Assembly: GCA_036172245.1 (NCBI GenBank)
Contig: JAYWIR010000004.1
Location: forward strand, 6,138,001 to 6,202,000
DNA from: Raillietiella orientalis
Lineage: Eukaryota
Length of the DNA: 64,000 nt
Reading direction: 5' to 3'
Shown here one piece after another: positions 1-64,000 of the stretch (position 1 is the first letter of the stretch; every line of letters begins with the position of its first letter). The position numbers and the translations under genes are program-made. Below the pieces are notes generated by a model. The model had not been told where the DNA came from. It did no database searches and saw only the letters and a list, made by a program, of their open reading frames with translations.

Positions 1-420
1 TGCTCCGACTGACCCTTCGAGCGATCGGATCGAGAGGACAGGGAGCCCTTTTGGCCCTCTGAAACCAAGCAGGTTCAATCTCGATCGGGACGAAGGGCGA
101 GGGAAGCAATGGCCTGCAAGCTCCGTGCCGAGTGGACCAGGTTCTTTCCTGAAGGAACAGACCTCGTTTGCCAGGGTCCTACCCGGTTCAGGTTTCCGAG
201 GACTCGGGAGCGAAAGGGACCAGGCCGTTTTCAACAAGGCCCTTCATCCCTCGGTCGCACTCGCGCCGGTCGCAGTCTCAGGAGGACGAGCATTCCGGTC
301 ACTTTGAAGGACCATGTGGAGACCACCTCCGTCTTTCCGTTCCAACTGGCTTCCCCTGTTCGCTGCTTCTCGGACGTAAGAAACTCCCTGACTCGGGGCT
401 CGGCGCGATGAAGAAGGCAC
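1..420 (-). pseudogene. Possible very decayed 28S rRNA-derived segment inside a TMTC intron
   Basis: Short collinear matches to antisense 28S and to 36480-36760: ccgactgaccc, acagggagccctt, gccggtcgcagtctcaggagg. Matches are short and gapped. Confidence 0.3.
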
Positions 421-906
421 CTCTTCCTGAATCTGCAGGTCTCGGGAAGCCGAAAGGCAGAGTGCCCGAGTGTCCCCGGGGCGCGCGAGGAGTGAAGCCT
501 CTCCACGTGGGAAGAGGGGGCACCCTTTTCTTCCCAATGCCTCCGTCTGCCTGCTCGCTCTTTCTTGTGGTCGGATCGATTGTTCCGGGGCGTGACCGTT
601 GGATGAGAATAGATGTCGTTCCCAAGGGAAACGAGCATAGTCAAGGGGACACAACAAACCCTGGGGTCCTTTCCCTTTCGGCCGACTTTTTCAGCAAAAA
701 GCTTTGCCCTTGGCCAAGGCAACCCGAGCCGAGGGCGCCTCCGTCAGGCCTCGAAAACCGCGCCGGAAGTGATCCCCCCTGCGCGCTTTTCTGGGGCTAT
801 CGCCTGCTCTATCCGGAAAAGCGGATGGGCTGGTGCAAGGAGGATAGAGGAAGAGTGGACCTGCCAGATCGAGAACTCATTCTTCTTTTCATTTTCTGGC
901 GAGCAG

Positions 907-3900
907 GTCGACCGGCAAGACCTCGTGCAGCTTGGTGAAGGTCGCAGGCAGGAGCTGCGCGTCCCTCTGCTGTATGGTAAGACTTCCCCGACATCCCACA
1001 CCCCGTCATTGTCCGCTATCTTGAATTCCAGTAGATGGTCGCCTCGATAGCTTTCCGCATCCTGATGCTGTATGGATCCCTCCCAGTTTTCTCCGAGAAG
1101 GACAATCCCGCTGCCTATTCCCGCGCCAAGCTGACCAGGTTGGTAACCGACGGGGGGAAAAGGAAGGGTCTCTAATAAAAGCCTACTCTGGAAGGTTCCT
1201 GACCCACTCGTACATATTTTTCTACAATTACGTCATCATGATTTATCCCAGTATCTTGAGCTACGACTGGCAGATGGGATCCATCTCTCTGATCCACTCC
1301 GTATATGACGGAAGAAACATCCTGACCTCGTCCCTCCTGACCGCCTTCGGTCTCTTCCTTTTTCGCTTCCTGGGCACCGCAGATGTGAGTTGCTGGGCTC
1401 TTCGATCAGTCTCGGTGCGGCATCCCTTCTCTGGAGAAGGCAGGGAGGTACCCGAGGTCGGGGACGGGGAACCGAGCTGAGGTCTTGCGCTTGTGCTCTG
1501 CCGACCGGCCCTTCCCTTCTGAAGCAGGAAGGGAGAGGGAAAGGGGAGGAGTCCTTGAGGGAGGTCTGATTCTGCCTTGGGTGTACGGAGACTCCTTGGG
1601 ATCTAAAGAGAAGGGAAGGGAGGACTTCCCTCCCTCCCTTCCCGGAGGGCTCTCCCGGGGTTCCGCCGCGGGATCTCGTAGCCGCCAGGGAGCGTCTCCG
1701 CATGGCAAAGCCAAGAGAGGTGACCTGAGTGCTGGAATCCCCCTTCGGGCACCTTTTCTCCCCGGATCCTGTTCCTGATGCTTCCATCTGCGTCCGGAGC
1801 ACTCCCAGCCCACTCCTTTTTCCTGAGGAAGCTCCGTTCTTACGCAGCCAGCACCCATGCCTCCCTTGCTGGTTGCTATGGACGCATCGGGTGCGGCTCT
1901 CTCCTCTCCGAGCTTCCACGCAGGCGGCAAAGCCTCAAAAAGTGACCTTCACAGGGCGGTGGGTAGAACTCGGCTTATTCTCTCTGGGTCCCACCTTCCC
2001 CCCGTTCCCATTGTTTCCCACAAAGAGAGACCCAGGGAGCAAGGAATGGAGCGCCTAGGCGACTACCGGGACTCCTCACGTCCTTCCTACTTGCCCACCG
2101 AGGTCCTTCTGAGAGACTCGCAGCTGTTCCGGCTCCCGGGGATCAGAAGAAGGAGATAAAGTGTGGAGAGGGGGGCTCTCGGCTCTCTCAGCGATCTCCG
2201 ACAGCAGCGATGACCCCCGCGCCGTAGCGCGGACGCTCCATGCGCTTGAATTCCAGTGTCTCGTTTTTTTAAGAGCAGGAAGAAGCATCAGATGGGGATG
2301 GGACTGCTGCTCCTGGTGATCCCGCTGCTTCCGGCTTCGAACCTCCTGTTTTCCGTGGGTTTCGTCATCGCGGAGAGACTGCTGTACCTGCCGAGGTGAG
2401 CGCTGCCGCCGAGCCCTGCTGCAGCCCGGAGGGGCGAAGCTTCTCCGACATCTCTTCCTCCTTCCGAGGGCACGGGCGGTCTCCTCACTCTCCTTCCTCT
2501 CTTGCTTCCCGGGCGCTCCAGCGTCGGCTACTGCATCCTGGTAGGAGTCGGATGGGAGCACCTCCACAAGAGGCTGAGGCAGAAGATGTGGTACTTCGGG
2601 GCGTTCGTGCTGCTCGCCTTCGCAACAAAGACTGTCTTTAGAAACGCGGAGTGGACCAGTCGGGAGACGCTGTTCACGTAAGGGCAGGGATAGCCGCCGC
2701 CGGGACCTCTCTCTCTTTCCCTCTCGCCCCATCCAGCTCCGGCGTCAAGACGCTCCCCCACAACGCCAAGATCCAGTACAACTATGCCAACCTGCAGAGA
2801 GACCTGGGAAACATTCAGAGGTCCATCGACCACTTCCGGGTGGCAATCAGGTTGGCTGCTGTCTCTGCTGCTTTCCGCGGGGCTTGACCGCGGCTCTACC
2901 ATGCGTTTCCCCCGTTCCCTGGGACAAGTGGGGGCTGCCGAATCGCCTCTGATGATTACCTTCCTCGAAGGCAACCTGCGCAGGGCCTTTTCTTCTTTTT
3001 AGCCACCGTCGCCGCTTCTCGACCCCGCTGTGCATCGGCAGCCGCGGAGGTGTCGGCCCGAGACGACAGACTGGGCTGCTGTCGCACCAAAGCCATCTGT
3101 ACGAGAAGAGCGGGTCTCACGGTTGTCAAACGCTGGAGCAGCAGGGCTGGTTACCTTCGTGGCCACCGCCATAATCACTTAGGCCGGGAACCGCCTCTTC
3201 GCTAAAAAGAGCTCCCTTCTGACAGCCGCTATACAGTCCCGAACCATCTATGAACGCTCCCATGGGAAGGGTCGAGGGCCGGTTTCTCCCCTCTTCGGAA
3301 CTCTGAGCATACCCATTGTTTTGCAAGAGCGGATGCTGATCCGCATGGGATGACAGAGGCAGACGGGAGGGAAGGGGGGAAAGGTAGCCCAAGGAGAGCA
3401 TGTGTCTCCGAGTGGATCAACTGCTCGTCCATCTGAGAGTGGACGAGGGAAGACCAGCAGCTGCAGCATGCTACTGACCCCCTGTGCGCTCTCAAAGACC
3501 CCTTTCTCCCAAGTCTACGGCCCGTGGCTGGGGAATGGCCGCGCAGGTTTCTCACTCTCCTTCTCCCCGCACTCGCGCATTTCCTCGTTTTTCAAAACTC
3601 TTCCCGCCCTGTCAGCGCTCTCTTCGGGGATCGCACCAGACGGGAGCGCTCCACCCACGCCCTGAAGTTTCGATGGAGCCGCTGGCGATGCCTCCGTGGA
3701 GAGGAAGCTTGTCGAGCATTCCTTGAAGCCAGCTCGAAAGACTCCTCGGACCCCACACATCCGCGCTCACGGGAGACCACGCCTCCAGCTGCCTCCGTGG
3801 CCGAACCCGCCCTGCCTCCGGGAGTCTGGAGGAGTTGCTTCAGGGAATGCGTTCCAGCGCACAAGAATATGGAGGTCCAAAGAAGCTGAGTGGGCGCAGC

Positions 3901-4722
3901 GCCCCTTCGCTCCCTCCGGGCGACCGGCTGCGGAAGTCTCGGGACGCGCCGACGAACTCATCGGTCGCTCACCTCCGGGATGCTACTTTGTGCCTGCGCC
4001 GCAGCTCCCCCAAAATCCTACAAAGGGGAAAGCACGAAAGAAGGGAGAAGCGAGAAGATGATCAGCACGGCCATTTCGTTCTCATCCTGACAAGCAAAGG
4101 GTGCAGAACATCAGCAGCAGCGAAGAGACTTCGGTTGCCGTTGGGACGAGCGCCTAATATCGCCGCCTTCCTCTTTCCCGTGGTGTTTCCCAGCTTCCTG
4201 AGAAGAGAAACAAAAACTAGAATCGGAGGAAACTTGCTAGGGAGTCCTTGGGAGGAATCCCAAGGGAGGAAGGGAGAGGGAATGAGGCATTCTTGACTGC
4301 CACCCTTTGCGGGGCTTTTTTTCCACCCGCCTCCTCCTTCAGGCTGTGGCCCAGATACGCCAGCGCCCACAACAACCTAGCCACGCTGCTGAACGGCACA
4401 GAGACAGCGCTCTTCCACCTTCACGAGGTGCTGCGCATCCAACCTGACCACGCGAGCGCCCACTTCAACCTGGCCATCTTCAACCTGTGAGTTCGGACCA
4501 TCCTCCCCACTCCCTGCTCACAGCACACGATCAGCAAGAAGGGCAACCTGTCCATCGCCGTGCGCTTCTTCGCACGCTTCCTAGAGCTCATTCCCAACAA
4601 GTCCACCGACCTGTCCGCCGTCAAGAGAAGCTTTGAGAAGCTGGCGAGAGGACACGGCGGCCAGAGTAGATGCAGCCACTGCGAGTCGTACCAGATGAAC
4701 ATGGGAGGCCCGTTTCTGTCTG
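907..4722 (+). CDS. TMTC1: TMTC1-like protein O-mannosyltransferase (transmembrane + TPR), partial spliced CDS. Exons: 907-976, 1035-1138, 1195-1384, 2274-2395, 2522-2677, 2737-2850, 4343-4486, 4535-4722. 5' exons lie upstream of the window.
   Basis: All seven introns are GT-AG and phase-compatible. The spliced peptide has TMTC motifs FSEKDNPAA, LSYDWQMGSI, LPASNLLFSVGFVIAERLLYLPS and RNAEWTSRETLF, followed by TPRs (LPHNAKIQYNYANL, YASAHNNLATL, HASAHFNLA). The TMTC1 paralogue call rests on the DWQMGSI and LPHNAK motifs. Confidence 0.9.
3172..3900 (-). mobile_element. Decayed 3' fragment of a family-B-like LINE in the TMTC intron 2851-4342
   Basis: The minus strand reads ttcccggcctaagtgattat, resembling the family-B 3' terminus, and has the G-rich tract (about 3365) seen in other B copies. 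No ORF remains. Confidence 0.3.
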
Positions 4723-6671
4723 GTGAGGTCATCCGTCTTCCGGAGATGGGGGACGGGGGCGCTTCGGCGGCTCTCGCTGAGTCGAGGTGTCACCCACAGC
4801 CACGACCGGAATCTCTTTTCTGGGCCGCGGTGGTGCCCCGCACGCATATGCGCAAGATCCCTTCCGCACGCGCCTTCTCCCCTCACCTTCTCTCTCGCCT
4901 AGCGCTGACTGCTCCTATCGGAAGACAGGCAGGCGCAGGGGCGAGAAGTGAAGAGAAGTGCAAGGCTCCAGCAGCGAAAAGGAAGGGAACGAAGAATAAC
5001 ACCTCCAGCTTCAGGAAGCCGGGATCGTCGCTCTTCGGAAAGTCCCGTGAGACCCCTGTGCCCTCCGTCGCACCCAAGCTCAGGACGGAAGCTCCTACAG
5101 CACAAGTGAAGGGAGTGTGTCCAGCCTCAATAGGCTCCGGATTAGGATAGATCATGTCTTCGTCGGCGGTGCTGAGCCCCCAGCCTTCTTTGATCCCTTT
5201 CCAAGATGGAAGCTGTCTCCTTGAAGCTGTCTTTCGGTCCTCGCTTTTCTCATCCTCCGAGGCGGCACTCACCTCGCGCCAAAGTCATCTGTACTGCAGG
5301 AGGTGCACTCAGGAGCGCTCCAGCTATCTAGACGATGCGGCAGAAAAGGAGGGCAAGAAGGTTGCTCCTGAGGAAACTAACCAGGAATCGTGAGCTGTTC
5401 CTTGAAGCCAGGGCTTAGATGTGCGACCCTAAGTCCGCCGATGGTTTGCCTACTTGGTGGCAATTCCCACCTTTGCAGAATGCGGGTCACGAATGATGTG
5501 TGAGATCGCCCGGGAGGGGAATCAAAAGAGCGTGTGCGGGGGTGAACCTCCTCAGGAAGGTCATCTTCCTGAAACGAGAGCTTTCAGAGCGCTCGCATCT
5601 GCGACCCTTGAGAGCTCGAACCGGAGCCGCGGAAAACGGGGTGCTGGTCCTCAGCTCATACGCGGGACCTGCACTTGAAAAAAAGGGAAAGCACGTGATC
5701 CTCATGCGAAGAGACCTTCCTCCTCTCTGCCCATGGAAGGCGGAGGAGCGGAACAAGTGACGCAGTATGGACCCACGAGCCATACGCATTTGGTGTCTTT
5801 GTTAGGCTTTTGTTTTCGAGCTGTGAAGCTCCACCCCATAGCGCCCTCCCTATCTTATTAGCATAGCAACCACGGCAATTTTTTTCCCCAGTTTTCGTCC
5901 CTCTGAGCTGGCAGGCTGACACTTTTCTCCGAGTGAAGTCCCGCTTTACACATTAGGTTGCCTGTCAACCAGGACGCACGAACATCCCAAGTCCATTCTC
6001 GACCTAGCTCAGCGGAAACTCAGCCCACGAAAAAGAGAAAAAGAAAAAAAAAGGAAAAAGTGACGGCGAAAAACCATTACCCTCTGCAGCAACTCAGCAC
6101 CATCTGGTCCGTGTGATTTGTTTGAACTCAGCGCTTGAAGCATCCCAGAGCTTTTCCAGGGTTCTTTTTTTTTTTTCTTATCCGTTTCGGGTTCGAAGGA
6201 GGAGAGAAAAGATGTATTTTTCTTGTTGAGGCAGGGGATGAATCCTCTAGTCTGGACCACGTGCACGCACGCACTCACGCACGCACGCACCGTGTGCAAA
6301 AACACTTCTTGCTCTCTGGATGCCAGTGGCAGAGGGCCGCCGCTCATCCGCCCTCGAGGATTAGGGTTCGGTTTCTTCCCCTCAACTATTGAACAACATG
6401 CTCCTGCAAAGGGCATTCTTGGAAATAAAATCATTCCCTTCCTCTCCATGCGTCCAGCGCCTGGTAGCTGAACCCGAACGGATTTTCCGCTGACGTAATC
6501 AATCATCCGAGTTTATCGGCCGTGTTCGCGCCGATGAACTCTCACAAGGGCGTTCCTGGTTTCCTGCCTTCTCCCGGTACCGCGTGGCGTGTCCTCTCCA
6601 CTGATCGCTCTTGCTCCGCGGTGCCTACCGCCGAGCAGTTGCTCGCGCATTCCTCCCCGTGTGGTCAAGCT

Positions 6672-6775
6672 GCGTCTCAGCTGCTCCAGAGCCCGAAACG
6701 AGGATGGCCACGCTGCTGAACGGCACAAAGCAAACCAGATGCCCTCGGTTTCAGCGCAGGTGGTTCCAGCATGTT
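6672..6775 (+). repeat. Degenerate duplicate of the TMTC TPR exon 4343-4486
   Basis: Exact 21-nt match gccacgctgctgaacggcaca (6707-6727 = 4380-4400), with collinear weaker similarity on both sides. Confidence 0.6.
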
Positions 6776-9700
6776 CGAAACTGCGGAAAATTAAAAGGGA
6801 GGGACAGAGTTCTGTGAGCTACGATGTGATTACCCTTTATTATGATGTCAGGACCACGAAGGAGGAATAAACCACTCGCTCACAGAGTCGGCTTCTGGTT
6901 TGACACAGTCATTACGACCACACTGAGGATCGACCGAAAGCCAATAATGGCCGAAAGATTAACGCTTACCTATTGAGAATAGATCGTACCCAAGCGGTGA
7001 TAAATCACTGAAACGTCCAGGAATTCGGAAGGCACACATTAAACCTGTTACCATGGAGTCGCTGGGAAACTGAATGAAACGCGTTTGGGGAAGAGGAGAA
7101 TGGACAAGTGGAGCTTTCGCGTTGCTTTGGAAGCGCCGTTGTACACCCTCTCTAGGGAATGAGACGCGAAGCAACTACAGTCACGGTGTCTGGGCTCTTC
7201 TGCGGGGTGTTTTGCAACGTCCTCAAAGAAACAGCCTCCGTTCTCCGAGCTGAATTGCTCTGCCCTCGTCGAGTTTCCAGACAGGTGATTTCGAAAGGCC
7301 TTCGGATGTTCCCACAGACTCGGAACGAATTATCTACGAGCCTTTCTGTTCATTTTTACATAAGTGTGTGTGCACGCGTATGTACTTTTCCATCGTTCCG
7401 CCGAGCGCATTTCGATTGCGAAGGATGAGGTAATTGGAGGTGAACGTTCGAGAAGAAGTGCTGCCCGCCACCGATTGCTCGACGCTCAGCTGCTTGATTC
7501 CTGCGCCTTTGATTAATTCCGATGGATGAAGCGAAATGAGATGTCAGCGCAAGACGTCTTGAGTCGGTTCGAAGAAAGGAGCGCCGTAAACGCTCGCGGA
7601 AGCTGCAAGAAGAAGAACCGCAGATGCTCGAAATTCAAGCCCGCTTGTTGGAAGCATCTTATTTTTTTCTTCTCCTTCCGCGGATCCAAGAAATTTCCCC
7701 ATTGTGTTTCACGCCGGCAGGGACCCCAATCAATAGTTGCGCCTCTTAGGAAGAGGCATTTTATTATTATTTGTTCCGATGCGGATCTTGTCTGCCGCCC
7801 GGCGAAGGCTCGCTTAACATTCCGCAGACGGGAGCTGCAAATTCTTTTCGAACAATGAATCATACGGGAGCAGCACGTACACGGTCGCCGTATTCTAATA
7901 GATGTAATGGCGGGAAACGTATTTCTCGGAGGAATTCTCCTGCGCTTTTTTCCCTATCTCTCTCTCTCTCTACAACGAGCTCCTTTATTGCAGATATGTC
8001 GAGCAATGATGAGCAAATGCTGCTGCGACTGATGGAAGCTTTCAACTTATCCCAAGCAGAGAAATTGTGGGGAAAATTCCTGGAATCGGGATAACAAATG
8101 AAACTGATATTAAAAAAAAAAAAAAAAAAAAAAACTCCAAGGAAACGGAAGGGTCGCATTTCATTTCTACCTCGTTTTGCTGCACTGTTCCACAAGAGCA
8201 GATAGATGCCGCCAAGGGGAAAAAAACAAAAAAATCAAAAAACAGCGCGACGGACCAACCGGTACGGTGGCGTCTACGCCACGAAGAAGTCTCGGCAAGA
8301 AGAGACCACCAGATGTCCTCGAAACTCTTGGGAGAGAGAGATTCGCCCATGGTTACGCGAAATTTGATTCTTGAAGAATATAAGTCTTTCTTTAAAACCT
8401 CACTTGGTTCTTATTTGGTGGCTATGTTCGGATGGTGCTGTCGATCTAGAGAGCTGTGTGTCTCCCGGGACCGTCCCCCAATATCCAAAGCAGATGTTGT
8501 GACCCTACCGTCAGCGCCCGCTTGAGAATTCCTATTCTTTGAGAGCTGTAAACAAATGTTTCCCGTTCTTCCATCAACAGCAAAGAAGGTAAATAAATCC
8601 ACTAGCGCTTTCGTGAAAAACAGAACCTTCCAGAACTAACTTTTACGACCAGCCCGCGCAGCATCGCTTGGAAGAAGGCAGTGCGCATCGTTTCCAAGAA
8701 ACGAAAGCTCACACTGTTTTTTTTCTCCTCTCCTGCTTGACGTTTCGGATTCTTGCAAAATACGAAAGTCGAGATTTGATTGCAGTCTTTCAAGCCCCAG
8801 CCTTAGAAGATCTTGGACTCTGTGTGCCTCAGCTATCATAGGTTGATTTAGTTTACTTTTTAATCATCGATTTGACTCACCGACTCCGCGATTTCCTGTT
8901 CATCCCCGAAATGTCTTTCCTTCCGAGTCTTCATTTGTATTCTAGGTCTGAGGGGGGCAGAACTCCCTTGCCTCATTCCTCAGTAGCAAAGAAAAATTAT
9001 CAGATCGGTCGTAAAATTCAGGCCCTGACTTGAGCCATCGGATCGCGCAAAGGAGGAAATCTTTTTAGTTTAGGAGAAAGGAGAAGGAGCGGTTGAAATG
9101 TTCAGGAGGAATATTATGAGCCAGGCAGGACTCACTCCTGCCAGATCAAACTGCGTGTCTAGTACGAAGAGTGCGTATCTGGTTTGCTGTACCAGAGCAG
9201 AGCATACGCGTGCTGCAAAACCGGGTGTTCAACCCAAACGCATAAAAATCCAAGTTCCTATGCACGAGACGCTCGCATCCATCATCTGCCTCCGTTGCTA
9301 TGTTGAGTAGGCAAGCAATCTGTTAAGAACGAATCCCCATGCAGCAAGTGTTCCTGCGAAAGACATATTAGGAGTTTGATTTTAATGCGATGGTTGTGTG
9401 GGTAAGAGCTACCTGATCCTGATGCATATCTTGAGTCATCCTGGCTGCATCTCTGATACAAAACTGTTGTCCGGATGCGTACGCAGCAATGCAATGGGAA
9501 GAGCGATCCTTCGAAAAAGCGAGTGCTCGCAGCTTCAGATGCAATCGCAGGTTAGCAAGGCTGGCTTCTCATCTTAAAGGACGTTGTGCTCGGTGGCGGG
9601 AGAGTGGCTGCAGGCATCGGCAGAGAATGCAATTTTGGAAAATTTCTCGCCCTCGGAGGTTCGCAGGGAGCTGAACGAGCCCTGCAGCGAACGCCACAAA

Positions 9701-11249
9701 CACCCGGGAGGTAGGAAGGCCGGTGTCCGGAAGGATCGAAGGAGGACGGACGCTTCAGAAAGAAGTGTCCGAGATGCCAGCTGGAGACTTCGCATCTGAC
9801 GCAGCACGTCAGCAAGAAAATCGCCTCAAGCGCACGCACAGTTCAACACAAGGCTGCGTTGAGCGTTGACATCCCTAGTCAGAAAAGATCCCGACCGAGC
9901 AATGACCACTCCCCAGGCGGGCCGCATCGCTCGTGGAGACGTTTTCTACTCGGCGGCGAGCACTCTCGGTCCGCAGGTTTCCTGATTCGTCCACAAGGAG
10001 AGACACTCCACCTTCTGCTTTCACGGGCAGCTCTCACTAGGGATGTCTTGGTCCGCCTGTGCAGCTGGTGAGGAAGATGGGAGAATAGAACAGGAGTGTC
10101 AACGACCAGCTTAAAGAGAGGTACGACAATCTGGTGAGCCCCAAATCCGGGATAGAAATCCTCATAGAAACGCTAAGATTCGGTAGTCTCCGGCCAGACG
10201 ATTCCGGGAGCAGATGCGAAGCTGAAGTCAGATCGAGAGAGAAAGGGAAGCAGCCATACGAGATGTCGCTCGACCTCACTACGAGTACTCGTCAACGGCG
10301 TCGGAAAAAGCAAGGCGAAGAGGGGGAGCAAGTATCAAAGACCGACTCGACACTTGGCTGCTTTGAGAGGAGAATGGTTGCGGGATGTCGAGATCCAAGA
10401 AACAAGAAGGGTTAAGGGAGTGGAAAATCCCCAAGAAGCAGACAATGTGCATCAGAAAAGACATGGTGTGCGCGAACAAACAATCCTCCTGGGATACCTA
10501 CTGAAAGAGTGAGAGGAGTCACCGCTGGAAATCGTCGAGGGGTCGAAGAGACGAAATGGAGTGAAAACATGATGGAAACTTCTCCTCCTTCTTTTTTCCT
10601 CATTTGTCTATATTCCCTTCTTGGAGATTTATTTTATCTACCGACGTCTCAATCATTTTCTGTTCCCATCTTTTCATTTATTTTGAGCAACCTTTCCACT
10701 AAACAGCTCGATCCATTGATTTTCTCGGCACCTCTGCCTTTAGGGAAACGAAATGCAGCACCTCTGAGAAAAAAAGGAGGATGGGATCGATTCGGTACCT
10801 CCAAAAATTACATAACTGTACATCCAGTGTGAACTGAATGCTCGGTTTACTGGCAGCCCCTTCTTTAACACACCTAGCTGTTACTTCCGGATGTGTGCGT
10901 CTTTTTAGATGGATCCCTGCTTTCCGAGCAGAAAGCATGGAAGACAAGCAAGCCTTCACAAGCTTTCACCATGAGTGGTATTTGTCCCTTATGGGATCAA
11001 AGCACGCACTTGACACGAAAATTTCGTGAAACGACTCCTGCTTCTGTTAGACATCGGAGAAGCAGCCTGGGTGGCAGCTTTTCCACTGTGCTTCAAAGAG
11101 TTTTCTTCGGATGCTAGAACAAAAGCTGCATGTTTTTAGTGGGTCTTGGTTCGCTTGCTCGTTCTTCAATTGAGTCACCTGCCTGCTTGGGATAAGTAAA
11201 GCATGCAAGCTCGTCCTGTACTCACCCACCAAAATGACGTCACGTTATT

Positions 11250-13745
11250 TCTGAGATCACTTTTCTTCAAACACCTTTTTCCTTCAGATACTTAATCTTC
11301 GAGAATTTTCGGAATTAGTGGCAATATTGGTTAGAGCCACTTCAGATGATTTCTCGAGTGGATCCGCGTTTGGTGGCTTTGTTATCATTGCAAACGTTAG
11401 AGGTATCTACATTTTGAAACCAAGTGCAGTCGTTGGAATCCAGAGGAACAGATGGTCACTCGACTTTCAGATGAAAAAGGGACTTTTTACAGGTAACAAG
11501 AAGTCAGTCCGACATTTCTTCTGGAGGGCACATGAGAGGAAAGGGAAAAAGAGTACACAACGAAATAGTTCTGTTGCATCAGGAGAATACCAAATTTCGT
11601 GAATTTGATGGTACCTGTGAAAATCAGTGCTCTATCCTGGAATCTTCCACTGTCTTTGCAATCATCTCCAGTTTTCCATCCGATTAACGGAAGAGAACTT
11701 TGGTTACAATTGTAACGCTTTATTCTTTTTTGAAATTCGAAAACCTTGGGTTCCCTGTAGACAAGTGTAGGCGCACGCGAGAGTATTTTGCCGGACTTTC
11801 GAAGTTTGGCAGCTGAAACATACTGGCTCAGCTGTCTTGCTTTTGGTTCTTGACATTTTAATGACACCTGTTCCGTGATATTCCTGATTTCAGTTTATCA
11901 CAAGCTAGAGGTCTCAGTGTTCTGGGGTCGCAGTTCATCTTTTTAAAGGTATTTCTTATGCAATAGCTACCAGATCTCTTAGCGATCAGTTGATACGTAG
12001 AACTCTTCTTCGATCTATCTCAAGTTGTAATCTTGAAGCCAATCACGTTACTCATCTCGTCAGATTGTTTTGGAGAGACACAAGTCTTGCATGTTCATAG
12101 CATTCACTTTCTTGGAGGAGAAAGGAGCCGGAACGCTGGCATCTTGATGAGGCAGTCCGGAAAGAAAGAAAAAAGACATAAACTCTTTGATCTGAAGCCT
12201 TTTTCGCAAAGTACAGTGATCCAGCCTCTTCAGATATGCAAATACTCTGTTACACTGGATGCGTTATCTTTTGATCATACTACAAGATATTTGACGACAG
12301 AGCTCCATGAACACCTGAAAGGAAAAGAAATTTCTTCAAGCTCTCTAAAGTGCAGAGAATCTTTGGAAAAGCACTTTGAAACATGTTTCGCATCTGGAAG
12401 CCAACGTGCTTTTCAGAGGAGAGTTCGTATTATGAATCCCACATGGGATCTTGTGGGCTCAGAAATTGGCATATTCCTCTTTGGAGCTACTCTCAGTGAG
12501 AAAAAATTTTCTGAAGTGCATAGTGATTCATCGTGTTCTATGTGACTATGAAATCGCGGTCCAGATGAATCCTGCCAAACTCCTTCCAATCAACCACCGC
12601 GCTCCATGAATCCAAAACGAATTATTTGGAAGAAATGTCTTTTCTTGTCGATCCTGCCTTGCATGGTGTGCTGATTTGTGTGTTCGGCAATGACACTGGA
12701 ATTTGAGTTCCTACTTGCCGATGTCTGTGAACCATCAGTATGTTGGGATTGATGTGAACTTTGGAGAATGCATCACACTTTTAGATCTTAGCAAACGGTT
12801 CGCGCTCTCTGAAGCATACTTTTGATCCAACAGTCTAGAAGTGGCTTCAGGTTGTTCATAATGGGTGTACGAGAGGCTGGTTTGAAGATTGCGAAGCACG
12901 TCGGCTGGCGTGCCATCAGTTGATTTCACGATGAGCTACTTTGGAATGTGCAAAGAAACCAGTAAAGATACAGACATAAGAGACACTCGTTCCCTTGAAA
13001 TAGTGAGGAATCTCTTCAGTTCTTTGCTCGAGTTGAAGCAATTATGCGAACTCTCTTCGGATCGAAGTCCCGGGCCAATGCTATCGTGGTGTTCATCTCG
13101 GCTGATTCAGAAGATGCTGGAAAATAAAGAATTCAAAGAGTACTGTAATTCTCATGAATCTTGTTCCAAGCTTGCTGCTAATAATGCTCCCTTAATTTCA
13201 TCCCTCCCTTTCCTCCAAAGTATTCAAAACTCTAGGCTGCTCTTAGATTGCTTAAGCTAATAAAGAGAGCTCGAATTAAATGATATCAAATATTTTTTCA
13301 GTTCCATACCATAAAATATCTAATAGGACTCAGCCATCATTGATCAACTGCATACATGTCATCCATAAATCCAAGAAGAATTATTTCAAAGGAATTATTT
13401 TCATCCGTTGTACTCAGATAATGCCATGTAGAGCTTACATGGGAAAATAGATTGGATGAGCTTCATGCCTAATTTACGAGATTGAGAATGTGTATTGCTG
13501 GGGAAACTACCTATCATTCTCCAAGCTGCAGAGTCGATATCTCTGCAGTGCAAATTCTCTATGGAAAAGCGAATTATTCTTGATCTCAAGCACTGATAAA
13601 AACACATACATCTTTGAAGAATGCGTGCATTTCTTTTATTTACCGGATGGCACGTGGAATCGTCACTGATTCCAGGAGTAACTTGCCCTGAAGTCTTGCA
13701 TCTCATCTTGGCAAAGTCGTCACTGGAAGGAAGATTCACATGGAA
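11250..13745 (-). pseudogene. Probable endogenous viral element: decayed C-terminal part of a segmented negative-strand RNA virus (bunya-like) L protein/RdRp
   Basis: AT-rich, intronless and broken by stops and frameshifts. It begins with LPSSDDFAKM (motif C-like SDD), then VNKRN..SK (motif D-like), LE(IK)NNSLF (motif E-like) and a later FEIILLGF segment, in the order expected for these polymerases. Confidence 0.5.
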
Positions 13746-13866
13746 GGAGATTTCGAAGACATGTTTCTCGCGATTCGCAATTCAGAAGTTAAAAGGTTCC
13801 TCGTTCTCTTGTGTTCTCTCACGAAAGTCTGTGTGTACGAGGCGGTAAGGGACAAAAGTGATGCAG

Positions 13867-13909
13867 CATTTTCGAACGCGGCCATCGCCGATGGCCGCGT
13901 TCGAAAATG
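13867..13909. repeat. Perfect inverted repeat, 21-bp arms with a 1-nt spacer
   Basis: cattttcgaacgcggccatcg-c-cgatggccgcgttcgaaaatg; the arms are exact reverse complements. Confidence 0.95.
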
Positions 13910-15539
13910 ATCTACGAGATCTACTTCGAAAATCTACGAGACTTGATGATCAAAAAGAACCAAAAACAAAAGGAAAAAGCAAGAAGATACGAACAAGCGA
14001 AGGGATCTGCCAGTTACAGACATAACCCTGGGAGAACAAGCACACAAAGTGGCTGACTGAAGTCCAGTGAAAAACTCGGCCATGCATCTGCAAAGAGGTG
14101 CATCTCTATCCGTGCTTTGGACGAGCTTCTTGTTTGCGGAGCAGAAACACATTTAGGAAAAGGCTGCTTCCAGTACCAAGCATGGTGTGAATTCAATCTC
14201 TCTCATGAGATAAATTGCTCAACTGCACGGCTCATCGAGGAACATCTCTTCCTCAACTCTTCTGGAAGATGTTCCGAGGAAACTCCCAACTGATCACCTT
14301 GCGAGGTCAAAACCGAAACAACTGCGGTGCCTTCCCACTTTGCTGTGCTCGTAGTTGCGATCTCCATTTTCAAGCACAGAACGAGCCTTCCAGACTCCTC
14401 GGTGCATTGCGACATTGTCTGCGGGAACCGAGGCGCCCAAGTAGCGACGACGACGTGCAACTTTTCCGGGAGTCCTCTCCTGCTCGTGAAACGCTCATGT
14501 AAAGTCTTCCCTCGGAAAAGTTGTAAATCATGCTTACTCGTTTCGCTATAAAAGGTCGCTCGTGCAAGAATAATATAAATTACCATCAGGAAGCATTCTT
14601 CTAGAAAGGAAGACGGAAGCGATGAGCTCAGTGCTGTGTGAAAATACGCTGGAGAAAAAACCATCCTTCATTCTTTTTTCTTAGAGATTCGCTACATGGA
14701 GACTTCATTCTCCTCTCAAAAGAGACACAAAATCGATTGTTCCTTTGAGATGCTGGGAGTCTTCATGGAAAATTCGGGTGGGTTACACGGAAGGAACCAT
14801 GGTCACGAGGAAACCACTGCACCTCTGCCCTTTCCCTTTTTTTATTTTTCATCTCATTGTCACTTACTGTTGGATTTTTGCTTTGATGCGCGACAGTGAT
14901 GTAGCACCAATTGTGAGAGCATCTCTTGAGGATTCTCATGGATGAGAAGACCTGAAAAAGCAATCACTTTTGACATTTTCTGGTAAAGTCACTACCACTA
15001 AATGTCCACTCCAAAGATCCCTTACGTGTTACAGAGCCTTAGGCGTTTTTTTAAGATCCATTTCCGTTTTTTGCATCTTCGTAGTGCGAAACCGGGTTGA
15101 AAGAAAAAAAAAATCCAAGACACCTGAAAGACACTGTCTCAGTAACAGCCTCCATTTGGTAGAACAGAACACAGTCGATGCTATCATGCGATCCACCCAT
15201 TAGATTTTTTTTTTGTTTCTCTTAATTCTTTTCCAGCGGAAAACACGTAATAAATGAATTATGACTCTGATCCAGAGATACAGTTGGCCGTTTTAAGCAC
15301 TCACGAAAGCTCAAGATTTTCTTCCTGATTTTTTGTCAAACCAGAACAGAAAAGATAAAGAATGCTGGGATTCGAAGGCAGTGCAGGTCCTGAGGAATTT
15401 CTCTTGCTGCATTCTTTTGGTGTGATGAGGACAAAAAAGCATCATTCACTCTTTTCGTGGTGAACAAGTCTGCTGGTCAGTTTCACCGAATTCAAGTTGA
15501 ACACTTCCAACATCAGTATATGGAGATGATGATTCAAGC

Positions 15540-16055
15540 ATCCCGATCATTTAGAGATTTGTTCTACTTCATTAAATAACACCATCCCTTTCTTCTTGTT
15601 CTCTTCAACTCCTGCAATTGCTCGATTTTTTACGGACAGTGACCCCATGTGATGCTTCCCGTAGATGTTCTGGGAACGCCGATTGTTTGCCATGTCTTTT
15701 CTGGAGCAATCCGCCTGCTCCTTTGGGATTTTCCATTCTTCTAACACTTTATCGTTTCTTGGAACTTAAGGTCCCAGAGATCCTACAGCAAGTTTCCTTA
15801 CAATAGAGAGCACTCCTTTGAAAGAGAAGTGTGGAGCTAGCGCTTGATATTTGCTCTCCTTTTTTGTCTTGCCTAACAAGCTGATGACGAGAAGAATCCT
15901 GAAACTCTTGGACAAGGTAGGTTCCAGCCAGACTGTTCTGGAAGCAGATCCGGGGCTGAATCCAGACCTATTGCTCCATGGAGAAAGAGAGGTGGCTATA
16001 CTGGACGTCGCTGTCCCTTGAGGATATCCATCAACGGCATTGGAAGGGGTCTGAA
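15540..16055 (-). mobile_element. RLE-type non-LTR retrotransposon 3' fragment (NeSL/Utopia-like) with an inverted 5' part
   Basis: Minus 15872->15540 reads KTKKESKYQALA..LAVGSLGP*VPRNDKVL..RRSQNIYGKH. Plus 15872->16055 reads NKL..PDLLLHGEREVAILDVAVP..TALEGV (PD-(D/E)xK nuclease core). Confidence 0.75.
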
Positions 16056-17228
16056 CGGAGGAAGAACAGAGAGCTAAGAGGGAGCAGCCAAGGGAAGCCC
16101 TTCCAGTCAACAAAAGGCTCAACTGGTTTCTGCGGGAGAACCATGGACATCGTCGATTGCATGCCACTTGGACAAAGAACCCAGAAATTTCCCTCGAGCC
16201 GAGAAAGCTCCAAACTGTTCCAAGAGATTTATTGTACTGGAAAAGCCTACTCACAGCTCTTCATTAGTCCTGTTATTGCCTGGTAGAATCCTCTTATGAG
16301 TTTGTGAAACCTGGCTGTTTTGTTTTTGATTTACCAAGCTGATTGTGCATCTCGTGTGGGAAGAAACAAAGGAAGAGAAGGAAAGGTAAAGTGGAAAGTT
16401 TAAGTGATGAAGGCAGAGATGTTTCTTCACTCTGAGAGCTAGGAAAAAGATATGGCTATTTCCTGACTACTTGAAATGGGAAGATGAAGTGGGAGATGAC
16501 AAGCTCATGTAAGAAAGGATCCCTGCGAGCTCATATGAGAAGGGATTTCACAGAGAGTCCCTGATGCGAGGGCAAACGTCCCATTCGCCTGAAACATAAC
16601 TGGAACTCTCTGTTTCTTCACAGAATGCTCCTTTCTTGAAGAAAAAGGTCCGTGAGGGGAAAGTTCTCGCACTCACTCCAATCGTCGTTGCACTTCCAGC
16701 GTGAAGATTTGCAGACACCATCTTGGATCAGCACCATCATGCACCTTCCTCAGAATGAGTCGATCCTGAATCTGGGAACTGTAGAAATTTGAAATTTGGA
16801 TACATTGCATTTCTTGCGCATATCAGAATCTAAGAGGCACAGCGAGCACCAAGGGTTTGCTCCACTTGATGCTTTTTGCGCAGCAGGAGAAAAAACTCTT
16901 CATCTCTGTACAATTGATGCATCCACTACTTTCCAGATCAGGGCTTTTCCCATTTTGGAGCAGCTGCTTTAAGATGCTACGTCATGAAAAGCCTCTCATT
17001 TTTGTCTTACCTTCTGCTTGTTCTCTCCCTATCTGGGCAGACAAGACGCCTTTTTGTCTCTTCTATGCATGAAAATTCGTGCAAAGAAACCAAGAAGACT
17101 CAGGAACTCCAAGGCAGACACCTGATGAAAAATGGATCATCTCACTGAGCTCGTCGGGAATTCCTTTCCGTGTCTGCGTCGACTTAGTGACGCCATTTAG
17201 TTTATCATAACTTCCGTGACTATTACAG

Positions 17229-17965
17229 GATGGAAAATCTCGCTGTTTATGCCTCGGTTACTGCATCGATGCAAAGCAGAGATTGCGAGTGTTTTTCACA
17301 AATTAGAGTACCAGAACAAGGTGAGTTGATGAAAATTAATGCCGCCATCGGGTACCTCGGAGTGGATGGATTCCTCTCTTGTTCTCGACTAGAGGCCCAA
17401 GTTCCTCAGATACCACCTGCATGTGAGACCGGTAGCAGACCGGATGGCTTTGAAGATTCCCCTTTTCGGGATAAACACTACTGCAGTAAGGTTGGCAACA
17501 CTATAAGTCGACCAAATAATGTCGCCTGGAATCCTTGGTGCAAAGCTCATGGTGCAGCTACATTTCTTCCATAAGACTACACGCACTCGTCATCCGACAT
17601 GAACCAACAACAGCGCGAGTATGGACCTGTAGAGGAAAAATTGAAAACACAAGAATATTCGGCCTATGTCGCTGTCTCCCTTCGAAAACCATTCTTTTTT
17701 TTTTTGTCATACCAGAACTCTGTACGAGAGGTTTGACAGTCTCTGACTCCAAAAGATGTGTGGTTGGAACACCATTCTAAAATCGAGAAAATCTTGGACG
17801 ATCCTTTTCAGTTTCAGCTGCCATGCAGCACAGCACATGACACCATATTTTTTGTAGGATGCAAATAAAGAGAACTATTTTGATTTGCATTGGGTCGGTG
17901 GTAAAACACTACAGGAACGTTTTACGCACTACAGTTAGATGAAGATCACTTCTTCTAACTGATTA
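17229..17965 (+). pseudogene. C-type lectin-domain pseudogene (exon candidates 17229-17320, 17393-~17617, 17858-~17965)
   Basis: AG/GT-bounded segments give HYC..W...WCKAHGA and then HWVGG..F..YS*....SN*. The last two stops (TAG, TGA) fall where C-type lectin tryptophans (TGG) are expected. Confidence 0.5.
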
Positions 17966-17989
17966 CGAGATTCTTCGGAAATCAACAAG

Positions 17990-20493
17990 AAGAATGGTTT
18001 TTCCTTGTGCATCCCGTCACGAGGAAGCTCTCCATGAAGAAGATCACGCTGTGAACCCTTTCCCTGTAGCCAGGCTGAAAGGGAAGACACAGGGTGCTTA
18101 CACTCGAGCAGCAGCCATCTTTTCCACGGTGACTTTCAAAACCACAATGGGAAAGATGGCTGTAAAGCCAGAGTCTAAGGCCGGAAATTCCATTCTCAAC
18201 AGAGCAACTTGAACTCAAAGGTCTGTTGTGGATGGTGGAATTCTGGGGAAAGAGTTGCTTCCAAGCAGCTCCTTAATCCACAATACGGGCACACACGGCG
18301 TGGGATACCTCCTACATGTGCCTTTCCATCCCGAGGTAAAAGTGATTCTGACTGGAACATCTTTTTCCCTTATCAACTTGGAATAATGTTCCAGGAAATT
18401 CTGGATCTGCTTCTGCTACCTTCAAGAGGCCAAAGATCTGGGATTATTTTGGGTCCGGACTTTTCCCTCGACGCCACTATGGAATGCTTCTCGCATTAGG
18501 ATCTCTTCCAGACCATCCCTCCCAACTTTTCCAAGCTGCACACTGGCGTGATTCCTGATTCCAGAACTTCAACCCCAGAACTGTCATCTCCGTGGACGTC
18601 ACCAGACCACGGCTCCCTTCCCACTGGAAGAGGAAAACGGTCCTCCAGTGGGAACAGCGAAGGTTTGCAGAGTAAGTGCTCTGGAAAGTCCATGAAGCTA
18701 GAGCCGATGAAAAAATCCAACAGATCAGAAGATGAGGGAGTCTGTGAATAGGCGGCGGGATCGTTCTTGGGATAGCTCTATGATGGGAATGGATCCAGGG
18801 AGCTCAAGGGAGTTAAGATCCATCGGAAGATAGTTTCCTGCTGTAGGAAGGATGGTCCGGTGTACTCGTCCGAGAGGAACACGCTCGCCAAACGGACGAT
18901 GGCAGCGTGTCCCATCCAGAGTCAAGGAGCGCAGCAATGCCTTATGGCACTCTGTCGTCCAAGAAGGCAGTCGGCTGAAAAAAATGGCGTATTCCCTGGG
19001 GATTAATCCTCTCTGGGTTTTCGGACCGATCTCCTGAGAGCCTCTCTTGTTTCTCTGGCATCCGGAGCCTCATCTGCTAATGGTCAACTCTCCGGGCTGC
19101 TTCTGTCCTCTTCGTGCCGAGTTCTTAGAGGAGGTTTGCGCAGACAGCTGCAGCTGCTCTCGCTTTGAGACTGTCCACTTTGTCCTGCCGCATCCCAAGG
19201 GTGCTGAGGAAAGCTCCGTTTCTTCTGTGGGAGAACGAAGCAGCTTCCGTTTCCATCGGCTGCCGATCAGCAGACAGGACCAACCAGGGGATGGAGGCAG
19301 AGGGTGTACTCTCTCTGGCCTTTTCTCCTTGTGGTTCATACTGCGTTGGGGTTCCCAAGAAAACCGCAGAACCCTCACGAACTCACGGAGGGAAGTGTCC
19401 CTTCAGCGGAATTGAATGCCTGTAAGACTTCCTCTGTAAGACATCCTATTATCTCAACGAGAAAATGCAGCGGAGGAATATGCCGAGGTTCGGAGGAGGA
19501 GTGTCCCAATCCATCTGCATGGGAACGGACTTCGGGCAACACGCAGTGGTTCCTTCAAACCTGCTCTTCTGTCTTCTGTCAAAGACAGCCGTTGATGCCA
19601 GAAATTTCTGGAAGCCAGGGGGTTAAAAACGGGTTCGCGCAGTAGACGGCCACAGCGTTTGAGAGAAGCGAGGAGGGATCAGGTCAAGGGACGAAAGGAG
19701 GGGATGCGGGAATCATCAGACGGGAAGAGGTGGCAGAAGAGAGGAAAAACAGTGAGCACAGTGGGCTGGTCAGTGTTGGTCAGAAGGGGATGTGGAGCCG
19801 GCTCGGGGGAAGGGGACCCGAGTGTGAGAAGCAGGACCACCATAATCCCACACGGCCTTCAACTGAGTCGTCCTTGTCCTTTTCCATCGAAACCACCCAA
19901 AATTACAGAAGCGTGGGACCCCGTTGTCCTCATCCAGGACAAGGTCAGTTTGAAAGAGATAGCACGTGGCAGTTTGTGCGCGAGCCATTTTTTGAAATGG
20001 AAGCGAAGTGTTGGTCTCCCTCAACAGCTGAAGACGTCGAGAGCTGCATCGAGGTGTGCCCTTTCGCAGCAACTATCTCTGCAGCATTGGAATCTCATCT
20101 CCTCGCCAACCCACGTGCTTTCCGTCCTTCCTTCCGTGCTTCAGTTCTCCCTTGTCCGGGAGTCGCCAGCGCTATCTCGCTACCGCTATCCCAACTTGGT
20201 TTCTTCTTCGCTATTCGTCCACTAGAGGGCTCTGAGGTGCACGGGGGATCTCACCTACACCCTAAGCAAGCCTCCTCAGAGGAGCCTTCCTCCTCCTCCT
20301 CCTCCAGAACCGAGTGCAGTTTTCGTGGAATAGTGCTGGGTCTTAGGCAGGCACGAGAAAGAAGCAAGGCCAGTTAGGACCACTCGAACAGGAACAGATC
20401 AGTCGAGAGCGACGAGGCCCCACGGACGAGACCAGCATTCCGCGACTTGTGTGCGCTTCTCGGGGCGACTGCAAGATTTCGTCACTCCTATGC
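17990..20493 (-). mobile_element. Host LINE (family C), 3' half: decayed RT subdomains and C-terminal zinc finger; probably contains an unrelated insert around 19650-20250
   Basis: NAGLVRGASS near 20430 resembles QxGFxxGRS, domain 5/6-like remnants lie near 19550-19650, and VCPYCG..H lies near 18290. It continues the reading frame of 28617-30300 across the family-A TSD. Confidence 0.5.
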
Positions 20494-20509
20494 ATGCAAG
20501 AGAGGGAGA

Positions 20510-23309
20510 CGGAGGAAACTCTGCATGTTACCGAGGACCTGAAAAAATTAGCGGAAGATGTCCAACATGGAAAAATTGAAGAAAAGAAAGAGCAGCAACG
20601 ATTGCTTCGATGTTTTTGCGAACTTCAAGACGATATTAACAGAACGGTGGAGGTAACCCATCGTGAGAAGCTGGAGAACAAGCTTCTTAGAGTAAAGGCA
20701 GAATACTGCACAAGAGAGAATCTGGAGAAGCTTCCAGTCAGTACCAATGAGAAGTACGAACAGCGGACAGAGACCACCGACCTCACTGGCACAGAAAGTG
20801 ATGCGGGAAGTGACTGCGACTGTCGGGAGGAAGAAGGTTTCTCGCGGCAGATAAAGACCAGAAGAATAAAAAAAATAATAAAACCACACAATTTAAGGCC
20901 TCGTTCCTATCAACTAGCCGGAGAATTAACATTACTTCATGGAATATCAATGGACTATCAGATCAAGGAAAAAGGAAGAGGACTGTGCGAAACATTGTCA
21001 AACAAGACATCATATGTCTGCAAGAAACCCACCAGATGGGACAACAAATCACCCTTGAGCTAGAACGATTATTGAATGGGCAAATATCTGTTAGTGAAGG
21101 ACAGAAAGGAGTAGCGATTTTCATTAAAAACAAACTCGCCCACACCATTTTCGAAACCTTCTGCCCAATTTCGGGGCGAATTATCGGAGTAAGGCTAGCC
21201 TGGTCCTCTAACGTTCATCTGTTTTTGGTGAACGTATACGGACCACATAAACTAAAACATCAATGTGCGGAAACCTTGCACGAAACACTCCGCGAACGAG
21301 CCACAACAAAGGATATTATCATTATCATGGGAGACTTGAATATCTTGAAGGAAAACACTTACCCCCAGGATACTAGAGGAAGAAGGGCGTATCAGCGGTT
21401 GTCCGATGAGTTCGGATCTCAGTGGCGAACAGCTAGCCACAAGTCGATCGGCCATATTTTGCATAGTTCGGAAATTGAAAACCGTATACAAGGATTTCGA
21501 GACATGCAAACTTTGCTGTCCGATCATCCACTGGTGCGGTTCTCTCTTCGAACTGAAAATCCCCGGCGAAGCAAAGAGACTAGGGCGGCACTGATATGCA
21601 TGCCTACCTGGTTCGAAACGCTTCCCTGTCACCAGGATGTCATCGAGGCAATTCTGCGAGACGCACCTATCCGCAGAGTCGCCGACTGGGACAGTCTAAA
21701 GCATAGAGTCCATTTATTTTGCAACATGCAATTTGGAGATAAAAGGTTGAGGCAAGAAGCGTACCGTGAATAATGCCAAATATCTAGGAGTCCACATCGG
21801 CGACGAGTCGGCGTCGAAACTACTGTGGACACAAATTCTAGAAAAAACTGCGAACGAAACAGCAAAATATAACAGAGTGGACTTTAGTATGAAGAAGAGG
21901 GCGAACCTTTGGAACGGAGTACTCCTTCCCAAGATACTCTTTGGAGCGGCCTTTGCCAGGACGAATCAGGACACCATAAGGGAATTTGAAAAGCTGCAAC
22001 GCAAGACCCTATGGATAATATATCGACCAAGAGTGAGATTAAAACCCCTGTGTCGTCCTAAGGAGGAGGGCGGTTCCGGGATGAAGTTGCTTGCACATTC
22101 CGTAGAAATCATGGATACGCGACACATCATGGACATCGCTGCCCACTGGAATGACTGGCCCTATGCAGCTCATAGGGCCTAGTCGATGTTACTAAACAAC
22201 TCGAAAGGCCTGATGACTGCATTGCTAGGCCGATAGGGGAGTGGATCAGCATAGACCCCACCTGGAAGAGGAAACAACAGCTGGTGCAAAAACACCAACT
22301 GAAGATCGTTCCTAGAAGCAAGGAACTCTGGAAAGTGGAATCCATCCTGGTAATTCCTTGGATGCTTCAGGTGCCCTCGGACACGAGAAACTGGATATAG
22401 CAGAGGCCCAGAGTCACCATACAACGAATCCAAGAATGGAGAAAAGGAGGATACCTACATCAAAGTCGTATACTTCGGTATATAGAGATGGTGTTGGGAA
22501 AATTCACCCATAGGACACGCGAAGTGTGGAAAAACCACAGGGACTTTGCCTGGTCCAGGGTGAACAAGCAGAACCTCCGAAATCTGATTAAAGAGGAAGA
22601 CCAAGATAACAGTGCCCTCCAAGAAGCTGCCCATCGCTACGGGAGCGACAGGATCAAGCTGTTAGCAATCGGCACGACTCTCTGGAGGAGTGACCTACCG
22701 CCAGACATCCAGGACAACCTCCTGATGTTCTCATGGAGGAATCCTGAGCGAGTCCAGAGTGAAGTACTACACGGGAAGACGTGAAGACGAAGACTGCATG
22801 GCATGTGGAGACATTGATACGAGACTACATGTCTTAACCTGTCCCACATTAATCCGCGACTGGCTCATCCTAAAAAGGGTCATAGGACGTACAACCAGTT
22901 CAGTAATGGAAATACTTGCCGGGATGTTCCAGGGAGATGGAAATGTCCCTAACTACAACCCCTTGGTAAGGACGACCATTGCTCTTTTTATCACCGCCAT
23001 ACTGGTGCGGTGGTGGAAAATGAAAAACGCTAGGATAGCTCCTTCTCCGATGGAAATCCTGAAAGGGCTAATATTAAAGAAGATTGGCATCAGGAACTGT
23101 GGATGAGTACAGGCCTGGACGTACCGCTATATCCTGAAGAGGATTAAAGACGACGCCCAGGCAATGACGTCAACCAACGTTCTATAAAAAGTAGAACCGG
23201 ATTGAACAGTGATACCCATGGTGTAAGTTGTAAATGAATGAGCCATTGTAGCGTGATTGAAAAAAGGGGATGAATAAACTCACCCCACCCCTCATGGGAC
23301 TAGGGGAAA
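20510..23309 (+). mobile_element. LINE family A copy 1 (L1/Tx1-like): 5'-truncated ORF1, APE endonuclease, RT core deleted, thumb, zinc finger and 3'UTR; perfect 16-bp TSD
   Basis: Motifs ITSWNING, DIICLQETH, KGVAIF, NVYGP, MGDLN, LSDH, then KYLGVHIG, LCRPKEEGGSG and CMACGDIDTRLHVLTC. AATAAA at 23273. atgcaagagagggaga occurs at both 20494-20509 and 23310-23325. Confidence 0.92.
20919..21773 (+). CDS. Apurinic-endonuclease-like (APE) domain of LINE family A copy 1; frame open from 20814
   Basis: Uninterrupted ORF with SWNING, LQETH, GVAI, VYGP, GDLN and SDH motifs. Confidence 0.85.
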   Translation, partial: RRINITSWNINGLSDQGKRKRTVRNIVKQDIICLQETHQMGQQITLELERLLNGQISVSEGQKGVAIFIKNKLAHTIFETFCPISGRIIGVRLAWSSNVHLFLVNVYGPHKLKHQCAETLHETLRERATTKDIIIIMGDLNILKENTYPQDTRGRRAYQRLSDEFGSQWRTASHKSIGHILHSSEIENRIQGFRDMQTLLSDHPLVRFSLRTENPRRSKETRAALICMPTWFETLPCHQDVIEAILRDAPIRRVADWDSLKHRVHLFCNMQFGDKRLRQEAYRE

Positions 23310-23975
23310 ATGCAAGAGAGGGAGAATTAGAGAACTTCAAGACAAACATCGCTGCGCGGAAGCCATTCAAGCTCTCCTGCGCAGTAAGGCCTCGGCGAAG
23401 GACATCGTAATTATCGTGGGCGAACTGAACATGCCGAACATCAACACTTAGTACAAAGTCGTCAGGGGAACAACGGCCTGCCGTCAGCTGTCCGACGAAT
23501 TTGGGCTGCAATGGCAATGGCCAACAGCAATAAGATAGAGCACGTCCTGCACAGTCAAGACTCCGCAATTCGGGTGCAGGGAATCCGGGACGTTCCATCT
23601 GTGCTCTCGGACCACCTCTTGCTTCGATCCATTCTGCGAACGGAGAATCCCCGGAGAAAGGCAGGAGCGAGGGCTGAGTTAGTATGCATGCCCTCCCGGT
23701 TCGAAACGCATCCCTCTCACCAGGAACTAATCGAAGCAATTCTGCGGAACACTACCATATGCAGAGTTGCGGACTGGCCGAAGCGAACGATCCATTTGTT
23801 CAGCAACTTGCAATATGGCGACAGGAAGATGAGAAAGGAAGCATATCTCTATGGACTACTGGATGGTTCAGTCTGAAAACACTGGCAACAGTATGAGAAA
23901 AGGTACGTTTTCAAAAGAATCAAAGGGGAAGTTGGGGCACTGGGAAAGAGAAACATCGCAACCAATGTTTTCTCC

Positions 23976-24671
23976 ATGGGACACAACGATGAAGTCAGGT
24001 ACACATCGGGAGGAATCGCGGAGGTATTTCACCATCATTATGCCTCGCATTTCCGACGAAGAAATCTGTGCCCGACAGAACAAACAAACATCTTAAGATA
24101 CTTGCACACGCAAATAAAAAGGGAGCATCAGGGAAAAATGGATCAAGATATCTCCATCGAGGAAGTAAAGAACGCGTTTGAAGGACTCCGCAAAGATGTG
24201 GCAGCAAGCCCTGATAGTGTTCCCATCACGCACTATCAGCGTTACCTGCATACCTATCTGCGCCTGTTCCATGAATTTACGCTCGTAATCAAGGAAGAAG
24301 GAAGGCTCCCGTTATCATTCCATGAGGGACGGATGAAACTGCTGCCAAAGGGAGGAGACCTATTGGAAGTAACCCAATGGAGGCCCATCACCATCCTTAA
24401 CACAGACGCAAAGTGCCTCGCCAAGATCTGGGCCAACCGTTTAAGCATCGCGATGTCATTGGTAGTGTCTCCTACGCAGACATGCTTGTCTGCAAATGTG
24501 AAGTGTGCCCTGGCCACCATCGGGTATTGCCGATATATTAGTGAAAACCTAGTACTAAGGCTCACTGATATGGAGAAGGCGTTTGATAAGGTGGATCACA
24601 AGATGCTCCTAAAGATCTTAAGGAAATTGGATTTCCAAGTTTCTTCTTGCATTATGTGGAGTGGACCCTAG
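23976..24671 (+). pseudogene. Reverse transcriptase N-terminal subdomains (0-3) of family A copy 2
   Basis: AASPDSVP, LPLSFHEG, WRPITILNTDAKCLAKIWANRL, DMEKAFDKVDH; frameshifts and stops follow. Confidence 0.88.
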
Positions 24672-25562
24672 CAAAACAACAAGTTAAGATTCGGATCAGA
24701 TGGGTTGGAGACGACAGCAATACGGATGGAGTGAGGTGTACGCCGTGTTATACATGGAGGCAGTATCATCAATCGTGGATTGCGGTAGCCGTCTCTAAGG
24801 AATCAGGATAGACAACCAACAACTGACACACCTGGCTTATGCATATGATCTCTCTTTCTTCCTTAAGGACGAACGAGACTAACAAGCATTCCTAGGTGTG
24901 ATCAAGCAAATGGAAAGAAGATTGGGACTCAAAATCAATGCCCGAAAGAGTCACCTGCTGCAAATGGGGATCATGGACCTCTCTGCTTTGCAAGAGGCTG
25001 GATTCTGAGCAGCGGAATCTGTTAAATGCCTGGGAATCCATCTTGGCGACAAGACTGCGTCCCCTTGACTATAAAAAAAATCCTGGGCAAGATCAGTGAT
25101 GAAGCCACTAAGTACACCCGTATCGACTTTAACATGAAGCGGAAGGCCACCTTGTGGAACGGCGTCCTGATTCCCAAGGTACTCTACGGGGCGATCTTCT
25201 GCCGAATAGATAAGGATACAAAGGTGGAATTTGAGTCTCTACAGAGGAAGATCCTATGACGGGAATTTAAACCAAGGATAAGGTTGAAATTGTTGTGCCT
25301 CCCTCGTGAGCATGGTGGAACCGGGATGAAGCTGCTCGAACATTCTGTGGAGTCCATGGATGCGCGGCAACTCCTGAATCTCACCAGAAACTGGGAAAGC
25401 TGGCCTTATATAGCGCACAGGGCGTACTCGAGATTTCTGAACTCGAGGAGCCTGATGTTCGCACTCATTTGGGCCACTGGAAAATGGGTGCAGATCGATC
25501 TCACCTGGCGACGTAAACAGGCACTGGTGAGAACTCACCATTTTAAAATCGTGGCTAGAAGT

Positions 25563-27550
25563 TTTTTACCTAGTCATGCCGGGACGTTTATTTTCATAAA
25601 CCAGCTGGAAACAGTTGTTTCCAGCCAACGACTACAAGAAAACCAACAACGGAGATACGCCACTGGCACGCAGGCCAGGAAAACGAAAAGTCCGGAACGG
25701 GTGGGGGAGGAGGGGACTTCCAACAAAAAAGAACAGTCTAAATGGGAGGAAAGGGCCAGAGATCTTTGGTGAGTCACCGGAATAGACCAAGAGTGAAAGC
25801 AATAAAAGCACTACGGAGCGAATGGGAAGTGGGGCGCGAAAACAAAAATGAAATTAAATGGGAATGGAGGTGGATCACCAGGATCGTCGTTCCAAACCAT
25901 AGGTAATCCGGACATGGATGCCGGTGAGCTTCTCCGTTGCGTTTTCGGTCAAGTGTCGCCACCCAGCAGCCGCATTGATGAAGTCGGCTGCCTTCCCGGT
26001 GACCCAGCATCGCTGACCAGTGTTCTCCAGCACGTCTCCGACCGTGACGATGGCGCGGATGCAACCAACTGTCGAAATCATCGCAGCCACAGAAAGTCCT
26101 TGCGGTTGGAAGAACCGTCGCAGCACTCCTCGAGCGGTGTCCCCCGGTGACAGGAGTGCTGCTGCCAACCTCCGCCAGAGGTCCTGGAGGGCAACGCAGT
26201 CCAAAACAACGTGCGGGAACGACTTCGTCGCCCCTCACCGGGCACAGTAGAGAGAAGCCACCCCACCAGAAACTCGGTGCCGCCGCTCATTGTAGCGCAA
26301 GCCCCAGTGCAAGAAGAGGAAAACCTCTTGCTTCTATGCAAGGGGAAACACCAAACCGTCCAAACAGCAGGAAGGGACTATCAGTTCCTCGGGGGCAACA
26401 CCAAGAGCTTTTCCCCACCGAAGGAGTCCCTTTGCCGTAGCACGAGGAGTGGCAGCATCCACCAGCTCGCTCGTGTCCCATTCGCCGAGGAGTTTTGTTC
26501 TTCCTACAATGGTGCAGGAGAACTCCCACCTCGCCAATTGGCTACTGTCTTCTCTAGCTTCGAAGACAGACAGTGCTTCGGCGAGGGGCGTGGCGGCCAG
26601 GGAGGAAAACTTCACCTCGTCCTGCATCACGTCTTGGAGTGACCAAGGTTGGAATTGACGCAGTAGGCAAAGATCGTCGGGGCCCATTCCCAGGAATGCA
26701 GCCCAAGAATCAACAGATTCCTGCCGACAAGCACTGTAGTTCATTGGGCGGCATGAAATCCACGAATCGGCTTCCAACAGTGAGGCGAGTGCCCTCAAAG
26801 GATAGCCAAACCCCTGTTTTCTGTGGCGCATGCCCGGCACCAAGGAAAGAAGTCCTTCACTGCCGGCATACCTCCGTAGGAGGATGCGCGCGGGCGCACA
26901 GTGGAGGGAAGTCCAAAGCTCGGCACAAAGTGCCAGCATCCGGAACTGCACTTGCAGTCCGATCCGCTCCATCGTCAGGATACCAAGACCGGCATCCCGA
27001 CGTGGAGCCATCAAGTCTTTCAGGTGGATCCTGGATCGCGCCGGACCCCAGAGAGCGTTACTTAGCAGGCGTTTAGCCCGCTCTTTGGCCGCGTAGGGGG
27101 TCCAAGACAAAAAACAGGGGTCAGAGGAGGGGGGCCACGAAGGTGTTCCAAATAGCCGCTCGGCAGCGGCGAGGTCGCCTAGCGGAACGCCCAGGTACTT
27201 GAAGTACCCTGCCGTGGGGATCCCCAGGCGGATACAGTCGGACTGCCCCTCTTACGACGCTTCCACAGGAACGACCACGCTCTTCTTCCTGTTCACGCTC
27301 ACGCCCGCTCCCCGACGAATCAGGTCGAAGAAATCTTCGACACTGGACGCCGGGGTGAACATGGGGAGCAGAAGAAGCAGGTCATCTGCATAGGCAGCCA
27401 CGGCAAGCGTTCCCGGGCAAGAGCTGGACAGGTACTCCAGCGACAACCTGTACGCCCTCAGCACCAACTCAAAGATGCTGAAAAGCAACGGGCTTAAACT
27501 GTTGCCCTGCCTGATGCCCCTGCGCACGGGAATACCGTACACGTGGCAGC
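25563..27550 (-). mobile_element. LINE family B, 5'-truncated copy (RT subdomains 4-7, C-terminal zinc finger, 3'UTR) nested in family A copy 2
   Basis: Motifs GIRQGNSLSPLLF, AAYADDL, GVSVNRKKS, FKYLGVPL and PRRDAGLG. AATAAA plus a short A tail at 25563-25595. 13-bp TSD cgtg(g/c)ctagaagt at 25550-25562 and 27551-27563; removing the insert restores HFKIV(A/P)RSREIW, matching HQLKIVPRSKELW in copy 1. Confidence 0.92.
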
Positions 27551-28616
27551 CGTGCCTAGAAGTAGAGAAATCTGGGATGAGCAACTGACTATGGTGATAC
27601 CTCACTCTATCCCGATCCCAAGGGAGACTGTGAACTGGTTACACCACAGGCCACGCTTGATCATTAGACGTTGTGAGCAGTTCGCCACTAGTGCCAACCG
27701 GCACCAAGTGAGACTGCATCGACTGATCATGACCTTGCGAGGTTCTTTCAACCATGGAACCCGGGAGCTCTTTGGCAACAGCTGCCACATCAGGCGTGGC
27801 TGCTGATAAACAAAGCAAACATCAAGATGGAAGTCGCAAAACAGCAGCAAGATATCGATGCCCTCGATGCAGCCTCAAGTTGCTACGGTCCTCGCACGCC
27901 AATGTGCTGGCCGTAGGGTCTGCACTAATAAGGAGTGACCTTCCCCTGGACACTCAGGACGACTCCTGTTGTTTTACAACGGAGGCATACTGAGTGGCTC
28001 CAGACCGCGGCACTGGACCGGGGACATACAAGATGGACTCTGCAAGGCGTGCGGTGATTACGAAAACCAGGTACACGTACTCACCTGCCCCACACTGCGA
28101 CCTGATTGGCACGCGGTGAAGGCGGTGATCTGCCTCCAGAGGAAAACGGGAAAAAAAATACTGTGGGGTTTATTCCAGGGGACAGGAAGTGTTCCCCAGT
28201 ATAACCCGATGGTGATGACCACGCTAGCCTTCTTTCTCACAGTCATTGTGATTACGAGAGCCAAGATGTACATCCTGCAACGACAAGTTTCGGCATGGGA
28301 CATACTCAAAGGCCTTGTCATGAAAGAAATAGGAATGAGGAATAGTGGTAGGATACCAGCCTGGACCTACCGTTACATCATATTGAAGATGAACGAATAC
28401 ATACAGGAACAAAGAACGATTTCATCGCCCCCTTCTCTACCCTGAAATTTCAAAAGATAGTGTGTTGAATGTGATGTGTTAGAAAAAACAGTGAATCTGT
28501 TCAGTAACGGACTGTAAAATGCTTACCTAAATGTATGTTGATTGTTCTGTGAGCTTGTTTTATGATAAATTCACCCCATTGCTTGTAGGTTAGGGAACAA
28601 TTGCAAGAGAGAGAGA

Positions 28617-30300
28617 CAAGTAGACTGTAATTTGCTCCCTGGATTGGCTCATCCTTATTCCCTTTCGGAGGATACTCCTGCTTGCTGGTAGAACACACTC
28701 TCCAGAGATCAGGTAACCGGAAACTTCGAAGAGGTGAACATAAGGGTGATTAGGTACTCAGGGATGCATCGGGGAACTGGAATGTCCCTGTAATGCGCTT
28801 CCAGCACTGAGACAGCTACTGGAGCATTCCGAAATCACGCGAGTAAGTTTTCTCCATCCCTCAGCGAGAGAATTTCTTAGGGGTCTTCCCTCTGAGTCAT
28901 GGTGGCGTTCCTCCTTTCGAGAAAGACCTCAAGTGCACCGAAAAGATGGCCATGTGCTGGCAACAAAAAGGAAGCACGGACACTTAAGTAGGGAAGCTGG
29001 GAACTCGAGGCTTCCAACGGCGGCAGGGAGAGCTGTTTTCCAGGAGTCAGAACGAGTGAGCGGACGAAAATTTGCTGTGATCATTGGGGGACCTCTTTTC
29101 TCGGTCGTCACGAGGCACCTTGGCCAAAGGACAGCAGGTCGCTTCCGTCCCCTGAGTGCAAGCTCTCGTCTCGAAGGCGGCCAGAGCCCTCTTCCCTTTT
29201 GATTTCCTCCTCACGTCACCATCCTCCCTCAACACAAGTTGTCTGGACTGGTGCAGCAAACTGCGACTGGTAGCCTGGCTGCGGCAGAATGAAGCAGGAA
29301 GACTGCTGACTCGTATGCGGAAGGATGAAGAAGGTTGGGAATCGAAAAGAAGACAGTGCTCGCAAAGATGTGTCAAAGAGGAACAGGAAGATTCGGAGCA
29401 CTTCATTCGGAGGAAGCTTGTGCCTTTCCCTCTATCCTGTAGCGGACACAGCCTCGTGTACTTCCAGAAGGAAGGCGCGCGTCCCTGGTCTGCGACGCCC
29501 TGGGGCATCTTTTAGGGATCCTAAGGATAAATGGAAGACCGGAGACGCTGAATGAGATGATGTCTACTGCCGTTGAGGAATCTGCTGCCTCTGAGACTCA
29601 CTCTCTCTTCATAAGAAACAAATTTTATCCAGCGCAGAGCTGGAAGCCTCCGTTGGCACGGAAACCGTCCCTTCCAAGCGGCAGACGGCGCAAGACTTTC
29701 GAACTCACAAACAGTGTCCTTGCGATTTCCCAGGGGGCAGTGGGTTTTTCAGATGCCATTCGATCCTGCTCGTGGTTCCGTAGAGTGGAGGATCTCCTGC
29801 TCTCCTGAGTGATCAGGAACCGAGTGCTACACCACGAGTGTGATGGAAATTCTCTGGGATCCTTCTGTTTACGCTACTTTCCGTCCAGCTTTTTTCCTTT
29901 AGTTCTCCAAGTGCTGAAGAACCGTTCGCCTCCTTAGGGAAGGAAGGGAAAGAGTTCAAAAAGCGCTTTGGCGCTGTCCCCCCCCGAGGGTGCGTGGGAC
30001 TCTATAAGTCAGGGGGCAACCAAAGAAGGATCACCCTGTGAATCCAGGAAGGCCCTGGAGGAAGGAATCCGTTACACTTGGTAGGGAACCCCGGATGGAA
30101 CCCCTCCCTTCTTCTCTCCAGAGGAATTTCCAGTTTGAAATGATCACTCCTCGTATCTTCTCCTAAGGAAACCCGGAACAGATCCGCTCTTGGAAGTTCT
30201 TCTCCAGAGGATCTGCTCTTAGTTTCCTCCTCTGAAGGGAACCCCGAAGGGACACTACAAGTTCTCTGAAGGGCTCTCCCTTCGGAGAAAAGGGAGCAGA
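28617..30300 (-). mobile_element. Host LINE (family C), 5' half: decayed APE, tower region and RT subdomains 0-1
   Basis: In order on the minus strand: KKGGVP (GVAI-like), SHAP (YAP-like), SALDKI (SRLD-like), SFWKYT (WKLN-like), RLPDLWR, PPKGNKD..NYSLLVSLSC. Confidence 0.6.
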
Positions 30301-30629
30301 GCTTGTGACACTTTGCAGAGGCAGCCCCCGAGAAGGGTATCAGCCAGCTCTATGGAATGTGATGGAGGGTACCTCTCCGAGGGGGGACACGGCTCCATTT
30401 TCTCAACCAAAAGGAAAGTCTGAAGGGAGCCGGCTGCTCGATTCCTGAAAGGACCCCGGAGGACTGACATCCAATCCCGGAATCCCGGCCAGTCGACGGG
30501 AGAGCAGACGGTTTCCCGCTAGTGCGGCGCCCAAAGCCCGCGGACCGACCAGCGCCAACCTGCAAGGGGCGCATGACGTGCCCATTTGCGGCATCGATCC
30601 TACGTGCATCCTACATGCGCCCCCCTGTT

Positions 30630-32100
30630 GAACCTGGTCACGCCAGGAATTTATTTGTTAAAAACAAAACTTGGGAGTCAGTGGCAGGATGCATGATCCT
30701 GCCACGTTGCTTACAACTACGAAAAGGAACCTGCCGGGAACTGACACGCAGACCAGCGGAGTTCGCCTCGGCAGCACAAGGGAAGGAGAGACAAACAAAA
30801 AGAAAAACAAAAAAAATCCAAAAATTGGAGGGGGGAGGTTCGGGAAGGGATCACTGTGTGTTGGAGGGTGTTCCCTGCATTCTTGTAAGGATGCCGGCAA
30901 GTTCCTGTTTCGAGGCTCCCATCTTGACGCTGTCATCATGTGGAGAACAGCAAAACAGATGGCGTCCCTGACGTCGTGGCCTTTTTTAGCGTTGTTCCAT
31001 GAGCCACGGTCTCGCCACGTAGGCAGAAAAGTGCTACTGGGGATGCGACCGGCGTGAGGGCGTCGTGCAGGAACAGGCGCTTCAAAACGCCTCTGGGTCC
31101 AGGAGTTCCCTCGAGGATCCGTAGGGACTTGGAGAAGAGCCCCTGCATGGGGGGGAGGGCAACACATTCCATGAGCAGGTGCGGAAGGGACTCTCTCTCG
31201 TCGCATTTGCCGCATTTTGGGCTTACACTTCCCCGTATCCAATGGTGTCGGTGGGTGTTGCACGGGAGACCCCAGTACAACAGCAGGGTCGCCGACTCCT
31301 GCCACTCTAGTGAGAGAGTGGAACTGTTCCAACATGCTGGGGGACACTGTACCTCCAGAGGAATTTTCTGTAGCCTTCCTCAGCTCAGCAGTCCGTTTGG
31401 TGGGGCATTCAGGGTCTTGGCGTCCGCCAGCTCCCGAGTTGTTCCACTCACTCAGATATTTTTTCCTGATCTCTATCACTCAGATCACTTCCGACCTCGC
31501 TGGCAGTTGTCGGTCCACTGCTCCTCTAAAGGAGGGTAGCACTGACGCGAGGGGGATGAACAAGATCCACAGCAGATTCCTGGTGGTTTCCAGGATCTCC
31601 TTCAGCGGCTGGAGAGCGCATCTGCTGCTCCGTAGGCAGATGTACTCTGCCTCGCCCGTGCCGTGAAGTGCCTGACTCTCATCCCTGTACAGTGTCTATG
31701 ATTCTGCCACATCCTGGAAGACGCTGGGGGTCTTGCAATTCGCAAGCAAGCCTCTAGCCTCCAATCGCTCTCGGGTTGTCCCACTTCCTCATACTCAGAT
31801 GCCCGCATTGGAGCGACTTCCGGCGCGGTGCCGAGTGTCTCAGGTTCGAATCTCCCGATGCATTGATATGGGTGGTGATATATGTAGGTAACCATGGATT
31901 GGGATCGAAGGTGGGAGGCTTCTGCAGGCTGAGAGGAGTGATTGAATAGATCTTTCTAAGTTTGACGGTGGTCGATCCTTTGCCGTGTGATTCTTGGAAG
32001 CTCGGTCCGAGTTGGCTTCGGGATACCAAGGGAATTCTAGATGCAGGACGTTTGCTTTTCTGTTTTTGTTGAATTTACTGGTTGTTTATGACGAAATAAC
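30630..32100 (-). mobile_element. LINE family B, 5'-truncated decayed copy
   Basis: SPKCGKCDERESLPHLLMEC zinc finger; 3' end aataaattcctggcgtgaccaggtt; RT domain 6/7-like remnants near 32030-32080. Confidence 0.75.
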
Positions 32101-35100
32101 TGCTCATGGGGTAGCAGGGGAGTGGGGGTGGAATAGGAAGGATGAAGGGCTTGAGCCCCATGCGTGCGGGCACGTGATGACGGAGGGCGGTGTCTCGATA
32201 TCAGCATGATGGACGTGATGGATGGGTGTGATGGGGGGATTTTCGTGCACTGTAGGTTTTCTTGGCTGTTGTAAGTCAGGAGTGCCAGAACAGGGGTGCA
32301 CGCACATCAGAGAGGCGGTGAGGTAGCGGAAGAGAGCATTCTCGAAGGATCCTCCTCACACGCGGAAGGTACCTCCGTTTGGGTCGGGCTTTTCTGATGC
32401 TTCCTCTGGTGTACAGCCTTCTCCTACCCTCTCCCTGACGGGATTTCCGCGGAGGAGAAAATGGTAGGTTTAGCGGGTCTTTCCACTCGGAGCAGCTCTT
32501 TGGAGGATCCCACCGAGAGAGAGGGAGGGGAGGGAGGGAAGAAGAGTCACGAAAAGAGAGGCAGCCCTGAGAAAGCGAGTGCACACCTATTCTGAAGTGA
32601 CCAATCCTGTAGGAGACGGCCTCTCTCGTGCCCTTCTTCCCAGGTACTTATTGACCTGTCTCTCCCGGAAAGGAAGGACGCAGGAAGGAGAATTTTCTGA
32701 TCCGCTGAACCTCGTGGCGCCCTTCTGGAGTGCTCTGCTGCTATCCAGCGAGAGAACTGCAGCTCCGGGAGGTCCGCATCGCCTGGTGCACGTGGGATGA
32801 GGCACGCGCAGGTAAAGGCGTACGCTTCCGGTCCCTCCGAGGAAGGGGAACCCACTTAGGAACATCGTGGAGCGCATCTTCTTCCAGGGGACCGCATGAT
32901 CGCCCCTGTGGGTCTGCAGGAGCCCTGGAAGGCGTCAAGAAAACTTCCCGACCCGAGGCACTTAGCTGCCGCCTTCCCCATGGTCCGTCCTGAACGGAAA
33001 GAGACCTCAGTATCCCACCAAGGGTGTCGAATCCAGGGAACGTGGGAAGCCTCTTAGCATCAGGACCTCAGCCCTCCGAAGAACTCAGTGAAAGGTCCTG
33101 GAAGCCCCCCTCCGGCCCACGGCTCGCAGAACAGCATTCAGGGATGCGCTCTGAACGCTGCGTTGCAGACCTTTGCTGTCGATGCCTCCTTTTGACAGAC
33201 GGGGAAAGGGAGGAAGAGGAAGGGGGTCTCACGAGTGCACCTCTGATGGGTGGGAGCTCCGCCGTTTCACCTGTCCGACGGCCCAGTAGCCAGGATCGAA
33301 AGAGATGCCCGAAGGCGTGGCTTCCCCTATCGACCGGTCAACCCGGAGCAGCTTCTACGGATGGGAGGGAGGACCGGGAGAGATTGCCGCCGCTATCGGC
33401 TTCAATGCTTCCGGATGACGGGAAAGCAGTGGCAGGGAACGTCACCCGCCGCTCGCAGGCCCCTTCCGCGGACCGGAGGAGGAGAGGCGCAGCAGCAACC
33501 GCTTCCGTGCGGAGCGATTGTCGCAGCATCTTTAGGGTCAGGAATTCGGCGAACAGCAGAGCCGTCCGGGAAGGGGCGATCCCTAAGCGGCGGGGCAGAG
33601 TGCCTTTTCCGGGCGGGTATACTGGAAGAGCAGCTTGATCACTAATCCGGGGAAGATGGGATGGTGGTTAAGAAACCCTCGTAAGGAGACTGCAGTCCCG
33701 AGTGGAGACGAGAGTGAAGATAGCGGAGAGTCCCGGTTACTGGCTGCATGTCATACGTAAAACACAAGCACGGGTGAACCTTCGCGGGTCCAGCATGCCT
33801 ATAGCAATGCAACACATCTCAAGGAGCGTTTCGTGAAGGGGCGTGCGAGTGGGCGGGTCTGAGACCTCTCCAGGTGCAGAGTAGTTTCTCCGTGGTTGCC
33901 GGCAGAATTCCTTGCTACGACCGGAGTCCTTCGGAGAAGATTGGCTGTCCTCCTTGTTCCACTCATGGACGCCACAGCGTTTCGTTTCTCGAATCTTCTT
34001 CCAATGGAGAGCATGCTCGTCGTATCCAGACGCGCGGAGCCACCCTCGCGCCCCTCGGTGACGCATCGGGCAAGTGGCTCCATCTGCTAACCCGAAACGA
34101 AATCTCTCGTGGCGTTCTCCTCTTTCTGCTTTTTTTCGCTTTGATTTGAGAAAACCGAAATGGCGCTGTTTATTGCCTCACGATCATCGGAACGTCATCA
34201 GCATGTTGATGCTGTTTAAAATAATGATTGGGGATCGTGTAGTGACTCCAAAATCAAGCCCTTTGATGAAAGTCAAGAGCAGCTGCAAACCCGGTGTTCT
34301 TTCCGCATAGGAATTGCAGGGGATTGCTGGTCTTCCGAGCATTCTTCGATAGATAAATCAAAAGCGCCACTATGGTGTCATTTTTCAGGAGCTGGGAAGC
34401 AAATTTTGCCTCTTGAAGACCCGATCAATTCTTTTACAATTGTACAGGATGTGCCATTCACGCTGGCTAGAGAGACTGCGAAAACTTCGCCCACCTTCGC
34501 AACATCCAAAGCTGGAGTCTGTTTTGGGATCTGTTGTTTTTTACTTTTTTCTTTGAGGAAGGCGTGAGGGGGATTTTCGTCAACTGCTTAAAAACCGTGG
34601 CTATTCGGTCTTCTATAAATCCTAGACAGCACTCCAGAAAGCGCGCTTTTCCTGCTCCATTCCTGTGCAGCCAAAGTTCGTGTTTCCTGATTGCTCTTCG
34701 ATTCGTTCCGAATCTCACCAGCGGCCGCAGGAAGGGCTGTCTGCTCCTTGGATCCGCCGTGCAATGTGATTCTTACTTTTTCCTACACACGCACAGAAAG
34801 ACAGTGCAGGCAGAGACCCGGATTTCCCAGAAGAGCTGCGCGCAAGGAATCCTGCTGCCTTTCTCGCTTCTCGAGGTACCTGTGCCGCTCTTCCCCCTTG
34901 CTAGAGCTCCGTCCTCGAGATGCAAATATCCCGGCTGAAAATGGGCGGATGGCTCATGCTGCGTTTTTTTCACCGTTCATCCTGATGACGTCATTACCCT
35001 GGCCGCGCACAGCCTCGAGGATTGCATTTGGGTTGCGTGAGCTAAACCCTCGGAAAACGAGGATGGTAAATCATGGGGACAGTAATATTCCCAAATGCCC

Positions 35101-35375
35101 TTGAGGCTTCCGAAACCTGCCTTATTCATCTGGAAATGCACCTCTTTATTGTATGCTGCGTTTTTCTGCTTGAAAGATGCTCCGCATTTTCATCTCCCGT
35201 GATGACTCCCGGTGGAAGATCCGCTCTCATCTCGGTTGCTTCATCTACATACGGTTCTGAGGAAACCTGAAGGAAGAAGCTCGCTGTCTGAGGTCCATGG
35301 GGGCTTGAGGTGTTTAACAGAACCGCGAGCACACAGAGAGAGCGCTACCTCGCTGTCTACCAGATCGCGGCAGCG

Positions 35376-36400
35376 TTATCACCTCTGGTGCTGAGGAATA
35401 TTCCGTCTCTGGAGAGGGAGCTGTTTCATTCGAAACAGAGGCCGCATTCCTGGACCCGACGAGGCTTCCTTCAAACTCCCTCTGACCCCCGCATTATCCC
35501 ACTTACCACTTCTACATCCCAGCATAGGAAAGGAAAGAGAGGAAAGAGGAGTCAAGGTCTAGAGACTCAGTGCTCCACCTTTCCAGGTGGAGATACATCG
35601 GGATGGAAAATTCGGCAGATGATCTGAGAGCTCCCTTTGCTCAGGGCTTGGATTTTCTCTTAAGCGGCATCGTTCTTCAAAGCTTTCGAGGTGCCTTTTC
35701 GTGATCGTGTTGCATGTTCACCGCGGGACCATGCGATCGAGGGTTGCCGCGATTCACTCCAGCCCAAGAATGTTCTTGACTCAGCTCTTGCATGGCCGCA
35801 CCCATGGCACTGGCTATCGCTCTTCCCAGTCACGTGTGGGTCCCTCAGTTGGGTGGCAGCGAAGAAGAATTCCTTCCCCGTGGTTCCACTTTCCAGGACG
35901 TGGAGTTGTGAATTTCCCAGGTGGCAGTGAGGACGGCCGCTCCCCGGGTTTGGCAGGAAGCAAGACCAGTTGCGGGACGAGAAGCGGTGACCTTCCTCCC
36001 GAGACAATCCGTCAGACTAGTTCCAGAAATGGACCCTCTATCAGACTGTTCCTCTGAGTCCCCCTTTCCCGCTTGCCTGACCACAGGAGGTGCGGTTCCA
36101 AGAGCACGTACGAAACACAAGGAGACAGCGCAGTTCAAACTGCATGCACCCCGGACCATGTCGCTACTCCAAGAGCTACAGCTTCATCCACGCGGCTCGG
36201 CTGAATCCTCTTCCGACGGGCTAAGGCCAGGAGGAAACATCTCACGTGTCGTAGCTGCCGGATACGAGCCGAGACTTTACCTCACATCCTGGATCACTGC
36301 AAGAGACACCGTCGCCTGTTCACTGAGCGGTCGTGATGTGATCCAGGAAGTGATGAGAACTACCACAGTGGATGTCGCGAAGTAGACTCCGGTGTCAGTC
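35376..36400 (-). mobile_element. LINE family B-like decayed 3' fragment
   Basis: VTGKSDSQCHGCG zinc-finger remnant near 35800; 3' end aatattcctcagcaccagaggtgataa resembles other B termini. Confidence 0.5.
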
Positions 36401-36419
36401 AACCAGAGGGCTTCAGTGG

Positions 36420-36760
36420 TAGGCTTCCCCTTGCGACCGAACTTAATCCTTGAGAAGGGTGATCGCATGATAACACTGGATTTCTCCAAGGAATCAGGAT
36501 CGACTGGGGACCGTGCTGGCCAAGGCTGTTCGCATGGAAATCCAGAATCTCACTCGAGTATTTGTCACTACCACCAAGATCTGCGCCGACGGCGGCTCCA
36601 GGCGAGTTCGCGCCCGAACCTTTCCGCTTTCCTTCGGAACATGTCCGGAAGGCAAGAACGGCTCTATCCCGGTGGTTGGGCGCAGGCTAGACGCTTGAGC
36701 TCCATCTATCTTCAGGGCCGGTTGCTTCAGCAGGTGATTCGTTGCTGACACTCCTTGATC
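36420..36760 (-). rRNA. 28S (LSU) rRNA pseudogene fragment, copy 2
   Basis: Antisense 28S words ggatcgactgg, gctgttcgcatggaa, gtatttgtcactaccaccaagatctgc and ttcagggccggttgcttcagcaggtga; paralogous to 37650-37930. Confidence 0.8.
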
Positions 36761-36849
36761 GCAAAGAGCAGCCTTGAGAGACTGCGCATGCTGGTAGCGT
36801 GCGCTACTTGGCAGAGATTCGCAGGAGGAAGAGGAAGAGTGAAGTGGAA

Positions 36850-38391
36850 CTCCGGAAACTTCCATTGATCCTGAAAAGGACTGCTGGAATCTCCAGACAA
36901 CCTGTAATTGGAGTAAACGTTTCTCCGGGACTTAAGATCGACTGAACTTTTCTCAGAGACAGTTGTTTCTCACCGGGTGCGCCGGGGAGTTTATTTCTAA
37001 ACTATTCAGGAACAGAGTTCCCGGACAAAGGACACAGAAGAAACGAAGGGGGGGGATCACCGACACGCAGGTCGGTAAACCAAAATTCCGGAAAGGGAGG
37101 GAGGGGACCACAAATACACATATAAAAAATAGAAATAAAGATATGGAGAGGGGAGGGGACAGGGGTCTTTGGTTTGGCCGTTCCTTTCCTTCAGAACCGG
37201 CTATGCATGCCGGTGATCTCGCTCCTAACGTCCTCTGGAAGATAAGTCTACTCGGCAGCCGACGCCATGTTCACGCCGGTTATTCCGGTGGCCTGATGGC
37301 GAATCGCCAGCTTCTCCAGCTCTCGGTGGGCCTTGTCGATGGCGCGGGTGCAACAGACCGTTGCGATGACAGCACCTAAGAACAGGCTGCCTGGCGTGAA
37401 GAAGCTGCGCATCAAGTCCCTCGCGGCGTCCCCCTGGTGCAGGAGAGCTAAGGCCAGTCTCCGCCACAGTCCTAGGAGGGCACCGCAGTCCAAGAGCAGG
37501 TGCGGGAGCGTTTCCACGTCCCCGCACCGTTTACAGTTCGGGGAGACAACTCCCCCGGAAACACGGTTCGTCCGCTGGTTGGAGTGAAAACCCCAATGCA
37601 CCAGCATGATGACGTCCTGTTTCCAGCTCAAAGGAAACACAGAAGAGACAGTTGTCATGGAGCCCTCTTTCCCCTCAGATCCCCCATATCTCGCTGAAGT
37701 ATTAGCTATTCCACCATCAAGATCTGCGCTGACAGAGGCTCCAAGCCAGCAAGCGCCCCACCCCTTCCGCACGAACCTTCGCGACCCACCTACTCGCTGG
37801 AATCCGAGGAACTTGCCAGCCTTCGGCGGTGGTGAGCCCGAAGGCAGGAACGGTTCTGTCCCGGTGGTTGGGCAGAGACTCGGCGCATCCTCAGAACTGG
37901 TTGCTTCGTCAGGTGAGTAGTCTCTGCTTACAATGCTTGGCGGATTTCGACTTCCATGGCCACTGTCCGGCTGTCCATAGCAACCAACACCTTTCGTGAG
38001 ATCTGATGAGCGTCGCATCGGGCGTCATAACCCAACGTTTGGTTTATCTCACAGTTCTGCTTACCCAAAGGAGCCCTTAAGGCGCTCATGGATTCGAAAG
38101 TCCGTGCTTCGGCTTTTGAGCAAGCCGCACTTATTACCCATTTCAAGTTTGAGAATAGGTCGAGGTCATTTCGACCCCAAGGTCTCGAATCGTTCGCTTT
38201 ACTGGATAAGACTCCGTTCTTTTTCCACTAGAGCACAAGCTATACCGAGGGAAACTTCGGGGGAAACCAGCAGTTACCAGATGGTTCGATTCGTCTTTCT
38301 CCTCAAAGTCGAGTTTTTGCTACCAATCTGCACGTTCGGATCGCTGAGGACCTTCACCACTAGAGTTTTCTCCCCTAGCTTCGTCCTGCCC
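36850..38391 (-). rRNA. 28S (LSU) rRNA pseudogene fragment, copy 1 (about 750 nt at 37644-38391, resuming at 36850-36966 beyond the LINE)
   Basis: Long antisense 28S matches: gcggatttcgacttccatggccac, caaccaacacctt, acccatttcaagtttgagaatagg, gagggaaacttcgg..gaaaccagc, gatggttcgatt, gcttcgtcctgccc. After the LINE the minus strand reads gttcagtcgatcttaag, the next 28S segment. Many substitutions, so not a functional rDNA unit. Confidence 0.9.
36967..37643 (-). mobile_element. LINE family B short 5'-truncated copy inserted in a 28S pseudogene; perfect 12-bp TSD
   Basis: SPNCKRCGDVETLPHLLLDC; 3' end aataaactccccggcgcacccggtgagaa; agagacagttgt at 36955-36966 and 37644-37655. Confidence 0.9.
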
Positions 38392-39075
38392 GTCCGAGGG
38401 TGGGAGACACGTCCTGCACAGGCAGGAGAAGAAAGGTAGAGAAACTCGAAGTGACCCTCTATCTAGGCGAGGAAGGTAAGCAGTGCAAGGCGCGTGCTTT
38501 CATCGTCGGTTCACTAGAAACCTGGAATCCAGAAAACGAAGAGGAGCCGTACGATCTTGGCCACGAGCAGCGATCGGATGCTTCACTTGACGGCTCTCCT
38601 TCTGCGTTGGCGCGACGGTCGGAGTTCAGATGAGGAACAGGGACTTTCGAAAAATGGAAGCTTTCGTATGGGAGGAGGAGCATGGAATGAAAATGTGGAA
38701 TTAAAGGAAAAACGTCGACTCGGAGAAGGGAAAGTCCATCCCTTCCTATCGGCCAAACTCTTTCAAGGAAAGATGAGTTTCGTAAGGTGAACCTCATCCT
38801 AAACATCCTTCAGGAAGGAGCAAGCTGCTCACTGATGTTCAGCGCTTCAAGATCGTGCCCTGCTGAGAGTGAGCTGACTGTCACTTCCCTCATGCTTGGA
38901 CAAACCCTCAGAACAGAACGAAGCTAGAAACTAAGCTGGATCTCTGAGCCCGCAAGCTGCCCCTGGAGACCTTGGATATTGCCACTAAAGAGGGAAATGT
39001 GACTTCGCAGTTGCTAGGAGACTCGAAATGAATTGTTTTAAATAATCTCACTTGCAATCCCATCTTTGCTTCCAT
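38386..39075 (+). mobile_element. RLE-type non-LTR retrotransposon 3' fragment with 3'UTR
   Basis: CPSEGG..GKQCKARAFIVGSLETWNPENEE is homologous to 46147-46512; the 3'UTR resembles 45905-46100. Confidence 0.75.
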
Positions 39076-42000
39076 CGTGATATTCCGACTTTCCAGGACT
39101 TTTTGGATCTACGGAGATTGTGCTGCTCTATCAGTTTTTAAGAACTCCTGGAAAAATGTGTGTGTGTGTATTTTTTTTTTCAAACTCCGGAATTCCAGAG
39201 AAAGAGAGCAACTTTCGTTTAGGGTTAGGTGCAGTTCCTATGCCATTGGATTTGAGAACCGTGGCAGCTGCCTGAGAAAAGACATGGACGATTACCACTC
39301 AATGTCTTGGGAGCACCGAAAGAATTCTGTTTTCCAGGAAATCAGTCCTCTGTCGCGTCTTCAAGGATATTTCTGAAAGCCAGCAACCAGCAGAACTGAA
39401 AGAATTGTCAGCAAAGAGTTCTTATGAAAACTTCTGTATGATCTCCATTGTCTCCGCCACAAGAGAGAGGAGAGAAGGAATTCGATCTTTTGGCGAGAAA
39501 TTCAGTAAGAACGGATTCCCTATTCTCCCTGTCCAGCCTCACCTATTTCTCTTATTCCGGTTCGTTTTCTGGCTCTGAATGTCATCTCAATTGTAAAATG
39601 CAAACTTCTCTAGTGCTGCAGTACATCGTTAGAGGACGCTTAAGAGCATGCTCTCAAAAATGCGCGAAGTGAAAGCAGAGAAGTCGGAACATTCGAGAAA
39701 GAAAAATGGAGACTCCACTAATCATGACTCTTTGAACGGAGGTCCCGGGAGGTCTTCTGGAGCGGCGATGCTTCCCAAAAGAAATTCAACATCTCAGAGA
39801 ACGCTTCCTTGTCACATTGCATTTAACCGACTCCTTTCCTTTGCCTTCTTTCGCTTCTTTCATAACTTTCCTTTTTTCAGACCCTCATAATTCTAATCCT
39901 GGTGGGGAATTGGAAGCGTGGAAATGCAATTTCAAAACTGCGGAGACTTCTGGAAGACAATAAAAAATAAAAACTCAATAGTAGACCGGGAGCATGAGAC
40001 TCCATTTTGGAATAGGGGAAGCGGGGTCCAAATGCTCCTCTTAAAGAGATTCTTTTCGGAAATTCCAAAGAATTCCAATGGTTTAGACGCCTTGGTAGTT
40101 CGTGGTCATCATGGTTAGGTTCGTCTCGCCTTTACCCCCCCCCCCGGTGGCGGGGGATGAGGGCGAGACTCTTCATGATTCTTTCTTCTTCCTCCTTCAT
40201 GGCAAGGCACCCGTCTTCGCAGAAATCCCGAACTGAAGATTCAGGGGGAATGTCCGAAAGTCACTTCAGGTCCTGGCATTTACGGTGTCGAACGGCGGGT
40301 TGCACAAGTATATTTTTGCCGGCGATTGTCTGTATGACCTATTGATCCTTTCTTTCCTGCCTTACGATTGTTAGGACCCTTCTTCTATGTGACTCTGGAT
40401 AGGGATCGACTCCTTTTGCTCTCCAAGTGAAAAAGACGCTGCAGTCGATCGTCCGAAGGATCCACAGCCTCTTTCTGGGACTCTTGGCAGCAGCTGCTCT
40501 GAAGGCGGGCCGATGACTCGCGCCTTCGGTCGCGCTCCTGCAAGGAAGATTGCTTCTCCATAAAAAGAGCCAGGAACGCCTGCGGGGTCTAAACGCCTCC
40601 CTGAAGAAACGCTGATGCCTCAACGACTGCCCGGCAGGAGAAATCCCTACTCTTGCTGGGGAGGGGTGAAGACAGGAGGGAGGACTTCCCGTCCTGGGAA
40701 GCAGCGTGTCGACTTCGCCCAAACCTGCAAAAAGCGAAGGGGGCTGTGCCCCAAGCCACCCCATTCGTGTTCCCCTGAGGTGCCTCTGGAGCGGCGAAGG
40801 TGGAAGCCTCTTTCGCAACGGTGACAGCTGCTGCCAGGAGCCCGCTGGTGAATGGGACGGCAACAGAAGCAGCTGCCGACCATCGCTTCAAGGCCGCGCA
40901 TGCCCACTGCCGCAGTAGCAGTGACAGCTGGAAGAAGAAAAGGGAAGGAGTTTCAGCATTCTTTCGGGCAGCAGGAGCCATCAACCACCCTAAAAAAAAA
41001 AAAAAAGGAAGAGGGGAAGTGGGAGAGGCGCTAATGCGGAAGGAAGCCTTCCAAAATCCCCGAGTGGGAATCCTACAGCGGGCACTTAGCGATGGGAGCA
41101 GAAAGAACTTCCGGGTCTAGAGGGAAATTCTGCGATGATAGCCCCTCCTTCTTCCGGACCTCTGTCTCCGCCCGTGGAACGGCGAAAATTCTGAACCCAG
41201 CTGGCGGCTCTGGGTCACTCAGGCTTAGACGTGACCCGGGAACGAGGACGAGCGTCCGTGCTCGCAGTCGCCGTTTCTGCCCCCAAGAAGAAAAGTGCAG
41301 GAGGAGAAGACTATCCGGATCAGAAACCGCTCTGACCTTTAGAGACGAGTTGACCATGGAGGCGTGAGCAGCCCGTCGCCACGCCTCGACGGCGAAAAAG
41401 GGCGCGCCCATCCCCGCTCTTCCGCGTTCGCCCTTCATTCTTCCAGATCAAGCGGGGGAGGAGAACGAGAAAAGGTGACTTCCTCTTGCCCACTCCCCTA
41501 CTCGACGCTGAGGCGCGGCAGTAGAAGGAAAAGGGGGGAAGGTTCGGCGCATCCTCGATCTCCCATTCCAACTGTCCCTTCTCCCCTCGCGCGCGGATGA
41601 CGACTCGTCGAGAGCGGGCAAGCACCGCAGTTGCTCCTGGCCGGAGGGGTACAGTCGCGGGTTACTCCCACCCCTGACCCCCCTTCCTTGGAAGGTCCTT
41701 TCTTCCTCCCTCTCATGAGAGCACAATGTTTCCCGAGGCGATGTGTGCGAGCGCTGTGCCTCGGCGGATGGCAGCGTCCGAGGGGCAAGGGGGAGAAAGG
41801 GCACCTGCAGGGGAGCGACGAGGGCTGAAAAAGTTCCCTCCCTCGAATAAGGCAGGGGAGATCTCCGGAGGCTTCCAGAAGCGCTGGCTCTCCCCGATCG
41901 GAAGGTCCTCGTGGTTGCCATTTTGTCTTTCCTCGAGGGTCGCCCGCGGACTCGTCCTCCGGCCACGCAGACGGGTACAGCCATGGAAAGGTTCACTCTA

Positions 42001-42639
42001 GTGGCCAGCTCCCTGCCGCAGTCACCAGGGAGAAGCCGTGGTCGTCTTCCCCTGGGAGCTCATCGTAAGAAGGCTATCAGCGAGCAGTTGGGGACTCCGG
42101 AAGGAAGAGGTCAAGGCAGAAGGTGCCTTGCTGGAGCCCTGAAAGTGGACCGCGCTGGCCGCCACTTAGAGCGGTCCGTAACGAGCTGCAAGAACGGCCG
42201 GTCCCATCTTCAGCCCTCTTCCTCGAGAGCCGAGCTCCGTCAGCTGACACCCCTCGTCTCCCGGATGCCGAGTCTTCGAGCACGCGGGGAGGGCTGCGTA
42301 CGTCCCGTGCCAGGATGCAGCCTCCTCCTTCTCCTCCTTTACCGCTTCCTCTGGAGGAAGAGCAGCAGTGAGTGGGGACCTTCTCCTCGAGAGGAAGGCT
42401 CCTTTCTCCACTGAAAGGCTGAGTGCCGAAGGAAGGAAGAGGACGGCCGCGCGTGGAGCGAAATCCTCTGGAGCATGAGGGAGGATCGGTGATCCACTCA
42501 GGAACCAGCCCTGTCGGACTCCGGCTACTCTCGTTCCTCCCTCAATCCCTTCCAGAAGCCGTCGTCCGAGCAGATCCTGCCAGTTCTCCTTCCTGTCCTC
42601 TTTGGGGTCAGTGAGATCCGAATGGTGACCACCCTCATT

Positions 42640-42830
42640 GCCTCCGTTCGTTTTTCCGGTCATTTTGGCGGATCTTTTTTGCATCCTGTGAAAATCCCAG
42701 GCAACCTTTCGACTCGGGGAGCCAGTTCAGACGCACTCGGGGAGTCCAGCCCGAACGCCGTTGCTTTGCATCGTCCGCGGCGAACCACCAGGGACGAAGC
42801 TGGTCCCGACAGGCGTGCGGAACTTCGGTC
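42640..42830 (-). pseudogene. Possible very decayed 28S-derived segment
   Basis: Collinear weak matches to 37930-38090 (ttggcggat, caacctttcg, gcactcgggg, catcgtccgcggcg). Confidence 0.3.
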
Positions 42831-43424
42831 CTGGGCGTCCCGGCGGCAGAATCGGCTCCCAACGCGCTAACGAGGAGAATAGACCTTTCTGACTGCGCCA
42901 GAGGGTCCGTAGCGCCCCAGGGACACAGCTTGAGCCTTCCCTTAGCCGGGCTTGGCATCAATCAGCCACCCCTGCCTCGAACCGAAATGAACCAGGAAGC
43001 AAACAGGAATGCGCCGCAAAGGGGAAACTCCGTGCCCTCGAGAGAATCCCGAAGATTCTCCTCCAGAGGATGGACGGGAACGAAGAGGGAAGCGCGAGCC
43101 GGAAGGCGTTTGCGAGACGCGCTCAGCAGAGTGACGGCAACGCCGGAGGAGTCGACCAACTTCATCCTGGGACTTGTTGGACGAATGTTGGCTGCCATGG
43201 CATCCGCGGCGCGGATGTGAATCGGTGCGAGCCAGCAGGGAGAAGCCGTGCTCAGGAGATCACCGCGGAACGGGAGAGCAAGAATGACTTCTATGCTCGA
43301 GGAAGGTCCGAGCAATCCCTTCAACATCCCCCTCTAGCCCTCCAGTCTCATATTTCATCCGTGTCTCCTGTTATTGTTGGTGAGGAACCCGGAAGGGAAT
43401 TCGGTTTCTTGGAAGGACCCTGGA

Positions 43425-44700
43425 TTATCACCAGGGTGCTCCAAGCCGTTCATTCTTTATAAAAAATATGCATTTACAATCCCTGTGGCTGGACAGGTGA
43501 TTCAACCACGTTCTTTTCAGAACAAACCTGCTGAGTTACCAGTGCGCAGACCGATGAGTTCCTCCACGGCAGCTGGGGAGAGGCGGCAGACAAAAAGAAA
43601 AGAAGAAACAAAAGTAAAAATAAATAAATAAATACATTTGGAGGGTGGGGCGGAGTATGGAAAATCACGTCCTGCTGAGGGCGGTCCTCTGCATCCTTCG
43701 GAGGATGCCAGCAAGCTCTTGCTGGATGACGTTTCCTAGGTGGGACCATCTTGTTGCCATCCTCAGGAAGCAAACGGCAAATTAGACGTGGCACCCCTGT
43801 CGTTCGGTTCTCTTGCGTCGCTGCAGGCGGCAACAATCGCATAGGTAGCAGAGAGAGATTCTAGCGAGGCTGCCGGCCGAAGAACGTCTTGTAGGAAAAG
43901 GGACCTTAAAGCGTCCCTGAGGTTGCCGTCGGGGGCACCAAGGGTGACAGCAAAGCGTTCCTAGAGAAACTGCAGGGCAGCAACGCAATCTACAGGCAGG
44001 CGCGGGAGGAATCCCTCTCCGCACCTGTCACATTTCGGGTCGATATCCCCCTACCCCCTTGTGTCCAGTGGTGCAGGCGGGCTTTGCGTGGGAGACCCCA
44101 GTGCAGCAGCAACAGCGACGACTCCTGTCAATTCAGCGGAAGGGTGCGTCTGCCCAAAGGCACTGGGGGTCACTGTAAGCCTTCCTCCGGAATACCCAGT
44201 ATCTCTCCCCATAGCAAAGTCCTCAGGGTCGGGCACTCTGGATTGCAGCGCCTGTGAGCTGTCCCGTCTCCGCCCACCAGTCCTCTTCTCCTGGTGGAGA
44301 TTTCACCCCTGATTTCCCATGTAGCCGAAAGGCCGCTGCCCATATGTTCCCTCAGGGAGGGCAGACCGGCAGCAAGGGAGGTTCTTCCTGCCCACGCACT
44401 TTTCCATGGATCTTGGAGGATCTCTGGCAGCAGGCAGTTATTGTAGGGTCTGTACAGGAAACGTTGTGCCTGTTCCGGACACCTGGTTCCTCACCCACGT
44501 GCGAGCGGTTTCCTGCAGTCAGACACTACCGTTTGCGGGGAGGCAGGTGATTTAGTTGATGTTCTTTCTGGTGAGCGTGGCCACCCACCAAAACTGCAGT
44601 CCTCAGTGGGAGATGTTGCAACGACGGCGCTCAAGGAAGGGCGCGACTCCCACACTGCCGATGGCTTGCTGGAAGAGGAGGCATGTAGGTGGTCCACATC
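43425..44700 (-). mobile_element. LINE family B decayed 3' fragment
   Basis: 3' end aatgaacggcttggagcaccctggtgataa; 43600-43860 is collinear with 30790-31030. Confidence 0.6.
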
Positions 44701-45904
44701 TTTGCCATGGGGGCAAGTGTCCTGAACTGGAGCTGTAAATTCAGGAGGCCGGGACCGCCAACCCGACCCGGAGTCCTGTCGGATTCAGATCCTCCTCTTG
44801 CCCCAAAAGGCAATTCTGCGGAGGTCCTTAGTCTGCTTTCTGACGTTCTTCGGCCGAATCGGAAGAACTCTGGAGGGTGGACTTCCAATCCCGGTCACTC
44901 ATGGGGGCGTCCGACTTTCCAGCCACCAGTGCCGCAGCCGAATAGAGGCCAACCAGCGTCACTTTGAGGGAGGAACTCGAACTCACGATGCACCCCCATC
45001 TCTCGGCGTCGATTCAAACCCGTGAGGCTTGGCTCTTCTGCGATCTTTTCCCCCAGAAGACGGAAAGTGGATGCACCCGTGAAGGAGCGATCTTTCCTGA
45101 CAAAGATCAAACTAAAGAACTCAATGCGCAAGGAATGGTTCAGAGCGGCTACTCAGGTGGCCGCGATTGCATTGCGGCAATATAGAGGCGCTCTTCTTCC
45201 ACTCTTTTTGCTTCTTTTTCCGAGAAAACAGTGAAAATCCAGAAGAACCACCTTTTAGACCGGATGCGAAATTTTGAGGACCTCCAGCCTGGGACTTCCC
45301 GTTGCGAAATGCGTTCACTGCTTTAGCAGTGAACACTAAAGAACCTGTTAAGGCAGGTTCTTCAGGGCTAAGGAATTTGCTTTTTTGAAACTACCACCTC
45401 ACTTCAGGATGCCTTGGTTGCCTCCAGAATGGAGGCACGTCAGTGTTCCTGCGGTCCGGAATCCGTTGCCACCACTTGTAGGAACGTCAGGGCGGGGCAG
45501 TCTTGAAACTCATGCTTGCGGTGGAAGATTCCGAACTGCCTCGAACCAGTCTCTTAGTTATTGTGGGGATGCGCCTTCGCTCAATTCGCTCACAGTGTGG
45601 GTTTCACACTTCAAGAATCGTTCCGCTTAAAGCATTCCGAGACCTTCAGAGTCCTCTAGCGAGTTCGCTTAACGCTCACGACACCCTGTTCGCATGATCC
45701 ATTACTCCCAAAGTAAAACGCTTCATCTTCCTTAAAGAGGTTTTCGACCCTGCGCCGGTCGTTTGTGACTTTCTTCTTATTCATGTTTCCCTTATCACTT
45801 AGTCCAGATAATTAAGATCGGTTCATCTTGACACCCTTGGTTCGTTTGCTCATCTCTAGCACAAATTCTGTTTCTTGGTGGGAAGTTGAAAAAGAAAAAA
45901 AAAC

Positions 45905-46660
45905 TCATATCACTGATTGCTAAGATGTTGGGATGGAAAGAGTAACGAGCTATTCAAAATCACTTGACATTGATGACAATGAAGTCATAAGGCAAACTTC
46001 GCTCACGGAGTGATGAGCTCATTCGTATTCATGACTTCAGGAACTTTTATTGCTTATGCGTGCAGTTACATAACTGGTTGCAGGGGGGCTCTGGACACTC
46101 TTTCTCAGTTACTCCTCCGTTCTCTTGGGGCGCTCTTCGCACCTCTTCATGGTGCTCCCTCCGCTTCCTGGCTTCCGTATAGTGAGAAAAGATTGGATTC
46201 TCTAAATGGCTGTTGGTTTTCCTTGCGACGTGGGGCTGCATAGATATCACTTGAGTGCCGAATACATGCAGTCACCATCCGGTGCCTCAGTTCCACGAGC
46301 TTCTTCTTTGCTATTCCTAGTTCTTGTGATACGTCCTCATTTTCAGGATCCCATGCTCCCAGAGAGCCAACGATGAACGCGTGTAACTTGCTTTGCTTTC
46401 CTCCTTTTCCCAGCTGTATTGCCGAGTTCTTGTATTTTCTTCCTTGTTCTCCCTGGCTGTGCTGAACGGCTCTCTTCCATTTTCGTATGGGCAGCAGTCG
46501 TCTAGCACACATTTCCGGTTTCCTTTCTCCGTGACCGGATCCAGTTTTAGGGTAAAAGTTGCTCTGGGTGCTCTCTGGTTTCTTGGCACAAGACTTTATT
46601 TTGCTTCATTCACTGCGGCCTTTCTGATGATTTCCTCAATCGCGTGGTGGCATGCCATGG
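45905..46660 (-). mobile_element. RLE-type non-LTR retrotransposon 3' fragment (NeSL/Utopia-like) with 3'UTR
   Basis: CHHAIEEII..LDDCCPYENGREPFSTARENKE/KY..LHAFIVGSLGAWDPEN..LGI..IRHSSDIY, the typical C-terminus of the restriction-like endonuclease. Confidence 0.82.
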
Positions 46661-48719
46661 ACAGAGGAACGTGATTTCAGGAAACATGAAGTGGAGATCG
46701 CAAGCGCACGCGCGCACACGAAAACAAAGCTTTGCAGAAAAATTTATCCGCAATCTCTCTTTTTGTGCATTCCTTTTCTTGAGATGTGATAGGTAACACT
46801 GGCTGCGGGTGAGTGTTCCGAGCAGCGCACTACCACAGAAATCATACTAAGGAGTTCGCTCCCTTTTGCGAGATCTTATTCATCGGATTATGTCCAAGAT
46901 CGTCCTTTGATTGAATCCCGTCTGTCCTTTCCTTCGCAAGCTTTTGCTTCCCTCTCACTTTGAGACAGTGCACTTTGGATCGCATTTCAAATACCCTTTC
47001 TTATTCGGTTAATCTTGCTTGCTCTTCTTGATCATGACCGCATCCCATTCTGCAGCTGCCTTAACTATCCGGCCAAATGTGGTAATAGCTCACCACGCAT
47101 TTCTTTGAATTTCTTTTGATTTTACACTCATCTAGTCTTTTTTTATCCCGTGAGTTCAAGCAAAGTTGTGCCCAGGATGACTAAGACAGTTGCTTTCGAT
47201 GGATGTGCTAAAAACGTCCAGAAGGTTTCCTGTTTGTCTAGGGCGTTGTTTGATGCAGTATCCCTCTCTGAAGAGGATGCCTAAGTGGGAAATCCTGCAT
47301 ATTTCCGACCTCGTTCGAACAAAAGGCGGCACTGGGGATTCGAACGAGCTGAAACCATAAGTCCGACTCCATTGCTTTTGGGCGCACCCTTTTGCTAGCG
47401 GGAAGGTACGGGGAAGGAAAGAACGCTGGCACATGAGTACGCTTGCAGAAAACAGGACTCTTCGTCTGTTGTGAAAAGGAAATCCGCTGCAATAAACAAA
47501 AACAAAACATCTGCAGCCAAACACCTGAGTTCCCAAGGTGATTCTGAGGATTCTCAAGCGAATTCTGAGGCAAAGCTGAGTGACTGTTCGAAACTTGCAG
47601 ATATTTCATGCGTCGTTCCTGGTTTTGTTCACCGAAAACAAAGGGGCCGTGTCAGAGTGCACGGAGTGGCACCAGTTGAGGCGGTGAATATTGAGAAATG
47701 GTCACAGGCCTTGAAGGTATTCACGCCGAGATGTGGCTGCGTTTTCTCTGTCTCCAGATCACACCAAGTGACGTCTTGTTCTTCACTCTAGCTGGTGACA
47801 GATGGGCTCCGTTCTTGCTCTCCGGCGAGCAGGAGGAGGAGCAAGGCAGACGGCGGCGAGTGATGAAGTTCCGCCGCATTTGGACGAGCGATTTTTCTTC
47901 GACGTCATTCCTGAATTTCCCAAGAGGTTCCTTCTCCTTCTCGCGCCTGCAGTCGGGTTTTGTCTTGAGCTGTCCCAAACTAAAGGGAAGGAGAATCACT
48001 CCCGTTGCCGAAACCGCACCGCATTTTCCGTGCGGCTTCTCTGGAGACTTGCGATTCTCCGGCCAGCTGCAAGACCCACAGCTCCCGTCAGAGTTATCGA
48101 GGTTCAGGAGGGAAGGTCAAGAGGAAAAGAACCTAATTCTGGACGAACTTCCGTAGAGGGTGTGCACCCCGAGGTCCTGGAGGCGGGATTGGGCGTGGCT
48201 TTTGCCCTTCTTCTTGACATCAGAAGAGTCGCACAAAGACTCCAGGTTTTTCCGTGTATTCTCTCTTCTCCCATCAGAAAGCTTCATACACTGGGCACCA
48301 GATAAGTAGCGTGTCAGACATGGAGTCGATATCCCGTTTCAAGTTAAAAACAGATATATTTTTAAATTAAAAGGTATATAACAATGCACATGAAGCGTAG
48401 GATTCTTCTCAAACTTCCCATCTTCCTGTCTTAGGAGCAGAAACGCTGGTCACGTTCAACCAATGGTGGCTTAATCCGTGGGTCGTCCTCCATCTCCTGG
48501 TCGCAGACGTCGTTCTTCACGCCAAAGATCTGCTATTCCTGGTCCATTCGCTCTTGTTCTTGAAGGGCATCCGCGTCATCTGGCTGATGTACCAGCCGGC
48601 GGGTCCAGTAGATGCAGCAAACGTACCGGACACATGAGGCAACCATAAGTTGTCTGCATATCTTCGCGGGACTCCTAAATTCATGAATTCCCTGAGGCCC
48701 AAGTCCCTAGAGAACCATC

Positions 48720-50160
48720 GATGATAACATCCTTCTTCTCATACCCTCTTCTCCGGGAGAGCCGAAAAGCAACACCTACCCTTGAAAGGGAAGTCCATTA
48801 ACAAGAGGCTGCCAGGAATCTCCGTCAAACATCCCTCAGGAAAATTCACGTTCCCATGGTGAATCTCTAAGAGCAGCGCCTCCCCTGTCTCCTTGAACCT
48901 TCCCGCATTCTCTTGCAGCTCCAACTGACTCCCCCTTCTCATGCGTGCGCATCTCCGTGTCTCCTATTATTCGAAGACGCGAATCGCATGAAGCACAAGA
49001 AGCGTTGCACTGGGAACTGAGGTATACCCGTTGGCTGCTGCGTTCGCGGAAGACGGTGCATAGATAAGAGGGTTCCCACAAGAGCTCTCTGGCTTCTCCG
49101 ATAGCCTTTCGAGATCCCGGAATTTCCTATCGAAACAGCCCCTATTCTTCCCCTTCTCTGCCCCTGAACAAGCGGCCATCTTGCTCGTACACTCGAACCT
49201 TCCGGGAGAGGAGACCGGCCACGGAGCAACCGCCCTTTCCGGGAAACGAGTCGAAACTCCTCCGCTCGCGTCCCCGGAACGGTTCAGGGACTGCAAAAAG
49301 GTGAACGCGCACTTTGCAGGAGCATCCTAGGGGTCCGATGGCGTTGCCGAAGGCCTGCTCGCAGGCGAGAAGGTTCGCCTCTTCGAAACGACCAGCTGCT
49401 TCCAGGCTGAAGTCGTCCTGCTGCCACGAACGAGCAGCCCGTGACATCCGAGACGGAGGAGGAGCTCGCCGTCTCTCTCGCGTGAGGTGCTGAAGAGTGC
49501 ACCAGAGTGGAGGACGGAGCAGAGAGAGGCCTCAGAGCTGTTGTGGACAGAACAGGACGTCACCGGTGATAACGTCCCATTCCTCTCCCCCTCCTATCCC
49601 CGAACTCAACGCATGGCTGCAGTTCTTCACCGTAGGGCCATCTATGCCACCCACATTTACCTATCGGCCTCTCCTCCTCCCCATCCTCCTCCTGTCCTCA
49701 GGAGGCGCAAGGCGAAGCAGATGGCATCCCCACCGCGCCGTCCTTCCCTTGCGTAGCTCCAGGCCGTCGCAATCTCACGTAGGCAGCAAAGTGCTGCTAG
49801 GGATGAGACAGGCGAAAAGGCTCTTTATCATGTCCTAGGGATTGTCCGTGGGTGCACCAAGGACCGTTGAGTGATGCAAGCACAGGAGCTGGAGGCCAAC
49901 ACAGTCTACAAGCAGGTACGAGAGGGATTCCCGCTCATTGCATTTGCAACAGTTGGGGTCCACAGCCCCCTGAGTCCAGGGCGTTGCACGGGATACCCTA
50001 GTGCAACAGCAGAAGTTCCGCCACTCGTGACTTCAGGGGGAGGGTTCGGTTGTTCTTCAGTGCTAAGGGCCACTCAAGGTCTTACTGTAGGATTTCCAGC
50101 AGCTTATCCCAGCGCAATAGTCCTTTCGGGGGGCCACTTGGGATTGCAGCGTCCGTAAGC
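48720..50160 (-). mobile_element. Decayed LINE pieces: family-B-like zinc-finger fragment (49760-50160) followed by ORF1/APE-like remnants
   Basis: DPNCCKCNERESLSYLLVDC near 49930; 49775-49810 nearly matches 31012-31047; GGAAL..EIPGSLLLMD..DVIIDG resembles APE. Confidence 0.5.
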
Positions 50161-51399
50161 TAGACCGGGGTCCAACCACCTAATTCCTCCGCCCTCTGCG
50201 AAGGCGACACCTCCTCGCATGCTTAGCGATCGGAAACTCACAAGACCGCTGCGCCGGATCTTGACATCTGTCCTTTGGTTTTCATACTTGTGCCATCATC
50301 CCTCGCTAGCAGCGACCAACATCCACTTTGCTTTCGGTACGTTCTTGGACATCTCTCGGCAAGGACAGCCGAAAGAGCGATAGTGCAGCCGCTTGAGTGT
50401 CACTCGAGCGGGGATAAAGAGTGTCTCTGAAGATTTCCAGGTACATTTTCACCTTCCAAACAGCTTATTCCAATGTAGGCAACCAACGACCGAATCTGCA
50501 CGCAAAAACGCGGGAGATGGCTGTCACGTGAGCACTCATAGGTTCGGCGAATCGAAAACGCACATCAAGGGCTCTTACGAGCTCATCCACTGTGCACCTT
50601 CTGCGTTTTCTGCAGCAAATGGAACACCTGATCCAATCCAGGACTCTATCTCTCTGCAGTGGAATCATTCCCTCAGGCATGGCACTTTGTGCTTCCACGC
50701 TCCAGCACTCCCGTGCTGCGCATCTCAGAAGAAGAATCGATCCTCGTTCTCATCTTCTGAGAGTCGCTGTCCTTTCTGGTCATCAGTAAAGGCTGTCGTC
50801 ATCAGGCTGAGAGCAGCTCACAGCTCTGTCCAGCAGGCAGTTTGCCTCGGTTGTGCCGCCCCCCTGCAAACGAGTGCCGCCTGGTGGAGAGTAAGCCAGG
50901 AATCAACCCATTCTCGAACTTAGAGGTGAACTTCACTCACTTTGACTGCAGAAGCCCCCCTCCAAAAAAAAAAAAATCGATCATTACCTGAAAAATTTAT
51001 TTAGCTTCCTCACCATGCAATTCCGAACGACATCTTCCTTTGGCATATTCTATTAACCGGACGCAAACAACAGACTGGAGTGCAGTCCGAGATGTGACTG
51101 GCTGCCGGAAGTTTCCATGCGAAAACACGAAAGCGTCTGTTTCAGAAAGACGAACAACATGAAACAGCAAGCTGCCGACTGTTAATCACTACCGCATCAA
51201 TTGGTTCCTCTTGTCTGGAACAAGCGCTATCGGTGTTTCTTCGTAATCGGACGAGCAGCTTGAGGTTTGCATTCTCGGAAACCGACAACCGTTGTCGTCG
51301 ACTGCAGGAGCACGAACAGAGGAAAGTTTCTGTGAGTTTTTTCGGTGATACACACCTTGAAAGGTTGGAACGGAAAACTCCACGAACACGCTTCTTACA

Positions 51400-54300
51400 T
51401 TCCTGGAATTACCACTGAAGGCATGGAATTTTGGATGGATCCCCCAGTCCTTCAGGATCGTTCAAAAGATGCTCCTTCTTTCCGATGAGGTCATGAGAAA
51501 GTGCTTCCGAAATTTCACCGAGACGCTTGTTTTCGGGATGTCCTCCAGCCAGAAAAGGGAATTTCGCTCAACGAAATCAGGAATTTTTCCAGTCTGTGCA
51601 AGCGTGGCTTCCCGCAAGGTATTTTTAGGAACTCCCGGTGTGCATCTACGCATCCACCAGATCCTCTCACTTCAGAATGAAGAACGCCGGCCCGGATTTG
51701 TGGGTGAACCACGTGGTTCGAACAGAGTTCGTCGCGCCTTTGGAAAACGCTGAATTTGCCATGCACAGGGAGCAGCTTTCAATTGTAAACTGTGAATATA
51801 TTGTCCTGGTACACTCTGAATGCATCTTTCTGTGTTCGTTTCCTGTGTTTGCACGTGTCTACAGGCTCGTGATCCGTGAAACGCGTCCCGAAATGGGGAT
51901 ATTCCAATGCAATCTCTATCCTTGCTGAGAGGATATTATCCACCAACAGATACTGATTGATGAAAGGCCGCAGTTCCTATTAAAGAAATCAAGAGAATCG
52001 GCTTTGGTTTTTGCTTCCATCATCGTAAATTATTCAGATTGCACACTAATTCCTAGGACATCAAAGTAATGAGAAAATCAAATCTTCATATTTGTGCATT
52101 CTCTCTCTGTCCTTGGTTTGTTTTGTTTTTGAAATACCTGCGGCCATGCCAGACTTACGAGGCTTATTGCAGTGACTTTCAAAATCCTCTGGAGGCTTTG
52201 GAATGACAGTAATCGCAGCACATCTCTGGAATATGGTTCCATTAGTTGGAGAAAACTGAAACTGAATCCGCGAAATGGAATAGCAAGCAATACCACAGTG
52301 AGCATGTAATGCAGAATCAAATAATAATCAGAGTGAACAGCATCTCTTGTGCGAAAGATCTCCAAATTTGAATGAATTAAAAGCTTTTCTGCAATTATGG
52401 AAAAAAAAAAAAACGAAATAGTTGAGAGTAATTTTTTGTAAAGACTCATTCATGACTATTCACCGAATCTACTTGCTCAGGCAGTAGTCATGGCGAAGTA
52501 TACGATGTAGTTCACAATTGAGTTCATGATTAAATTTTCATCTTCGACAACATAATTCCTCAGAGTGCTTGTAAGCTGTTTCGCAGCGAAGTTCTCTCGT
52601 TGGCTTGTATCAGGTAAATTCGTCAGCTGATCGGACGTGTTTCCCTGCTTTCTGAATCACCTTTATGGGGTGTGTAATGACAGGATCATTTGAAAAAAAA
52701 ATGGAGCTATCAAAACGTGGCCGCCCCTCGGAACTCAGTAACCCTGACTGTTGTCTTTCCATCGTGAAGATCTTGCAGGAGTTACTAACTGTACATATCT
52801 TTCTATAGCAGTGATCTCGTGCAGAATGACCCCTATGAGCCTGAGAGAGAGTCACATTAGCAGACCGCATCAGTTCACAGGGGTAGTATGATTCTGGGGG
52901 ATTTCGAGTTTTCTAAACTGGTTGATTAGCTTTTTTGTGTTTGTCGTGGCACACTGATCCATGTCATACTGAAACCGGAGTCTCACGAGGAAGGTTATCT
53001 TGGAAGTATATGTGCTGTTTCCTTGAGCACAAAGTTATTTGGTTCTCTCATTGGTTCTAGCTAAATTTCATCTTTCCTGATTGCTTATTAGTCTCGTTGC
53101 GTAGAAAACTGAGGTAGCATTCATAACAGACGCACACATAAGGAAAATTTTTTGATCTTGCTCCGATTCCTCTCGATATTAATCATCTCTCAATGCCATC
53201 GATCATGTCTTTGTTTACTCGGATTTCTATCAGAATCCAGACATCCTATCCTTTTTTTTTTTCCAGTAAAAACGAACGACAGTTGCGATGTAGATTACTC
53301 AGAGCACGGTGTGGCAAAATACGTCCATTTATCATTCAATTTTGCTTTCCATGAATAAGATGCGATGTCGACGGGTTCTCTGGACAGTTCATGAAAGAAA
53401 ATCAGGACTCGCGATAATCACATGTTAAATTAATATAAAAGAAAACATGATAAGGGAAAATTGGAGCCAATAAGCCCAATAAGTTTTGACTTAATGAGTA
53501 TTTTGCAGAGGGTGGCTAACGCCAATGATGCGAGAGTTCTGAAACTGAAAACGAACCTGATTTCTCAGAAAAGGGAGAGAGTTCTGAATCTCCAGATTAG
53601 AGAAAACAGTGTTTCCGGGTTGAGCTACAAAGCTTAGTTCAATCGCCAAGGAGATGGATCCAGATGCGCATACCTACGATCTCCGTATGCTACACGCAAT
53701 TGAGGTCTCCTGTGTTCGAGCACTCTCATCCTCTCAAAACATGAGCACATGATATCATGACTCATTTTGATTTTTACTGGATTGTAATTATGAAAACCAT
53801 GGCCATAAGAGCTCGAAGAAATTAAAGAACATGTCTCCTGAGATTTCATCTCTAGTTCAAAAAGCTGCTCGGCTCCACTTCATAAATTCAAGCAATATGC
53901 TAATGAAGGATGGGAGTCATCGATCGCCTCGCGTGTGATCCTGATTAAGGTTAGCGAGCATCATCCGCATAGGGAAAAATTCTTCTTAAAACTTCCGATT
54001 TCATCGGAAGAAAATTTACAGACTGAAATTTTAAAATAACGCAGATTTCAAGTTCAGATTGCCAGGATTCCGTGAAACAGCCGAAACAGGATTCATGGCC
54101 ACGCGGATACAATATTGTGTTCTAACAGGAACAGCTCTTTTTGCTTCTCCAAGCACAGGAACCGTTGCTTCGCTCAGGCGAGGGAACGTTCCTGGAGATT
54201 TTCAAAGGGGGGAAAGTAACGTTTCTATGGAGAACCCACAAACGGTGACTACCGTGGTCTTGGTCACGAGACCGTTGATTTTCACGGTTGCGCTGGGAAC

Positions 54301-56450
54301 AGAAAATTTGCTGCCCGAATGCAAATTCGCAACCCAAAATGCTTTCGCATAGGCTTTATCCAGCATGCACTGACAAATGTCTCATTCTAACTGCTTTCCT
54401 CTGTAGTGAGAAGGAACAACGGTTTCCTGGGAGTGAGACTCAGGAAGAGAGTAACAGCAAAGGGTTTTACACGGAAACAAAGGGGATGAGCGCAGCCGAG
54501 GAGAAAATGCAGGAAAAAAAAAAGAAAAATACGAGAACTTTTCCCAAGATGTGCTCAATTTTCCCCCCATCTCTTTCTTCAATAAGATTAAACAAGAATC
54601 TCGAGTTTCAGGCATTCAATATTTCACCGATCATTTCATTCGTATATCTAGAAAACGCAATTAATGGGAAAGAAGGGGACTACCATTTTTGGACTTATGC
54701 AGAACATCTTTATTTAAGAAGAGAAACTATAAAACATACTGTGAATCAAACCACACCCTGTATATTTGGAGTAATAAAAAAAATCATTTCATGTAACATT
54801 ACACAGAATTTCCTCGATAACGGGAATGAAGTATCAGTTTTCCTTTTTCAAAAATGATAACGACTCCTCTATTCTTCTCAGTGTATGAGCTTTGCTGGGC
54901 TTCCTCCGGTCAATTTGTTTCTTTATTTCCTCGTTTAGATCTATAATTTGCCTTTTGATTTCTCTTTTTTCTTCGCGCTTTAGTACATATTCTTCGTAGT
55001 CGTTCAAGTTCCATCTTGCATTATTCTAAGGACCAGATCTCAGGTTACCACGGTGGAACACATGTTTGAAAACGAAACACACGCAAAATTCAAAGACTTT
55101 ATGAAAATTAATGTACTCACAAAAAGTTTGTATGCAAGTTTCCTAATACTTCCGAATTTTAATTTCACTTCTATTTCCTTTTGCTCCTTCCTTAGAGTTT
55201 CGTATTTCACGGCAAGCATTTTAAGTTTCTTCGACAAATCTGGAGATTCTGTTAACTGATCCAAATACCGTTAGTTCACCGGTGCTAAACATCAAAAAAC
55301 ACACACACACCCACACACACACACACAAAAGACAAAACCCACTCATCAGACTTTGGAGAAGTTTGCTTAAGAATTAAAATTTCTGATTTTCATCGTCTGT
55401 ATAACTGCATACAGGTATGAACTAAGCAATTGGTACAAGGCAAACATTTGAGGTAAAAATTAAGTGCAAGTTTTGGATTTCCTACGAGCAATCTCTATGG
55501 GGAATGACGGCATGGCTGCTAAAACATCAAAAGCTGAAGATTTGATTAAATATGTATAAATGTTGAAATACGTTAAAAGTGGAAAGCAAAACGAGCTGGT
55601 GCGAATTTCTTTGAGAAATTTGTGCATTTACCTAATTTCCCCCCCAAATATGGATACTACATTTTGAACTACACTTTGATGGATACTACTACTATTTGGA
55701 TTACTCCAAATATGGGCAATGAACTTTTTGTGAGGGGGATTCAGTGACTCTCCAATAGATCTAAAAACAACCAAAAAAAACAAAGAGGGTTGGAAATTTA
55801 GGGAATCCTCCTATGCACTGAAACCACTTTATTGTATGCACTGAAACTGCACCGGATTCTGCATGATCACGCTAATGAAGGAAGACAAAAGAGTTTCCCA
55901 GTAAATGTGTTTTCCTTTCTGTTTTTCCCACTAAATATTTAACGACGTCAGTTCGCACAAAACTACTTAATCCTGACTTTTGTTCAACACGGGTACTGAA
56001 AGATGCATTTATGAAAATAAAATGCAATCGATTCCAGTAAATGACAATAGAATTATAAGGAACAAATTTGTTACAGATTAATATTCTGGAACAAATTTGG
56101 GAGGTGAGTTCAGTTTCAGCTGATTGAATTTCGAAAAGGAAAAAAAACAAAAAAAATTTTCATTCCAATTACACTGACTTCCATTTCGAAGAATTCTTTG
56201 GCGATTCCAGTTTTCAAGTAAGAATCAGATTTCGATTTTCCTTCGTTATTAGCGTGTTGGGGTGGTTTCATGGGGACTAGAGTCATATTTGAGATTTCTG
56301 GAGAAGGAACATTGAATTTTGCTTCATTCGGAGCTAATATTACACAGAAGCTGGAATTCGTAGATTGCTGATTTTTGTGAACCGAACCGTTATCGTTGCT
56401 CGCCTCCTCTGAGGGCTCAGCTTCCTTTTCGTGATCTCCTTCCGTCTGGC
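51400..56450 (-). pseudogene. Unidentified decayed multi-exon gene with coiled-coil exons
   Basis: AG/GT-bounded, phase-compatible segments, e.g. ~55284-55169 (LDQLTESPDLSKKLKMLAVKYETLRKEQKEIE) spliced to 55025-~54800 (NNARWNLNDYEEYVLKREEKREIKRQIIDL..). Most segments carry in-frame stops. Product not recognised. Confidence 0.4.
55299..55327. repeat. (CA)n microsatellite, one interruption
   Basis: acacacacacacccacacacacacacaca. Confidence 0.9.
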
Positions 56451-59400
56451 AATAAACAGAACATTCGACAACCCATGCAGGATGCACATTTGCTTACAAA
56501 ACTTTGGCCTCCTTCTTGTGTGGCGTTTGCTGCATCTTGGGAAGCGTTCTTGGCTCCGCACTCAAAATCGTGACCATCGATCTAAGACTTCGACTTTATT
56601 TCAAAGTGATTATGAAAGCGTAAAAAATCGTAAAAAACTTTGTGCACCTTATCAAAACAGAAAAATCTATACCACTCCCTTGCAAGATGACACGCAAGAT
56701 GGTTGAAACCGATCTGCAGTGATCTCAAAAGAAAATACGTATTCTTTAAAACGCTGTGAACGGAATTTCTTGGAACCGCATTTTGGTTAATGAGCGCACT
56801 TTGATTTACGAATGCATGTGTGCATTATACAGATCAGGTTTCCGAACCTAGAACTTGGAAACTCTGGAGAGTTATCATGATTTGAAACACATGTACACAC
56901 AGTACTTTGATTAGAAATTGATTATCCCCGATTGCTTTTTTTTTTTTTTTTTTTTCTAGAATTCCAATGACATGACTCTTTCGTTACACATTCGCCAAGA
57001 TTCAGACAACTTACGTTCATTCTATGTCGAGATTAGCAGGCTGCTCCGGCAAGAAGACCACTAAATTCATGAAGATGATTCCACTTTGCCGCCACTGCAC
57101 ATAGAAAATACGAAAGCGCGGCTTCCGGAGGCCCCCCAGAAGAAGAAAAAAAAACTCCGTGTTTTAATAACAGGCGAGAATTCCGACTGTTGATGACTTT
57201 CCATTGTTGATTCTCCTTTCCGCTGTCAAAGCGCGCGCGGCTGATCTGCGGAAGGAAATGCAAGCCTCAGGAACCTCCATTGTTGCCCTCGTTCCCCCGG
57301 CAATATCGGCCGGCGCGTATTTAAAATAGGCGCAGGGGGGTGACAGTGGAGGCAAACACAGAGTAAATAAATAAATGACGGAATAAATAAAATGACAGGG
57401 AATCGCTTCGTATTTTTCAGAGGTGCTGCGAGCAGAGCCGACGTGCCAGGCCCATCACGTTTCCTCTATGCGATTCGGAATCGATCCCAGAACTTTTTGG
57501 ATGATTCTAGAGAATGCTTTCAAAATGCGCAAGGAGATTTGTTGAAACGGATTTCCAACCCACACAACTTCACTTCTTTAAGATTCACTTTTTTCCATCC
57601 TCAGATTCAGCAAGCGGTCACCGAGGTCACCGCGATCGCCGAGGCAGGTGATGAGAATGACGGTGCGGTGCGATAGACAGGTTTTGTAGAATCTACATCT
57701 ACGGCATTGCGATAACTTTGAGCTGTTCAATCAATTCCACGAAACGAGATGATTCTCCTTAAAAAAAGAGAACCTCAGAATCTGCGACATGTTATGATGG
57801 AAATGGCTCGTTTGAACCCATAAATGAACCAGTTGTATCCACAATTTTTATGTCTCAACTTTCAATTGCAATTTCAATTTCTTCGAGTCCAATGTAGCAA
57901 TTTCATCCTTGAGAAAATTCACGTCCCCTTATAATTTTGATTCTCAAAGGATCCCCTAGTCAAAATCAAATATTAATTGAGAGAGAGAAAAGCCTTAAAA
58001 ATAAAATTCGATCCTCTAATTGAATAAGAATACCGAAGGAATGAGATAAAATTTTGAACTTCTGCGAGATGCTTTTCATAAATTGTATTTCTTATTTAAA
58101 TTTGCGTCGTTGAAAGATTCTAAACTTTTTTAAAAGGATTACAGTTTTTAGGCATTCTATTCTTCCTAGTTTAAGAATGTAAATCAATCTTATGCATCTG
58201 ATTTCGGAATTTGTATTTTTTCTGAGATCTTTTTTTCTGGGCATGTAAGATTAATACATTTGTGTGTCTCCTTTGCAGACTCTTTTGTCCTTAACGCCGT
58301 TTGCAGTAACATCAGATTCTTTTGATTACGTCATCAAAAAATCATTATTCATGGACTACTTTTTTAGTCCAATTTCTTTTAGCTTCCAGTTCGAAGTTTC
58401 CGATCTTCCAACTTAATTCTGAGAGATTTATATGCATGGATATGCGACCATCATTTAGCTTTTCTTAATGCTTTGAAATTCCATTAGGGTGTTTTCTATG
58501 AGTTTCTAAATAAAAAATTCCATCAATTTTAACATTGCATTTTATAGTTGCGCTTCCAGAGGATTTCGAGATGACAAACTTCACGAAGAGTTTCGGATGG
58601 ACCTTTAATTTGCCGTCTTTAATTCTCGGTTTTATTTTGTATTTGCGCCATTTGTGATTCGTATTTGGGATTTATTAATTGCACGAAAATTATCGTGCAT
58701 GTGCTTTCAGATATTAACGATCACTTATTTTATTGATGACTCGTTTGATGAAATAATCCTCGCTGAGGGGATTTTCGAAATCTGACCACCGAAATGTGTG
58801 GATGTTGTTCTGACGGGCCTCCGCCAAACTGAAAGTTTGTGGAAATGGTCCTGCGCCACCTTAGTTGATACGCCTGCAGTAATACCCTTCTAAAATACCC
58901 TTCTAAAATCCGCGAATCATTTTCCCACGGAGCATTTTTTTTTTTTTTTTTTCCTCTCTTTCCGTGTGTGCTTTCCTCCATCATCCTTTATTGTGAGAAT
59001 TGAGAAAGTTGCTAGTTTTGCCTTTTCAAAGAGCTGTCATCTGAAGCTGACGGGAACTGTCACCACGCACGTAAGTTACGGAATTTCCCTAGCAGATCTT
59101 CGAAGAAAGAAATGAATGTTCTTTAGCTCAATGTTCTCTCTAGTGACTCCCATTCTAAAATTAATTTCGAGGTCAAAGCACAATTCCTCCTACCATATTC
59201 AACCTTTTGAAGCAGTGCGTTCTTCCAAATAGTTGTCCGCACACCAGTATAATAGCAGAAATTCCAGGACATCTCATTTTCTCACGTTTTCCTTGCACCT
59301 CAGAAGTGCTGGCGTCACCCGTTGAGGTTTCGTACACTCTCAGAAAACCATTCCATTTTTGGAATAATGCAGTATCAATATAAAAATACACTCGCGTGTG

Positions 59401-61593
59401 TTCCTGACTTTCTCTCCGTCTGCGATCTGAACATTTTTAAGATAAACTCCTGCTATCGATTGGAAAGAAACCGATTCGAGTTTTTCAGAGACATATCAGA
59501 TGATTTCATAATTTTCTTTTCTCCATTTCAAACTCCCAAACGTCCACCTTCCACAGAAGCCACAAAGGGGTGTCGTTCTTTTTTCCTCCGTGGTGTTGCT
59601 TCTTCTCCACTAAGCTCTATAGGTGGAAGCTCTTGTGCACCTTTCCGGGGAGAGTTATCGACTTCTCGTTTTTCGCCCTCCGTTCCGAACTTACCACACC
59701 GTCCTTTTCCTCACGTCACACTTCACGCCGCTGCGCGAAGTGAAGCATCTCTGATCCCAACTGCCTCCATCATTCCACGCTGTGATAAAAGGTAAATAAT
59801 CCCCGAAAGATGTTGCCTGCTAGCCAGCAGGACAGCAGCACCGAGGGATGAATTCACCGATGAACTACTAAGGAGGTTTGAGTTCCAGTGGTTTGCGGCT
59901 GCAGCTGTCGCTCCAGAATGACAAGATTTCGTCTCCCTGACAAGGCGAAGGTTGAAACGGCAGCTTGCAGCACCGTAAGCGGGGGGAGGGGGTGGATCGG
60001 TTCGCTCTTGCATCTCTCACTTCGAGATTCGAAACCGAAGAGGAATAGCTATCCCAAATGATGCCTCTCCTTCCCTTTTCACCTGGGATCTCTCAGTCAG
60101 TCTCGGGAGACAACGCCAAGTGTCCGCGTTGCATTCCTCGGGTCTGACTCTCCGAAAGCTCTCGATAACCTCCCGTTCGCTCTTTCCACACGACGGCATC
60201 CGTAACTGGGGTCACCTGGAAGTGACCTTTGGGAACGCGACCGCGTGTCTGAAAGACTGCGCTCCCGACGCAAACGCCACCCTCTGGTTCTAAGGATCGC
60301 AGAGGATGTGCCCCTGAGCCCAGTGCTGGGGCTCGAAGACTCCGGTCGGATGGCACACAGGATGGAAAAAGGGTCGAACCGAATTCGCCAGGGGGTATTC
60401 CAGTGATCAGGGGTGGTGTAACTGATACTGGCTGAGCAGTGTCTTCGGGAAAGAGTGATTCGGGACGTGAGTCTCGCACGGAACGAGACCCCCTAAAACT
60501 GACTCTCAGCAGTTCCGGGTCGCCAAATGCGCTGCCATCTCCAATCTGCGGTCTTCCCGAGAGGGCTTTCGGAGGAGCTGCCCTCTTGCATTCTTCGTTC
60601 AAACGGGAAGGAAGGGTTATACTTCTTTCCTGGAGCAAAACCGTCCTCTTAAAGAAGCAGGAAACCCGAACGTTACGCAGGGAAGCTCCATCTCCCGGAT
60701 GCAGAGCACACCCTGTGGATGAGGCGACCCCTAGCCCATGGCACCTGCTGTTCCGCGTCGTGATTCGGCAACAAAACTGTAATGAAACGTCTTCCAGCCC
60801 CGGTGGGTAACCTGGAAACGGCTCTGTCACCACACTTTGCACCATCGCGGTGGCGCCCATTCCCGTGGCTTAGCTCCCCAAATTCGCGTCTACCTCGTGG
60901 CCGTGGCTGCTTGGAGAGACCTCAAAACTCTCGCTGTCGGCCCTCGACATGGAATGAAAGTGGACGAGAATAGAGGGTGGGATGGGATGAAAGGGATCTG
61001 TGGCTTCACGCCCATCCAACAGATCCTCCCGAAGCTGGGAAGGAACTGCCTGGACAAGCTGCTGAGGAACGGCAGGGAAGTGCACTCGGACAGAAAGGAT
61101 CCCGGGAAGGCTGGATCTCCCAGAGCGGGAAGCAGGGAGAGAGGGGCCTAGAACGAAGTCCAGAACGCGACCCTGCATCCCGTCTTCGAGAACCGAAAGC
61201 GACTGCCTTGTGGCTCGCGGAGCTGCTCGAGCACTCGTCAGCCGGGTTTGCCGTTCTCCCCGGAGGGGCGCCTCCGTCGGTGGGATCTCGCGGTCCACCT
61301 GCCAGAGGCCGCTGCGATCGCGCAGGGAGGTGTGGTCGACTGGAGGAAACACTCGCACGTTTCTCCCCGTCCTAACCGAAGGGAGGACAGCGGCCACAGG
61401 GAGTTTGACTTGTCTGCCTGACCCGTCACGCCTTTCTCCCCCCCCCCCTCCGCCATGGCCGCCGACATTTCTCCTTCCGGTTACAAACCAGAGGGACGGA
61501 GCTGCCGCGGGGATCACAAGCTCCTGATCAGCAGCTACGGTTCCGCGGCCAATAACCAGAGCGAATCAAGCTCTGATTGGTATGAATGAGGAT

Positions 61594-62031
61594 AACCATC
61601 ATAATCTTTGTCATTTATATCTACTTCCGCCTTTAAAAGCAGATTCACACTTTCAAATATCCTTTGACAGCAGCAACATGCAGAGCAGTGGCTCCTGTAC
61701 TACTGTGAGGACACACATCTACGTATCCTTGTTTAACCCACCTTGCAGCATCTTCTAATATTATTCTTTGTTCTTTATTACGAGCTGAGACACAGTCAAG
61801 ACCTTTTTGTTCAATTATTGAAAGCAAATACTCCTCCACAGTATCAGATTCGGCAATATCATATGGTAGATCACCATCGTTGTTAACAGCAACTAAATCT
61901 GCTCCTCTTTCAATCAAATATTTAGCAATACTAATAAAACAAGAAGCTGTTGCATGTAGAGGTGTTCAGCTTTCATTATCTGCTCTATTGATATCTGTTC
62001 CATAATTCAAGAGGAATACCACTATTTCTAT
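61594..62031 (-). pseudogene. PPP1R12A: Intronless fragment of myosin phosphatase targeting subunit (MYPT1/PPP1R12/Mbs) ankyrin region, probable processed pseudogene
   Basis: DINRADNES*TPLHATASC-FISIAKYLIERGADLVAVNNDGDLPYDIAE..ARNKEQRIILEDAARW..TGATALHVAAVKGY..VDINDKDYDG is collinear with MYPT1/Mbs. It has a stop at the conserved Trp, a lost Gly codon and frameshifts. Confidence 0.88.
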
Positions 62032-64000
62032 TTCCACCTCGAGCTCGTGCACGTGGGCACAGCTTTCATGCACCTTCAGAGTTGGCGTGCTTGGCCAGCC
62101 CTTCGGGCGGCAACAGACGCACATCGCCGTCTGCGCTTCTCGGCTGATGCTGGTTCCGTGCGCATGCTGCAATGGGGAGAAGAGCGGGATGCTTCTGCTG
62201 AGATACGCTCGGAAATGACATTCGCAAGCTGTTCATTGTCGACATGGCCTTGCTGAAGATGAACGTATCCGGATGCACCTCCTTCCAAGCTCCTTATAGA
62301 TGTAGATTCGCTGCACCTTTCTCCTCTGCTTCTTCTCTTTGCCTCCCTTCGTGATGTCCTTCTGCATCCTGCTTGCCTTCTTCACTGCTTTCCCACTACC
62401 AAACTCCGGAGCCATCGCGGATCTACACAGCAACACCCCTCACTACACCCTTTAAACAATCCGGCGCGAATCCGTTGCCAAGCAACTCTTCCAGAAAGTT
62501 ACGTTCGACTCGTCTCGTCTCCCTTCCTTTTTGCGTTCCCTCCCCCCTCCCCCCTCTCCTCGTGGGACTGCCGGCGACAGAACTTCCTGGCAGCGGGGAC
62601 GAGGGGAGCTCTCCCCTAGTAGGGAGACGGGCAGCGTATCATGCGGTTCCTTTTGCTGGGAGGGTAAGAGAAGCATTTTTCGGCTTCACGTCCCCCACGG
62701 CTGCCTACGACTCCCCCAATCGACTGATACCCCACTCGCAGACAGTCCTGGCTAGGATCTGCCTGCCGGAACTCGGACCTTCCTTCTGCTCCTCCTTTCC
62801 GCCGGTGAAGGGAGGGGGTAATTGAGCTCGCGAAAGACTGTAGCCTTTCCGAAGCTCCGGAGCGGATTCCCATGGCCATTGGCACGGAACGAGGAGCTCT
62901 GCAGAGTTCCTTCGGGAAAGTTCGTCCAGGGAGAGGTCTTCGATCTCACGGATCGGTGGGAATATCCCTTGTGGCGGTCTTTAGAAACAAGCTCAGAAGA
63001 AGAGGGTGGACGTGCACGCAGGAGAGAGGGAAGGAAGGGCCACTCTCGGGGAGACGAGGGGCGAAGGTTGCATAGGGGCCGTTGCTCTCTTGCGTGTCTT
63101 GGACTGCCCGCCGTGTAAGAACCCTTTTAGAACCCGAACGGAGCGAGCGACTTCGAGCAACTGTTGGCAGATGGCACTGGGCATCGCCGAGCTCATGCAC
63201 CACAATGGAGCGCCCATATGGACGCGAGCGGCGCACGAGAGGGCAGCCCCAGCTCCACATGCCAAATTCTCTACCTCATGAGTCGTCGATCTCGCCATGT
63301 TCTACATGGTCACACGGCACCCCTGAAACTGGCTTCTAGAGCGCCCACATGGGCTCCGGCGTGCGCTTGGCTCCAGTGCCCCCAGGCGTCACCTGCACCA
63401 TCCGCCGCCTGCCTAGAACGAGGGGAGCAGGAAGCGACAAAAAGTTCCTCAATGCTGCCAGACCAGCAGCCACCGACTGCGTCCGTTCCTCGGGAAGGTC
63501 CTCATCGGGACCACTGATCCCGAGGCAGACCAGCAACGAGGGTCTTCTGGGCAGAGGGTGCTGCTCCGGGTCGACAAGCAGGCATCTCCTCGAAACCCCA
63601 CCTGCCCAACCTGCGCTCGATTCGAGCTCGATCCTGGAAAGCGCGGGTGGGTGCCATGCTTCCACGCTCTCCGTCAGCCGGCGCGCCACTCGTATCCCGC
63701 CCATCTCGGGCGGACTGCAGCTTCCTCCAGAGAGCCTCCCTTTCCAAGGCTGCTGCCCGACCCCAGGATTTTCCAGGCCATGATCCTTTTTTCCCAATCC
63801 GCCAGATCTGCCCACGTGAAGGTCCTCCCTTGCCATCAGGGGAAAACTCCTGTCCGTGGAAGGCAGAGTGCTGTCGACAGCGGAAGTGTCTACGCGGAGT
63901 GGCCTCCTAGGAAAGCGCTTCCTCGGCTACGGAACCGAACACGCGGAGGTCAGACATCAACACGAAGCCCCGCAGGGAAAGCCGAGGTCGAAGGAGCCGA

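Follow-up and report, generated by a model that had tools for sequence, protein, structure and literature searches.

In a 64-kb stretch of Raillietiella orientalis genomic DNA (hereafter the window), two LINE relics lie head to tail on the plus strand, bracketed by copies of one 15-mer. The locus raises the question of whether two elements were inserted independently at the same nucleotide and, if so, what kind of sequence served as their target.

Organization of the locus

The two relics, A1 and A2, and the three 15-mers, T1 to T3, follow each other in the order T1-A1-T2-A2-T3, and a further element, N, is nested in A2. The features and the evidence used to delineate them are as follows.

17000-20494, no strand assigned: left host flank, anonymous (searches for protein families, RNA families, repeats and homologues were negative)
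20495-20509, plus strand: T1, first 15-nt target or target-site duplication (TSD), TGCAAGAGAGGGAGA (sequence, shuffle count)
20510-23310, plus strand: A1, LINE relic (Pfam, own LINE profile, alignment to A2)
23273-23310, plus strand: 3′ end of A1, with AATAAA at 23273-23278, 28 nt, and AAAA at 23307-23310 adjoining T2 (sequence, alignment)
23311-23325, plus strand: T2, second 15-mer, same as T1 (sequence, shuffle count)
23326-25561, plus strand: left part of A2 (Pfam RVT_1, own profile)
25562-27555, minus strand: N, nested 5′-truncated LINE relic of an unrelated family (Pfam RVT_1, own profile, boundaries read from the sequence)
27563-28601, plus strand: right part of A2, with C-terminal region, CCHC-like knuckle and 3′ UTR (sequence, alignment)
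28602-28616, plus strand: T3, third 15-mer, TGCAAGAGAGAGAGA, followed by host sequence (sequence, shuffle count)
28617-30625, no strand assigned: right host flank, anonymous, ending at the 3′ end of an N-like LINE relic

The 15-mer TGCAAGAGAGRGAGA was matched exactly three times in the window (at 20495, 23311 and 28602; 0.00 matches expected from 100 shuffles), each time at an element boundary. The layout of target, first copy, target, second copy and target claimed in a first-pass annotation of this DNA was thereby confirmed. T1 and T2 are identical (15/15), and T3 matches them at 14/15 positions, with a single G-to-A change; an additional A directly 5′ of T1 and T2 has no counterpart at T3. 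No further copies were found in the window with up to 3 mismatches, GA-rich noise aside. A1 and A2 are tandem copies with the regenerated target, or TSD, as their sole separator. The 15-mer stands directly 3′ of A copies in 2/2 cases within the window, so that the evidence base for a target preference is one locus with two 3′ junctions.

Structure of A1, A2 and the nested element

A1 begins with ~400 nt that contain an ORF fragment and match no known family. This region is followed by an APE domain (Pfam Exo_endo_phos, 3.8e-15, within 20814-21773). A LINE profile of our own, built from 15 long LINE ORF2 proteins, matched A1 at 20919-21359 (profile positions 3-150) and at 21748-22176 (positions 754-902). 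The element carries an internal deletion, with ~1.2 kb of the RT core missing between ~21764 and ~21832, after which the C-terminal part of the RT, a CCHC-like knuckle and the 3′ UTR are present. The frame is broken by several stops and frame changes. A homologue search with the A1 APE ORF, restricted to proteins of near length, revealed none at E<=0.001. Comparison of the same ORF with a representative protein library yielded 358 matches at E<=0.001, the best of them with 39% identity in the N-terminal half of APE; no close relative was present in this library. Names were obtained for 3 of 20 library proteins looked up, none telling of the clade.

A2 spans 23326-28601 in total, with the minus-strand LINE inside. 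It is 5′-truncated within APE, its start corresponding approximately to residue 142 of the A1 APE ORF, ~730 nt into A1. The RT domain was identified with Pfam RVT_1 (3.8e-08, within 23877-24671) and with our own profile (23997-24743, 24748-25056 and 25065-25436); it contains a WRPITILN motif near 24378, and C-terminal pieces of the RT are found too. Like A1, the element is interrupted by several stops and frame changes. Thus, an APE-like endonuclease is represented in A1 and an RT in A2. Among solved structures, the nearest to the A2 RT by sequence was human L1 ORF2p (6.8e-16, versus 2.8e-05 for R2). No homologues of the A2 RT ORF were found at E<=0.001 among proteins of longer length, and a search of the ESM Atlas with the A2 RT returned nothing beyond generic eukaryotic RVT_1 clusters. 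The 3′ end of A2 consists of GATAAA at 28564-28569, 26 nt, and AACAAT at 28596-28601, which adjoins T3.

The RT of N was matched by Pfam RVT_1 with 1.4e-06 and 28.7 bits, slightly below the gathering score of 29.6 bits, and by our own profile at 27177-27533 (5.9e-07). The 3′ end of N has an A6 tail (plus-strand T run at 25562-25567) and AATAAA at 25592-25587. The element is flanked by CTAGAAG at 25555-25561 and 27556-27562. If the duplication is stretched to 13 nt, 11/13 bases match and the right end of N would be at 27549. With its A6 tail and 7-13 bp TSD, N behaves as an ordinary L1-type insertion. Another minus-strand N-like LINE relic, with AATAAA at 30655, borders the right host flank.

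A1 and A2 are distinct lineages, probably inserted independently

A1 and A2 share 67-70% of nucleotides (3 HSPs) and 48-57% of amino acids. In a codon comparison of four aligned segments, 67-142 codons each, of which the second and third overlap by ~53 A1 codons, pS was 0.63-0.82, pN 0.23-0.32 and dN/dS 0.13-0.23, with one segment saturated. At these levels of identity A1 and A2 are related but distinct lineages, and the single "family A" of the first-pass annotation was not upheld. Since dN/dS is low and synonymous sites are near saturation, the two must have diverged as active lineages under purifying selection before they were inserted. In-situ tandem duplication of one copy is excluded: synonymous change between A1 and A2 is saturated, and the 15-mers are nearly identical, the calculated probability that two 15-mers remain identical at 30% neutral divergence being ~0.005. 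Together with the unlike 5′ ends and the single difference in three 15-mers, these values bear out the earlier claim of independent insertions at one nucleotide.

Both insertions need not have taken place at this locus. A composite A1-T-A2 unit formed at another T site could have moved here as one unit, either by read-through past the A1 poly(A) signal or, in one event of target-primed reverse transcription (TPRT), by a template switch in which the RT left the A2 RNA for a read-through A1 transcript. Template switching by L1-type RTs is established, the A1 poly(A) site could be weak, and the internal 15-mer is precisely the expected cargo of an A1 read-through transcript from another T site. 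We consider such a single arrival quite unlikely. It would still require at least two insertions beside the same 15-mer and so would alter the history of the locus and not the argument for a target preference.

The 15-mer is probably a flank and not a tail

In both A copies a poly(A) signal or its known variant is followed, after 26-28 nt, by a short A-rich run that directly adjoins the 15-mer. The 15-mer would therefore lie outside the expected transcript and is best read, from the sequence, as flank, i.e. a TSD. We gave a very low probability to the reading by which the 15-mer is the conserved 3′ tail of the elements themselves, T1 being a tail-only truncated copy or a microhomology and the stacking being due to insertion into earlier tails. 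Conservation of the 15-mer between A1 and A2 (14/15) is indeed far above that of the preceding 40 nt, and, 15 being a multiple of three, an open frame across the joint of the host flanks cannot distinguish one retained 15-mer from none. However, duplication of a single original site directly accounts for the near-identity of the three 15-mers, and as a tail the 15-mer would end 46-47 nt after the poly(A) signal. There is also no A-like sequence upstream of T1. A weak alignment and a long plus-strand ORF had suggested a third A-like copy there; this candidate was rejected, as tblastn gave no colinear signal (best E 0.13). With nothing A-like to its left, T1 does not represent the end of another long A copy.

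Nor is the 15-mer a general tail of local LINEs, since the flanks of all N-like LINE 3′ ends that have a poly(A) signal (3/3, from five window copies searched) are unrelated to it. Five folds of A and N-like tails revealed no significant conserved 3′ hairpin (z -1.74 to +1.22). Fifty-three metagenomic loci with the A 3′-end pattern were dismissed as chance matches, since none resembled A1 or A2 in protein or DNA sequence or contained the 15-mer core.

The host sequence at the site is anonymous

According to the first-pass annotation, the 15-mer corresponds to the V-S-L-S-C codons of an NYRP(I/V)SL motif in a minus-strand LINE RT, and family A targets this conserved RT sequence. There is some resemblance. 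A hexapeptide PKGNKD, then NY, S-L and DEIL can be read through the modelled joint in a single minus-strand frame, and library protein P0049 has the exact PKGNKD in common. When 15 RT motif-1/2 segments were aligned to the joint by the Smith-Waterman procedure, the mean best score was 28.3, compared to 24.8 +/- 1.5 for 400 random segments, 10 of which (10/400) scored as high as the joint. This test is not independent, because the hypothesis arose from noticing the resemblance. Only 3 of the 15 best alignments fell in the proposed frame at PKGNKD, and 1 reached the NY..SL stretch.

More general searches gave no RT signal. In Pfam searches of both flanks, with E<=1 for the minus and E<=0.1 for the plus strand, neither RVT_1 nor another family of relevance was detected, and tblastn with the 15 long LINE ORF2 proteins found A1, A2 and the nested element and had no matches in the flanks. 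Our own LINE profile revealed nothing RT-like in the joint or its vicinity, and it scored strongly on the controls (1.2e-37 for the A2 RT and 1.6e-09 for the nested RT). With a motif-1/2 mini-profile the joint ranked 386th of 1609 and 150th of 1640 domains. Neither downstream RT motifs nor an upstream APE were seen around the joint. Once both copies are removed, a minus-strand frame does run uninterrupted through the modelled empty site, as had been proposed, for a total of 99 codons; the quoted peptide path, however, requires a frameshift, "..NAGLVRG" and "MHRSDEIL" being in different frames. With 105 ORFs of at least 70 aa overlapping 18000-32000, an open frame of 99 codons is commonplace here. 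The statement that the WRPITILN motif does not match the target is correct, the A2 codons for this motif being unlike the 15-mer.

We conclude that an RT codon block as the target is highly improbable. Slighter still is the chance that the A lineages are a clade of strictly site-specific L1-like LINEs whose conserved 15-bp target belongs to the degraded coding region of a different retroelement, possibly to its RT motif 1. If true, this would be a case of a LINE homing into a competitor's gene, a target class absent from the cited portions of the Tx1 literature. No evidence was found for the proposed "safe harbour" or for "antisense inactivation of a competitor".

The host sequence that carries the site is anonymous, and nothing marks it as an RT gene. 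The 243-aa plus-strand ORF left of T1 has no homologues at E<=0.001. An RNA gene as the target was rejected, as neither an Rfam family (E<=1) nor a tRNA was detected in the flanks. No second copy of the flanks was detected within the window, and a comparison of the left with the right flank for terminal inverted or direct repeats gave nothing beyond chance matches of 10-11 nt. Within this window, then, the site was not found to lie in an RNA gene, microsatellite or transposon. The target shows no sign of multicopy status in the window, in contrast to classic safe-harbour targets.

Instead of a strict site, the elements could prefer a loose purine/pyrimidine tract, since the 15-mer is GA-rich, an imperfect GA run covering 11/15 of its bases, and GA-rich 11-mers are over-represented in the window (22 compared to 6.45 expected, with 1 mismatch). 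The A lineages would then be drawn to short tracts of the (GA)n/(TC)n type in general, in the manner of Kibi and Koshi, and the shared boundaries would reflect reuse of one tract. A section of PMC4494074 describes families of the Tx1 clade with specificity for (TC)n, (TTC)n, (TTCC)n and (TTTC)n. Here, however, the two insertions have both nick positions in common, also that at the TGCA end outside the repeat, and Tandem Repeats Finder detected no array at the site, just the 11-nt imperfect GA run, so that the junctions do not lie in a (TC)n-type array of the Kibi/Koshi type. GA runs elsewhere in the window (e.g. 7955-7971 and 32516-32528) are without an A copy, a weak argument given that most targets are empty anyway. 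Overall, we consider a microsatellite-type preference unlikely.

Proposed mechanism of insertion

The reading that we favour, with moderate confidence, is that two lineages of polyadenylated, APE-encoding, L1-like LINE were inserted sequentially by TPRT at the same 15-bp site and in the same orientation. The layout, domains, divergence pattern and 3′-end positions are observed; where the strands were nicked, that the elements arrived one after the other and that specificity comes from the endonuclease are inferred. The first nick would fall between 5′-TCTCYCTCTCTTGCA and TGCAT of the minus strand, and the second in the plus strand, 15 bp off, after ...GRGAGA. Host sequence before T1 ends with ATGCA, and ATGCAT thus spans the putative minus-strand nick. 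A poly(A) tail could not base-pair with the priming end, ...TTGCA-3′; for L1-like priming this is unusual. Every insertion would duplicate the 15-mer and leave an intact target for the next one, giving rise to T-A1-T-A2-T. Both copies would have decayed later, through deletion of the RT core of A1, insertion of a LINE into A2 and accumulation of stops in A1 and A2. Because the cut positions are identical in two lineages that diverged to synonymous saturation, the target preference would be element-borne, most likely through the endonuclease, and conserved in this group.

Relation to known systems

In R1-type site-specific APE LINEs, an APE-type endonuclease is the presumed source of nicking specificity, the TSD is of fixed length and one site is open to multiple lineages. 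R1-clade rDNA, telomere and other site-specific APE LINEs are named as a group in a passage of PMC4640811, which also describes several lineages kept in one target. The locus described here has the same APE-type presumed source of specificity, a fixed TSD and more than one lineage at the site; it differs in that no rDNA or telomeric sequence was found at the site.

Tx1-clade LINEs are known from a wide range of targets. Those listed in part of PMC4494074 include the piggyBac element Tx1D for Tx1, U2 for Keno, (TC)n/(TTC)n for Kibi/Koshi, Mariner-N4_AMi for Tx1-Mar, Harbinger for Tx1-9_AMi and LTR retrotransposons for Tx1-8_Crp and Tx1-4_AMi. LINEs that target other transposons, LTR retrotransposons included, are therefore already on record in that source. 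Also described there is the Tx1-mobilised SINEU-3, with tandem insertions "sandwiching a TSD" of 16 bp that arose by sequential insertion. The suggestion that A1 and A2 resemble Tx1-clade elements stacked at regenerated targets agrees with these published LINEs and their SINEs. As far as the cited part describes them, the likeness extends to APE and RT, a precise common 3′ junction, a fixed TSD of ~15-16 bp (here the 15-mer), tandem copies sandwiching a TSD by sequential insertion and related families with a common target. Unlike in these Tx1 systems, the target here has no visible features of a transposon, an RNA gene or a microsatellite, and one locus stands against the hundreds reported there.

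The polyadenylation signal, short A-rich tail, 5′ truncation and TSD of typical length are also features of ordinary L1-type nested or tandem insertions. In contrast to such insertions at A/T-rich nicks, the site here is not rich in T and was nicked at identical positions by two lineages. That elements without target specificity would hit one and the same nucleotide twice by chance is very unlikely.

Site-specific APE-type LINEs attract interest as models of how an apurinic-type endonuclease gains sequence specificity and as scaffolds for targeted insertion. If confirmed genome-wide, the preference described here would add to the catalogue of these LINEs a further target, common to two deeply diverged lineages.

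Three copies of a 15-mer bracket two LINE relics

Exact search of the window for the 15-mer TGCAAGAGAGRGAGA revealed three occurrences, with none expected from 100 dinucleotide-preserving shuffles. The same three sites were found when two mismatches were allowed (shuffle mean 0.68); allowing three added only GA-rich noise. Copies 1 and 2 are identical, and copy 3 differs by one G-to-A change. The alternation of 15-mers and LINE copies reported in the first-pass annotation is thus real and well above chance. The features are:

20495-20509, 15-mer copy 1
20510-23310, plus strand, A1, LINE relic with APE endonuclease
23311-23325, 15-mer copy 2
23326-28601, plus strand, A2, LINE relic with RT, split by N
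25562 to ~27555, minus strand, N, 5′-truncated LINE of another family than A2, nested in A2
28602-28616, 15-mer copy 3

We used Pfam and a LINE profile built from 15 long LINE ORF2 proteins to map the relics. The A1 ORF at 20814-21773 (319 aa) matches Exo_endo_phos (3.8e-15); in the LINE profile A1 covers positions 3-150 and then jumps to 754-902, lacking, compared with A2, an RT core of ~1.2 kb (gap between ~21764 and ~21832). The 5′ end of A2 falls within the APE, corresponding to approximately residue 142 of the A1 ORF, and the A2 RT matches RVT_1 (3.8e-08) and profile positions 399-904. Upstream of the APE, the 5′ part of A1 (20510-20900, plus strand) contains a charged ORF fragment without a Pfam match, which may be the end of an ORF1; it belongs to an ORF at 20347-21063 whose frame differs from that of the APE ORF. 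The insertion signature of N is ordinary: its tail is A6, and CTAGAAG is duplicated at its borders (7 bp; 25555-25561 and 27556-27562); extended to 13 nt, the duplication matches at 11 of 13 bases. For N we infer a nick after CTAGAAG, which is unlike the A-type site.

The 15-mer is a flank of A1 and A2

At the 3′ end of A1, AATAAA (23273-23278) is followed by 28 nt, AAAA and directly by the 15-mer. A2 ends in GATAAA (28564-28569), a variant polyadenylation hexamer in use, followed by 26 nt, AACAAT and directly the 15-mer. Since a hexamer and, after 26-28 nt, an A-rich run precede the 15-mer, the expected RNA end lies before it. Relics related to N (N-like) were found on the minus strand, each with the C-terminal CCHC region:

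25562-27555, minus strand, N itself
30626-31605, minus strand, N-like relic
37331-37650, minus strand, N-like relic
43929-44430, minus strand, N-like relic
49680-50195, minus strand, N-like relic

A poly(A) signal was found in three of the five copies searched (25592, 30655 and 36995). These three ends have the same architecture as those of A1 and A2, but their flanks differ and are unrelated to the 15-mer. No A-like sequence was found leftward of 15-mer copy 1. The 15-mer is therefore a flank rather than an element tail, which goes against a tail-based model in which it belongs to the element. Most simply, it reads as a target-site duplication of 15 bp that each insertion regenerated.

A1 and A2 diverged before insertion

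A1 and A2 share 67-70% nucleotide identity in three HSPs and 48-57% amino-acid identity. Codons were compared in four aligned coding segments, each 67-142 codons long, with ~53 A1 codons shared between segments 2 and 3. Synonymous change approaches saturation (pS 0.63-0.82) and non-synonymous change is far lower (pN 0.23-0.32); dN/dS was 0.13, 0.13 and 0.23, the fourth segment being saturated. It follows that A1 and A2 diverged while functioning elements, and are therefore two lineages, not the single "family A" initially assumed. Under a local duplication followed by 30% drift, the calculated probability that two 15-mers stay identical is ~0.7^15, or ~0.005. Independent insertion at the same nucleotide thus stands, more strongly than first claimed.

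The host sequence is anonymous

The first-pass annotation placed the 15-mer in the RT gene of another LINE, lying on the minus strand, as the V-S-L-S-C codon block of the NYRP(I/V)SL motif. Neither RVT_1 nor any other relevant Pfam family was found in the three minus frames of both flanks (E<=1) or in their plus frames (E<=0.1). The 15 ORF2 proteins matched A1, A2 and N only, and not the flanks, in tblastn. The LINE profile, which detected the A2 RT (1.2e-37) and N RT (1.6e-09) as positive controls, had no match in its RT region, either at the modelled empty site (flanks rejoined after removal of A1 and A2) or across the flanks. With a mini-profile of RT motifs 1-2, which scored 46 bits at the true A2 site, the best domain at the joint ranked 386 of 1609 and 150 of 1640. 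The mean Smith-Waterman score at the joint was nominally raised (28.3 versus 24.8 +/- 1.5, with 10 of 400 random segments equally high); the underlying alignments are scattered across frames and positions, three of 15 lying in the proposed frame at PKGNKD and one continuing to NY..SL. This last test is circular, because the RT hypothesis came from that very resemblance.

The rejoined frame is indeed open over the joint for 99 codons, an unremarkable length in a region (18000-32000) overlapped by 105 ORFs of 70 aa or more; the quoted peptide path requires a frameshift. The RT-gene target failed each objective test applied, and we regard it as very improbable.

No further copy of the flanks was found in the window; the flanks contained no RNA family or tRNA and no terminal repeats between them, and their longest ORF had no protein homologue. 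Within the searches made, the host sequence is anonymous. The C-terminal CCHC region of the LINE profile is matched very weakly at 16871-17020 (minus strand; -4.3 bits, E 0.84), with AATAAA at 16233; this may mark one more decayed LINE end. From there to 15-mer copy 1, neither RT nor APE was detectable.

Other elements in the window

The five N-like relics share one orientation, a spacing of ~5-6.6 kb and ~67-70% nucleotide identity. AATAAA, a short inverted repeat rich in GC and an A-rich terminus are common to their 3′ ends at 25592, 30655 and 36995, whose flanks differ. A eukaryotic 28S (LSU) rRNA fragment (37727-38398, minus strand; Rfam RF02543 model positions 831-1444; 219.8 bits) lies directly upstream, on the minus strand, of the 3′ part of a 5′-truncated N-like LINE (~37650-36965), after which comes a shorter partial copy of the same stretch (~36540-36700; 37.7 bits), as direct repeats. 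Either a LINE inserted into a pseudogene derived from rDNA or a chimeric LINE-28S retrocopy could account for this arrangement. A sub-threshold SCARNA7 match at 55272-55423 (minus strand; 25.4 bits versus a gathering score of 65, E 0.046) is probably chance.

Probable repeated insertion at one site

In the protein libraries the closest relative reached 39% identity, across half of the APE. A metagenome scan with the A 3′-end pattern gave 53 hits, all of them chance matches with no relation to A. Among solved structures, human L1 ORF2p was closest to the A2 RT (6.8e-16), and R2 far weaker (2.8e-05), which fits a placement on the L1/Tx1 side of the tree and proves no more.

In published work, Tx1 targets the piggyBac element Tx1D, Keno targets U2, and Kibi and Koshi target (TC)n and (TTC)n; crocodilian Tx1-clade families target Mariner-N4_AMi, Harbinger elements, (TTCC)n/(TTTC)n and certain LTR retrotransposon groups; and tandem SINEU-3 copies sandwiching a 16-bp TSD arose by sequential insertion (PMC4494074). 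A second source (PMC4640811) assigns target-specific APE LINEs to the Tx1 and R1 clades and states that one target can maintain several lineages. The A1/A2 locus resembles the target-specific elements described there in its fixed TSD, stacking and two lineages at one site. Because targeting of transposons, including retrotransposons, is already known, an RT-gene target would be a new target, not a new principle; a search of titles and abstracts, not designed to exclude such a report, found none on a LINE targeting a LINE RT.

We consider it reasonably likely that two related, target-preferring L1-like LINE lineages inserted repeatedly at one 15-bp site. The first nick would fall on the minus strand after ...CTCTTGCA, within an ATGCAT palindrome, and the second 15 bp from it on the plus strand; each insertion would duplicate, and so regenerate, the 15-bp target. 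Four rivals are less likely: a looser preference for GA tracts, against which stands the absence of a tandem array at the 15-mer site; a composite element that arrived once; the tail-based model; and the very improbable RT-gene target. A strict, unusual target across the genome, if true, would raise the significance of the locus.
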